DNA of 64,000 nt from Lepidodermella squamata (lineage: Eukaryota > Animalia > Gastrotricha). Below, piece by piece: positions 1 to 64,000 of this stretch (positions are counted from its first letter, which is position 1; every line of letters begins with the position of its first letter). Made by a program: the position numbers and the translations under genes. The DNA is taken from contig JBLDXI010000042.1 in the NCBI GenBank assembly GCA_047495785.1, forward strand, positions 1,488,001-1,552,000, given 5' to 3'. Under the pieces are notes generated by a model that was not told the DNA's origin, searched no databases, and saw only the letters and a list, made by a program, of their open reading frames with translations.

Positions 1-3000
1 CGAGTTGTCTCTCAAATGAGTTCAATCCAACCATAGCAAATACGTACCACTACGAGAAAATGGGTATGCTGACAAAATTTGATAGCCCAATTTATTTGAT
101 TTTTGATTTTTTCAAGATTTGCCTGGCTTTTCGCATATTCGAACCGATTCTTGTATCAGCCATCACTATGAGAATGCGCTCGATGTCCGCCTGCTGAATC
201 TAGCCGATTGCGCCAAAGTTTGTGAAGTTCTACCCACGTGTCCTGGTTTTTCGTACCAGCCGAGCGAGACGCGATGCTTCATTCACGCTACAACCTGTGC
301 CCCGAATGCGTACCCGGATATTTCGGCTCAGAATCAGCTGAATATCGATAATGAGCCGTATTTCATGGATACATACGCCTTCATTAAATTGGGTACGTGA
401 GCATTGAATTTTAAGCCGAGAAATAGGTTAAATCCTATTAAATCCTCAAAATTGAAAAATTATGAATTTTTAAAAATCGAATTGAAATTTCAAAAATAAT
501 TTAATTTGAATTTTATTTTTAATTCTACTATTTTGGCAAGGTTCTCGAAAATATTTAATTGCCTTTAATTTCCTTTTTTGACCCTTCATAACTTGAAATC
601 ACTCAAATTCGAATTAATTTACAGCATCCTCTTGTGAGATCAGCGATGTCCTGGTTATGATGGCCTTCACCCAGGACACTATCACCCCAGACGGCCTGAA
701 TTCAGTTGTCGATTTCCTCGTCTCCCTACTCACCCGGCTCGATATCGACTCAGACGTAGTAAAATTCGCCTACACGCTATGGAACGAAGACGCCCCGAGC
801 CGAGTCGCCGATTTCCAGGGCGAATTCGACCGCGAACAGCTGATAGCGAGTGTTAACCTTATCAACCACCAAGATTTGCCGCAATCCCACCTTCAAGCCG
901 CTTCGATGTTCCAATTCGCTTATACCCACGCTTTTGTACCTAGTGTGGTCCGACCGCATGCGAAACATACGATAATTTTCCTAACTTCGACAAACTACGA
1001 CGACGAAAATATCGATGCAGCTGTTTACGAAGCTTCCCAAGCTTTGAAACGCAACATTCGCATCGTAGCTGTTGGATTGGGCCAGTTCCCAGTCGAACAT
1101 CAATTGACGGCAATTGCTAACAATAGTATGGAAAACGTCTATTTCGATCGGAATTTTGAGAAGTTGTCCGATCTCTCTTGCCAACTTAGCAACCTTCATT
1201 GCTCGTACCGGGAATGTTCGCCAGCTTTTCAGCAAGCTTCGAAATCGACCACTGAAGCTTCGGAACGTTCGGCTACAACCACACAAGAATCTACTACAAC
1301 TACCCAGGAACCTTTACCGACTTCGACCATGGAGCCTGAGACAACTTCAAGTTCGGAACCTTCAACCACTGAACCTTTGCCAACTTCAACTGAAGTTCCA
1401 ACGACAACTGAGGTTCCAACTACGGCTACAACAGAGCATTTGGTGACGGAGACCGAAACTACTACTGAACCTTCGACTACAACAACAACCGAAGCTCAAA
1501 CGACTGTAACCCAAGCTGGAACTACGCCGACTTCGAAGCCGAATGAAAGATTGGTTGATATCGGCTCGATCTACCCGAATATGGACTGCCCGCAGGGTGC
1601 CTCGAGCGAGGGTTACACCTTCTACGCAGTTTTCATGTCTAATGTTCAGCCTGAGTTGATCAGCGACCTCGAACTGTTTGTCGCGTTATCTGGAACGAAT
1701 CGGCCTAACGTGATCGCTGCGGTTGAGATTGACTCGCACTACTTCCGCGATCGCCTGTTTGTTCACGGTGGGCAGATGGGTCGAGTTTTGTTGCCGAGGT
1801 CTGCGTTTGAAATGCCGTTGACTGGTTCGGCGTCTCTACATGCGAAGGGATTAAAGATTTCGGCGAATGCGTCCATCACTGTCTATACAATCAATAGGCA
1901 GGGCTACTCGTCCGATGGAACAATCGTTTTTCCTGAAGAAGGGCTGGGTTCAGAGTATCTAACGGTTTCTTACTACCCGTCGGACCACTTCACTCAATTT
2001 GGCGTAAGTTTTTAAATAAACTATAGCTGGTTAAGTTAGGTTCTGAAGCTAATTAGTTTGAACCGTTGGACTATTTGTTGGCTCAATTATGAATATTTCT
2101 AAGTTCCGAACCTTAACCAGCTTTGCTGAGCTTGCGAACCTTTTCTGAAGCTCTAACTGATCCTGGAACCTTTCTCTGTAAGAAATATCAAGGCTCCAGG
2201 TCATGGGCTAATGAATGTTTAAGCTCTGTCCGTCACGGTTCTATCTTGGAACCTTTCAGAATCTAATATCTAACCAAGTAGCTAGTGGGCTATCGATGGA
2301 TGGGATTTGTTGGAACTTGGGATTTTTTGATTGCGTTTAACTCAAATGTCATGTTAAGCTTGCGGATGCTGCTTGAATTCTTAATTTTGGTAATTTTCCA
2401 GATCCTATCGCCCCACAATAGCAATCTGGTTTCGATTACCCTTCCTCCACGCGAGGAACCTTTACTCGGTTCAATAATTGATGACAAGCTGAACAAGAAT
2501 TCGAACGCCCGGGCCAACTGTACCCTCCGATACGGCGGCGAGACCTTCACAAATGGCGATACTTTGACCATTCGAATGAACTACCTGGACACGTTCCAAA
2601 TGCAATCATCCTGCGACTTATCCGGGACGGCCATCAGATCTCGGAAACCAGTGGCCGTTTTCAGCGGTAACGTCCTGACCAGTGTTGCTACCCCGGTTTA
2701 CGGTGGCTACCAAGGCTCTGTCCCGCCTCACCAGAACGGCAGATTCCAGTCTCATCTAATCGACCAAATCCCGCCAGTATCGAGATTAGGCCGTCTCTAC
2801 TCTGCAGTTTCTGCACCGAGGCGGTTGACTGGAGACGCCTGGGCGATAGTGGCGCCCTTCGACAACACTGAAATCTCAGTCTACAGCAACGACCGGTCTA
2901 CAATTGAAGTCGCAACCAAATTCCTTCATTTCGGCCAGAAATACGAGTTCACAAGCGTGAATGACATGCATTTCCTTATCGCGAGTACTAAGCCGATTTT

Positions 3001-6000
3001 GGTTGCTCAGTTCGTGAAGAGTGAGCAGCTGGGTTCAGCATACGGGCGAGGATCCTCACCGTCAATGGTCGTCTACCCGTCAATGGAGCAATGGTCGAAG
3101 CGGTACACCTTCTTAGTCCCTTACGGCTACAAGCAGGCCTATAAGAACTACTTGGTCGTAACTGTGAAGAAGGGATTTGAGGACGGGATTTTGTTGAACG
3201 GCGAATCGGCTCAACTACCGACTGATGCGTCTTGGCTGCCGGTTAACGGAAGTCCGGACTTGGTTTCGGCCTTTGTCCCGATATCGGAGGGTGTTCATAC
3301 CGTATATCACGAGCAGTGGTTCGATATGAGGTTCGGGGCGTTGGTCTACTCGACTGGGCCTAATGGAAGCTTGTACTACTCAGCTGGGCAGTGTTTGGCG
3401 AATCTCAACTGCGAAGTCACACTGACACTACCCAATGACCTCATCGTAAGTATTTTCACCTAATTAATTTTCAAATTTTCGAAAATTTCAAATTTCAAAT
3501 TTTGAATTAATTTCTTATTTTTTAAATTTAAATTCTATTTTAAATTTTAAATTTTAAATTTAAATTTTTTTAAATTTGAAAAATTATCTAAAATCCCATA
3601 AATCGAGTAACTCGTTGTTTTGTTTGCATTAGGACAATGACTGCGATGGATTTATCGATGAAGAAGTTCTGAACGATCGCGATGATGACGGCGATGGTCG
3701 AATCGATGAGGATACTTACGAGGTGATAGTTCGCCCAACCGATGTTCCAATCATCGAAGATCCCGAAACTACTGCAACTACCGAAAGTACCGAATCGTCA
3801 TCTGCCAGTACCGAAACTACAACCCCGGAGACAATCATCATCACCGAAGCTGCTTTCACTACAAAACGGACTGGGAAACTTGAGATGGAGCGGCCGTATG
3901 AACCCACTACTAGGCCGACCCCTCGCATGCCACCGGTTCGGGCAACAATCTATTTCAATGCGACGAAAATGCCGCCGAGACTGCCCTGGCCTTTCACGCA
4001 AGAAGTTACGATTGAACAAACTCAGCCTGGCCCGATTTACCTAACGATGAGTGGCTGGACCCCGGAGCCGCAGAGTTCCACCTCGGCACCGACTGGTACC
4101 ACGAAGGAACCTTACGGGGGATCTTACCGAAAACCAGGAGCGCCGTCCATTGTTTCGATAATCGATGGCCATGGCAATCGGAGGAAACCAGGCCGGAAAC
4201 CGAGTAGACGTCCCTCTGGTAAGTACAGCTACCTGAAACCAGCAAGGCGACCCGTAACCCTAGCGCCAATGCTTAGTACGACGGCAAAGGTGACCCCAAG
4301 GCCAACCCCGGTCGAGCAATTCACTTCGCCAACGAAAAGCAACCTCGGCCTTTTAACGACTTGCTACGGCGATGTTGTAGAGATGAAGTGTCCGAAACAA
4401 GGTCACGTGATCTCGCTGATCAGCGCCCATTTCGGTAGGATCAACTACGTGCGAGAGGTGACATGCGCCTCGGAGAATCCGCACGTCTGCGGCGGTAATT
4501 ACGCCGACGATTGCGGGTTTGCAGACGCGTTCTTCGCTATCGACCCGATTTGCTCGAATAAAACAAGCTGCTCAGTTCCGTTGGACGGCGCGCTGTTACG
4601 GAAAATACCGAATAATTCGACTTGCGATGTTTGCCAGATGTACCTAGCGTTTGCTTACACCTGCAGGCCTGTTGAAGAGTGTTCGTATCTCGCCAGTCAG
4701 AACCCCGATTCTGTGACTTACACCCAGGGCAATTACGCGTATAAGAACGGCTACGAAATCGCGTATTCGTTCGAAGCGATTGAAGCAGCAATGAATGTGC
4801 TACGAGCTCCGAATTGCTCGAAATCCGGCTCAGTAACAGATTTTGTCGACAATCGATCCGGTCAGCCGGATTCTTGCGAGGCGGATGCTGATTTTCATCG
4901 TAACCAGTACTACCCGCCTATGTTGGGTAAGCTGTGTAACATGTCGCTTGGTGCGTCGTTTCAATCGGGTGGAATGATGGCGTGGTGCCCGCCCTTCACA
5001 TGTTCGGCTGGCTGTTTGCCGTATCTTGAGATTGATCTGCATGGGTATCACAAAATTACTGGCATTGTTCTTCAAGGCCGCAGGAGGTGGGATGCTTGGA
5101 TTTCAGAGTTCAGGATCGAGCACAGCTTCGACGCCAAGGCCTTCAATGCGCTTGCAAGGGTGAGTGCGTTTCAATTCCGTAAAACTCAGATTATCACAAT
5201 GTTGAGCCTCAAGCTGGAATAAAGGGACCTTTTCGACTAAAACCCCAAAACATAAAAACCTCTGAATTCCCCTTTTTATAAGAAGATTCGCAGAAGTTAG
5301 GTTTCCATTCCAAAATTGGTATGGAATGTTGTTTTAAGTTCAACTTCCAAGTAGCATCATAAATAATTTCCTGAAATTTTCTGATTTCCGAAGTTGGTTT
5401 AATTGCTGAAAATCGAATTCATTCAATTTATTTTTTCTTTTGTGGAATCCCGCGGGGAATCTATAAATTAATTTTTTTTCAATTAGATCTTCACTGGGCC
5501 GTCGAATGCTCGCGATGTCGTTCATTGGAAGTTCAACAGTCAAGCTTTCACAGCTCGTTACGTCCGCATCGTTGTTACTAGATACCACGGCTATCCAGCT
5601 GGCCACATCGATCTCCTCCGCTGCAAACAATGTAAGAATAAACATACAATCGTATTCAAACATAGTTTGCTGATTTGAGGATTGAACCAAAAAATTCATT
5701 GGAAGGGAATTTGTTAAACTAATTTTCTGAAATTTAGAAAAAATTCTAAAAAAAAATCCATGATGAATTTCCATAAAGCCTTATTTTGCTCTTTTTTGCA
5801 ATTTCATTCGTGGGAAGTTAAAACTTTATTTTCAAATATTCCAGACGAACCTGTTGGCTGTAAGCCAATTACAATCCCACACTCTACGATAAAACGTGAA
5901 CCAGCTCTTCGGAGCCGAGTCCTCGAAGCTCGCTGCGACCCAGGCTGGATGACCTCGACAAACCAAACCGTCTTCACAGTCCGCTGTGCCAGCAACCTAT

Positions 6001-6242
6001 TCTGGTCCGGCGTGCAACCCTGCGACATGCCTCGCACCTGTGGCGACATTCCCCTAGTCAAAGGAGCCCTTCACAACGCTACGTCCCTAGGTGTTGGCTC
6101 TGTTGTTCGGTACACCTGCGCTGATCCTTCGAGTAGGCTGAAAGGGAATAATACAATTTATTGCAAGGACGATGCTCGCTGGTCTCCGGAACCCGCTTGT
6201 GTGACTGCTCTAGAGCAGACAACAGCGGCGCAGGATATGTGA
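1..6242 (+). CDS. Large mosaic extracellular protein, 5' end outside window: PAN/Apple-like, VWA, Thr-rich mucin, IgGFc-binding N-terminal domain, DNDCDG Asp-rich motif, mucin, SUEL/Gal-lectin, F5/8 type C, 2 Sushi/CCP
   Basis: Frame-consistent GT-AG exons <1-63, 117-392, 625-2003, 2402-3445, 3633-5159, 5487-5631, 5845-6242. Motifs: CAKVCEVLPTCPGFSY...C (PAN); IIFLTS...IRIVAVGLG (VWA); DLSGTAIRSRKPVAVFSGN and STKPILVAQF (IgGFc-binding); DNDCDGFIDEE..DDDGDGRIDED; CYGDVVEMKCP..ISAHFGR (SUEL); YLEIDLHGYHKITGIVLQGR..ARYVRIV (F5/8C); GSVVRYTC..GNNTIYCKDDARWSPEPAC (Sushi). AATAAA at ~6311. Confidence 0.85.
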
Positions 6243-6971
6243 GGACATTTTGTTGCTTGCTTTCTTATTGCTTCTTCGGTTCTTGTTGACACCATGCGAA
6301 ATGATTTTTTAATAAAAAGCAATTTTAATGAGTCGAGTTTTGCCCTTATTTAAGGCAGTGGATTTACGCTTCATAGATGAATGAGAATTTGCAAATGAAA
6401 ACGCTCTTTTATTGCAGACGTTCAGTCAGCTAGGCATTCGCCAAGAGCCAAATTTTACGGATTTCAAATGGATCCATTCCTAACTCAATCGGTTCAGCTT
6501 CCCACTTTTTGTGGTTTTTGAGGTCATAGGCGTCGAATGGAGTGCGACACACAATAATTTGGGATTTCGAGACTAAATTTGTACCTCAATCCATTGATTT
6601 CTCCAAAATACGGATTGAGTTTCCAAATCAGCGATTTTTCTGATATCGAACATTGGATCTTAGAACCCAACGTGTCTATATACATTAGGATCGCACGGAA
6701 TCCGATACTTTTAGTGCGGAGAACATTTCGCACATCTCGACCCTTGGTATCACCCTTGATACCTAGTTAAGAACGTTTTTCTGCCCACTTATTACCTCTC
6801 TATAGGATTCTGCGTGATTGGTGATATTGGATGTGAAAAGCGAAATATCCGAAAAACCCATAGGTCTTTCTAGCAAGACTTTATTGCCATCTCAAATAAG
6901 AGATCAGAGAAAGATTAAAGAACGGTGATTGAAAGTCTGATATTTAAAATAACTTAATTTTCGACAGGAAG

Positions 6972-9191
6972 TCAAGGGTAAGTTTCACAGAGAAAAGCAG
7001 GCCCGCCGAATCCGCAAGAGCCGTCGTACAAATAGCCACTAGCAAAAGCAGCACATGCATTAGCGCCGGCATTGGGGTTCGAATCAGACCATGGCGGAAA
7101 ATTGGCGTAGGGCGTGCCATCAGCCCACAACCATTGTCCTGAAACATTTGACAGGCCAATCAAGTCCGTTGACCCTGAGCTAACAATCGCTAGAACCGCG
7201 TCAAGTTCCGTCTGATTCTTGATCGTTGCCATCATTCCGCCGATGCTCGCGCAAGTTGCGACAGCAGCGTCGCGACTTCCGCCGATTCGGTAGTTTACGA
7301 ACGATTTGACAGCGTTCTGGCATGCTGATTCACTGGTGTAGTTTTTCGATGGGTATTTAGTTTCACCAGCCAAGCAAGCAGTCGCTCGGCACGTAACCAC
7401 GCCTCCAGACCCGAGACACCGAGAGAACACGGCCTAAGAAAACAAAGCAGTAAAACAAGGCTAAACAATCGCTTCGAAACCCACCGAGTTCAAGTCAGAC
7501 AAACATGTTTCGTAATTGATTTGAAAGGAAGTAGAGTTGGAGTAGAGCTTCATCTGATAAGGGGAACAGGATTAGGTGTAATCGCCAAAATTTTCACGTA
7601 CCTTTGTCGAACCTGTAGGACAGGCCATTCCGACGCACAGCTTCGTTCCATTCAAATCACACTGGGCAGCAGCCTATAGAACAAAACAAAAAGGTTCAAG
7701 TTCATCGCCTGGAAGTCATTAAGCAGCAATTTCAACTCACTCCCCGAAGGCAGTTCTGTTGGTTCATGTAGGGCTTCGGAGTTGCTTCTTGTGTTTCGTT
7801 GTTGGGCGAACAGCCCGCAGAGCTGAGACGACAGCCGGCAAAAGCTCGGCCTTGTGTTCCAAAACAGCGAACATGCGGCTTCTCTGTATCAGGTACTTGA
7901 ACTGAAATAAATTTCGTGTTGGAAATTGAAGCTCTGCATTCGGAGATATGAATAGTTTCCTTACTTTTCCCATCGACGCAAGCAGCAAGATTCGAAAATG
8001 TCTGGCCACCAGCAAGCTATCAAGATTTCACAAAAAATGAATGTTCGAAATTTTGTAATTTAAAAAATTTAAAATTTAAAAATATTTTTCCTTGTTTAAA
8101 ATTTATTTTTCGAAAATGAAATTTCGCATGCAAATTTCGTTTTTTGAATACAGCGGAACCCCGATTTCCCGTCACCTGATTTTCCGCCTGACGGGAAATC
8201 GCGACATGTAAATATTTAGGAGCGACTTGGACCCGCAGAGGGCAATTACACGCAAAACTACCTAGATTTCCCGTCAGGAATTTCGTGAAACCGCAGAAGA
8301 CGGGAAATGGGGGTTCTACTGTAATCTGCTTACTGTGAAACATTTTTGCAAAAATTTAAGAAATCGTCAAAAATTTCAAAAATACAGAAACTTTTAAACA
8401 GTTTAGAAATCACAGTCGCCTTAAATATTTATCATGGATTTCTGACTAAGATTTTTAATTGTCGGAAATCAGGATATTGCCTTAATTTACCAACTCGTCA
8501 ATTTGATTTCTAACTCGGCATTGGAAAAAAGACAAATACCGTGTTATTTGGGCACTTCTGAACCGGTGGGATGCATGTGATGAGTGACCCGTTCGACAAG
8601 CAGCGAATGAAATTCTGATTCTAAAAAAAACAAGCACATACAATCAACGCATGGAAGAAAGCCAAGTTGTTACTTACCGCGAAGGTAATTCTTGCGTCAT
8701 AACAGTACTGCATGCTGGAGCGAAGCGTTGCTGTGACGTAGAACGGCTGAAACTGGACAAAGTCGTGGATTCCGTTTTGTTTAATTGATACCAATGAAAA
8801 AAGCAAACTGATATTTCCTCAGGAGCTTTGCACGGTATTAAGCCTGGTCGGCAACTCGGTGTGAGAGCTGCGAATTTGTAGCACATTCGGGCATTCTGAT
8901 GGGTCACAGAAGAAAAAACCGCTGCTTGAAAATCCTCAATTTAAATGCTTACCCCACTTCGACACAAATCAAAGGTGCTGAAGTCAGGGCCAGACTATGG
9001 AAAACATGAGTTCATATTAGATCTGAAGTATTAGTTCAAACCTGGTATTCCTTCAATAAGTCGCATGTTGCTGAGCATGTTACGAACATGTTATCGAGTA
9101 GTGATAGGCATCGTCTCCATTGGCACGAAACTCCACCGATGTTAAGAAACACGGCCAGAAGCCAAGTGTTGAAAAAACCTGATTTCATCAT
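6972..9191 (-). CDS. Secreted micro-exon Cys-rich repeat protein with C-terminal C-type lectin domain (family member A)
   Basis: ATG at 9191 gives a signal peptide (MMKSGFFNTWLLAVFLNIGGVSC). About 10 GT-AG exons: 9042-9191, 8953-8994, ~8810-8896, ~8678-8752, ~8540-8620, ~7965-8016, 7741-7901, 7602-7673, ~7484-7552, 6972-7433. The last exon has CASIGGMMATI..IGL..WLWADG..W...NPN....C..YDGSC...FLCE (CTLD). Confidence 0.8.
8151..8321. mobile_element. MITE, Tc1/pogo-like, in an intron of gene A
   Basis: Imperfect TIRs cagcggaaccccgatttcccgtc / gacgggaaatgggggttctactg, flanked by TA on both sides. Confidence 0.75.
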
Positions 9192-9673
9192 GCTATCAGT
9201 GAAAATAGAATCGAATGAGACTCACAAATTATCAACATTTAGACGAGAAGGTCGAAAACATGGCGCTTTATTAGTGTCCGAAAACAGATTTAAGGCTATA
9301 ACTAGTGAAAAACAGTCTATAGCCTGCTATCGAAAACGCGTGACTACTTTCGCCGTCCGAATACACAGAACGTATGCAGACGAAAACAATTTTTTTTGTC
9401 AAAATTCAGATTATTAATAGAGAATTATTCGTGTCTTTTAAGGAGAGTAAAATTCAACAAAATTATTCGTGTGATTTGGCGCTACTCTCAACGCTTTTTG
9501 CATTTAAACTGAGTTGAATTTTGATAACATTGAAATAAGTAAGAAATAAGGATTTTAACCATGATTTTGAATTTTGAATTACCCCCTGTTTTTCGCATTT
9601 TTACTCGTTTCAGAGGGTCCTGATTCCGACTTTATAGAAAGCTCAATTTACCCAAGGTATAGGGCGAATCGGT

Positions 9674-9756
9674 CAGGTGATTTGGGGTAAATTGGGTTTG
9701 TAAAATTTAGTTTAAATTATATGGGTACTTGAGGCCAATTTACCCCAAATCACCTG
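9674..9756. mobile_element. Short foldback/MITE
   Basis: 22-bp perfect inverted repeat caggtgatttggggtaaattgg / ccaatttaccccaaatcacctg. Confidence 0.65.
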
Positions 9757-9765
9757 TGTATAAAG

Positions 9766-9952
9766 TAGTGTGCGAATAGTAGGATCCAGGAGCTGCGAAG
9801 GAGGATCCAGGAGCTGAGGTGCTTTCTAGCAAGTTTGTAGCACCCAGACGAAGAAACCAAAGGGTCCCCCTGAGGTTTTTTAGCCTTGCTCTGTTAGAAG
9901 TCTCGGAGCTGGGGTGTCCCAACAGCCCAGCAACCCTGTACTTCGCACCCTG
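9766..9952 (-). mobile_element. hAT-like MITE family copy
   Basis: Reverse complement aligns with 46212-46373; termini cagggtgcgaagta ... ttcgcacact. Confidence 0.7.
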
Positions 9953-10489
9953 AATTTAGTTATTGTGAGGTTTGAATGGTCGAATAGTTTTAATGCGTCA
10001 TCAGAACCAGTGTCATCTGGTGAGCGACGGTTCCACTCCTCAGCAAGCAGCATCTTTTGCATCGTTCGAATTTAATTGTTTTTATTTCGATATCGATTCA
10101 CAATAGTTTCCAACGCGAAGCATGACCCACAAAACACTATTTGTATATTTCACCGTTGAATGTGGTTGCTCAGTCAGCAATCGAAGCCATGAACGGTGAT
10201 CGATAGCTGATAAAATTTGGGCAGCCAATGGGTGTTTTTCTTTTTTCTACATCGGCAATGCCGACGATAATATACCGAGATGATTCACTGGCACCTGGGT
10301 TCCTCGCGCGCCAATGAAGCGGAACATGCGTTGCTGCTGCGATTTTGAAGCAACACCAACATTTGCCGCGGCACGTTCAACCCCAAGGTTCAACAGCCGT
10401 CACTTTTCGACCCCGAAGAGCTAGCAATGATTCAAACGCTCTTCAGCGAAATGTCGCTCCATCTGTTCCGTCCTTCCAGCGGTTTGAGA

Positions 10490-10677
10490 GAGAATAATAC
10501 AATTTTTTGCAAGGACGATGCTCGCTGGTCGCCGGAACCTGCTTGAGTTACGACGCAGAAGCAGACAACAGTGGCGCAGGACATTTTGTCGTTTGCTTTC
10601 TGATTGCTTCTTCGGTTCTTGCTCACTCCATGCGAAATGATTTGTTAATAAAAAGCAATTTTAATGAGCTGAGTTAA
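10490..10677 (+). pseudogene. Decayed duplicate of the last Sushi exon and 3' end of the mosaic gene
   Basis: Aligns with ~6148-6338 (aataatacaatt..tgcaaggacgatgctcgctggtc..aataaaaagcaattttaatgag), with in-frame TGA stops. Confidence 0.8.
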
Positions 10678-11683
10678 CGTTTTGAATGTTTATTACAGTT
10701 TGATTTCAAATTTACAATAAGCATCGAGATTCGAGATCTTATTTATCAAGACGTAGTTAGTACCGAGATGAATAACGGACAGTGTTTCGAGCACAGGAAA
10801 GGGTGTTGGGAGGAAGGGGAAGGGGAAACCCCCAGGCGTTCAAAAATTTCGGAGTTTTGTGAAAAACCGTCATATTATTGACGATAATGAAAAACTGAGT
10901 CACAGTAAAAATCTCATTTTCGATTTCGAAGGGACATAAAATGGCCGCACGCAACGGTGAGCGGTATCAAATTTGCTGTAGCGTTTGGTCTCTCTCTCCG
11001 TAAAAGGAGGACTCAAAAAGCTCGATTTCACCCCTTATGAGAAGGACGGAGATAGCAGAAAATCTGGCAAAAGAACAGAGTCCTCTAAGCCAAACGTTTT
11101 TGTTACTATGTACGTTTTACGCCAATGCTGTAGTATTTGATAACGTCCCGAGCGCTTGTATTTCAATAGTTGAGTTGAGTTTATGAAATATTAACATCAC
11201 GGAATTTTTCCCCTGTTTCCGATGTCAAGGATTATCTCTACCTCTCTGATAGATTAGCTGCCTTCTAAAGTATATTCATCGCTCTTAATTGTTTTCGCGT
11301 GATCCAAGTATTCGATTTCATTTGAAATGACTGCCTCAGGTCTTGATGATACATCGTATAGTGGCAAAAAATAACATTGAAAATTAGGCTCAAGCGAGGG
11401 AAATTGGCGTAGTATGCACCTTCACACTGTAAGATATTTGATCTCATCAATGCGTCACTTAATCGATTGCTTCTCGTCTTGCTTTTCGCATCACGCGAAC
11501 ACTAATATCCGCAAAGTATAGCGGATATTTCACGCCTGTGAGCACAGACCGTTTTTTTGCCGCATATTCACGCTAGAAAAATTACGCAGGAATAATCTCA
11601 ACTCCCACAAGGTCTTGTAATTTCCTCAAAAAAAAATCATTCCACTTTCAGGGGACATCTTTAAACTGCTTTATATCTTTTCG

Positions 11684-14275
11684 ATGGAGCTCCTCTACCT
11701 TCTGAGCTTTCTATTGCTGGCTGTCAAAACACAATCGAAAGATGCCGCCTTCAAGGTTTTGGCAATCAACGACTCGTCAGTTCAGCCTCTTTGCGCTGAG
11801 AAATTTATCAGAGCTGTGCAAGCGATCAATGACGATAGGAAGAACTGTTCGAAGGTTGAAATCGAATTTGCTGATCTACCCTCAATTTCTCGAATGCCGA
11901 ACGGCAGAGATTTCTTATTTGTAGCGGCTAACAGCGTCTACGGCAGGCGGGCTATGTCTTCGCTAACAAAACTTCTCGGACCGAATTCGTTTTCTTTGCT
12001 TGGCGATACGGCTACAGATTTGGCGGCTGAATGGCAAACTAACGATGCTATCGTGAAAATCGCTACGACTTTTCGCTCTGGTTATATTGGAATAGTTACT
12101 TCATTGAGCAACTGGCGAACAGCTGTTCAACTGAATCTAATGGCGCAATATAAAAGTCTAATGGTATGTTGTTTCTACACATTTTCAAAACTTTGATTCA
12201 TCGAAGTTATTCCCTTATTTCCCATCAAATTTATTGAGTATGGGAAAATTCGCAAAATTCGAGCTTTCTCTTCTGCGGGAGGCTGTTTCCGCTTTCCTGA
12301 ATTTTATAGGATTATTGATCCATCCTACAGCCTCAGCATTTTTGGTCGTTTGATCACGTGATCGTAAACACAGTAGGAATTTTCCAAGAATTTCACCTCC
12401 ACATTAGCTATCGGAATTTTCTATTTTGCGCTTGGCGGAGGACGAATTAAGTTTCCTTCCATATGACGTAAAGCAGACAGGGCTTTTCAAAATTGCTAAG
12501 TTTTAGTCGCGAAAACGCTATAATTTCCGATATCCGAGTTAACACCTCCGATGCAGGAAACTAACCGTTACTAGAACCTGCCGCTGAAAAAGTCTAAATT
12601 AAGATGTCTCCGGATAAGTGGCTTGGCTAAATTCCAAAGGATGGGTTGTAAAACTAAAACCTGGAAAACCGCCGGAGACCAAAAGTCGGACATTGAAAAG
12701 GATGAGGAAACAATGGATAAAGTGGAAAAGTTTATCAAATTTCGCTCATCAAATTACGAGCTATTTTTTCTCTTTCAGGTTGACGAAATTCACGTTCCAA
12801 GACACACCCCACTTCGGAAAGCCCATTTCCTCATGTTAAGAGTCCTATTGCTGAGAAATCCGCAAGAAATCATCGAATGGCTGTGCGATTCTCAACCAGC
12901 TTTTTCTCAAGCGTTTTCATTTTTCATCACCCCGACAAATATGGCTAACATTTCCAACATCGTCACGCCTACGCAATGCGACAGTTCCATCTTGCAACAG
13001 CAATTAGCTAATTTGGTCTGGATGAGTCCATCAATCGAAATCAGCAGACCATCAGAAGATAAGTGCTTTGAGTCATCGATACAACAACTTCAAAGCTTAA
13101 AGCTCTCATGCGATGGCTCAAATTTCACGAGGGCCAATAGGCAAAGTCTTGCTTTCAAAATCTACCGATTTCAGTCTCAAAATCAATTGTGCGAAATGTT
13201 GAACTCAACCCTAAAATGCTCATCCGACCTGTTTTACCAGGTCAAAACCCAAGGAATTGAATATCCGACCGAATATCCAAACGAAGATTCAGTCAAAATC
13301 CTCACAGCAATCAGTGGTGTATCGATCTTTATCATAACAGGCGTGGAGGCCGCAACACTCGCTATGAAAAAATTAGTAAAAGAAAAGGAGACCGTGGCCT
13401 ATTTCTTCGATATCGACGGAGCTGTAATTCTGGGAGTCGGATGTTTGCTGCTTCATATTTCCGTCATTGTCCAATTCCACGCTTCAGACTGCGATTGGTC
13501 TCTTGTCGTGCCAAGTTTCGGCCTAATCCTAGTCAATGGCGTCCTATTCGCAAGATCCGCAACCCTAACGCGGTTGTTACATTACGGAAATTCGAGGATT
13601 CTCCACACCAGGAGTTACTTCATCAAATTATCGATAAACGTGATTAATGCGTTGAAAATCGCGAGGAAGCCTGGGCTGAGGCAGATCAAATCACGCGATG
13701 CACCTGTTTCGACTCCGCCCCTTAATCAGAATCGGAAAAAGGCGACCTCAACCCTGCGGAGTACGATGAGTGAAGCGACTGAGACTATGACCCCGAAACA
13801 GGTCGCTGAATTCACGATAACGACCAGCGCGATTTTCGCTATCCTAACCGGACTTCTGCTTTTCATCTGGCTATTCGTGACTAAGCAATTCGAGGAGAAA
13901 TCGAGCTTTCCCGGAATAATCAAGTTTTACTACGTAACAAGTGAATTTTGTCTCGAGGATAGCGACGTTCGTTGGATTATTGGATTTTGCGGTATCAACT
14001 TCGCCATGTTAGCTTCAAGCTGCTACTTCGCCGTTGAAGCTAGGCCTATACCTAGGGCTGGTCATCTCAAAGTTGACTGCCACATTCTGAGACTGACCAT
14101 AGCTCTCAGCAGTGGGCTGTTCGTTATCATGTTCTTCATTCTGCTTGGTCTCCAGCAATGGATTGATCGTTTGGAGGCGTTGGCCTGTGGTGAAATTGCA
14201 CTCGCAGATGCTGTTTTCTTCGCTTACTTCGCCCCTGTTTGGACAAGGCGTTGGCCAAAGCCAGTTCACTTCTGA
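11684..14275 (+). CDS. Divergent class C (7tm_3, GABA-B/GPR158-like) GPCR with large extracellular N-terminus
   Basis: Signal peptide MELLYLLSFLLLAV. Exons 11684-12163 and 12779-14275 join in phase 0. About 7 hydrophobic segments; EFC...W..GFCGINFAMLASSCYFAVEARPIP and FFAYFAPV resemble 7tm_3 TM5-7. Confidence 0.6.
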
Positions 14276-14649
14276 CAAAAATTCTGAAATATTATGTAAT
14301 CCTCCTTGAAACTTGAAACATTAAATGTGATCCTTCCTCTACGGAATTCCTTTCATTTAACAAAGGTCGTATCGTCGATTGTCGTTAATATTCTCATCGA
14401 AATAAAAATTGCGTTGTAGCCAGCTTTCAGAAACGTCGGAATGTATGAATCATCCTGCTAAACGAACAACTCAATCAATGACCAAGGGGTAAGATTCTAA
14501 GTATGTCGATTTTCCTTATTCTAAATAGTCTGCTCTCTGGAGGAATCTTACACCCACTTCGAAAGGCCAAGTTGGGGAAACGGAAGACCATGAACAAACT
14601 AAAGGGGATTCGATATCGGAGAGTCCTACTTCGCGTGTTTAGAAGGGTG

Positions 14650-14690
14650 GAAGTACCGCTAGGGATGGTAGGGATCATCCCTACCACTTC
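14650..14690. repeat. Dispersed repeat fragment shared with the CACTG-terminated element at 28414-28870
   Basis: gaagtaccgctagggatggtagggatcatccctacca matches 28762-28798 in reverse orientation and includes the palindrome tggtagggat-c-atccctacca. Confidence 0.6.
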
Positions 14691-14930
14691 CATCGATCCG
14701 TACGGTGAGCTCATTCAAAGACCAAAGGGGGGACCTTTATGTCGATTTTTGTGATCCCTAGCAGTTCCGCGGTCCTCCTTCGCTCTATGGTTGAGTTTGG
14801 AGCCAGAAGTAACCTTGGGAGGATTTTTTATTCATCTGGCCTAAAATTATTCAAAATTTCGAAAATCGATTAGTTGAAACATCTTTTGAAAATCTAAATT
14901 CAATTTTTATTATTTTTTACTAATCCATTT

Positions 14931-16294
14931 TTAAGGCAATTTATTTTCCAGTTCGATGTCATCTTCGTAGTAATCATCAAAGTAGTAAACTTTCGACGGA
15001 GATCTTGTTTGAACTTCCTCATTTTTCCCTGATCTAGTCGACGTTTTCCGAGTCGTCCGTGGCAGCGTAGTGGATCTGGTACTTTGCCTAGTGACCATGG
15101 CAAAACTCGACTTCTGAGTACTGCTCAACGATATTGATGACATCGTTGTTCCTGGGATTGTAGCTTCCGAAGAATCTGACGCCTCATCGCACTCATTTTC
15201 CAGTTTCACAGTCGTTTGCCTAATCCAGTAGAGAACGGAACAAACGCGACTGTAAGAAGCTTCTCTTCCAGCTATTGAAAAAGATGAATTCCCAAGGATT
15301 TTCATAGACCTTGACCAATTTGCTCCGCATTCCTGATCACCAGATCGAATTCCGACAAGAACGTGAGATCCGTTCCTCTTACATGTCAAAGCGTCTCCAG
15401 TTAAGCTGGAACAAGCGTTGCTTTGTCTCAAATTCGAGCTGGTATAACATATTTCGTTCCCGGAAACACTGATATTGGAAGATTCAGTCACATTGGAAAG
15501 GCATTGTTCCTCATTTGAATCTGAACCACTTCCTACAGTAGCTCGACTCGGCAATTTAGTCCAGCCAACTCTCAAATCTTTTATAATTGCAAAAATTTAT
15601 TATGAAAATTATGAAAATTACGAACGACTCACAGTAATAATCCGGTGAGCTGAAAATCAAAGAATTGAGGTCAATCTAAATTCTGGACAATATCCTACCA
15701 TTTATCATTACAAGAGTACGGCAAGCAAATTGGAGTGGTCGATATGCAACCTGAAATGGGATTATTTCTCAAGTTTCATCGCACAATTTCAGTTTTCAAC
15801 TTTACCAGCAAGTTTTAGCAAACAGAAGTTATTTTGGGTCGACGAATAGTTGAAATGCTTAACGATTGATTCGATTCTATAAGTGACTTCATTATTCCTA
15901 AAACCGGAAATGACTGAATAGTCGCTAGTTCTGCATGAAATTGAACAGCAGCTCGCTGTAGTCAATATCCACTTGGAATGTGAGATTTTTAAAAAATTAC
16001 AAAGTGGAAATCCGAGAAATCAATTACCTTGCGATTAATTATCGAAGCTCCACAACTTTGCTCCTTGATTTTAAGTTTGATATTCCACGGGGGATTGTCG
16101 GATTTTAGAGTTCCGCATGTCTCTGTTTCTATTATGTCTTTCTGAGTTGCTAGCACAAATGGCCTGTCGAGGCTTGGCCGGGCTAAAATGATGGCAGTCA
16201 CAGGTTCTTTCGTGGATGAAACACTGCGACTTGGCGCTGAGACACTACAAGCGGAAGCTGAGTAAACAAAGCAAACTATAGCTAGTACCTTCAT
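14931..16294 (-). CDS. Trypsin-like serine protease homolog, catalytically inactive, with Ser/Thr-rich and acidic C-terminal tail
   Basis: Signal MKVLAIVCFVYSASAC. Exons 16028-16294, ~15806-15971, ~15699-15750, 15633-15649, ~14931-15577. CGASIINRK|WILTTASCC (His->Ser), QNNFCLLKL (Asp->Asn), NACSSLTGDALTC (no GDSGGP). Confidence 0.8.
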
Positions 16295-16485
16295 TTAAAT
16301 TTTTTTATACGTGAGACTCATATGTGTTAAGAACCGCGTGTGAAGGAACACACTATCGTATCACCATTTGGCTTATTTTAATCTCTGTGAGATAAACAAA
16401 GCACGCATTTTAACAATGAATGACCAGTTAAAAGGTATCTCAAGCCCACGCATGTCAGATGATGGGGAATATAGCATCCGCAACC

Positions 16486-16611
16486 AGGGTTCTAAGTAAA
16501 GGCGTTGCGACACCTCACCTCTGAGATGTCAACAGGAAGAGTGAGCACTGTGGTTTTTTCGGTTTGGGATTTAATAACAACTCAGCTTCAGAATCATATA
16601 CTTTGGGCACT
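16486..16611 (+). mobile_element. Diverged copy of the hAT-like MITE family
   Basis: cagggttctaagta...gcgacacctcacctc...actcagcttcagaatcatatactttgggcactg resembles 46212-46373 and 19330-19437. Confidence 0.55.
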
Positions 16612-16689
16612 GTCAACTAGCTTGTCAACTTTGTCAACCTCCGCTGGGACGGACGAAGATGTTTAGATGATGAAGAGTAACGGGGATAA

Positions 16690-17130
16690 TGGTGAATGGT
16701 GATCCCTGAGGGACTCCGCATGCCACGGGTAGGCCAAAACCTTTCAAGACAATGCGTTAACCGTTGTGCCATATGGAGTCGAACGCTGCTTTATAATCCA
16801 GGAACGCCACAACAGTTGTTAGTTTATCCGGCCTGTCCAACTCATCTTTATGCACGAAACCGTCTGCGATTCATGCTTAAGTCTGAAAATGGTATCCAAA
16901 ACTGATAGCCATTTCTGGAACCAGACTTGGCTAGGTGTTCCGTAAACAGAACTCAACAATGAACCCAGCCTCAAGAAGCTTTGCCATGCAGCTGGTTAGA
17001 GATATTGGCCTATAACCTTCCAGGACCGAGGGGACCTCCCCCCGCCTTGGGCACCGGTACCACAATCCCAAGTTTCCAAGCAGCTGGCAGATAGCTGGCG
17101 TTCAAAGACAAATTAAACAGGAGTAGGATG
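16690..17130 (-). mobile_element. Degenerate non-LTR retrotransposon RT relic
   Basis: Minus-strand YLPAAWKLGIVVPVPK...YRPISLTSCMAKLLE and, downstream, GVPQGS, with stops and deletions. Confidence 0.75.
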
Positions 17131-17615
17131 CTATCTCAGCGGGTTGAGGATCCCATATCTTCCCCGGCAGCTTTAAGACTCAACCGGGCAAGATTCTTCA
17201 AGATTCAAGATTCATTCACAATAATCTCGTACTTAAGCTTCATAAGAAAACTATCAACGGCATCCGGTTGTGGAATTTAAAAATTATCTTGAGATCGATC
17301 TCAGGTCCTCGCGATCTAGTCTAGGCTTGGTATCCCGTACTAGGCCATCAGGATCGATATGACCGAGAAGCGAACAACGAAACCATGACAAAGGGAACGC
17401 GAAAAGCGCGAGATCGGAGTTTACTTGGTATTACTATCCAATCAATATCTTTCATATCGCTATATATTATATATATCGCTGCGCATACAAATGCTTCACA
17501 GGAAATTTGACATTGCTGGTAATTTATCGGATGAGCTCTATGCCAACCTGCATAGAATCAGTAAAATGTTTTCGGCAATGCAAATGTATTAACATCAAAT
17601 TGTAATATAGATATC

Positions 17616-18780
17616 ATGAAATCGCCCTTTGCTTTGCTGTTGCTGGCAAAGCTCGCGTCGATAGCATCTGCGACAACGATTGCTGGCAAGTTGAAGGCGA
17701 AATTCTCTGAACATTGCCAGGCAGTTTTGTCGGAAAACCTGTTGATGGAACATGCAGCGTTTTTCAACAACAGCAAGCCGCTTGTGGCGGATATCAATGT
17801 AGCCCTACACCGTTTCGTTGGAATTGATGACGTGGAGCAAAAGATGTCTTTACTTTTATATCTAAATATAATTTGGGGGCTGCCATGCGAAGAACCAAAA
17901 TGCACAGATTTACTGTCCGTAACAGAATGCACGACACTTAGTCCTCCTGAGCTCTACTACCCCGTCCCTGTGTCGGGTATCTGGACTCCAATTATATATC
18001 ATTTGTCAGCTTATAACTCACCAGCTGTTGGTCGCAAATATTATGACCAGCTCTTTGTACATCCATTGTTGACGTCGTATTCAATGGTATACATCATTTT
18101 CGACCGATTCGACGTTTCTTGCACGGCATTCAGCTACCGAAAATTCCCATTCGATACTCAATCTTGCTCGCTCGTTCTCGAATCACCTCATGCTCACAAA
18201 AACGTGGCTCTCCGTCTTGGAGCGTTCGAAATCGACACATCCGGAAATAACACCTTCATCGTTGATACAGATATATGGTCTTTTATTGAGCTATTCGGAT
18301 ATAACAGAACTGAAATACAACCGGGGAGTGATTACAATTTTGATCGAATCTACTTAACGATCCGATTCCAGCGCAAAAGTGGCTATTACGTCTGGAACAT
18401 CTTCGTCCCAACTATCACACTTTTCATCCTTCAAGTTGTGTCATTGATTGCCGAACCTGTCAACAGGGACCAATCGGCATTTTGCGTGACTGTTGTGCTG
18501 TCATATGTGGTATTTCTCACATTAATCTTCGGCATGATTCCAATCAGACCATGTCTACCTTGTGTACATGGTCGCGGCTAAATTCATCGTTGCCGTCGTC
18601 ATCACAGCCCACACTTGCTTGAGCCCTAGTATCCCAGAGCCACTGAAATCTCGCGTATTCAAGTTGAACAATTCCTTTGCCATACCCATGCATCGCCTTG
18701 TTGACCTTGCAATAGCTGCAGCGGCAGTTATAACAGTAACGATAATTGACACAGTTATCTTTTCCTTGATGCTATCTTGA
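17616..18780 (+). CDS. Intronless Cys-loop ligand-gated ion channel subunit with one frameshift (pseudogene or assembly error)
   Basis: Signal peptide; ALHRFVGIDDVEQKM; IWTP; loop CTAFSYRKFPFDTQSC; M1 RKSGYYVWNIFVP; M2 AFCVTVVLSYVVFL. M3 and M4 lie in a shifted frame after ~18543. Confidence 0.75.
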
Positions 18781-18908
18781 TGCCGAATCGCTTGTTGATT
18801 GTCATCCTAATCCTGAGACGTTATTAACCCTTATTCATACTTGCAAATTATGTTTTAGCTTTCTCCCCAGGCGTACCGTTAGTGTTGCTATCGTTGAATA
18901 ACTCGGAT

Positions 18909-18969
18909 TTACGGTCGGACAAGGTGAAGGACGATATGACATGTCGTCCTTCACCTTGTCCGAGCGTAA
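18909..18969. repeat. Compact hairpin/palindrome
   Basis: 20-bp perfect stem tcggacaaggtgaaggacga / tcgtccttcaccttgtccga around a 9-nt centre, extendable by ttacg/cgtaa. Confidence 0.85.
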
Positions 18970-19329
18970 CATTGTAAAAACCGATTTGCTTCTTCCTCTC
19001 AACTCCAGTTTTACTCGTCACCCGTCACTTTGAAACTGTCGTGAACAAGCGCAAATCAGAGTTATTTAAGGATGCTAACGATATATGTAAATATGTAGGT
19101 ATATATTGTGCTAATGTTTTTGGTGATAAACAATGTGGTGAATCCACAATTTTCGCTGAGTGACTGATATTTTTAGATATAACGAACGAAAAGCATATCA
19201 ATCGAAAGGGAGATCTTGGTATCAAGTTTTTTAAGCAGCGTAGGAATTCGAATTTGCTGAAAGTCGTGATGGCTGGGAAACTGCACGGGATTTTTCTTTA
19301 TCATCACTTTTGAAATGAGACAAGTAATT

Positions 19330-19437
19330 GGGCTGAAAGCGATCTCCTTTGAACAAAGCACAGGGCGACCCTTTGGTTTCTGCAGCTTGGGATTTAACAA
19401 GAAACTCGGCTTCAAAATCCTATACTTTGGGCACTGT
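19330..19437 (+). mobile_element. Partial copy of the hAT-like MITE family
   Basis: gaccctttggtttc...tgggatttaacaagaaactcggcttcaaaatcctatactttgggcactg matches the 3' halves of 16486-16611 and 9766-9952. Confidence 0.5.
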
Positions 19438-19927
19438 TCGCAGCTTCCATTTAGCAATGGCATTGTCGAATTTGTGTAGATCCCATCTCCAGCCCTGAAT
19501 CATAGACTAATTTTGAATTTGTTTGTGTGGCTTTAGCAGAAGCAAATTTCAGAATTTTCAATGAGCCTGGAACCACTTTTCGAAATGTTCAAGGATGCCA
19601 TGACGGATCAGCATAATTTAAGATTATAAGTCATATTTAAAATCAGCGTAAAATTCTGTGCGAGACGCATTGTTCACTATAGAATTTGAACAATTTTGCT
19701 TATCTAGAATTAGTTTCATGCAGATTTGGTTCCGCTAAAGGATATTCTGAATTTGAATAGGTCCTAATTGCAGTACCCTCGAACCTCGAACTAGGGACAA
19801 AAGTGTCCCAACTGATGTTTTGCCCTGAGTCAAATAAAGACGCAAGCTCCAACCCGCTCAAGGTGAAGCTCTTCAAAATTAACAAGATTTTAATCATCGA
19901 AATGTCAAATAAAATGAAGATCAGTTC

Positions 19928-21572
19928 TCAGGAATCATAAGTAGCCTGAGTTGCAAGTCTCTGCCTTTCTGTTGGCTTTGTCCTTGAGTTCCGATTCCTT
20001 CTCTCAGCTGCAGCGTCATCTTCATCGGACGCGACCTCGTTTCCTTTTCGAGTTGTTGTTGTAGGCGCACGCCGGGTTGTCGATGTTCTTGCATTATTAC
20101 GAGACGTTGTACTATCATCTTGCAGCATCAGATCTTCAACTGGCACAATGATTTCTTGTTCGGTGGTTGTACTACGGCCTTTTGACGTCGGGCTGTCGGT
20201 TTCTAGGATTAGAACTCGGCGATTCCCACTGGCGGTGGGAGTAGCAGATGATTTCGTCGTACCAGCGACGCGGCCGCCATTAGATGGCACTTTTTGGTTT
20301 CGGCCACTACTGCCCGATCGAACCGGAGCTGTTGCGAAAGTACTAGAGATCCAATCCACTACCTGGCAGACCCTGGCATAGACTCCATAGTACCCAGCTA
20401 GAAAAAAAAGAAGAATTAGGACTGAAAAATTCGAAAAATTCACACAGAATCAATAGATTTTTTTCAGAATTTGACAGGGTTTTAGAGATTTTCATCGAAT
20501 TTTTCGAGATGAAATTGAGCTTACCTCTTCCGCATCCGTTACCATACGAAGTGATGCCCATCAGAGTATGGTAGCCATTCGCTGCGCAAGTTAGCGGACC
20601 CCCGCTATCACCCTGACAGGTATCAATCCCTCCATCCGTATAGCCAGCGCAAAATTTGACATCAGTTATCGTTTGTGGGGTCGACCTGTAAGCATTCGAG
20701 CACGCATATCTGTCCACAATAGGGATTTTAGCCTTTTGGAGGATCCTGGTCGCTGATGAGCTATTTTCTTTAGAAACACCCCATCCAGCGACAAAGCCTG
20801 AATAAAAAATCGAAAATTATTCATAAAATTCACAAAAATTCGTTACTTACCATAATCGTCGACCTGACTGCAATCCGAAATATTTAAAAATTTAGGAAAA
20901 TTAGATAGGAAATGCTGACATTTTACCATTCGTCACTACAAGAATCTGGCAAGCATACAGGTTGAACCTCCCATTCTGAGAAGCCGAGGTCGTAATCGAG
21001 TTGAATCATGCAAAAGTCGTAATTCTGAGATCTCGCGTTGTAACGCGGATGAATTGCGATGTAGTAGGCGTACAGGCTAAATTCGCCCCGATCCAGAGAT
21101 TTAAAATCATGGTCAGCAAAAGTGATCAAAATATCGCCAGGTTTCGACGCTAGCTCGCAACAGTGAGCTGCTGTAAGAACCCACTGAAAATTGTTAAATT
21201 TTACAAAAATCTCGAAAAATTTCCCGGAAATACCTGAGATGAAATAATTGATCCTCCGCATAAATTGTTGTTTTTAATCATTATTTTAACCAGCCATGGA
21301 AATTCGTTAGGTAACGCATTGACTCCGCCTAAAATTCGACCTTGCCCAGCGTTCCAGTATTTACTGTGGCCACAACCGTTAACAAAATCGCTTGAAGGTA
21401 CGCCGCTTTCCGGGGAGGGTGTCCTTAGCTGGGCTGTACCCAACTGGTTGTACTGATCTGGTGGTAGATTCGACGGTGGTTTTGTCGGGCTTTCTCTAAC
21501 TGTGAAACAGCTAGAAGCAATGTGCCAATTTAAAGCAGCTATTAAAAAGGAGCTAAAACAAAATTGCAGCAT
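19928..21572 (-). CDS. Secreted trypsin-like S1A serine protease with Thr/Arg-rich C-terminal extension
   Basis: Signal peptide; activation site R-ILGG; LTAAHCC (His), NYDFCMI (Asp), DTCQGDSGGPL (Ser, trypsin-type Asp). The frame closes only if the 17-nt exon 20851-20867 is included. Confidence 0.9.
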
Positions 21573-23451
21573 TTTCTTTGACGATGAATTTTAACGTCGT
21601 CAGGATTTTGGCTGTTTCACAATGGGAGGAATATGAGTCATGCGGCCGTTTATCTTCTTAGCATGTCGTGACAAGCTGGTGAGCACGTTTGTGTAACGTG
21701 GCTTTGAATCGTATCACATATATGGGTAGAATTTTTAAATTTCTTACCTCCGTTCGTTGGTTAAAAAAGACGTTTTTTGGCAGCGTGGGCTTCTTTCAAT
21801 GGCGGTTTCTGCTGTGATTAATAGTGCCATTTAGTTTGTTTGATTAGGAACTTGTCTAATGGGGCTCAATTGAACAATTGAGTACTGAATCGAGATTCGA
21901 AATATAGGGAAACATCATAGAAGTTCGATCGAGTTAATCGAGATTCAAAATCTGATGAGGCGGCAGGCAAATGCGGCAACCAGCTGAGCAGTTTCCTATG
22001 TTATACGGTTTCATAAAGCTGAAACGGCCGTTCCGCTCTCATTCTATATCGCTTTGATCCCTTCTGGTTACATATTGATGAAACTCGATCCTCGTTGCTG
22101 TAACTTGATCCCGGTCCATCCCGATTGGAAACTCGATCCGCAGCATAACCTAATTGCATAAAACTAATGCGAAAATTTAGAAGCATGAGAGTTCTAGATT
22201 GAAACGTGCCAAGTGCTGACTGGTTCATTTTTCGCCTCCTGTTCTCATTAACCAAATAACAGATCAAAATTTAGGCTGAATTATGAATGGTAAAGGGTAA
22301 ATTTCCATATTTTAATTTGCTTCAAGCCTAATAAATATGCATCACTTAACTTTCGGTTTTAGACAGCCTTACCTCCTATTTACACCACTTTCTTCATTCA
22401 TCCTCAAGAAAATTAGGGGTACCGCATCTGAAACCCTGCCTTCTAATTTGACCCCAAGGCCCAAGGTTCCGCCTAGTAAGCCTAGTAAATATCCGCTATT
22501 TTCTATTTAGGTTCTGCCTTATTATTCTGATTTTAAGGTATTAGGAACGGTGGCTATGATAGCCTTATGTCACACGGCCTCTTACACGGAATTACAGATC
22601 AGTTATTGTGGCCTATCCCTTAATTAGGCTGCTATAATTTGTTCTGGTCCCCAATCAAGTTTATAACAGGCTCACTGATCGAGACAGGCCTAGCTAGGGG
22701 TTAATCAACCCTGTCTAGGATCGGCAAAAAAACGGAGAAATCGTTGCCACCATTGTTCGCCTTTTGGAAAAAATTGAGGATGAAAATTTTGGTGTCCTAC
22801 ATTGTATGCGTTACTGTGATCCATTCATGAAATTGGTATGGGCATTTTGATGTCCTATGATATGTTGCTACGGCTTACTAGCCTGGGTTTCGGATCGAAT
22901 CGTAGTCCTATCGTAGCCATTTTGCGCGCCCTGACTTGGGTTTTACTAGTTGGAGTTTTCTTGCACAATCGTGGCTCAGTCGTGCGTCCCTTTTTCGTCA
23001 TTATTTGAGACGTGGCCAGTGATTCAGACTCTTTCCTATGTATTCAAGACTGTACGTAGGGTGCGTTCAAAAAGTCTCAGAGCTTCAGAACGCAGTTCTT
23101 TCAGAATTACTCGATAATTGCGTTTTTTAATGTTCAGAGCGGTTTTTCGCATTGTTTAGTTTCAGAGGAAAGGGACACAGGTTCTCTTGATTACGCTTTC
23201 AGGCAATTTTTTAATGCTCAGAACGTTCAGTGAGGGACAAGCATTGTTCGAAGTTTCGGACTGCTCGAGCAGTCTGAAACTTTCCCTGATTACTCACGTG
23301 CGTCATGATTAGTCACAATGGTTTGATATGAATTTTATTTTTATCAATTTTTTGACGGCAAAGCGTTTATACGTCTGCAAAGTGGGAAAATTATTCGGAA
23401 ACCTTGCGGAACACCTCGGAACAACTCTCTACGGCATATTTTGAGCCAACG

Positions 23452-23656
23452 ATCTAGCTCACAGCTATTAAGATAAAATTTTCAAGTTAGAATAAATATA
23501 TTTTTCAAGTTAATCAATGCAAACAAAATAGCACGCAAAATGCCGGCTTATGAAAGGTCATTTCTACTAGCTATTAAAAATTTATCAATTTTCAAGTTTG
23601 AATACCTAAATGAATTTTTTTAATTAATCAATGCAAAAAATAGCACATGAAATGCC
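23452..23656. repeat. Degenerate ~110-bp tandem duplication
   Basis: agctatta..ttttcaagtt.gaata..ttaatcaatgcaaa..aatagcac..aaatgccg occurs twice. Confidence 0.6.
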
Positions 23657-25011
23657 GAATGGTACCACTTCTTCCTTTCCCCTTTTTCAGGAAAGCACAT
23701 AAGGCTCAGGTCAATTTTTTATTTTTCTATTCCAAAAATTGAAAATTAAATTAAAAAATTAAATTAAAAATTTTGGGCGGCATCACACATTTTCGATTTC
23801 ACAACTGCTAATTTTCGAAGCTTTCCCAAATCATTTTGAAAAATACTTTTACTTTTATCGGGAGGGTGATAGCTGCAGCTTTCAATTTAAAACCAAGAGT
23901 CGTTTGATGAACAATTCCCAAAAACTCATTCAGATCGAGACCGATTCCAAACTTTCTCGCAGAATGTATAATTTATGCCGATAAAATCGCGGCGACACTG
24001 TGGAGGTCTAGATTCTAGATTGTCCTCTATCGTCGAAAACCGAAAAAACGGGTTGAAAATCACTCGACAATCCGATAGGTTGCTTTGATTTGCCTTTTGG
24101 AGGGAAATTATTACAAAAATTTTCCAAAAAAATCAAAATTGAAGAGAGACTGTTGGGCGCTAATTCCTAACAATTTTCCCACAATTTATTGCAATATTTA
24201 AAAAATTTCCCGAGGTGAATATGCTTTCCGCGTTAGACTGCGATACAAAGAATTAAAAGTTAAAGTTTCGTTGAAACACTATTGCGCAATGAGAGAACAA
24301 TGCCTGTAATTAAGAATGCGCATTCAGTGGCGCTGAGACTTTTTGAACACACCCGTAGGGAAAGCAATAAAATGTTGTTTACGATTTGGCTTAAGGAGGC
24401 CCTACACAACGGTTATTCGATTGCGAATCTGGAGCATTATTCAACTTTTTTTTCGGACGGTCTCATTAATTAATGGCATCATACGAATGCTGTTTGTTTC
24501 GGGTCGTAAATTTGAAAAATCACAGATTCCACTTCGTCATTTATTCATTCTACGACCTCTCATCTCTCCTTCTGTTTTACGAATAATGAGGTCATTGAGA
24601 GCACCTCAGTGCATTTATATAATATAGGCGGATTTTACGAACAACGGAGCCATTTGTTAGCTGCCACATGTTGCCACATCTATCACGTTAAAATAGACAG
24701 CCACATTTACTGTTTGTTTGCTTTATTTCTTAAGCATAAACATTTTCAATTATGTATCAATGAGAACTGCGTACAATTTTTGCTAATGAGCTCATTCGAA
24801 TATGTTATAGCCAAGAAATTACAAAAATTGCGTCAATTTTTTGTCTGCCCTGGAGTGAATGATTTTCTGCGGCGCCACTTTGAGATCGCGTGCTCTGTTT
24901 TTTGTCATCGCCATTCAAGTCTGATTTGCGTGACCAGTATTGTTTCGCGACTGAGCTTTATCTACAATGACTTCTTTTTCTTGCTTTGCCACAATGAAGC
25001 CTTGTAAAAAA

Positions 25012-26276
25012 ATGAATGACAACAGCGATGATATGCCATTGGATTTTTCTAAGAAGACTGCTTCGAAGCCTGTCATCCTTTCGATTAAATCAACAGCGCC
25101 ACCATTGAATCCTGTACCAGCTTTACCTCGTCTACCCCCGAATTTCGCCCCGAACCAGGTTCCTGCGTTCTACTTCCAGCCAAACTTCCGGCCTAACTTC
25201 ACCCATAATTTGCAAAATGTCAGGATTATTGGGCCATACAGCGGCAATAATTATCCGATAATCGAAAATCAACCTCGTATTATTGGGACAATTCCACAAG
25301 AGGCTTTAATAGCTAATGTAAGTGGGTTTTAATTTTTAATTCTAAATCTAAAACTTGAATTTTAATTTAATGTGCCTAGGCTCCGGTTGAAAATGTCTAT
25401 CCTGCTGCAGGAGGAATTGCGAAAAAATCAGTGAGTTCAATTTTGAATATTGTTCCATAATTCCCATTCTGGAGAAAAGGTTGAGATAGCAATAGCGCTG
25501 GAGTTAAAATTAAGATTCGGATTAGAGTTGAGAATAAGGTAGGTTAGGTTTAGGTTTAGGTTTAGGGTTAGGGATCAGGTTCGGAGTGAGCTGGACTTGG
25601 GGTTAGGCTTAGACTCAAATTGCACGAGGACCAAAAATTGGGGAAAATTATTCTAGTTGGCTGGAATCCTTATAGAAGGTTCCTTGTGCGCCTCGAATTC
25701 TCGAACCTGATTTACTAATTTTACTCATCTTTTCAGAAATTCGGCTTTGTATGTGAGTACTGTCCCAACCCAAGGGCTTACTCCTCGCAAGGCGGCCTGC
25801 GAAATCACGTGACCAAGTTCCACAGCGATCAAATGCCTTATGCCTGCTCGATATGTTCGAGGCGATATGAAACGCCCCAAACACTGAGACGGCACACTCT
25901 ACGGCATGAAGTCTCCGCCCTTAGCAACGGCAATAATTTCAGTCAAGGCCCAACAGCTGAGCCGATCGACAGCCCGTTACCGCTGTATTCCACCAGCGAA
26001 TACCCGTCTCAGTTTGTGTTCCCAGATCGAGCTGCGTCCTCGGCATCTTTCGACCGTGAAGCTTCAGTCACGCCGTATCGACAAATGGAAACGCCCGTTG
26101 AATCAGCTCAAGATCAGGCAAATGTCGCTTGTTCAATGTGTGGAACGAGTTTTGATACCGAAGACATGTTGCGACTTCACGTTATCACCTTCCACGCTGT
26201 TCTGGAGGGCAATGATGACTACGACGTCTACTCGGAGGCTAATAACGAAATGGCTAATTTGATTGACAAAGTTTGA
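25012..26276 (+). CDS. C2H2 zinc-finger protein (3 fingers) with N-terminal PLDFS CtBP-binding-like motif
   Basis: Exons 25012 (or upstream in-frame ATG 24967/24994)-25317, 25380-25430, 25737-26276, all phase 0. FVCEYCPNPRAYSSQGGLRNHVTKFH, YACSICSRRYETPQTLRRHTLRH, CSMCGTSFDTEDMLRLHVITFH. Confidence 0.85.
25540..25573 (+). repeat. Short telomere-like TTAGG/TTTAGG/TTAGGG tract in an intron
   Basis: taggttaggtttaggtttaggtttagggttaggg. Confidence 0.6.
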
Positions 26277-27763
26277 TTGATTTTCCGTCTAGAATTCATA
26301 ACAGTTTGCGTTTGATAATTCAAGTCCTTGTATGTTGCATTGTAATGTGAGAATTAGCTAATAAAAGTGGTGATTCACGTCGTCAGTTCAATTTTTGACC
26401 TAGGTTTGACCCAGCGAGAAAAAAATAATTAATTAAATGGAAGCACGCGTAAAACAATCAATTAATTAGCGATGAAGCCTGGAAAGCGACAGAACCAAAT
26501 TCAATTTTGTAGCATTGTTCGATATCCCATTATTTGTGTGATAAATTCTCGTTTTCCGTCTTGTGTCGAATTTTCGATTTTTCTATCATTTTATACAGAT
26601 TCTTGAACAATCGCATTTCTTGGCAGCCGGTGTCAATTTCACTAGTGCTGTCACGTGACAGCCTGTTGTTGTCAGTTTTGGAAAAAATCAGACGATTGTA
26701 GTTGTACGTCGCAGTAGCACGTGCGAATAATTTTGTTATTTTCAAACAATTTCTTACGACTCATTCATACTAGCGGCGTTCTTGTTGTTTTCATGGCTGT
26801 TATATACTTTTCATAACACAGCCTTATAGTTCATCAATGCGTCAACTGCCAGCTGATTCATCATCTGCATGAGTAATATCAATATGGAATCGACGAATGA
26901 GGTGGCTGAAGTTGATATTTAATTTCCGTCGCCTCGCAGCCTGACTGTGAATCAGCTGGCTATATGGCGCTCCAGTATCATGTTTTCTTTCTTCTTTATC
27001 CTCATCAACAAACATTGCATTGGTGAATCCTCCTTAATTCTTCCATAAATGATGAAAAAAATGTCCCTACAAAATTAGCTCCTCTCCTAAATATTTCTTC
27101 AGTTGCTGCCAACTTGCAGATCCCCGCTTCCCCTAGAAAAGTGAGCGAGGAGAAATTTTTTGCCCAAATTGAGTTATGAGCTCCTCAATTTTTGGTGTGA
27201 AAAGCTAGAAAAGCTGACCAACAAGTTGATCCATTGGTTGAAAATCAGAGGCCGAGCCAGAGCGCCTGATGGGAGGACTGTTTAGTGCGTTTATCCTGCT
27301 TTAAAGACATCTGCTTTGAAGGGGGTCCACAGTGCGTGATTTTTGACCTCGGCGTCTCACCAAACTTAAAATCAGCTAGAAATCACGCGGCAGGAACATG
27401 TTTATTAACCGTTGCGCCAACAAGCGAATACTAGGTGATGCCACGTAGCAATCGCGTGCCCATCCGCTCTATTTTTATCGCGTCTTTTTATGTAAAAACA
27501 GTGCGTGAATTTTTTGGTAAACTATCACGCACTCCATGCGCATTCGATTGACGCCAGGTCGATTGTATACGGACAAAACAAAACCAGGCCTGTTATTTTC
27601 CGAGAAAGTAAACAATCTTGATAATTCTAAACTGTTCCTTCTAAAAATCAACAATATATAAAATTTTCAGGCAAGAACCAGAACATCAATTATAATTTTG
27701 AAATAGGTTGTTTGTCCCATGGTCAGTAAACTTTGGAGTGTTTATTGCAAGAGTTAATTTAAA

Positions 27764-28062
27764 ATGGATATCAGTCATTCGTCGCCGTTGGATTTAAGGC
27801 GAAAGAATTCTACAAAGGCAACAATTATTTCGATTACTACGATAGCTCCATGGGCTCTCGATGTAAAATTTCCGAACCCAGCACCAGATCGACTTACAAC
27901 TTTCAAACCGATTTCCAGATTTAAATTCCCATTCCAATCGTCGACTTCCAGTTACAGAAGATTCTTCGCCGTTACCGGTAAAACTTGATTCTCATAGCTT
28001 GGTATCATTTCTTATCTTTAATTTGTTTAGGATAATCCTTTTTTCCCTCTTGCGATGCAAAT
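27764..28062 (+). pseudogene. Frameshifted, truncated copy of the zinc-finger gene at 29918
   Basis: Near-identical exon 1 (PLDLRRKNSTKATIISITT) with a +1 indel near 27955. Homology stops at ~28062 at a repeat, and the fingers are absent. Confidence 0.8.
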
Positions 28063-28224
28063 TTGAAGATCATTTTTAGAGGTTTAGGAGCGTGTTTCAG
28101 TTGGAAATCTTCCACATTTTCTCGCTTCGCTCGCTTTTGTGTTAAAATGAATAGTAATTTCCACAAATACAGCAACACATTTTTTTCCATCTATGGCAGC
28201 TCCGAGATCCAAGATCGCACCCTG
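28063..28224 (+). mobile_element. Dispersed repeat fragment with an hAT-MITE-like end
   Basis: gtttcagt(t)ggaaatctt..ttttctcgcttcgctcg..gatc(c/g)aagatcgcaccctg is also at ~52433-52556; the end is partly at ~35313-35340. Confidence 0.6.
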
Positions 28225-28413
28225 AATTTGAGGCACACGTCAAACAATTAATGACGTTTAATAACGAAACAGCCTGGAGAGCAAAAGAACCAAATTAAAT
28301 TTCTTAGTATTAATCGACACCAATCATTTTGTTGGGATAAATTCTCGTCTTCTGTCCTCAACAGCATCGATCATAGGTCAACATCAGCGAAATTTTCAAT
28401 TTCAATACAGTTG

Positions 28414-28870
28414 CACTGTAAAAATCTGAGGCTATATAGCCTCTAAAATGCTCACGTATATACCCAGTGATCCGACTAAGTCCAGCTCTGAAGGTTTCAA
28501 AATCAAAATCGAGCATTTTGAGCCCAAAATTTGCAAATCAACTGGGGGGACCCTTACGTTTTTCAGAAATTTTTGGACGCCAGGGGGTTCTCCCCCGTTC
28601 TCGGAACACTGTATATACCCCTATAGGACCTCCTATTTAAAAAAACTGTTCCTCCCGCCATAGAGCGAAGTTGGACCTCGGAACTGGTAGGGACTAAAAA
28701 AATCGGCATAAGGGTCCTCCTTTTGGTCTGTGATTGAGCCCACCGTACGGACCGCCGAAACTGGTAGGGATCATCCCTACCATCCCTAGCGATACTTCGC
28801 TCTCTGCCTACAGCTAAATAGCCACTGTGCTAAATACTAACGTCTGCATAGCAACAGTTTTTATACAGTG
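28414..28870. mobile_element. Non-autonomous CACTA/CMC-like DNA element
   Basis: Termini cactgtaaaaatctg..gctat / atagcaacagtttttatacagtg with a 2-bp TG flank on each side. Present in duplication unit 2, absent from unit 1. Confidence 0.6.
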
Positions 28871-29917
28871 TGGATTATCGAACATTCACGCCTTTGGTGC
28901 TGTCACGTGACAGCCTGTTGTTGTCCCATTTGGAAAAAAAATCAGACGATTGTATTTGTACGTCGTAGTAGCACGTGTGGGTGATTTTGTTTTTATTGCA
29001 GACAATTTATCGCTGTTTCTGTCATTTATTTTTCTATTTGTTTATTTGCCGCGGTCATGTTGTTGTTACTGCGCTTATACTTTTAATTAAATAGCCTTAG
29101 CGTGGTATATCAATGCGCCAATTGCCAGCTGATTAATCATCTGCCAGTAGTAGTGATCGTAGTAATATAAATTCGGACGCGACGAATGAGGTGACTGAAA
29201 TTTATATTTATCATCCCCGGTCTCAAGCCAACATGATGAATCAGCTGGCTTTGGGTCCCCCAGCCTCATGTTTTGTTTTCAGTAGATCAACCCCAGATAC
29301 TTATATCCACCTATTATACCTATTATGGGTAGAAATGAAGGATTCTTCTTAATACTTGGTACTTTTTAATGAGCTCCGCGAAATTTAATGAAAATTTACA
29401 TTTGGACATTTATCTCGTGTTCTCGTGTTCAACCTAAAATTTACTTAACTATAAATATTTTGTATAATTTGAGCAACTAATAGGAATTTGTTTTCATTTT
29501 CTTTTTTTAGTCTCATCAGGCTTGATGGTGCGTGATTTTTGACCTCGGTGTCTCACCAGGTTTTGGGTGCTTAAAATCACGCAACGGAAAAATGTTTGTT
29601 AATGGTATGTTTATTAGCCGCTGCGCCAACAAGCGAATATTAGGTGATGCCACGTAGCAATCGCGTGCCCAGCCGGTCTATTTATATCTCTTCCTGTTTA
29701 TGTTATGGTAGTGCGTGAATTTTTTGTTAAACGCACTCAACATTTTTCAATCTGCATTATACGATTTGATGCCAGTTAGATTTATACTTTATACGGACAA
29801 ACAAAAATCAAGCATCTCTTTAATTATTTTTATTTACTTATTTTTTTACGAGAAAGAAAACAGACCGAAAATTATAAAAATATTGATTCTTTCCACTCTA
29901 GGAATACATTTTTAGCT

Positions 29918-30587
29918 ATGGATATATGTGGTTCGACACCGCTGGATTTAAGGCGGAAGAATTCTACAAAGGCAACAATTATTTCGATAACTACGATAGC
30001 TCCATGGGCTCTCGATGTAAAATTTCCGAATCCAGCGCCAGATCGACTTTCAGCTTTCAAACCGATTTCCAGATTTCAATTCCCATTCCAATCGCCGGCT
30101 TTCAATTATGAAGATTCTCCGGCGTTACCGGTAAAATTTGATTCTCTTGGTGATTCGCATATATCATTCTTACCTTTAATTTTTCTAGACTAATTCTTTT
30201 TCTCCCCCTTGCGATGCAAATTCGGAGGTACCGCTTAATTTCGTTTCTCCAAATAGCGAAGATTTTCAACAAATAAAATTCGTTTGCGAGCTTTGTCCTA
30301 ATCGAAAGGTATATACATCACGCAGCGGTTTCCGGCATCACGTCAGAACGCGCCATGTTGAGAAATTCACCGTCACCTGCTTCACCTGTTCGAAGCGGTT
30401 CAACAACGCGTCTCAACTTAACAATCACGCTTTTGAACACAAAATCCGAACATCGAACTCGACTAAGCGGCGGACGACAGCTTCTCAGTTGAACACTTCG
30501 CCTAAAGGTTCTCTTAACTCTGAGATTTCTTCCCCAGGTCGAGTTTCTCTCATCTCATCCTATGATGAATTCATTAAGGTGGATTAA
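29918..30587 (+). CDS. C2H2 zinc-finger protein (2 fingers) with PLDL motif; paralog of the 25012 gene
   Basis: Exon 1 29918-30130 and exon 2 30189-30587 (phase 0; not in the ORF track): FVCELCPNRKVYTSRSGFRHHVRTRH...VTCFTCSKRFNNASQLNNHAFEH. Confidence 0.8.
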
Positions 30588-30789
30588 AGCAAATTGACAG
30601 ATTTATTTTGTGGTTCAAATTTGTTGTAAGAACTTATATTCACAGGTCTGTGGAATGAAAAAATAAAGGTTTCTTGCTTACACTTTTTCCGTGTTTCATT
30701 TGCTAAACTTGCTAATTCTCGACACATCGGCTGAAAAATAGGGGGAATTTCATACTTTCATCAAACTAAAATATTAAATTACCCAAACA

Positions 30790-31005
30790 TTATCAATGAA
30801 TAATTTGATTTTTTATCTTTTTACGCCTCAAATAAAGCTCTCAGCTAAGTAGGAATAATTTACTGGTCCGTTATCACCCATTGATACCGGAGCCGCAGGA
30901 TTTTGACCCGTTTCCCTCGAGATAATTAGATAAAGCTAACTGGCATTCTTATCTCAGCTATTACGGCTCACTATCTCTTCCGAGGCCCTATCCGGTCCAA
31001 GATAA
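30790..31005. promoter_or_regulatory. Cluster of 8 WGATAR (GATA-factor) motifs upstream of the carboxypeptidase
   Basis: Sites at ~30790, 30813, 30871, 30920, 30928, 30949, 30971 and 31000, within ~280 bp of the ATG. Confidence 0.45.
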
Positions 31006-31067
31006 GGAATAAATACAGCTCTCAGCAATTCCATAACGCCAGTCCAGTCTTCTCAGTTCACGGAATT

Positions 31068-32513
31068 ATGAAGTCTTTCGTCGCTCTAGCTCTTTTTGCC
31101 CTCGTTGCCTGTAATGTGGACGCCCTTCACCGCAGGAAGGCCGAGCCACGTCTCACCCCTCAGGGTGCGGAGAAAGCTCGCGTTAAGGACGACCCAGGCC
31201 AGACCCTCTTCCTAACGCCCTACATCAAGAGCGGCCAGCTCGCCCAGGCTAGAGCATTGTCTGTCGTTGAGCCGCTTATCCCCAACTACTCTGGAAATGC
31301 CGGATACATCACTGTCGATGATGCCACTGGATCGAACATGTTCTTCTGGATGGTGCGAACCCCGAAGAATAACGGAAGCGCCCCGCTTCTTTTGTGGCTC
31401 CAGGGTGGACCAGGCGCCTCGTCGATGTTCGGCCTTTTCGTAGAGAACGGCCCGTTCAAAGTCGACGCGAACATGAACGTCTCGCCGCGAGATATCCACT
31501 GGACAAAGGATTACAACATGATTTTCATCGACAACCCAGTCGGCACCGGGTTCTCGTTCACGCAAAGCGAAGCTGGTTACCGGGTCGACGAGGACGGCGT
31601 CGCTGATCACCTGTACAAGTTCTTCCAGCAATTCTACACGCTGTACACCGACCTTCAAAGCCAGCCTTTCTACGTATCTGGCGAGTCATATGCTGGCAAA
31701 TACGTCCCGGCTTTGGCGGCGAAGTTGGCTCAAATGGAGCAGATCAACAAGGTGTTGGGCCGAGCTTCACCCATCCCGAAATTGGCGGGAGTTTTGGTTG
31801 GAAACGGGCTGTCGGACCCGCAGACCATGCTGGCCCCTAATGCAGATCATTTGTACAGCTTGGGTCTTTTGGACGAGGAACAGCGCGAATATTTCCAACA
31901 GCAAACCGATCTAGCTGTTGATTATATGAAGAATCAAAACTACGCCGCTGCGTTCCAGATTTTCGACTATTTAATCAACGCCGATTTCTACCCGTACCCC
32001 TCGTACTTTGCCAATGCTTCGGGTTGTACCGATTACTTCAACTTCCTGCTGTGTAGACAAGCCCCGCCAGAGTTCAACTACTACGTCCCGTTTTTGCAGC
32101 TCAACTCAACTCGAAAGGCTATTCATGTAGGCAATCAGCCTTATGCTGATCAATCTTCGGTTGTTGAGAAGCATTTGATCAATGGCGATATCATGAATTC
32201 AGTCCGAGATAGGGTTGAGTACCTTTTGACCCAGACCAGCATTCCTATCCTGTACTACTCCGGTAATTTGGACCTGATTGTCCCAACAATGGGTACTGAC
32301 AACTTTTTGCGGTCGCTGAACTGGCCGTTTTCTGAGCAGTGGCTTCATGCGAATCGAACAATCTGGGCCGATTCTGATAATGAGGCGTTTGCTTACTCGA
32401 CCACTGTTCAAACGCTGTCGTTCGCCATCATCCGCAATGCTGGCCACATGGTGCCGTACGACCAGCCGGAGAGTGCTTACCTCATGGTTCGCAAATTTAT
32501 CAGCGGAATTTGA
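31068..32513 (+). CDS. CPVL-like: Serine carboxypeptidase S10 (CPVL/vitellogenic-like), intronless
   Basis: Signal peptide; LWLQGGPGASS, FIDNPVGTGFSF, GESYAGKY (Ser), GNLDLIV (Asp), NAGHMVPYDQP (His). Confidence 0.95.
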   Translation: MKSFVALALFALVACNVDALHRRKAEPRLTPQGAEKARVKDDPGQTLFLTPYIKSGQLAQARALSVVEPLIPNYSGNAGYITVDDATGSNMFFWMVRTPKNNGSAPLLLWLQGGPGASSMFGLFVENGPFKVDANMNVSPRDIHWTKDYNMIFIDNPVGTGFSFTQSEAGYRVDEDGVADHLYKFFQQFYTLYTDLQSQPFYVSGESYAGKYVPALAAKLAQMEQINKVLGRASPIPKLAGVLVGNGLSDPQTMLAPNADHLYSLGLLDEEQREYFQQQTDLAVDYMKNQNYAAAFQIFDYLINADFYPYPSYFANASGCTDYFNFLLCRQAPPEFNYYVPFLQLNSTRKAIHVGNQPYADQSSVVEKHLINGDIMNSVRDRVEYLLTQTSIPILYYSGNLDLIVPTMGTDNFLRSLNWPFSEQWLHANRTIWADSDNEAFAYSTTVQTLSFAIIRNAGHMVPYDQPESAYLMVRKFISGI

Positions 32514-32923
32514 AATGATACCGAATAGAGGAAGAACACAAGTACATTCATCGTGTTTGATTTTATTGGAAATTAATGTGCTGAAATAAATTGAATAATT
32601 TGAATGCGACTTAATTTGTACAGTGTGTAATTTTTCTTTCGACTTTCGATGTAAAAACCTCAGATAAAGTGTGTCCAAGAAATGTAGGTTGAAGTACAGT
32701 GTGTCCGTCAAATAATATGAGCCTATATATAGCCTTTTAATTGCGTCTGTTCACGAGTCGTGCATGAGGCAAAAAAAATGCAGCACTGAATGATAGTAAA
32801 GCTGTTGTTGCTTCTTGCTGGAATAATATCAATTGTTGCTTCACCAAAGTTTGTATTATTCAATCAAAATAAAGAGTATTTTTCAGAACGAAAGAATTTG
32901 CCTCAAGATATTGTAGTCAAAAA

Positions 32924-34165
32924 ATGAGCCTCCAAAAGTATAGGTATAATAAGGTCCAACGCGCAAAAATGGTGACGTTATATTTGGAAAATAATCGAAA
33001 TGCCGCAGCAGCCGCGCTGGCCCATCGAACGCAATATAAATCAAAATGCGTTGACCAAACAGTTGCTCGACAGTGGGATAAACACGATACCTTTGGTTTG
33101 TCAAGTTTTCAAACGCCATTTTTCCTTTAATGCGTGATGTATTTAGGTGATTTGAGTGATAAAAAAGCTCCCGGAAGAGCGCGCTCAGTTCGCTCCGACG
33201 CTTTTGACACGAAAGTTTTGATTTTCTTCGAAGAAAATCCGACTCAATCTTGCCGGGGTGCAGCTCGACAATTGGCATGTGGGAAAACGACAATAAACGA
33301 TATACTGCACGAGTATAATTATCACCCTTACAAAATGCAACCTGCACAGAGATTGCTGCCTGCTGATTATGCAAAACGAGTTTTATTTTGTTCCGGCATG
33401 ATAGCGAAAGGCGAGCAATTGGATGAGTTTTTGAAGAACGTTTTAGTTGGAGACGAAGCGCAGTTCAGAACAGATGGTTTTGTGAATCACCAAAACTGCA
33501 GGTAAAAATTAAAAGTAATTTTTTAAATAATTAATTAGCGGTCAATTGAGGTTTTGGTCGCGATCTAACCCTGGGTTCACACAACCGGTGAAGGATCAAG
33601 ACGCAGAACGGGTCATGGTTTGGTGCGGCATTCTGGGCGACCAGGTGATCGGGCCTTACTTTTTTGATGACACAGTGACCGGGGTAGCTTACTTGCAAAT
33701 GCTTGAATCTTACGTTTGGCCTATGATAAGCGCTCGAGCTGATGAAACTTGGTTCATGCAGGACGGGGCGCCGTCGCATTTTTCATGGCAAGTTCGGGAC
33801 TGGTTGTCCGAAAAGTTCGATGATCGCTGGATAGGGAGAGGTCAAGCAGGAACGCAGGCCTGGCCCCCTCGCTCTCCAGATTTAACTGTAAGTAAATGGC
33901 CCTTCATGATATGATTCTATTAAAATTGTTTTACTAGCCATTGGACTTCTTCCTGTGGGAATATGTTAAATTTAATGTTTACAATGGCTCGCCAATTCGA
34001 TCGCTTGGCGAGCTGAAACAGCGCATCGTTGAGGCAGTTGGAAAGATAACTCCGCAAATGCTCGGTAATGTCCGCAAAAATTGGAGGAAGCGCCTTCGCC
34101 TTTGCGTTTCTCAAGAAGGAAAACATTTTGAACACATTCCTAGGTCGCAATGGAAACTGCTGTAG
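32924..34165 (+). CDS. Tc1/mariner transposase, 4 exons, ~363 aa, DD43D spacing
   Basis: Exons 32924-33095, 33147-33501, 33551 (or in-frame 33539)-33887, 33938-34165 splice into one frame. GDEAQF, VMVWCGI..IGPYFF, FMQDGAPSH, RWIGRG..WPPRSPDLT|PLDFFLW. Confidence 0.9.
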
Positions 34166-34261
34166 TTGCTTTTATTGCATTTGTTGCATTTGTTGCATTT
34201 CATGCTTTAACAGCAATTATAAAAATTAAGACGTGCATTTTTAGGCAGTTTTCTTTAAAAA

Positions 34262-34803
34262 ATGACTCGCGGCCGCGGAAAAGCCAAGACGACGAGCAAG
34301 TCGGTAGGAAAAACGTCAAAAATTATTAGTAAAAAGCTTCCACCGATGAAACCAGCAATAGCGGATCCTGTTAAAGCAATGGAGTTGCGTAAGTTCCTAG
34401 AATGAACAATTGATTTTGAAACATTCACGATTTTGCAGTTGGTCCGGCTGGGAAATGGGGCCCGGAAGAAGAATTGCGATTGGAGCCCTTCCTGGTTAGT
34501 TCTTTACGGGCAGGCGCCTACCCTACCTCAAGACGACTGCGTATCTACTCGACAGCGTATGATACAAATTTTTTGGCAAATTTTCCTGGGCGCACTTTTG
34601 ACGAGATATGGCAGAAGGCGCAGCGGGCGTACACAAAAAAAAAGAACACTGAATTCAAAGATGAAATGGTCAAAGCGGCAATGGCCGATTTCAAGAAGTC
34701 ACAAAAAACGAAAAAGCCTGAAGATGAAGGGGGCGAAGATGATGATGACGAAGATGAAGGCGAGGAAGAGGAAGAGGAAGAAGATGAAACTGAACAAAAA
34801 TAA
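34262..34803 (+). CDS. Transposon-internal second gene: basic N-terminus, Myb/SANT-like domain, poly-acidic tail (163 aa)
   Basis: Exons 34262-34388 and 34439-34803 (50-nt GTAAGT..TTGCAG intron, phase 1). KWGPEEELRL...FPGRTFDEIWQKAQR; C-terminal EDEGGEDDDDEDEGEEEEEEEDETEQK; AATAAA at ~34873. Confidence 0.75.
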
Positions 34804-35606
34804 TGATGATAAGGATTGTTAATGTTAAATTTTGTTAAATGATGATAATAATTGAAGGCGCGGGTCGTTGCGAATAAATAGAAGCCTTTCTCATCTTTTT
34901 TTCAATATCACCTGAAATAATTGAAACGTAACAAGTTCAATCATTAGCACGAGCCAATGCAGACAAATTTTAGCAAGCAGTAGTAAATATGGCTTATGTA
35001 GTTATGGACGCATTATTTTTTACATCTAGTGAAAAAAATGGAGCGCTTGGTTTGGCACGCGCCACGCTAGGCGTTGCTTTCACACTATAAATAGCCTCAT
35101 ATTATTTGACGGACACACTGTAGTTCACCTGCCATTTCATCAATTCGGGGAACATTCGTTCCACGAGGCTACATTCGTTCGAAAGAGGACTCGTGTGAGA
35201 ACTGGCTAACTTAGAGCGCGAAGTTTGAAAGTCACTCGCACTAATAGTTTTACTGGTTTGGTAGTTGCAGTTGGCACACCCAAACAAACACAGCAAAAGT
35301 ATTTTCCATCCCTGGCAGCTCCAGGATCCAAGATCGCATCATGGCTTATTGTAAAATTGTAAAGGAGCAATGAGGAATGAAGCATGATTTTTTATTTTAC
35401 ACATGAGTTTTGAACAGCCCTTAATCAGAATTCAATTCTGAGGCCAGACCTTCAACCGGAATCCAAAAATCAAACCGCAACGCGGCGTTCTAATCTGTAT
35501 GTGCCCTCATATTTTATTGCTCTTCAACTTCGCAACATACATGTTTGTCATCAAATATGACTATAATCGTCTTCGCATTCCAGTCAATGAAGAATCAACC
35601 CGCATA

Positions 35607-38600
35607 TTAATAGCCTGTTGAAAATAAAATGAAATTTTTTGATGATACATCATTTTGATCGAGGCTTACCAGAAAAAGCAGCACAGTACAACTGGAGGAT
35701 ATTCAGCTTGTTATCAAACAGGGTATTGTTAACGATACTAAGACAGCCGATAGAGCCATTCAAATTTGAAGAAGCGCCACTGAATACAAGTTCAAAACAA
35801 AGCTTAGCGAATTATAGAACAATCAAAGCATTTTTATTGACTGAAATGCGGCTTAACGATCCATGGAGCCAAATATGCATGACGAGACGTTGAACTTGAA
35901 CGTTATTCCGCTTCTAACGAAGGCTTCACTAACTTATACAATGAAATGTCCAATATTTCCGGCCCTCATCCTGACTGTTCCACGCGACCGAGGAACGAAC
36001 TGAGATTATAACAAGGAATTCTGGGATCGGAGGAAAACGCCGTTTTGATAGAAAGATTCCTCTCGGTCATATCTTTTAAATTACACCTTGAGTTCGGAAA
36101 ACTAATGTCGCAATCGCGAGCTAATGTAAACAAAATATTTTTAAAATTCTAAAATTTTTATAATTTTAAATATTAAATTTGTTTTCAAATACAAATTTAA
36201 TTTGCAGTGAAAAACATGCAGGAAAACGCGAAATTTGAATTTCTCGTCGTTCACTTTTCTGGAGGGGGGGGGGGGGGGGGTCTGCAAATAAGCGAAAATA
36301 TACGACACACCTGTATATATCCCCGCTCACTAATACAACCCGACGAAAAAATCGTTAGTTCATAATTAACCCAGGCCTCGAAATTGTCACACAGCTACTT
36401 TAATTTTGCCGTAGCACGCGTTGAAAATAATTGAAAGCCTTAATAGTGAAGCATGATCGCAATCAATGTGGAGCTATCGCAATCAATCTTATGATGAAGA
36501 AAGTGAACCTACATTTTTTCAATTGATAAATGATTTTGTTAGTAGACCAAACTTTTTAAATTCAGAAGTTTGTTAAATTTTGAATTTTTCACAGAATCGA
36601 CAAATAAAATAATCTAAAAACGTCGTCTTAATATAAATCGCAAGCGGCTTTTTGTGATGATTCGCAATTAAACAGCACACCCGTATATATCCCCGCTCCC
36701 TAATACAACCCGAATAAAAAATTATTTGTTCATAGATATAGCCCGTGGAAAATTTTTCGGAAATACGGAAATTTCGGAAATTCGGAAATTTTTCGGAAAT
36801 ACGGTAGATGTAGAAGATCCTTTGGTGACCGTTGGTGACCGAATATTGACAAGGCTTGGATTTCTAGTTTCTGAGGCATGGTAATTAACGTTTAGACCTA
36901 ACTCTTCGGCAAATCCGCCCTAATGCCCATTTCACACCAAATGATAGTAAACTGTGAAATGTCTATTTCAACCACTAAATTATTTGTAGTCCGAGAAGGA
37001 TGAGGATTTTCGGGGAAGGACAGGAACGGGATATAAATGATTCACGAATGATAAAGCACACACATACTGTATTCGCGAAAAGCTCAAAAATGACCATTTT
37101 TTATTACGCACTAATTACGCGAGCTTGATAACCCCTTGATGGACAATCGACCACCAGTTACAGGGCAGTGATTTGATTGGCTTAGTTGTCTCAGCCAATC
37201 AGCGGCGCCTCGCAGCGGCATCCACTTTTAGCTCAAGTAAATTGTCATCCTGCTAGGAAATGAGCATGAAATGACCAACTCTTACTTCTCGCAGGTGCCT
37301 GGTGCCCAAGGCCGCTTTTCAAATCAACAAAAAGATTTACAATTACGTAATCTCCACGAGCGATTTTCTTTCACGAGGGATTTTTTTCGCGTGCAATTAA
37401 TTTTTGCGAGGGATAAATTTTCGCGAATCTTGAATTCGCGAGCAGAGGTCGTCGCGAAATTTCGCGAAAACAAAATGACCGCGAAAATGTGTACGTATAC
37501 AGTAAATATTTTTACCTGCCAAGTCGGAAAGATGATGTAGATGTGTTGGGAGACACACCATTGAGGAATGCCCCGCTTGCGTCGCAAAAGATTTTCATTT
37601 GATATGGAGGAGCGCTTTGGAGATAGTAGAAATGCGGTGATCCATCTGGTTGTCGGCAAGTTGTTGAAAACGAAGGACCATTCGGACCGATCGAGCAAGT
37701 GAATGTTGTCTCGTTGCTCATGAAGAGGCTCAGCCCGGTAGTTGTAAGCCCAGGGTCAGAAAACTCAAGTAAAGGAGCCGGGAAACTGAGAGGCTTCGCG
37801 TAAAAGCTGATCGTGAAAGACCCTCCGCCGATATCCAACTTGCTGGCCGTCATTCGAATCTGGTTTCCGCTGTTAAGATTGACGCCTTTATCAGCGACGC
37901 CGAACACGCTTTCCCCAGGTAAGAACGGCGACTGGCTGGTGACTGAAGCTGCAGGAGCGATGATGTCGTCAAAGTTTGTTGCAAGAGGGAAGTACGCGAT
38001 ATGTCCAGAGATTGCGTTGCCTACGTCGCTTGGAACAATCGGCTTTCCAGCGTGTAGTTGGTAACATAGTCTCCGTATCGAACGAATACGTTTAGCCGAG
38101 ATGGCCGCTTTATGGAAAGACAAGCACGAAAAATAGGTGTCAACACCTACTGGGCGGTCCTTGAGGACCTTGAGTGACGTGATCGTAGCTGTCGGTGCTA
38201 CTACAGCAGACGGACTGCTAATGATTTCGTCGCAGAACACGTATTGTGAGCCGGTTGATTTTTCGTACGTCACGCCAATGTGGCGCATTAATCCATATAG
38301 ACACTGAACTGTAGTTTGAGTACCTGAGAATAAATCAAAAGATAAGCTATTTTTTCCGCGAAAGCATAGCTCAACTTGCCATCAGCTCTCTTAACAACGA
38401 CTTTAGAGTTTGAACTATCAAATGCGAGAGTAAGTTGGGTGTTTCCAGCTTCATCAAGCATCGCAACTATGGGGATGAAGTTATACGAAGATAGGAAAGC
38501 TACGAAAGCCGCAATAGTGAAGTCTGTTGATAAGCCAAAGGCTGTGGTGGGGATATCGAGACTTGCACCTGCAGGCGAGTAGATTCCCGTCTTTCCCGGT

Positions 38601-41600
38601 AAGTCATATGGGCCACTAGTCCAGTAAACGTCTCCGATAGCATTAGCGGTAATCGAATCGGGGCCATTGTCGTTCAGATTACCATTCAGCGGCCAGATTC
38701 CAGCAGGAAGAGGAAGCCCCGGAACGGCAACTGTTGATTTCAATGTTATATTAAAAAAGTAGGAGTACGTAAGTATACGTATGTAATAACCATGACAATT
38801 TTGTTTATTATGACTGACAATTAGTTGACTTTTGTGGCAATTTTCATTGAATTTTTCATTATTTTCCATTATTTTGTCAACATTTTAGGTTATGCATATG
38901 CTGCTCAAGCAAGCACTTCAAAATCAAAAAGCATCGGCAAGCAAATTTAGGTAAGAATCGCTCTGATTCCCCACCATTTTCTGAGTAATGATTGCTTCTG
39001 CTGGAAAAAGTAGGGATAGCCAGTCCTTTATTTTCCAGAAAATCAGATTTTCTGCTGAACATTTGCCACTGAATTTAATTTTTGGTTAATATAATAATAA
39101 AGGATTATTCTATCGCTAAAATAAATTGCACAGTCTTAATCCTGTAAATCGTAGCCAAAACGTAAAGTGTCACCTGTGCGCGCACTATGTAAACAAACCC
39201 TGCGAATTGTAACCACAAACGTGAAACTGTAGTCAGGTGCGTTAAAATGGGACCCTAATTCAATAATTCGCGCGATAGCCCTATTTCGTCGAGTCCGTAC
39301 CCATTTGAATAGCCCGCTGCATTTCCAGACTACAAAACTTAGGCCACCCTTATTCTATAGCTAGCAGGTAGAGAAATGAAATTTCCCCCTTATCTGAAAC
39401 CCCGAGCGAGTTTGGCGCAGCCAAACGAGTCGAGTCAATAAGTGACTTTGATTTGATTTGATTTGATTTCTTCAGTAAATCACAGGTCTTTGTAAATCAA
39501 TCATTTCAAATCAAATCATCAGGCCAGTTTAAATCAAATCAAATCAAATCTTTCGCATAGGGAAACATGAGCATCATGGTATATTTCTGAGGATTCTTTC
39601 ATATTTTAAGCTTGGTTTTGACGGAATGAGTCTATAAAATAGCTCCAGGCTTTTGAAAACAAGTGTTTTCAAGGCAAATGTGAGTTCTCATGCTTAACAG
39701 GTGGAATTCCGATATTTCTGATAACTTCTCCAAATCAGCAGTAAATCAAGTGGGCTAAATTGAAATCAAATCAAATCATCCTGAAATTTTGTAAATTAAA
39801 TCATCAAAAAATCAAATCATCAAAAAATGGCCTAAATCAAATCAAATCAAATTAATGCCGAAAAATGATAATAAGTAGGGAAAAAATTGAAAATACAACG
39901 ATTATCGGTCATCGATGTATCGTTTTGGGAAATAATTATTTTGGGAATCATTTTTTTATTTTGAAGCGGTGGATTTTAAGAGCAATTTCTCTTGAGGTTA
40001 ACCTAATTGCCAATTGGGGCGGATTGCTCATAATGGTACGACATGTATTATTCAAAAAAATTTGAGCTCATTTCCCTTAATTCACTGAAAAATTTAGAAC
40101 TCACTCGTTTCACATTGCAGAGATGTTGGGTAAAGCTTAATCGGCTAGAGAAGAAAATTATTAAACAAGCAACACGCTATGTATACCTGGCATTAAGCTG
40201 ACTCACCTGCCACGGGGAAGCACACGGTTCATCTTTAGCCACGCATTTGTAACTCAAGCCAGAGCTGTCATAGCATAGTGTTCGCTGCGAAAAATCATAG
40301 TAACAAATGTTAGCGACAGACGACAGATCATCCCTGTAACAAACCTGAAGACTTGCCACCAGGCAGTCAGCGTAATTGTCAGCAAAACTTGCTTTCGAAG
40401 AATAAGAACTCGACTAAAAAGTGAATATTATATTATATTATTTCATACTATTTTATATATAGTAAAAGGCTCTATGGTATTTTCCTTCTCATTTGCTACC
40501 ATGAACTCAGTTTTCGGTACATTAATTTTCAGACCTAAAATTTGGCAGGCTTCAACAAAGATATGTCATCATCATCATCATCATTTGGTTTTATTTATCG
40601 TCGTTTTGCGTTGGTGAGGCATACAATAAAGTTTTAACGACGGCGAGAGCGAGAAGTCAAGTAGATTCCGTTCCCCGCGACCTGAAGGCCAAAAGTTCCC
40701 GAATGAAGGCCCTCCAGTTAGACCGATCACAAGCTGTCTCCTCAATTTTGTCCCAATTTAGACATTTTTCATTATAGACGCTTACAAAATTTTTGTAATT
40801 TTCAAGATTTTTTGCTTGCAATAAGCTTTGAGTGTTACAATAATCCCATCCTACCCTGGGCCTGCCTAACTTCCTTTGCCAGCCCTTGGGTGGGGTCCAT
40901 AAGTACGTTTGCTTGACTAGGTTATCGTCATTCATTCTAAGAGTATGTCCTAAGAAACGTAGTCGGTTATGTTCTATTTGAGCTGAGATAGGTTCTATAC
41001 CTTCACAGGTTTTTCTTATGTCAGCATTTCTGATTTTATCCATAATTGTGACGTTGGCTATAGCCCTGAGCCACCTCATCTGCACAACATCCAGCCTCGG
41101 TTGGTGAGCTGCGGTTGCATTCCAACTTTCAGAAGCGTAGAGGAGTGTCGGAGTCATTACAGCTCGCTTGACCTTCATTTTTGAAGGGATACTGACTTGC
41201 GATTTATTATTTATGAATTTGTTTAATGCCCCGAAACAAGACCCGGCCTTTTGCATCCTCTCTTCTATTTCCAGAGTGCAAGTGCCGTCAGAGCTAATTA
41301 TGCTTCCTAGATATTTAAAGGTATCTATTCTTTCCAGATTCTCCCCGTTTATTTTTAACGTGGAATCGTCAGGATTTTCGGGCGGTTTATCCGTTTCTTC
41401 GTTTTTAACCACCATATACTTGGTTTTGGCGACGTTAATTTTCAGTCCCAACTCTGTACAATTTTCCTCAAAAATTTGTAATAAATTAGCTATCTCTTTT
41501 TTGCTAGTTCCTATTAGCGTTCCGTCGTCAGCGAATGCTAGACTATTTAACCGTTCTTTTCCTAGAGGAAAACCGCCATTTGCTATTGCTACTTGTTCGC

Positions 41601-43637
41601 ATATAAGGTTGAAAGTTATAATGAATAAAAGCGGGGATAGTGGGCAGCCTTGTCTGAGCCCCCGTCTTACGTAGAAAAAGGGTGATATTTGGTTTTCGAT
41701 TTTTACTGCTACCTTATTGCTATGGTAGAAACTTTTTACTGCTTCTATCAGATCAGTCGGGATTTCGAATTTTTTCAGTGCGTCCCAGACTTTATCTCTA
41801 TTTACGAGATCGTACGCTTTTTCCAGGTCTAAGAACACCAGGTGTAGCTCTCGATTATACTCAAGGGTTTTTTCTATAATTTGCCTAAGAATAAAAATAC
41901 AGTCTCGTGTCCCTTTGCCTTTTTGGAAGCCAAATTGACGAAGTGACAATTTTCCTACCAAAAGGTCGCGTAATTTTCGCTCAAGAATTACAGCGTATAA
42001 TTTACCTACAACGCTTAGTAGACTAATGCCGCGGTACAGCAAAGATATGTATTAAGTGCTATTACGGTATTTGGTCTTTGGTCTTGGTTTAAAGACCTGG
42101 TTGCGGTCTTGTCGGTCTGGGTCTTGGTCTTGCTAAGACCGGAAAAAAATTGACAGACCGATAATCTGCGATCAATCAAGCAGGATTAAGGTTAAACTAG
42201 TTGTTGAACAAAGTAGCTTAGACCTGAATATCCTACACTCATCGCACCTATTACAGCCTCGTGAATTTGAAAAAAATTTCCCATGATATCCCACGAATAT
42301 TGCAATTGCTCTGGCAGAGAACCAGCCCATTTTATCAGTTATACTCATCTTTAATGCATTTGCTTTTTCAAGCGCAAAAACAGTATCAAGACGCGAACGC
42401 CTCGTAGATTAACTTACAAGCGTGAAGCTCGGTGACGGGCAATTGTTTCGGCAAACAAGACCAGTCGATGAAGAGCAAAGCGCTGCCGGCTGATCAGAAA
42501 AAGCAGAGTAAAAAAAATGTTTCGCATTTTGTTGAAAACTAACCCCTCTAGTGCAATGATCTTTGTCGATATAGGAACCAGCGCTGAACGTCTGAAATAA
42601 CAAAAAGCTCTGAGAGGAACGAAAAATGACGTAATAGTATTACATTAGTCTGGTAGGTTGAATTACAAGCTGTTGATTGGCAGCCATAGAATGACCGATC
42701 ACTCGTAGAAAAGCAGCGGTACTGAGTCTTGAAGTTGTCAGCATTTCGAACAACTACAGAAATAAAAGCGGCTTGAAACGTGGATTAAACAGCATGATTA
42801 CGCACCGTTCAGCTCCGAGTAGCATTTCTCAATGGTGGCAATAGTTCGAATAAAAGTCTGTTAAAAAATCCACAATACAAAGGTTACGAAACAAATTTCA
42901 ATCTAGGCCAAGAAATTGGCAAAGCATCAAGTCGTTCAATTTCCCGACCAGGCGGGATTAATGATGAGACGACGCGAACATTTTATTTCTCAATTAATAT
43001 TAACTCACATGATTGGGCGGGCAGGCGGCGTTGTATGCAACACATACACGTTGGCCGCTTTTTTCGCACAGGTTGGCCGGGCGGGTCTGCGTGGAGTCGA
43101 AATTCAACAATTTAGAATGACAATAAAAAGCTAAAACAAACTAGGAATTTTTTAATATCGCTGCGGCATTCGTCGTATTTTGTTGAGAAGGTGTTGCCGA
43201 TGAACTCGTTTACCTGGGCAGCATGATTGAGCAAAGTCGAATAATTTATTTGAAAAACTCACTAGGACTTCATCCGAGGAACAGCCAGCGTTTCTAGGAA
43301 TGCATCGCATGCTTAACTGCTTGTAGTTGTAACAGCTTCGAGCCGACTGAAAAATGGGAATAAATCTCAGGGATTAAAGAGAAAAATAAAAAATTACCCC
43401 AGCTATGCATGACGCATAACTAGTTAGAGCAGTTCCGATCTGAAGAATCAATCATAAATCGAAAATACGATAACAGAATTTTCAAATAATTACCCAAACT
43501 TCATCGAGGTATGAGCAATCGCTTTTACAGCCAGCGAATGAATCATTAAGGCGAGAGAAGCATCGTTTAAATGATCCTTGAGCTCCGCACAGATTGACCA
43601 GTGAAAAGAACAGTAAAAGGCCAAGCAGAGTTGACAT
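35607..43637 (-). CDS. Secreted micro-exon Cys-rich repeat protein with two LamG/ConA-like domains (family member B)
   Basis: ATG 43637 MSTLLGLLLFFSLVNLCGAQGSFKRCFSRLNDSFAGCKSDC. About 12 short exons to ~40105, then exons ~38380-38730 (GIWPLNGNLND), 37516-38323 (IAYFPL..SFTISFYAKP), ~35670-35779 and 35607-35614. Confidence 0.8.
36303..36745. repeat. Two ~70-bp direct repeats next to a poly-G run and a (ttcggaaa)n tract
   Basis: cacacc(t/c)gtatatatccccgctc(a/c)ctaatacaacccga at ~36306 and ~36676; poly-G ~36263-36280; cggaaat repeats at 36757-36803. Confidence 0.6.
37067..37502. mobile_element. Probable TA-flanked MITE in an intron of gene B
   Basis: ta-ctgtat...atacag-ta ends and repeated (t/c)cgcgaaa subterminal motifs; the TIR is short, so support is weak. 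Confidence 0.45.
39446..39852. repeat. (AAATC)n-rich repeat in both orientations
   Basis: gatttgatttgattt at ~39450 and several aaatcaaatc arrays up to ~39850. Confidence 0.7.
40567..42039 (-). mobile_element. 5'-truncated RTE-like LINE with open RT frame, in an intron of gene B
   Basis: YRGISLLSVVGK, QFGFQKGKGT, FLDLEKAYD, GLRQGCPLSPLLF, LAFADD; (TGA)n 3' tail; 11-bp TSD caaagatatgt at 40556-40566 and 42040-42050. Confidence 0.92.
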
Positions 43638-44039
43638 GACTAGCGATTTATTAGATTAGAAAATATCAAGTTTAATCGAAAGCAAAATTTGAACGAATGA
43701 CGAATGAAAAAAATAACCGTTGACCTGAAATGATCGCGTGGCGGCTAGTTTCGTTGGATGACGCGTGCTATTATTATCCTCTTTCCACGTAAACAACAAG
43801 CTAACGCTATTTGTAGAAAAAATACGCTATCGTATTTGGCACGCGATATTTCATGCGATTTATTCAGCAAAGTAGGCGATTGCTTTTATTAAAAGTAATA
43901 AAAAGCTGTCTGAAACTCGCGATAATTTTCTGCTTCTGGTATAGTTTATTTATTTATTATTTATTACATCTTAAAAATGTTATTTTACAAAAATTGTAAT
44001 TAAAAGTTCGCCAAAGTCGCCAACGGGTAAAAATTCTTT

Positions 44040-44250
44040 ATCCTCAGTGAGCCGGTCATAAAATGAGTGATGAGCTAAAGGGATGATACTGCTTTTGCAA
44101 AGATCAATCAAGTCCTTCTTCTTTGCTGGCAATTTAGCTTGATACTTCGGTTGGAGCTGATAATCAATTGGCGCTTCATTTATTTATTTAAGAGCTATAA
44201 CACCCAAGAGGGGAAGCCAACGTTCACATAGCGCAGCGACATGAATCAGG
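44040..44250 (-). mobile_element. Relic of a Sola1-like transposase C-terminus
   Basis: YQLQPKYQAKLPAKKKDLIDLLQK resembles FQLVQKYEKRLPIDSSLKKDLIEMVNK of the ORF at 62430. Confidence 0.5.
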
Positions 44251-44926
44251 CCATTTAATAATTGGAAGGCCCTGAAACAGGTACGCTCAGCAAAGAGACG
44301 AGGGATAATGATAGAAAAAGACCCAAGTCGACGAGTGGAATTAGGATCAAAATCACCGTCCGCGGCAAAATATTCGTTCGATAGTAGATGAGAATGCACG
44401 CATTCCGGTTGATCGCTATCGCTAAATGAGCCTCAAATCCACCCGCCCGTTGAGGCACCCGCATGTAATTCGGAGGCTCAGGCGGCGGTATTTCAAGCTC
44501 CATTGCCGGGCCATTACGAATTACGAACTTACTGAAATCGATGCTCGTGACCGAAGATCTGATGGGCAAGCGCTCCATAACATAAGTCACCAGGAGAATT
44601 ACATGCATTAATATTTAATGGTAGAAATCACCAGCATCAATCGGTTTTAAATAGATAAATAAATAAATTATGATTGATGAAAAAAGTATTCATTAATTGT
44701 TGATCTGTTCCATTTGTGCCAATTTCACAGCTAATAATTACTCACCGATAAGCTCCAACAGATAAGTACACAGTGTTACTTGCTAATTTTGTATTATATG
44801 ATATATGATTGCTCAGACCGAACTGGCAGTTCCTAAACCCAATAATGCCAAACAGATAACTTGATTCCTAACAGTTGTTCAAATTACGACCAGCTGTTAG
44901 AATTTGCGGATTTAATTTCCTAATGC

Positions 44927-45580
44927 TTTTGGACGAGGAACAGCGCGAATATTTCCAACAGCAAACCGATAACCGATCTAGCTGTGGATTACATGAAAAA
45001 TCAAAACAACGCCGCTGCGTTACAGATTTTCGACTATTTGATCAACGCCGATTTCTACCCGTACCCGTCGTACTTCGCCAATGCCTCGGGCTGTACGGAT
45101 TACTTCAACTTCTTGCTGTGTAGACAAGCCCCGCCAGAATTCAACTACTACGTCCCGTTTTTGCAGCTCAACTCAACTCGAAAGGCTATTCATGTAGGCA
45201 ATCAACCCTATGCGGATCAATCCTCGGTTGTCGAGAAGCATTTGATCAGTGGCGATATCATGAATTCAGTCCGAGATCGGGTTGAGTACCTTTTGACCCA
45301 GACCAGCATTCCTATCCTGTACTACTCCGGTAATTTGGACCTGATTGTCCCAACAATGGGTACTGACAACTTTTTGCGGTCGTTGAACTGGCCGTTTTCT
45401 GAGAATTGGCTTCATGCGAATCGAACAATCTGGGCTGATGCTGATAACGAGGCGTTTGCTTACTCGACCACTGTTCAAACGCTGTCCTTCGCCATCATCC
45501 GCAATGCTGGCCACATGGTGCCGTACGACCAGCCGGAGAGTGCTTACCTCATGGTTCGCAAATTTATCAGCGGAATTTAA
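44927..45580 (+). pseudogene. 5'-truncated duplicate of the S10 carboxypeptidase
   Basis: Near-identical to ~31867-32513. It lacks the signal peptide and the catalytic Ser motif, and has a short ccgataaccgat duplication. 3'UTR similarity runs to ~45690. Confidence 0.88.
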
Positions 45581-46211
45581 ATATTACTGATTAGAAGGAC
45601 ATTTTTCGTGTTTGATTTAATTGGAAATTAATGTGCTGGAATAAATTGTATAATTTGAATGCGGCTTTAATCTTAAAGTGTGTAATTTCTTTCGATGAAA
45701 ACAATGTCAAATATTTTGTAATTGTAATACAAAAGTCAGTTAAGGACCTCAAGGTGGCCGATCACCCGGCAAAAACTGAGAGCGTAGTCATTTGTCTGAA
45801 ATTTGAAAAACCTATCTATACCCTGTAGCTCTGACCCATTTTCGCACCCATATTCCACCTGGTATGGTATATTCGATTTAACACTAAGCAACACTAATCG
45901 ATAGAACGCGTTGATTTTAGGTATTTAGAAAATTAGGATTTTAGTTACAAACTGTGGAAATGTTAGTTTTGGTCGCTGGCGAATTTCGAGATGCGGTCTC
46001 CAGCTTATCGACCAACACGAAGTTTTATCTCACAATCGGTCTATATATCAGAACGCTGATTCAGAGCTAATTTATTTCCTTTTTGTTATTGCAAAATTGT
46101 CAATTGAATAAGTTAATTCAGATGTTCAAGTTGTGCTAATTCCATCATAGAGATTAACTTGGCATGAAAATGGAATATGGAATCAACCTGACTTCGGTAT
46201 CTAGAAATGAG

Positions 46212-46373
46212 CAGGGTGTGAAGTACAAGGGTGCGGGGTGTCGCGACACCCCACCTCCGGGACCTCAACCAGAGGAAGGCTGAAAAACCACAGGGGGACC
46301 CGTTAGTTCTTCGGCTGGGTCCTAGAAAACAAGTAGAAAACACCTCAGCTCCCGGATCCTACTTCGCACACTG
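46212..46373 (+). mobile_element. hAT-like MITE
   Basis: TIRs cagggtgtgaagta / tacttcgcacactg; degenerate 8-bp TSD gaaatgag / gaaatgtc. Confidence 0.75.
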
Positions 46374-46591
46374 GAAATGTCCTGAAACATTTTATTTCGG
46401 CTGCTATAATCCAAAACACATAGCATAGACAGTAGCCACATGGTGCCGATTTCAGCAATTATTTCTGCCTTTGATTAGGGCAAACATTTACGTTTGACGA
46501 CGATTGCTCATTATACCGGGAATATATTTCTACCACTCCCGTATTTTCTGTATTTAACAGCCGTCTTCACTTCTGTTTCCATCGTTCGACC

Positions 46592-49500
46592 ATGAAACCA
46601 GACTCCATTCTGCTTTTGATCGTTTCAATTTTTTTCACGGCCACGTTTGCCTTAGAGCAGTGTACTTGGAATGCAACGAAAAGTTCAAATAATTTCTATA
46701 CGAAGTCTGGCAGTAGAGGCTTGTCCTACCTTTCGTCGAAATCGAACTTCCAACCAAGCACCAATTTGGTAGTGCCATACGGCACAACCGTCAGTCTCTC
46801 GTGCGAGTTTGGTACACAAGGAGTAGTCATATTCGATATATCCGGTCGATGCTTGGAAAACGGATGGTGGAGCAATGACGTCGCTTGTTCGGGTGAGGCA
46901 TTTTCTTGCTAGTTTCAGCGATGTAATTTCCTCTGCCATTGCAGCTGATACTGTCAAACAGCAAGGCAGCGATTGCAGCTGGGACCAATCGTTGAAGTTA
47001 TACGGGTACAGAACAAGCACAAATTCCGAAAAAACATGGTCGTCATTATCTAGCCGTGTCACGAATACCGATGAGCACACTGTGGTCCGCGTTCACATCT
47101 GCTCGTACGGTTCGTACCGGCAAACCACGTGTTTGAACGGCAAGTTTCTACCGGATCCTAAAGGATTTGCCTGCGACAAGACGGACCTATTCAGTCAGTC
47201 AAAATTAGTTGCCTTTTGGCCACTAGGCTCAGACACACGCTTGTTAGCCCTCACCCCGAATACGCCCAGTTTCCAAGCATTTGGGAACGCGGCATTCGTA
47301 GCTCCGAACGTTAAACCGCCCGAGTCTGGTTACATTGTTCGGAGCAATAACAACAGCTTTCTATCCGCAACTGGAGTTACAGGTGTCGGTGGACGTGTAT
47401 GGTCGTTTTGCCTCAATTTCAAATCAGCAGACGGGCCATTGATCACTATTCAGACGCCGGACGGTAAGCCGGTTGAAGTCTACGCAAGTGGCACGAAATA
47501 TATTGTGCAGAAAGGGTTACCCAGTTTTTCTATCACTTCGAGCAAATCCAAACCTGACATGTGGCAGTTCATACTGGTGGTTATTAAGGATAAAGCGTTG
47601 ACCATCTTACTTCTGAATGATTTCGCCTCGCTCATCAAGGAATATTCAACTACAGCTTTTTCGGGCTTATCAGCGAAGAGTAATATCAGCATCCACCTCG
47701 GGAAAATGGGGTAAAAGTTCAGTTTTTATTCTCTTTATTTAAAAAAATTTTTTATTCTAATTTATCAAAATATCAAGATTAAAAATTAAAAATAAATTTT
47801 TTTTTTCGTTCGTTCATCACTGAAATTATTGTTATTCCTCTGTCCCTATTTCTAGATCAACAAACACAAGTAGCGCCATTGTCTCGTGCTTAATGATGTT
47901 CAACTCGGATCTGTCAGACTTAAATTCCGCCGAAATACTGCGAAAACACTGCAGGAACGGTGATATATTTAGCACCCGTTCAAATATTGACAATAACATT
48001 TTTTCTAGCTACATCATATCCAAATAGTGAAACTTCCGGTTGCCAGAGCTGCGATTGGACGTACGATACCCATAGATCGCTTCATCTTGCAAATACTCGT
48101 TAGTGAAATGCCATAAATACTCCGCATCGTCAATATTTACCAATCTAGGCAGTCAACTTCGAAGAGGTGGTGCGATTCTAACTGAAAACGGTCTAACGAC
48201 TCGACTCGCTTCACTAAACCAGCAAGGTGCCGTTTGGTTGTCAGAGGTAATGTCAAACTAGCGAAATTAAAATCCTTATTTACTTTAAATTAATTCGCAG
48301 CCAATCGATTCCCAGATGAAAAACTGGCTGGCCGAATTTCACGTTTCAAGTGATCGCAATTTAGGCAAATTGGAGTTTTACATCGTACCCAGCGGTAGTC
48401 CACTGGATCTCGAAAAATTTGACGCTGTGAATAGCCCGATTTGCGTCGATTATACAAAATTTCGAGGCTTTTTGTTCCATTATGTTCCGCCATCCACGTT
48501 TCACTGGTACGTAAGCTCGAATCCTATAGACATTACTAAGACGTCCCCAAAAGAGAGCAAAGCAAATGCCTCATTCTCTCCGGTTATGTTCGCTATCGAA
48601 AAAGAGGGGTCGGATTTCAGGGTATTCTCGCGGAGTGACGGGACAGCCATGAAACTCATGGAAACCAGTTTCCCAGCTTTTTCGCAATTCTCCGAGCCAC
48701 TGTACATCGGGGCAGCTGCTGATGTGGGCTATGTTACCAAGACGTTTACAACGCTACCCTACTTGTATCAGATCAAGTTTTACACCGATGGAATCTTTAC
48801 TACCACGACATCTCAAACAACAGCGTCGGCTTACCCTGCAAACTTCTCATCGACTGTAGAAAGCGATTTGATTACAGATGCTGGAGAAACTGATCTTGGT
48901 TCGGGTGATTCGACTACATCGTTTTCAACCGGAATCGAGGGAATAATTGTAACATCAATAAACAGCTCTAGTACTGGAACCACATCGCCATCGACTCGGA
49001 AGGAATCTCCTGCTACGAAAGCTAAGGTCCCGGCGATAGATCCCGGCTACCCTTACGATTTGGGGTTGTCTCTCAAGGTCTACGGCGATAACATTACGAT
49101 TCCTGATAGAAATCTTACGATATTTTCAGAGCCGTGGGATCCTCGGCTTGATCAACAGGACTCGAATGTTTTCAAAGCTCTGGCAAACTATATGCTTCCA
49201 GTTCTTGAGGATCTAGTAAACCAATCGGCTGCGGAACTTGGAGGCATCGTTCAAAGCGTGAGAATCACACGTTTCAGAAAAGGCAGCATCATTTCGGACT
49301 ACATCGTCGCATTGAGAAGTTTGACGCAATTGACAGAGGAAGAGATTGCCGAAAAGGTGAACATTGCAACGAAAAAGCTGAAGGAAAAGACGGTGGTGTT
49401 GTTGAATGGTCTCAGCTCTTCTCGCCTAGGCGAATCTACTCTGGTGAATGCCACTGGACCGCTGCTAACAACTGCGAAATCGTCCACTAGCAGCATGCCA

Positions 49501-49605
49501 AAAGCGAATGATCCAAGTTCACCGAATGAGGTGGCATCGGGGAGAAACCCGGCTAGCTCTGGCTTAGGTTGCACTATCCTGCTTTTAATTTCAATCGCTA
49601 TCTAA
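46592..49605 (+). CDS. Cell-surface protein: signal, Sushi-like, LamG-like, Ser/Thr-rich, SEA, probable GPI signal (apparent frameshift in exon 4)
   Basis: Exons 46592-46892, 46945-47710, 47856-47959, 48009-48246, 48301-49605. YGTTVSLSC..CLENGWWS; LVAFWPL; WDPRLDQQDS..ITRFRKGSIISDY (SEA); C-terminal LGCTILLLISIAI. Confidence 0.7.
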
Positions 49606-50210
49606 CATCCCAAGTCTGAACTTGACAATGAATTATTGTTGAGTTTCTGCGACCTTCGCGAATTGAAAATTGATCTAAATATTGTTCCTTTGCCGCCTCC
49701 GTGTAACCTATTGCTCTTTAACATAGAGGAGTTTTACTTCTTCGAGATCTCAAGGATAGTTTTTGCTGTCCTTTCCTAGTCTTTTGCTATGTAAGCTGAT
49801 CCATTTCAGTTCTAGCCGTATGATGGCGCATTATAATAATGTTTGACGTATCAGCCACATCTTTCCATCGTTACAGCAGTTTCATCAACAAAATCCTGAT
49901 TTACTACAGGCTAAATTTTTGAATCGCTCCCCTGGATACTACCTGCTGCCAGGTATCAGCTTCACCGCAGTTCTGCTGTCTCGGCATAATCTTCGACGAG
50001 AAACTTGGAAGCTTGTGCGATGTGCGTTGAACCTGCACGAATGAAGTTATGCTGTAAACGTTTGTTGTCGCCGGGCATTTTAAAGGTGTATTTTTTTAAT
50101 TTTGAACAAAATTAGAAGACAAATTCTCAATTTTAGACTGTACATACATTTTATTGCTTCTCTACTTCGCCATAGTTGGCGTCTTAAAAACATTCATGTT
50201 TGTCATAAAA

Positions 50211-51470
50211 CTATTCACAGTCAAACTTGAACTCGTTCGAAATCAAATGCCTGTTTGAAAGCAAAATCAGCTCATTCGATGATATAGTTATGTTTGCGAT
50301 CGGGACTTGCCAGAATAGGCAGCACAGCTGACATCGAGAATCGAGAATTCTCAGCTTGCCATCGTCTAACAAACCACTAAGAACACTTAGACATGCGATA
50401 GAACCATTCAAGTTGGCAGAAGCGACACTGAATAAAAGTACACAGACGAATAAAATTCATGGCTGCCAGCTAACAACAACTTAGATTTACCCTCCTAGTC
50501 GGAATGATGCCGTAGATGTAGCAAGAGGCGACAACATTGTGGAGTTGATCTTGCCATCGCAAGCGAGCCCCATTTCTCCAGATGCTGTCAACCACAGCGT
50601 GTAAATATGGGGATAACTATCTTGTTGTAAGCAGGTTGTTGTAAGCGTGGGGCCATTTGGACTGTTCGAGAAAGTTAATGTGGTCGCGTCGTTCTGAATG
50701 AGGCTCATCCCGACAGTTGTTAGCGCTGCGTCTGAAAACTCGAGAAGCGGAGCCGGATAGCTTAGCGGCTTGGCGTAAAGGCTAAGCACGAATGCCTGGG
50801 AGCCGAAATTTAGTTTGCTAGCAGTCATTCGAATCTGGTTACCACCGTTTAGATTGAGACCTTTATTAGCGATCCCGAACACGCTTTCCCCGGCTTCGAA
50901 CGCAGACTGGCTGGTGACTGAGGCCGCAGGAGCGATCATGTCGTTGAAGTTTGAAAAGTTAAAGGAACCGATTTATTCAACAATTTTGATCATATGGATA
51001 CTCAATGACACAAATTAGAACTTACTTGCTTCGCATAGTAAAGAAGTTGCGAAGAGTTTAACAGACTATAAAATGATGAAAAAATTCATTTCTTGAATCA
51101 GGAGGCTAAGTGACTAGCCTGCCATGGTGAAGCACACGCTTCAGCTTTAGCCACGCATTTTTAACTCAAATCAGAGCTAGCGTAGCAAAGTTTCCTCTAG
51201 AAAAGTCGATATCGCATGAGATCATTTTGCGACGTAATTATGTACCTGCTGAATCGCCACTAGACAGTCAGCGTAATTGTCAGCAAACAATGCTTTCGCC
51301 GAATAATTGCCCGACTAATTAATCATGTCTCGATCAAAATGAGTTCTCAATGAATCAAAAATAAAACCTGAGTCGTTCCAGTGGGACAGGTGCCGTAGCC
51401 TTGTGAGGAATAGTGTTATGGAGACCACACTCATGGAGAAAGCTGTTAACGCAAAATGGAAAATCAATAA
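50211..51470 (-). pseudogene. Partial decayed duplicate of micro-exon/LamG gene C (member D)
   Basis: Matches parts of 52046-55340. TAC->TAA stop at ~51162, first LamG domain missing, and a 7-bp tctcgat duplication at ~50335 frameshifts the penultimate exon. Confidence 0.8.
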
Positions 51471-52045
51471 TTCGTGGATGAGGCAAAAAATCAGCAAAAA
51501 ATGGTTATTTACAATTTATTACGCACCCTTTTTCAGCCACTCGCCATTACGCTTGTAAAAAATGCCAGTGGCAGGTAGTAGGCGCCAGTTTTCTCCGGTT
51601 TGGATGCCGATTTTACCAATTTTGAACACATTTTCAGAATCCTCAGCTCATTTCCAATCGTATCCATTTAACAAAAATTTCTAATTTCCATTAGATAGAA
51701 ATTAGAAAAAATAGAAATTTTTCCAAAACCTGCACTTTCAACGATTGTTATTGACTCCCTCGTCCGTTTTCAAAAATTCCACCTGCAGAAAAATTCCTAA
51801 AACCAGGGCTACAAATTGATGTAATTTTTGGAAAATTCCCCGAAATATAAGAAAACTGTTGAGTTTTAAAGTTTAAAATAAAATATGCCGCATACTTTAT
51901 TTCTGTATTCTTCATGAAATAACGCAACATGACGCTTCAATCTATAAGTGCTCTTCTACTTCGCCAATGTTTGTTTCTTAGTTTCAATGCAGCTAAATAA
52001 ATCATCCAGCTTGAACCAGCTTGTATGAAATAAGGATTAACGAAC

Positions 52046-55000
52046 TCAATATCCTGTTTCAAAAAAATTAACTCATGTATAGACTGGTGCAATTTTTCGA
52101 GGCTTACCAGAATAGGCAGCACAGCTGACATCGAGAATATTCAGCTTGCCTTCATCTAATAAACCAGTTACCACACTCAGGCATGCGATAGAACCATTCA
52201 GGTTGGCAGAAGCGGCACTGAATAAAAGTACACAGAGAACGCACATTTTAGAAACGTATAGAATTTATAGCCGCCGGAATCTCTAAATTTGAATTCCGGA
52301 ATTAGAATCAAAACTCGGTGTTCTAACATATATTAGAACCTTTATATATATATAGATTTTATTGTTATAAACAACAAAAGCTCGGCCGGGCCAGACAACA
52401 AAATGAGAATTTATCCCACTGTTTTGTTAATTTTGGAAGGTTCTGGGGCGCGTTTCAGTGGAAAATCTTCACAATTTTCTCGCTTCGCTCGGTTATTAGC
52501 CGATTTTTGGCAGAAACAGCAAAAAGATCTGCTCGCGGATCGAAGATCGCACCCTGAGAAGACGCAAAAAATAACAACCATCATTCACGTGAACAAGTTC
52601 AAGCTAAAAATAGAGCGGCAAAATGCAATTGTGCTGCGGCAGAATGCAAATGGAAAAGGTGTATTTCACCGTCATTTCCAAAGACCTGCTCAAACCATGT
52701 GAGCCCCAGTTTGGTGTCGACAGAACCGCTGGGCCATGGCTGATTTTGCCGCCAGACATTTTGCCCTACGACGCATCGTTGACCCGAAAACAAAGAATTT
52801 TGACAGACCAGGATTTAGATCCAAATATCGGATCTCGCAGTCTACATATTTTTGGCAGTTAAAGTGTTTAAGCTTACAATATTTTTAAAACTTCGAATCA
52901 AATCATCAAGCATCTTCGTGAAAGCAGAATAACCTGGAAATTCTAAAGATTTTCATACTTGACCGAAAATAAGTGAAAAGTGGGGTTTGGCGTTTTTTTT
53001 GTATTTTCAAGCAAATGGCAAAAGGTGTGTTGACTTGAAAAGGAACGATTCTTGGATTCCTAGATGTTGTCTTGAGGATTTCGAATTTTCAAATTTCAGA
53101 CCTCTACGATCTACGAGGCTCCCATTAGCCTTAAAATACGGAAAACCCCAGAGCAACCCTGAAAAGTGTTATTGATTCAGGTTGTCGTCGAGACACTATC
53201 GTGATTCCACCAAAAATTTTGAAAATATAGCGAGATTCCTCATCTCAGATTACCCTTAGAAACGTCAACTATGCATAAGAAAATAATATCAGAATTTATT
53301 GCGTGGGGGAATTTTAAATGATGCAATAAAACACAAAATTGTTAAGCCCGCATTTTTTGAAATTTGCATTTTTTCGCTCGGATACTTTGAAGCCTATTTT
53401 CTCACCAACCCTGATGGATATCAACCCCTTTTTATACTGTTCGACTCCTCATTAATCGATCTTGAGAGTGGCATCAAAATCTCACTATGTCAGAAATTTC
53501 GCCAAACGCCAAACCCTACTTTTCACTTATTTTTGGTCATTTCACATTAAATTTCATAGTTCAAAGGACTTGGAAACTATCATCTTTTACCTTCCAAGTC
53601 GGAATGATGCCGTAGACGTAGCAAGAGGTGGAAAACTTGAATAGTAGACATTACCATCGCAAGCGAGTCCCAATTCCCCGGAAGGTTTCAACGAGAGCGT
53701 GTAAAAATGCGGATAATCTTCTTGTTCAAAGCACGGCGCTGTGAGCGTGGGGCCATTTGGACTGTTCGAGAAAGTAAGCGTGCTGGCGTCGTTCTGAACC
53801 AGGCTCATTCCAACAGTTGTAAGCGCTGGGTTTGAAAACTCGAAAAGCGGAGCCGGGAAGCTAAGCGGCTTCGCGTAAAAGCTTAGAACGAATGACTGTG
53901 AGCCGAAATTGAACTTGCTAGCAGTCATTCGAATCTGGTTTCCGCTGTTTAGATTAAGGCCTTTATTAGCGACCCCGAACACGCTTTCCCCGACTTGGAA
54001 CGGCGACTGGCTAATGACTGCGGCTTGAGGAGCGATGATATCGTCAAAGTTTGTTGCCAGAGGAAAATGAGCAACGAGTCCGTTGACTGCGGTCGCGATA
54101 TTCTCCTGATCAATTGGATGCCCGGCGTGAACTTGATAGCACTTTCTCCGCAGCTTGCGCAAATTTTCACGTGGGATGACGGCTTTGTGCACAGATAAGC
54201 AGGACAAAAGAATGTTTGAGGACGCTGAGTTTTTGCCGAGCTGGAGAGACGTGATCGGAGCTGTGGGTGCTGTTTTATTCAGGCCATCAGCTAGACTGCT
54301 GGCGATATCACCGCAGAACAAGTATTGCGTACGAGTTGATTCTTCGTAGGTCAAGACAACGTGACGCCAACCCCAGTCTGAGAAACAGTTAACGCTAGCT
54401 CGAGTACCTACAGGACGGAATAATTAGAATGTAATTAAATTAATTAGATCTTCAACTTGCCGTCAATTCGGATAATAGTAACCGTTTTGTCATCGCTATT
54501 GTAAGTGAGAGTAAGTTGGAGGCTTTCGCTCGAGTCGTACATCTCAACTACAGGGATTTCATCTGATCCACCGTAATCAACTCGGAAAAAAATTGAAACG
54601 GTGTAACCTGTCGATAAGGTACCAACAGCGGAGGTGGGGATCTTGAGATAACCGGCGGTATTTAAGAACAATATCGCCGATTGGAAAAAGCCATATGGCC
54701 CAACGCCTAACCAAGAGCTTGCTCCAATGACTTGGGCGGAGACTGGATTCGGCCCGATGTCATTCAGGTTGCGGTACAGCGGCCAGTATCCAGCTTCGAG
54801 GGGAAGGCCCTGAACGGCATCTGTTTATTTTATCGAGAGAAATTATTAATTGACTGTTACAATAAGAAAAGAAGCGTAATATTTGATGTATGGACTGGAC
54901 TCGAGGCTATTTGGATAGACTTAATGAGAAAAAATGAAACTAACTTGCTTCGCATAGTGAAGAAGTGGCGAAGAGTTTAAGCGGCTTGAAAATGATAAAA

Positions 55001-58000
55001 CGGGCAATAGTTTTCTTTTTTTTACATCAAGCGATGTAGTGACGCACCTGCCATGGTGAAGCACACGGGTCATCTTTAGCCACGCATTTGTAGCTCAAAT
55101 CAGAGCTATCGTAGCAAAGTTTCCTCTGGAAAAATCAAAAACCAAATTTTCACCGAGAGATCATTTTATGAAAATTACCTGCTGAATCGCCACTAGACAG
55201 TCAGCGTAATTTCCAGCAAAAAGAGCTTGAGACGAATAATTACCCGACTAATTAATTATATCACGTCAAAATTTACTCTCAAGCAATCGAAAATCAAACC
55301 TGATTAGTTCCAGTGGGGCATGTGCCGTAGCATGTCGTAAAAGATGTGTTGCTCGAGAAGCAATCTACGGCAACCTATCCAAAATGCAAAACAAAACACT
55401 ACAGCAGGCTTCGAAAAATCGAAGTAGAGATACAACCTACAAGCTAAGCGGGTCCTGTCTCCATTTAGACATAAAATAAATTTCATTTAAAAGCTCGAGA
55501 TTGGCAATAGTGTTGGATTACGAGAATTTTGTATTCATTTCGATATTTTTTAATATTATTCATAAAATTCCAGAAATTAAGGAAAATGCTTTATTGGGCA
55601 AACTAAAATGCTAAAACTTGGATTCCACTAAAAGCAATAACCTAAACTAGATCCGATAACAGAAAATGGCTAACCCCCGATAAGCAGGAATCTTCGGACG
55701 CGAATTCTGAGTTATCACCCAACTGCAACAACGGCATAAAATCATTGAACAATCGGGTGCATGTAGAAAGGACAAACGTTAGTCGATGAATTTTTGCAGG
55801 ACGTGTAGCAGCCCACGAATTTGTTGGCGGGGTCAATGCATCGCAGGTATGTCGCTATTTTTAAATGTTAACAATCTTTCACGTTACTCGAACCTTTATG
55901 ACTCACGCCCTGAGCACTTTCGGAACGAATCAAAGCTGCCAGAGATGGGTGTCTGAGAAGATACAGCGTAGTAACAGCATAGTAACAAATTATGTTTACC
56001 GTGTTGTTTGGGCAGTTTGCAGATTCAGCGACGCAAATTACAAGTGAATTTGTTGAATTTACGCATTGCTTATGCTTCCCCTGTAGCGAACATTTTTTTA
56101 GCTTGATATTTCTTTGGACTAGCTAGCTTGAGTTACCTGTGTGATATTGATGCACAGCTGAAGATTACTGCTGAGCAAGGTCGAGTTAGAACCAACTATT
56201 CCAAGCTGTTTAATAATTATAGAGAATAAAATTGAAAATTCATAGCCAGTAATTTTTCTCAGGACTCTTTTCCAAATGAATTAACTAAACTCATAATAAT
56301 GATAACTCACGTCAAATTTTCCATCGCCAGCTGGGCAATTCTCTGCGCAGCTACCTCCATTTCCGGCATCGTAGCAGAGTCTGACAGACTAAATATTCAA
56401 TTTTCAAATACATAGGTATTTATTTATGTTATGTTAAGTGAAACCTACCTCGATTTCGCAGGCAGATTTTGTTGGGTAGACAGTCGGGCTTAAAGTCTAT
56501 AGCGCGACAAATTTGAACATTCGACGACTTGAGATCGAAAAATTGAAGCTCACATCACCGCCATTGCAATTCAACGGAGCTTTGACGCAACCAGAAAACG
56601 ATGGCTTGGTCCAATCGAAGCACCGACGGTGAGGGTACATATCAGGCGAGGCTGGAGAGACTCAAAATTACTGGAGTCTCAATCATTAAACTATAAGTAA
56701 ACCTGTTTTGCAATCAGCCAGAGAGTTGGAAGTAAAACCAGCTACGCTGCCATTTGGGCAAGAAGCGCCATCTGAGGCCGGTTTGCATTTAACGAAAGCA
56801 AATGTTGTCGAGTCGACGCAAAGCGTGTGAGGTTGCTTTAAAAAATGAATGAATTGATGAAATCAATGTAACCCGTTCAATGTACAAACCTGAGAGATAA
56901 GACATTCAGCGTAGTTGCTGGCAAAATCCGACGCCGAGTTGAAATTCGATACCTGTGAAGATTTGCAAATATTTCAGGCGAAAAGGACCAGTTTGCATTG
57001 ATTTGTTTTTCAATTTTCGATTTTTGTGCATTGTCTAGTACCGTTATAATACACACATAACGAGCTGGTAAAGAGAAAATTTAGATTTGAAAATAACCAA
57101 ACGCGTTATGGCACTTAATTTAGAGCTGGAGCCTCAATTTTAGTGTTACGATCTCTGCAATCAATTATACTTAGATTAACTCACAGAAGTGAAGCTTGGC
57201 GACGGACAATTATTCCGGCAAACAGGTCCAGTCGATGAAGAGCAAAGCGCTGCAGGCTGTAAGGACAAAACTTCAAATTGTTTCCACTTAAGCTAGCAAA
57301 AGAACGCACCCCTTTAATGCAATGCGCTTTGTCGATGTAGGAACTAGTGCTAAACGCCTAGAATAAGGACAGACTTAGAACAGAGCGAATTAATGACGTT
57401 ATAGTTTCACGTTGGTCAGGTAGGTTGAATCGCAAGCCGTTGATTGGCAGCCATTGAATGATTGATTGCTCGTGGTAAAACAGCGGTATTGAGTCTTGAA
57501 GTCATCAGCATTTCGAACAACTAAAAAATACGGAAATCGATCAGTACATTGTCGAGTAGCTGACATGATTAACTCACTTGCCAGCTGTGAGTAGCATTGC
57601 TCAATGGTTGTCACGGTTCGAATATAAGTCTATTATAAAATAAGCATGAATAAAATTAAATAAACTGAAATCGATTAAAAAATTGAAAAATTAAAAAATT
57701 TAGATAAAAAAATTTAGAAATTACAAAAATTATAGGTAATTAATTAACAATTTGGAAACATATCAAGGTGGATAAGTTGAATTCAGAATTCAGAGACACT
57801 GGAAAAAAATCAGCAGCGAAAAATGACAAAAATTACTCACAAAATTGGTCGGGCAGGAAGCATTAAACGCAACACACACACGTTGGCCGCTGTTATCGCA
57901 CAGGTTGGCAGGGCGGGTCTGTGTGGGCCAAGAAATCTCAAGTGGAATTAGTAGAATTAGTTAAACGGACCATGAATTTCTTGATATCGGCGCGGCATTC

Positions 58001-58477
58001 GTCGTATTTCGAAGAGAAGAGCTCGCCAATGTAATCGTAGGCCTGGGCGGAATTATTGAGCACAGTCAAGTAATTAATTTCTCACTAGAAACTCACTAGG
58101 ACTTCATCGGAGGAACAGCCAGCATTTCTAGGAATGCATCGCATGCTGAGCTGCTTGTAGTTGTAACAGCTTCGAACCGACTGGAAAAAATAGGAGCACA
58201 TCACGATAAACAGACGGAAAATGTCATGAAATTACCCCGGATGCGCATGCCGAATAACTAGGCAGAGCATAACCTATCTGAGAAATCAATCAACTGCAAT
58301 AAAAATCGAAGAGATGATGACTCATTTTATTACCCAAACTTCATCGAGGTATGAGCAATCGGTTTTACAGCCAGCGAATGAGTCATTGAGACGAGAGAAA
58401 CACCGTTTGAATGTTCCTTGAGTTTCGCAAAGACTGATTATAGACAAGGCCAGCCAAAGACCAAGCAATTTCTTCAT
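52046..58477 (-). CDS. Secreted micro-exon Cys-rich repeat protein with two LamG/ConA-like domains (family member C, >20 exons)
   Basis: ATG 58477 MKKLLGLWLALSIISLCETQGTFKRCFSRLNDSFAGCKTDC. Exon series collinear with gene B, plus extra exons at ~55300-56950; LamG exons 54461-54820 and ~53591-54407; terminal exons ~52108-52217 and 52046-52053. Confidence 0.8.
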
Positions 58478-59541
58478 GGCTAGCGTTTAATATGAATTGA
58501 AAAATAATGAAAAACTAAAATGTTAATGAATGGCGGTGGGAAAAATTATTGACCGTGAATCCGTACGCGTGGCGCCTTGTTGACCAGCCTGGTTCCACCG
58601 ATTTCATTCAAACTTGGATGACGCGTGCCATTATTATTTTTCACCCCCTATTATTTTTCACTCTTTCAAAGCGACTTCCAGTGGCAATTTACGATATGGA
58701 ATTTTTTTATAAATATATTAGGCCAGCATAAAAAAGCAAATTTTTTGTTGACTCATTCACTTTTCCTCATCTGGTAAATAAAAACCGGGTCATCTACTGG
58801 CTTATCAAATGTTTCGACACAAAAGCGGCATTTTTGGCTTTGTCGTTTTACCTCGACAATATGTCGTGACTGCGGGATTGGAGAAATGAAAACGTGTCTC
58901 CACCGGGAAGCGGGAAGGATTATGAGTAGCTGCTATTTGGCCAGCCTTTTTTGTTCCGAAATGTCGACCGTTTGCAGAAATTTAGCACTTTGATTCCAGT
59001 AATATCAGGAAAATGCGAGAAAAAAGTTTCCTGACCTGAATACGAACCCTCGTCTCTCACATTACGGAGGATTGGAAATGCCATGATAAGGGTTGCATTT
59101 TTTGAGTTCCTGAAATTCAGAAGCGTGTAAATTAAATCATAAAAAAATGTAAACGGGGGATAATCCTGGCAGGCAATCGAAACGTGACAGGCGGGGTTCA
59201 GATTGTTCCTACAGCCATTGACTTCGTAGATGAGAGAAAAGCTCGATCAGGTGAGGGGTAAGGGGTTTGGGGCCAATATGTATATTCAATAAAAATTCGA
59301 CAAAAGCGCGGGCAAATTGGTGCCTTTTATTAATTTGCAATTTGTGGAGAGAAATCATCCGTAATTTCAGATTGAAAAGGATCAATAATATGCTCAAAAC
59401 AGCTAAAAAAACCATTGAAAATTCTTCTAACTTTCATTTATTGAGTACTAGAACAGAGACTAACATTAATTGAGGTCATCACACGCAGAATTTGAGGCCT
59501 GTACTGATTGAATTGTCTTTCAATCGAATGTAACCAGCATT

Positions 59542-60426
59542 CTAGCATGATCGTGTTTTACACACAGCACCACGTGATTTCAGCAGCTCAACAACTTGGC
59601 CACGCTTCATTTTAACCGCACGGTCCAACGCTGTATTTCCGTTGTTTGCTATTGCGTTGATATCCGCACCGCGATCTATAAGCAGTCTCACTATGTCGAT
59701 GTAGCCGTGATTGGCCGCAGTTATCAACGGCGTGGTACCCTTACTCGTTCTCACATCCGTTCTCGCTCCCCGGTTGAGCAGAAGCCTCACAACGGCCGCA
59801 TGATTGTTGTTAGCAGCTGACTGCAACGCTGTGTGTTGGCCGGGTTCAGTCTTCCTGTTGATATCTGCTCCGTGAGCAAGTAACAATTCGACAATTTTTA
59901 GGTGGTTAGCTCCAGCCGCAGATATCAGCGGCGTTTCGCCGTTGTCCAACCCTCCGTTAGCCTCTGCTCCATTCTCGAGTAACAGCTCGACCATAGAAGT
60001 CAGATTACCAGCAGCCGCGTAGTACAAAGCCGTTTGGCCCTGATTATTCTTGATGTTGATATCCGCCCCGTAATCCAGCAGAAGCTTCACGAGATCACGA
60101 TGTTCGTTACCCACCGCATGATGAAGGGCTGTATTTCCATATTCGCTCTCTTTGCTATTCGCGTCAGCTTGGCGGTCGAGCAAGAGCCGGGCTATTTCAA
60201 CGCGTTCGACCAGCTTGGATTCGCAGTTGGTGACGCGATGTAGCAGAGTGAAGTTGCGAATGGTATACGTGCATGTTTCGTCTTTGATAGGTTCGCGCAA
60301 ATCTGGGTCGAAATTGCGGCTGGTTGCTGCGTCGATTTCGCCGATTAGTTGCAGTACCTTGGCCAACTCAGCATCGAAACAGGCCTGGCCGAGTTGCTTG
60401 TACAGCTCAAGCAAAGCAGCTAGAGT
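59542..60426 (-). CDS. Ankyrin-repeat protein, terminal exon (start not located)
   Basis: About 7 repeats (GNTALHHA, GQTALYYA, GETPLISA, HTALQSA, GTTPLITA, GNTALDRA); acceptor tttttctag at ~60427. Confidence 0.85.
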   Translation of the reverse strand, partial: TLAALLELYKQLGQACFDAELAKVLQLIGEIDAATSRNFDPDLREPIKDETCTYTIRNFTLLHRVTNCESKLVERVEIARLLLDRQADANSKESEYGNTALHHAVGNEHRDLVKLLLDYGADINIKNNQGQTALYYAAAGNLTSMVELLLENGAEANGGLDNGETPLISAAGANHLKIVELLLAHGADINRKTEPGQHTALQSAANNNHAAVVRLLLNRGARTDVRTSKGTTPLITAANHGYIDIVRLLIDRGADINAIANNGNTALDRAVKMKRGQVVELLKSRGAVCKTRSC

Positions 60427-60914
60427 CTAGAAAAAGTGAAGTCGATTAAACAAAGAATGAAGATCAAATCATTCGAAGATTGATCTCGCCTATAGTTCTG
60501 TGATTTGGATGAATAATCAAGAAATTAAACTATTTTTTTTAATTAAGCCCACTGGGGTAATTATTAATTCTTTATCAAGGATTTTACCGAATAAATTAAA
60601 AATTTACCGGGGAAAACCCTGAAAATCCCGATTGTAACTGGCTTGATAATTTTTGGTTTTTACAAGGCCGGATCAAATTTCTTCGGATTTTTCGTAATCC
60701 CATTCACAAGAGACATAATTGCTTTCCAGCGAAAAAAACGAAATCTAGAAATATCAGTGAAGAAAGTACCGGGGAGAATGGCGGGTATCGTACCCCCCAG
60801 GCCCCAGGTCACAAGCCTAAGGTGAAAACCATATAAAAAAACTACAAGGGGGATCATTTGGGAATCCTACTTCTCTTACTATTAGCTGAGAGGAGGCAAA
60901 AAGGCCTTTGCTTT

Positions 60915-62070
60915 TTAGTTAGTTAGTTAGTTAGTTAGTTTTATTTTTGCTCCCAACATGTTACAATTTTTTAGGTATCTATCATATAGATACTAAGTAG
61001 TTATATATATCACATATATATTGATAAATCTGGAGCCAGGGACACTTATGCGCCCTGTCCATCCGCATCACAGCATTGAGATAGAATTTTTAACATTATT
61101 TTTAAAGATAAGTCTATCTTTGATATCAATAATATTTACAGGCAATTTGTTCCACTTATTAACTACTATATAGCTGAAAAAATTATACAATACATCGAGA
61201 TGAGATTTACGCATTAAGAGATAATACTTGTGACTACGCGTGTCATAATTAGATTTTTTAATATCGAAAAAGCAAGTGGTATGCAAGTTAACATTTCCTT
61301 TTAGAATATCATTTGTAACGCACAGGTCCCTTACTTGGTGGCGTTGAATAATACTTAAGCGATTAAGAGAACGAAGCCTTAATTCATAGTCGTGTGTTTT
61401 CATGACTCGCCACGTGAAATTTTTTTGAACACTTTCTAACAACTTCTGGTCACCGATAAACCTAGGAGACCATACTGTGCTACAATAAAGAACTATAGGT
61501 AGTACATAGATATCGAAAGCTTTCATTAATATATCAACTTTCTTAGTCTGGAAGGAGTGAAATATCATGCCACATATTTTTCTAGCTTTTGCCACAGTCT
61601 TAGCACAGTGATTAGAGAAGTTCAGATTACTATCGACAATTACACCAAGGTCACGAATTTCGTCAACACATTCAAGATAGTTATTCCCGATTTTTATATT
61701 TACAGATTCAGAGGTATTAATTTTTAATATAACGCATTTTTCAGAATTTAGAATCAGTTGTCGTTCTTTAAGATAATTTACAATGCTATCAACATCTTTT
61801 TGAATGTAGCTGTAGTCAAAAATATTTTTTTCTTTGTCAACCGGAGTAAGAGAAGTGTGCGGAAATAATTTGATGTCGTCGGCAAACATACGAATAATAC
61901 TAAATTTTATATATTTAGGAAGATCATTTATATAAAGTAGGAATAGCAAAGGGCCCAGCACACTGCCTTGAGGGACTCCGCTGCTAACATCGTACCAATC
62001 AGAGAACGAGTTGTGTATTTTTACTCTAAATTTGCGACCAGTTAGAAATGAAGAAATCCAGCTAAGCAGA
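60915..62070 (-). mobile_element. 5'-truncated CR1/Jockey-group LINE
   Basis: WISSFLTGRKFRV..GVPQGSVLGPLLFLLYINDL, MFADDIKL, RDLGVIVDSNLNF, FFSYIVVNKWNKLP; (TAAC)n 3' tail at ~60915-60940. Confidence 0.9.
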
Positions 62071-62429
62071 CATCGATGATTTTGCGCTATAAGGAGCCAA
62101 TGAAAAAATTCCTATCCAGAGTACTACGCACTATAAATAGTACTACGCACACATGTAGTAAGATATAGCCCATTGTATTCTGTGTGGAAAAAATATATGT
62201 ACTGGACGAATAATGACCAACAAATATCTTCGATACTGCGGTCATTCTGAGGTGTCTGCGCTGGGAATTCCGAGATAATCATGGAGGAAACGTTTCAGAA
62301 ACTCCTGGACTGAATCGTTCTTAGACAGCTCGAGTAAAACACAGTTCATACTCTCAACAATAAGCTTGTTTTAATAATTTTGAAACGCTTTCAAGTAGTC
62401 ATATCCATCCAAGTTTCGAGGGCGTAATG

Positions 62430-63962
62430 TCACGGCGGAGGTTTAGCGTCAATGCTGCAAGCAGTAGGTTTGTCTGCGTCTTCTTCGTAAGCCATTATGA
62501 CTGAGCGATAAGCTTCTGGAATGGTGCCTTTGTTGACCATTTCGATGAGATCCTTCTTAAGACTGGAATCGATCGGCAATCGCTTTTCGTATTTTTGAAC
62601 AAGTTGGAAAGGAAACAAAATGACGTCTTTGTTGTAGCGCTTGGCGACGAAAGTATGAAAAGCCAAGTCGAAAGTTTTCTTGGTTTGGAGATAATTAGGG
62701 TAGTCTTTCTCGTATCTGATCCAACATGGCTCCGACCATTTAACATCATTTTTCTGTTCGTCTTGCAAATACTGAGCGAACTTTGGTGACTTGTCAAAGC
62801 TGAAGAAGCTTGCAAATTGCATTTCAGTTATGCTGTATGGTTTCACTTTCAAGCGGTTTGGTGTTTCCTCGCCGTACACTTCGAGTCTCAGATCAGCATC
62901 AATCGGAGCCTTCCGCGACGCGGCCACGATTTCTCTCCATTCATTTGAATAGCTGATGTTGACTCGTTTCTTAGCTTCCCTTTCAATAGTGGCATGCACG
63001 GAATCACATTCCATTTGCGAGTGGCCCGGCTCGAAAAACTTGTGATCGATGACTTTGAGATTACCTTTGGAATTGGACAAGGCTGCGAATAAAGCGTTGA
63101 CAATGTACTGAGATTTGTTTTGGCTTCCAGTGCTGTCGCTCCATAGAATCAACTGCTCAACTTCGTCAGGAATCATTTCAGTGATGAATTTATAGAGACA
63201 TGAACCGACTTCATCCGTCCCACGACCCCCTTCTGTTTGATCCCACATGAAACAGTAGACATCTTTTGATGAAGTATCGTAGAAAGTCAGGTTTGAGGTG
63301 TGGAACTTTTTTTTGTACATTATCGAGCAGCAAGGGCTTTCGAGGATTGACTGCATATCAAACTGGATGCACAAGATCAATCCTTTCGACTGTTTTGCTA
63401 GAATTTTGTCAGCATTCTTGGCATCTCTTGCAGCGTCTCTGTTGGATTCGTGGTTCCGTTTCTCCACGATCACTTCATGGGTGAACAGTTCATCCGGCAA
63501 AGTCGCAAATCGTGTGCATTTCTTGCAGGTGTCCTTCTTGGGATGACTGAAAGCGAGATTGGGAAAAGATCTCTTGAATATGGATCGGTAAGTAGCGTAT
63601 TTGACGGGTTTCTCATCAGTACGCAGAGCCCAGTTTTGGTGTGCTATGCAGTACATTCGATGCATTTCCTTCAGATTGAGCGCGGACCCGAGATATTGCT
63701 TGCTAGTTTGACTTCTCGCATAATGACTGTCTAATCGCTCGAAAGAAGTGATGTGCTGATAAACAAATTTGTAAGAATTATCGCTGGTGGTATTCGGCGG
63801 CTTATGGCGACCGCGTTGATCTGGTATGATGTAGAAGCCGTCTTCGACTTTTTTCTCAACAGTTGTGTTTATAAAAGCGCGAGTTTCATCGAGCGCCTTC
63901 AGAAAGAAAGACCTGCATACTTCGATTGAGTCCCTAGATTGTGAAGGCGAAGGGGTTGCCAA
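62430..63962 (-). mobile_element. Sola1-like DDD DNA transposase (element continues beyond the window)
   Basis: Open 510 aa with SHYARS..YL, PKKDTCKKC, QFDMQ, WDQTEGGRG, WSDSTGSQNK, GHSQMECDSVH. The superfamily assignment is from recalled motifs. Confidence 0.7.
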
Positions 63963-64000
63963 GTAGTTGCCTGGTAAGTAATAATCAAATCTTCGAGGAC

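Follow-up and report, generated by a model that had tools for sequence, protein, structure and literature searches.

The window analysed here, a 64-kb (64,000 nucleotides) stretch of a compact animal genome with a GC content of about 42%, contains a complete Tc1/mariner element of 2424 bp (32697-35120). The element is bounded by a perfect pair of 25-bp terminal inverted repeats (TIRs), the left one (32697..32721, + strand) starting with CAGTGTGTCC and the right one at 35096..35120 on the - strand. They are flanked by TA target-site duplications at 32695..32696 and 35121..35122 (counting the TA, the repeats reach 27 bp), and no further copy of the TIR was found in the 64-kb window. The element begins ~180 bp past an intronless serine carboxypeptidase gene, and its 5' subterminal region (32722..32923, + strand) contains a TATA-like box (position 32724), followed by a T-rich AG whose last letter is 32886. 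The ends could be fixed by means of X1, a DNA run that is probably the source sample and hence not independent of the window. One of its contigs (depth 44.8) joins 32693 directly to 35120, and the 2426 letters skipped correspond to the 2424 bp of the element plus one TA. This is the pre-insertion allele with a single TA, present at a depth equal to that of the filled allele, which X1 holds as a 2330-bp contig identical to 32784-35113 with zero differences (depth 39.7). The empty allele shows that the ends of the element, perfect TIRs and TA flanks as given in the preliminary description, are exact and that the insertion is on one haplotype, i.e., heterozygous. The element is intact and recently inserted. 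The bases outside the two TAs (32679-32694 and 35123-35138) form an imperfect palindrome with 11 matches out of 16, a level reached by 4 of the 3777 TA sites in the window (the element's own two being excluded by the design of the test), and this may reflect a target preference or an older hairpin.

The surroundings contain several other repeats. The carboxypeptidase (Peptidase_S10, 31068-32513) has a partial paralogue 13 kb off (44926-45695, 92% identical), which was considered as a possible empty site and rejected because it ends ahead of the insertion site, leaving the window without one. Part of the region from 35.6 to 44 kb recurs at 50-58.6 kb, and at least three tandem paralogous ORFs with 70-83% identity and no Pfam match are located on the - strand (37512-38869, 50487-50939 and 53587-54354). 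Two pairs of inverted repeats, of 36 bp (508 bp apart, 52960-53539) and 35 bp (1226 bp apart, 23059-24354), look like other non-autonomous DNA transposons, and two reverse-transcriptase ORFs on the - strand (40657-42042 and 61068-61961) are probably LINE remnants.

The first gene of the element codes for the transposase. It can be modelled as four exons on the + strand, separated by predicted GT-AG introns of 51, 49, and 50 bp, giving a product of 363 amino acids with no internal stop. Exon 1 (32924..33095) contains a DUF4817 helix-turn-helix (HTH; Pfam PF16087, E 1e-4, 22.2 bits vs. a cut-off of 22.6), exon 2 (33147..33501) a second HTH (HTH_Tnp_Tc3_2, E 0.006) and the first catalytic Asp, D160, exon 3 (33551..33887) D247 and the motif WPPRSPDL, and exon 4 (33938..34165) D291 and the stop. 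The Asp triad (160, 247, 291) has therefore a DD43D spacing. Searches and folds were done exon by exon, and the joined products of this gene and of the second one described below (363 and 163 amino acids) were translated for length and motif spacing only. Pfam gave DUF4817, HTH_Tnp_Tc3_2, and DDE_3 for the separate exons, each under its curated cut-off, and no other family. The protein has its own DNA-binding HTHs, and also a basic KRLR motif.

All the matches found with exon 3 were transposases of the rosa/Visitor type (DD41D-type), with 35-55% identity. The spacing in these relatives is mostly DD41D with a range of 38-46, and the 43 residues found here are, judging from the sequences, a variant within the rosa/Visitor DD41D group. 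In a 61-row tree (114 columns, rooted at the midpoint and with no maT, Tc1, or mariner outgroup) the window row fell inside a set of 28 rows with support 100/99, the nearest being L005 and L006, weakly supported. By its motifs and matches the transposase is of the rosa/Visitor type (DUF4817, DD43D) and not of the Harbinger type. The assignment to Tc1/mariner made at the outset is borne out by the TA, the TIRs, the HTHs with the DDD core, and the rosa/Visitor-type matches.

The second gene (ORF2) is on the same strand and starts 96 bp past the transposase stop (~97 bp in the preliminary description, which had also outlined its two exons). The AT-rich spacer between them (34166..34261, +) contains TATAAA at 34218 and a T-rich, acceptor-like AG ending at 34244. 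ORF2 is intact and codes for 163 amino acids. Its exon 1 (34262..34388, +; 42 codons and one base) encodes a basic K/R-rich N-terminus with a net charge of +9, and its exon 2 (34439..34803, +) a helical, probably Myb/SANT-like domain (~34456-34640), followed by a long helix and by an acidic tail in which 21 of the last 27 residues are D/E; the K/R-rich and D/E-rich ends noted initially are thus both real. The intron between them (34389..34438, +) is 50 bp long and reads GTAAGT...TTGCAG. An AATAAA at 34873..34878 (+), the sole one from 34100 to the right end, is likely the poly(A) signal of ORF2. The exons have a GC content of 0.46-0.47, vs. 0.27-0.36 in their surroundings.

Splicing of ORF2 had been proposed as something to look for, and the exact joint 34388>34439 (GT..AG) was found in X4, a 2015 run from a third study, at depth 4 in a single contig with a short side of 21 letters; it was not in X1-X3. 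That X4 is RNA is a guess, probable only, to which a poly-T loose end at the neighboring carboxypeptidase and many strand-switch joints lend cDNA-like signs. The X4 contigs match ORF2 at 99%+ and cover it end to end, and they cover the transposase only over ~33430-33580. ORF2 is a spliced and expressed second gene. A chance open frame, or an artefact of assembly, could be suspected, since shuffling the 3' region 500 times gave stop-free stretches of the length of exon 2 in 31 cases and since the genome from which the window probably comes was obtained by amplification from a single animal (PMC11660948). However, the exact spliced joint, a homologue at E 2e-9, the exon-like GC, and copies in independent samples (the latter and the homologue are described below) have largely refuted this explanation, which we take to be extremely improbable.

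ORF2 may be expressed like the downstream gene of an operon. Its mRNA would probably be cut from a same-strand transcript at the 34244 acceptor by spliced-leader trans-splicing. Upstream of this acceptor only poor donors could be recognized, a reading made by inspection, since the introns of the window were too few to train a weight matrix for splice sites, the output of which was noise. No spliced leader was seen on the ORF2 RNA of X4, the contigs of which stop short of the 5' end. Alternatively, the mRNA could start from a promoter in the spacer, with the TATAAA at 34218. A fusion of transposase and ORF2 through the acceptors at 34244/34248 was rejected, as it would be out of frame or meet an in-frame TAA; for 34244 the obstacle is an in-frame TAA located just ahead of the ORF2 ATG. 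Intron 1 of the transposase and the ORF2 intron are both in phase 1, and a splice from the HTH exon (32924-33095) to ORF2 exon 2 (34439-34803) would keep the frame; it was not seen in any read.

We have compared the element with 84 rosa-type control loci. About 40 of them show candidate inverted ends, most of them spanning 1.2-1.8 kb, and in most of these the distance from the transposase stop to the right end is <500 bp, vs. 930 bp in the window element. The nearest one-gene relatives, L005 and L006, are intact, with a single ORF in a layout of 1.35 kb, indicating that the family has no general need of a helper. Two other controls, L077 (4034-8693) and L075 (4276-7428), have candidate inverted ends with which the part beyond the transposase stop would measure 1.8-2.9 kb, and no significant ORF2 match was found in them. 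In fact, none of the 84 loci has an ORF2 homologue (best E 0.3). The starting premise that Tc1/mariner elements normally carry a transposase only has exceptions in the wider group, namely the ciliate TBE and Tec elements (PMC7325037). Since the controls lack ORF2 and published rosa elements measure ~1.3 kb (with TIRs of 27-32 bp; PMC5490172), the second gene was most simply gained in the sublineage of the window element.

Relatives of ORF2 are extremely scarce. A full HMMER search with exon 2 against 1.84 billion representative proteins gave one true homologue, P0012, a protein of 88 amino acids from another sample with 43% identity to ORF2 exon 2 (E 1.9e-9). Its alignment score was 150, vs. 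a maximum of 57 in the shuffles. The first Trp, AGAYPTS, FPG, and KAQR.Y.K are conserved between the two, and P0012 has a short acidic end only. Searching again with a profile recovered P0012 alone, a word-index search with exon 2 gave no match, and neither did scans of metagenome and viral contigs for ORF2. Two more candidates, P0013 (a tandem-repeat ORF) and P0014 (a bacterial sigma-70 region-4 repeat protein), were discarded as spurious. The contig of P0012 (1473 bp, run ERR11523675) has, on the same strand, a gene of 165 amino acids that ends 396 bp ahead of the P0012 Trp; the equivalent distance in the window is 291 bp. This neighbor has no Pfam record, and its size is like that of the C-terminal half of a rosa transposase (166 amino acids from the Met of MVW to the stop in the window element, with a control median of 160). 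Therefore, by size and spacing only, both genes fit a candidate transposase plus ORF2 element in another sample. The depth of the conservation between ORF2 and P0012 implies selection on the protein.

Other copies of the family could be found in the reads. X2 and X3, runs from another study, contain low-depth pieces of transposase and ORF2, many of them 95-99% identical; ORF2 is there ~97% identical, ungapped, located beside transposase pieces, and with its intron unspliced. X1 contains a 1313-bp relative in which a transposase piece ending at 33194 is linked to 34428 by a stretch of 36 letters similar to 33781-33816, and in which ORF2 is broken by a stop and indels. It is thus an older member of the family, with ORF2 in the same place and decayed together with the transposase. 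The suspicion that ORF2 might be present in one copy only is refuted by this older relative, and the copies in X2 and X3 and the 43% identical protein in another sample point the same way. The family has also produced many short non-autonomous derivatives, as indicated by the end regions in X1, with a summed depth of 3450-7238 (depth being not a copy number), and by a 1068-bp contig in X4 (record 29). The latter keeps 32694-32898, 34124-34200, and 34906-34989 at ~85-89% identity, with ~300 unlike letters per gap and most of the transposase and ORF2 unmatched. The 5' subterminal region (32722..32923) is common to the high-copy non-autonomous derivatives, with depths of 1300-7200 vs. 40 in X1. 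The high X1 depth suggests tens of copies of the ~1.07-kb derivative.

These copies bear on the origin of ORF2. It could be host cargo captured by the element, in which case its conservation would come from a host gene family and P0012 would be a host orthologue. Such a role agrees with the decay of ORF2 into a pseudogene in the related X1 copy and with its absence from the abundant ~1-kb derivative, the neighbor of P0012 is only a candidate transposase, and the GC content and intron size of ORF2 fit host and transposase equally. However, apart from the element itself and the 1313-bp relative there is no match to ORF2 at at least 80% identity in X1, so that a near-identical form of the single-copy host gene contemplated in the preliminary description is absent there. 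To have just one homologue in 1.8 billion representative proteins is not typical of conserved host Myb genes. In three samples ORF2 retains its frame, intron, and expression, and the geometry around P0012 matches that of the element. We consider the capture of mere cargo rather improbable.

As to the fold, ORF2 is probably a divergent member of the Myb/SANT/trihelix type, as far as models can tell. Searches of ORF2 against Pfam and against PDB sequences gave no match. In ESM feature searches Myb_Rap1 came out on top (scores of 0.85 and 0.84), and its family or clan accounted for all of the ten best named matches. Scores below 0.9 count as leads only, and ten out of ten was also the result for a third of the shuffled proteins. 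Two single-sequence models were obtained. The first, of low confidence (90 amino acids, pLDDT 56), had Sap1 as its best match in an exhaustive VIA search (Z 6.8, rmsd 3.7, 82 aligned residues), followed by RepB (5.7), Reb1 (5.4), Zeste (5.0), and NgTRF (4.9), with Cdc5, GT-1, CoREST, and c-Myb also present. About half of the 50 rows were Myb/SANT chains, judged from their titles and with middling Z values, and the best Atlas match was a Myb_DNA-bind_4/MADF cluster (TM 0.52). The second model (70 amino acids, pLDDT 63) has three helices at positions matching those of the first in another packing, that of the first alone being like Myb; it gave no Myb matches, and VIA retrieved unrelated helical proteins. 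Foldseek gave no match at E <= 0.001 for either model. The Myb/SANT assignment made from the sequence thus stands on the ESM leads and on one of the two models, and Pfam, the PDB sequences, and Foldseek do not reproduce it. Of the three Trp residues of Myb domains ORF2 has one, the first, which is conserved. The Trp after FPGRT, initially read as a Myb Trp, was mistaken: this Trp (of EIW) is off-register, five residues past GRT rather than eight, and is a Leu in P0012. The true third position is an Ala in both ORF2 and P0012, as happens in SHAQKY-type Myb domains.

Taking everything together, we are inclined, with some reserve, to see here an autonomous rosa/Visitor-type (DD43D) cut-and-paste element belonging to a sublineage that gained a second gene and has long kept it as a helper in the style of Harbinger. 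As in the rest of the family, the two HTHs of the transposase would bind the TIRs, and the element would be excised and inserted at a TA. The product of ORF2, with its basic N-terminus, its divergent Myb/SANT-like domain of three helices, and its acidic tail, would be a nuclear protein acting in trans, most likely by binding element DNA near the ends. By contacting histones or the transposase, the acidic tail might open up the element or its target and so raise transposition. If ORF2 does act in trans, short derivatives could drop it. We hold as more tentative the fuller proposal of an undescribed rosa-type lineage with an independent Harbinger-like two-component design, in which the Myb/SANT-like partner would be needed or would strongly boost transposition and both genes would form a small operon with trans-splicing.

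The same conservation and expression would also fit ORF2 as a long-resident protector or regulator outside the transposition complex, i.e., an anti-silencing or transactivating factor, or a negative regulator limiting transposase output. The transposase, with its HTHs and KRLR motif, may need no help in TIR binding or nuclear import, and the X4 RNA spans the whole of ORF2 with almost none from the transposase (a matter of presence only). Furthermore, Myb proteins that plants have derived from Harbinger counteract silencing (PMC5339849). Against this role, the two ends have in common no repeated subterminal motif of more than 9-10 bp, and we regard it as unlikely, if well worth considering.

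Comparison with known systems helps to place the element. Like the rosa/Visitor DD41D elements (Crmar2, Apismar4; PMC5490172, PMC7325037), among whose type it appears in the tree, it has a TA duplication, short TIRs, DUF4817 with a Tc3-type HTH, a DDD triad with WPPRSPDL..LDFFLW, and MITE-like derivatives. It differs from them in its DD43D spacing, its three ~50-bp introns, and its length of 2.4 instead of ~1.3 kb, with a second gene in the 930 bp that separate the transposase stop from the right TIR. The LTIR/Lsra DD40-41D elements of aphids (PMC5490172) have a rosa-related transposase and a similar length (~2.3-2.4 kb), but there the extra length is due to TIRs of ~460 bp, while in the window element, with TIRs of 25 bp, it is due to the gene. 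The combination of a transposase with a second ORF coding for a small protein is shared with PIF/Harbinger and with NuwaI/II and Pangu (PHIS; PMC4482050, PMC5339849, PMC3158080), where this protein is of the Myb/SANT/trihelix type, a probable fold in our case. However, the transposases are unrelated (theirs is an IS5/Harbinger-type DDE enzyme), their duplication is a 3-bp TWA rather than a 2-bp TA, and their partner has three conserved Trp residues where ORF2 has one. The Harbinger partner binds DNA and mediates nuclear import of the transposase (PMC5339849, PMC3158080, PMC4482050), and their transposase relies on it, whereas the one in the window has its own HTHs. Extra ORFs beside an IS630-Tc1-mariner transposase are also known in the ciliate TBE and Tec elements, which belong to other clades (PMC7325037); TBE adds a zinc-finger protein together with one of unknown function, and Tec a recombinase (PMC7325037). 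We found no Tc1/mariner element with a Myb-like partner in the literature searched, Repbase and Dfam being outside that search. The L31 "Duos" combine an IS630-Tc1-mariner transposase of another clade with an ORF2 of the SGNH (hydrolase) type.

Tools such as Sleeping Beauty and Mos1 derive from Tc1/mariner elements, which serve as the standard case of transposons with one protein. A member that is intact, moved recently, and has a conserved and expressed partner gene offers a direct test of the roles of Myb/SANT helpers, as the transposase, which has sisters in one-gene elements, lends itself to assays in which ORF2 is either supplied or left out; the two proteins of Harbinger are less easily separated. 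Should ORF2 turn out to be only cargo, the element would be a well-supported case of gene capture. If the helper interpretation is true, the design of a transposase with a Myb partner would have arisen again in an unrelated superfamily.
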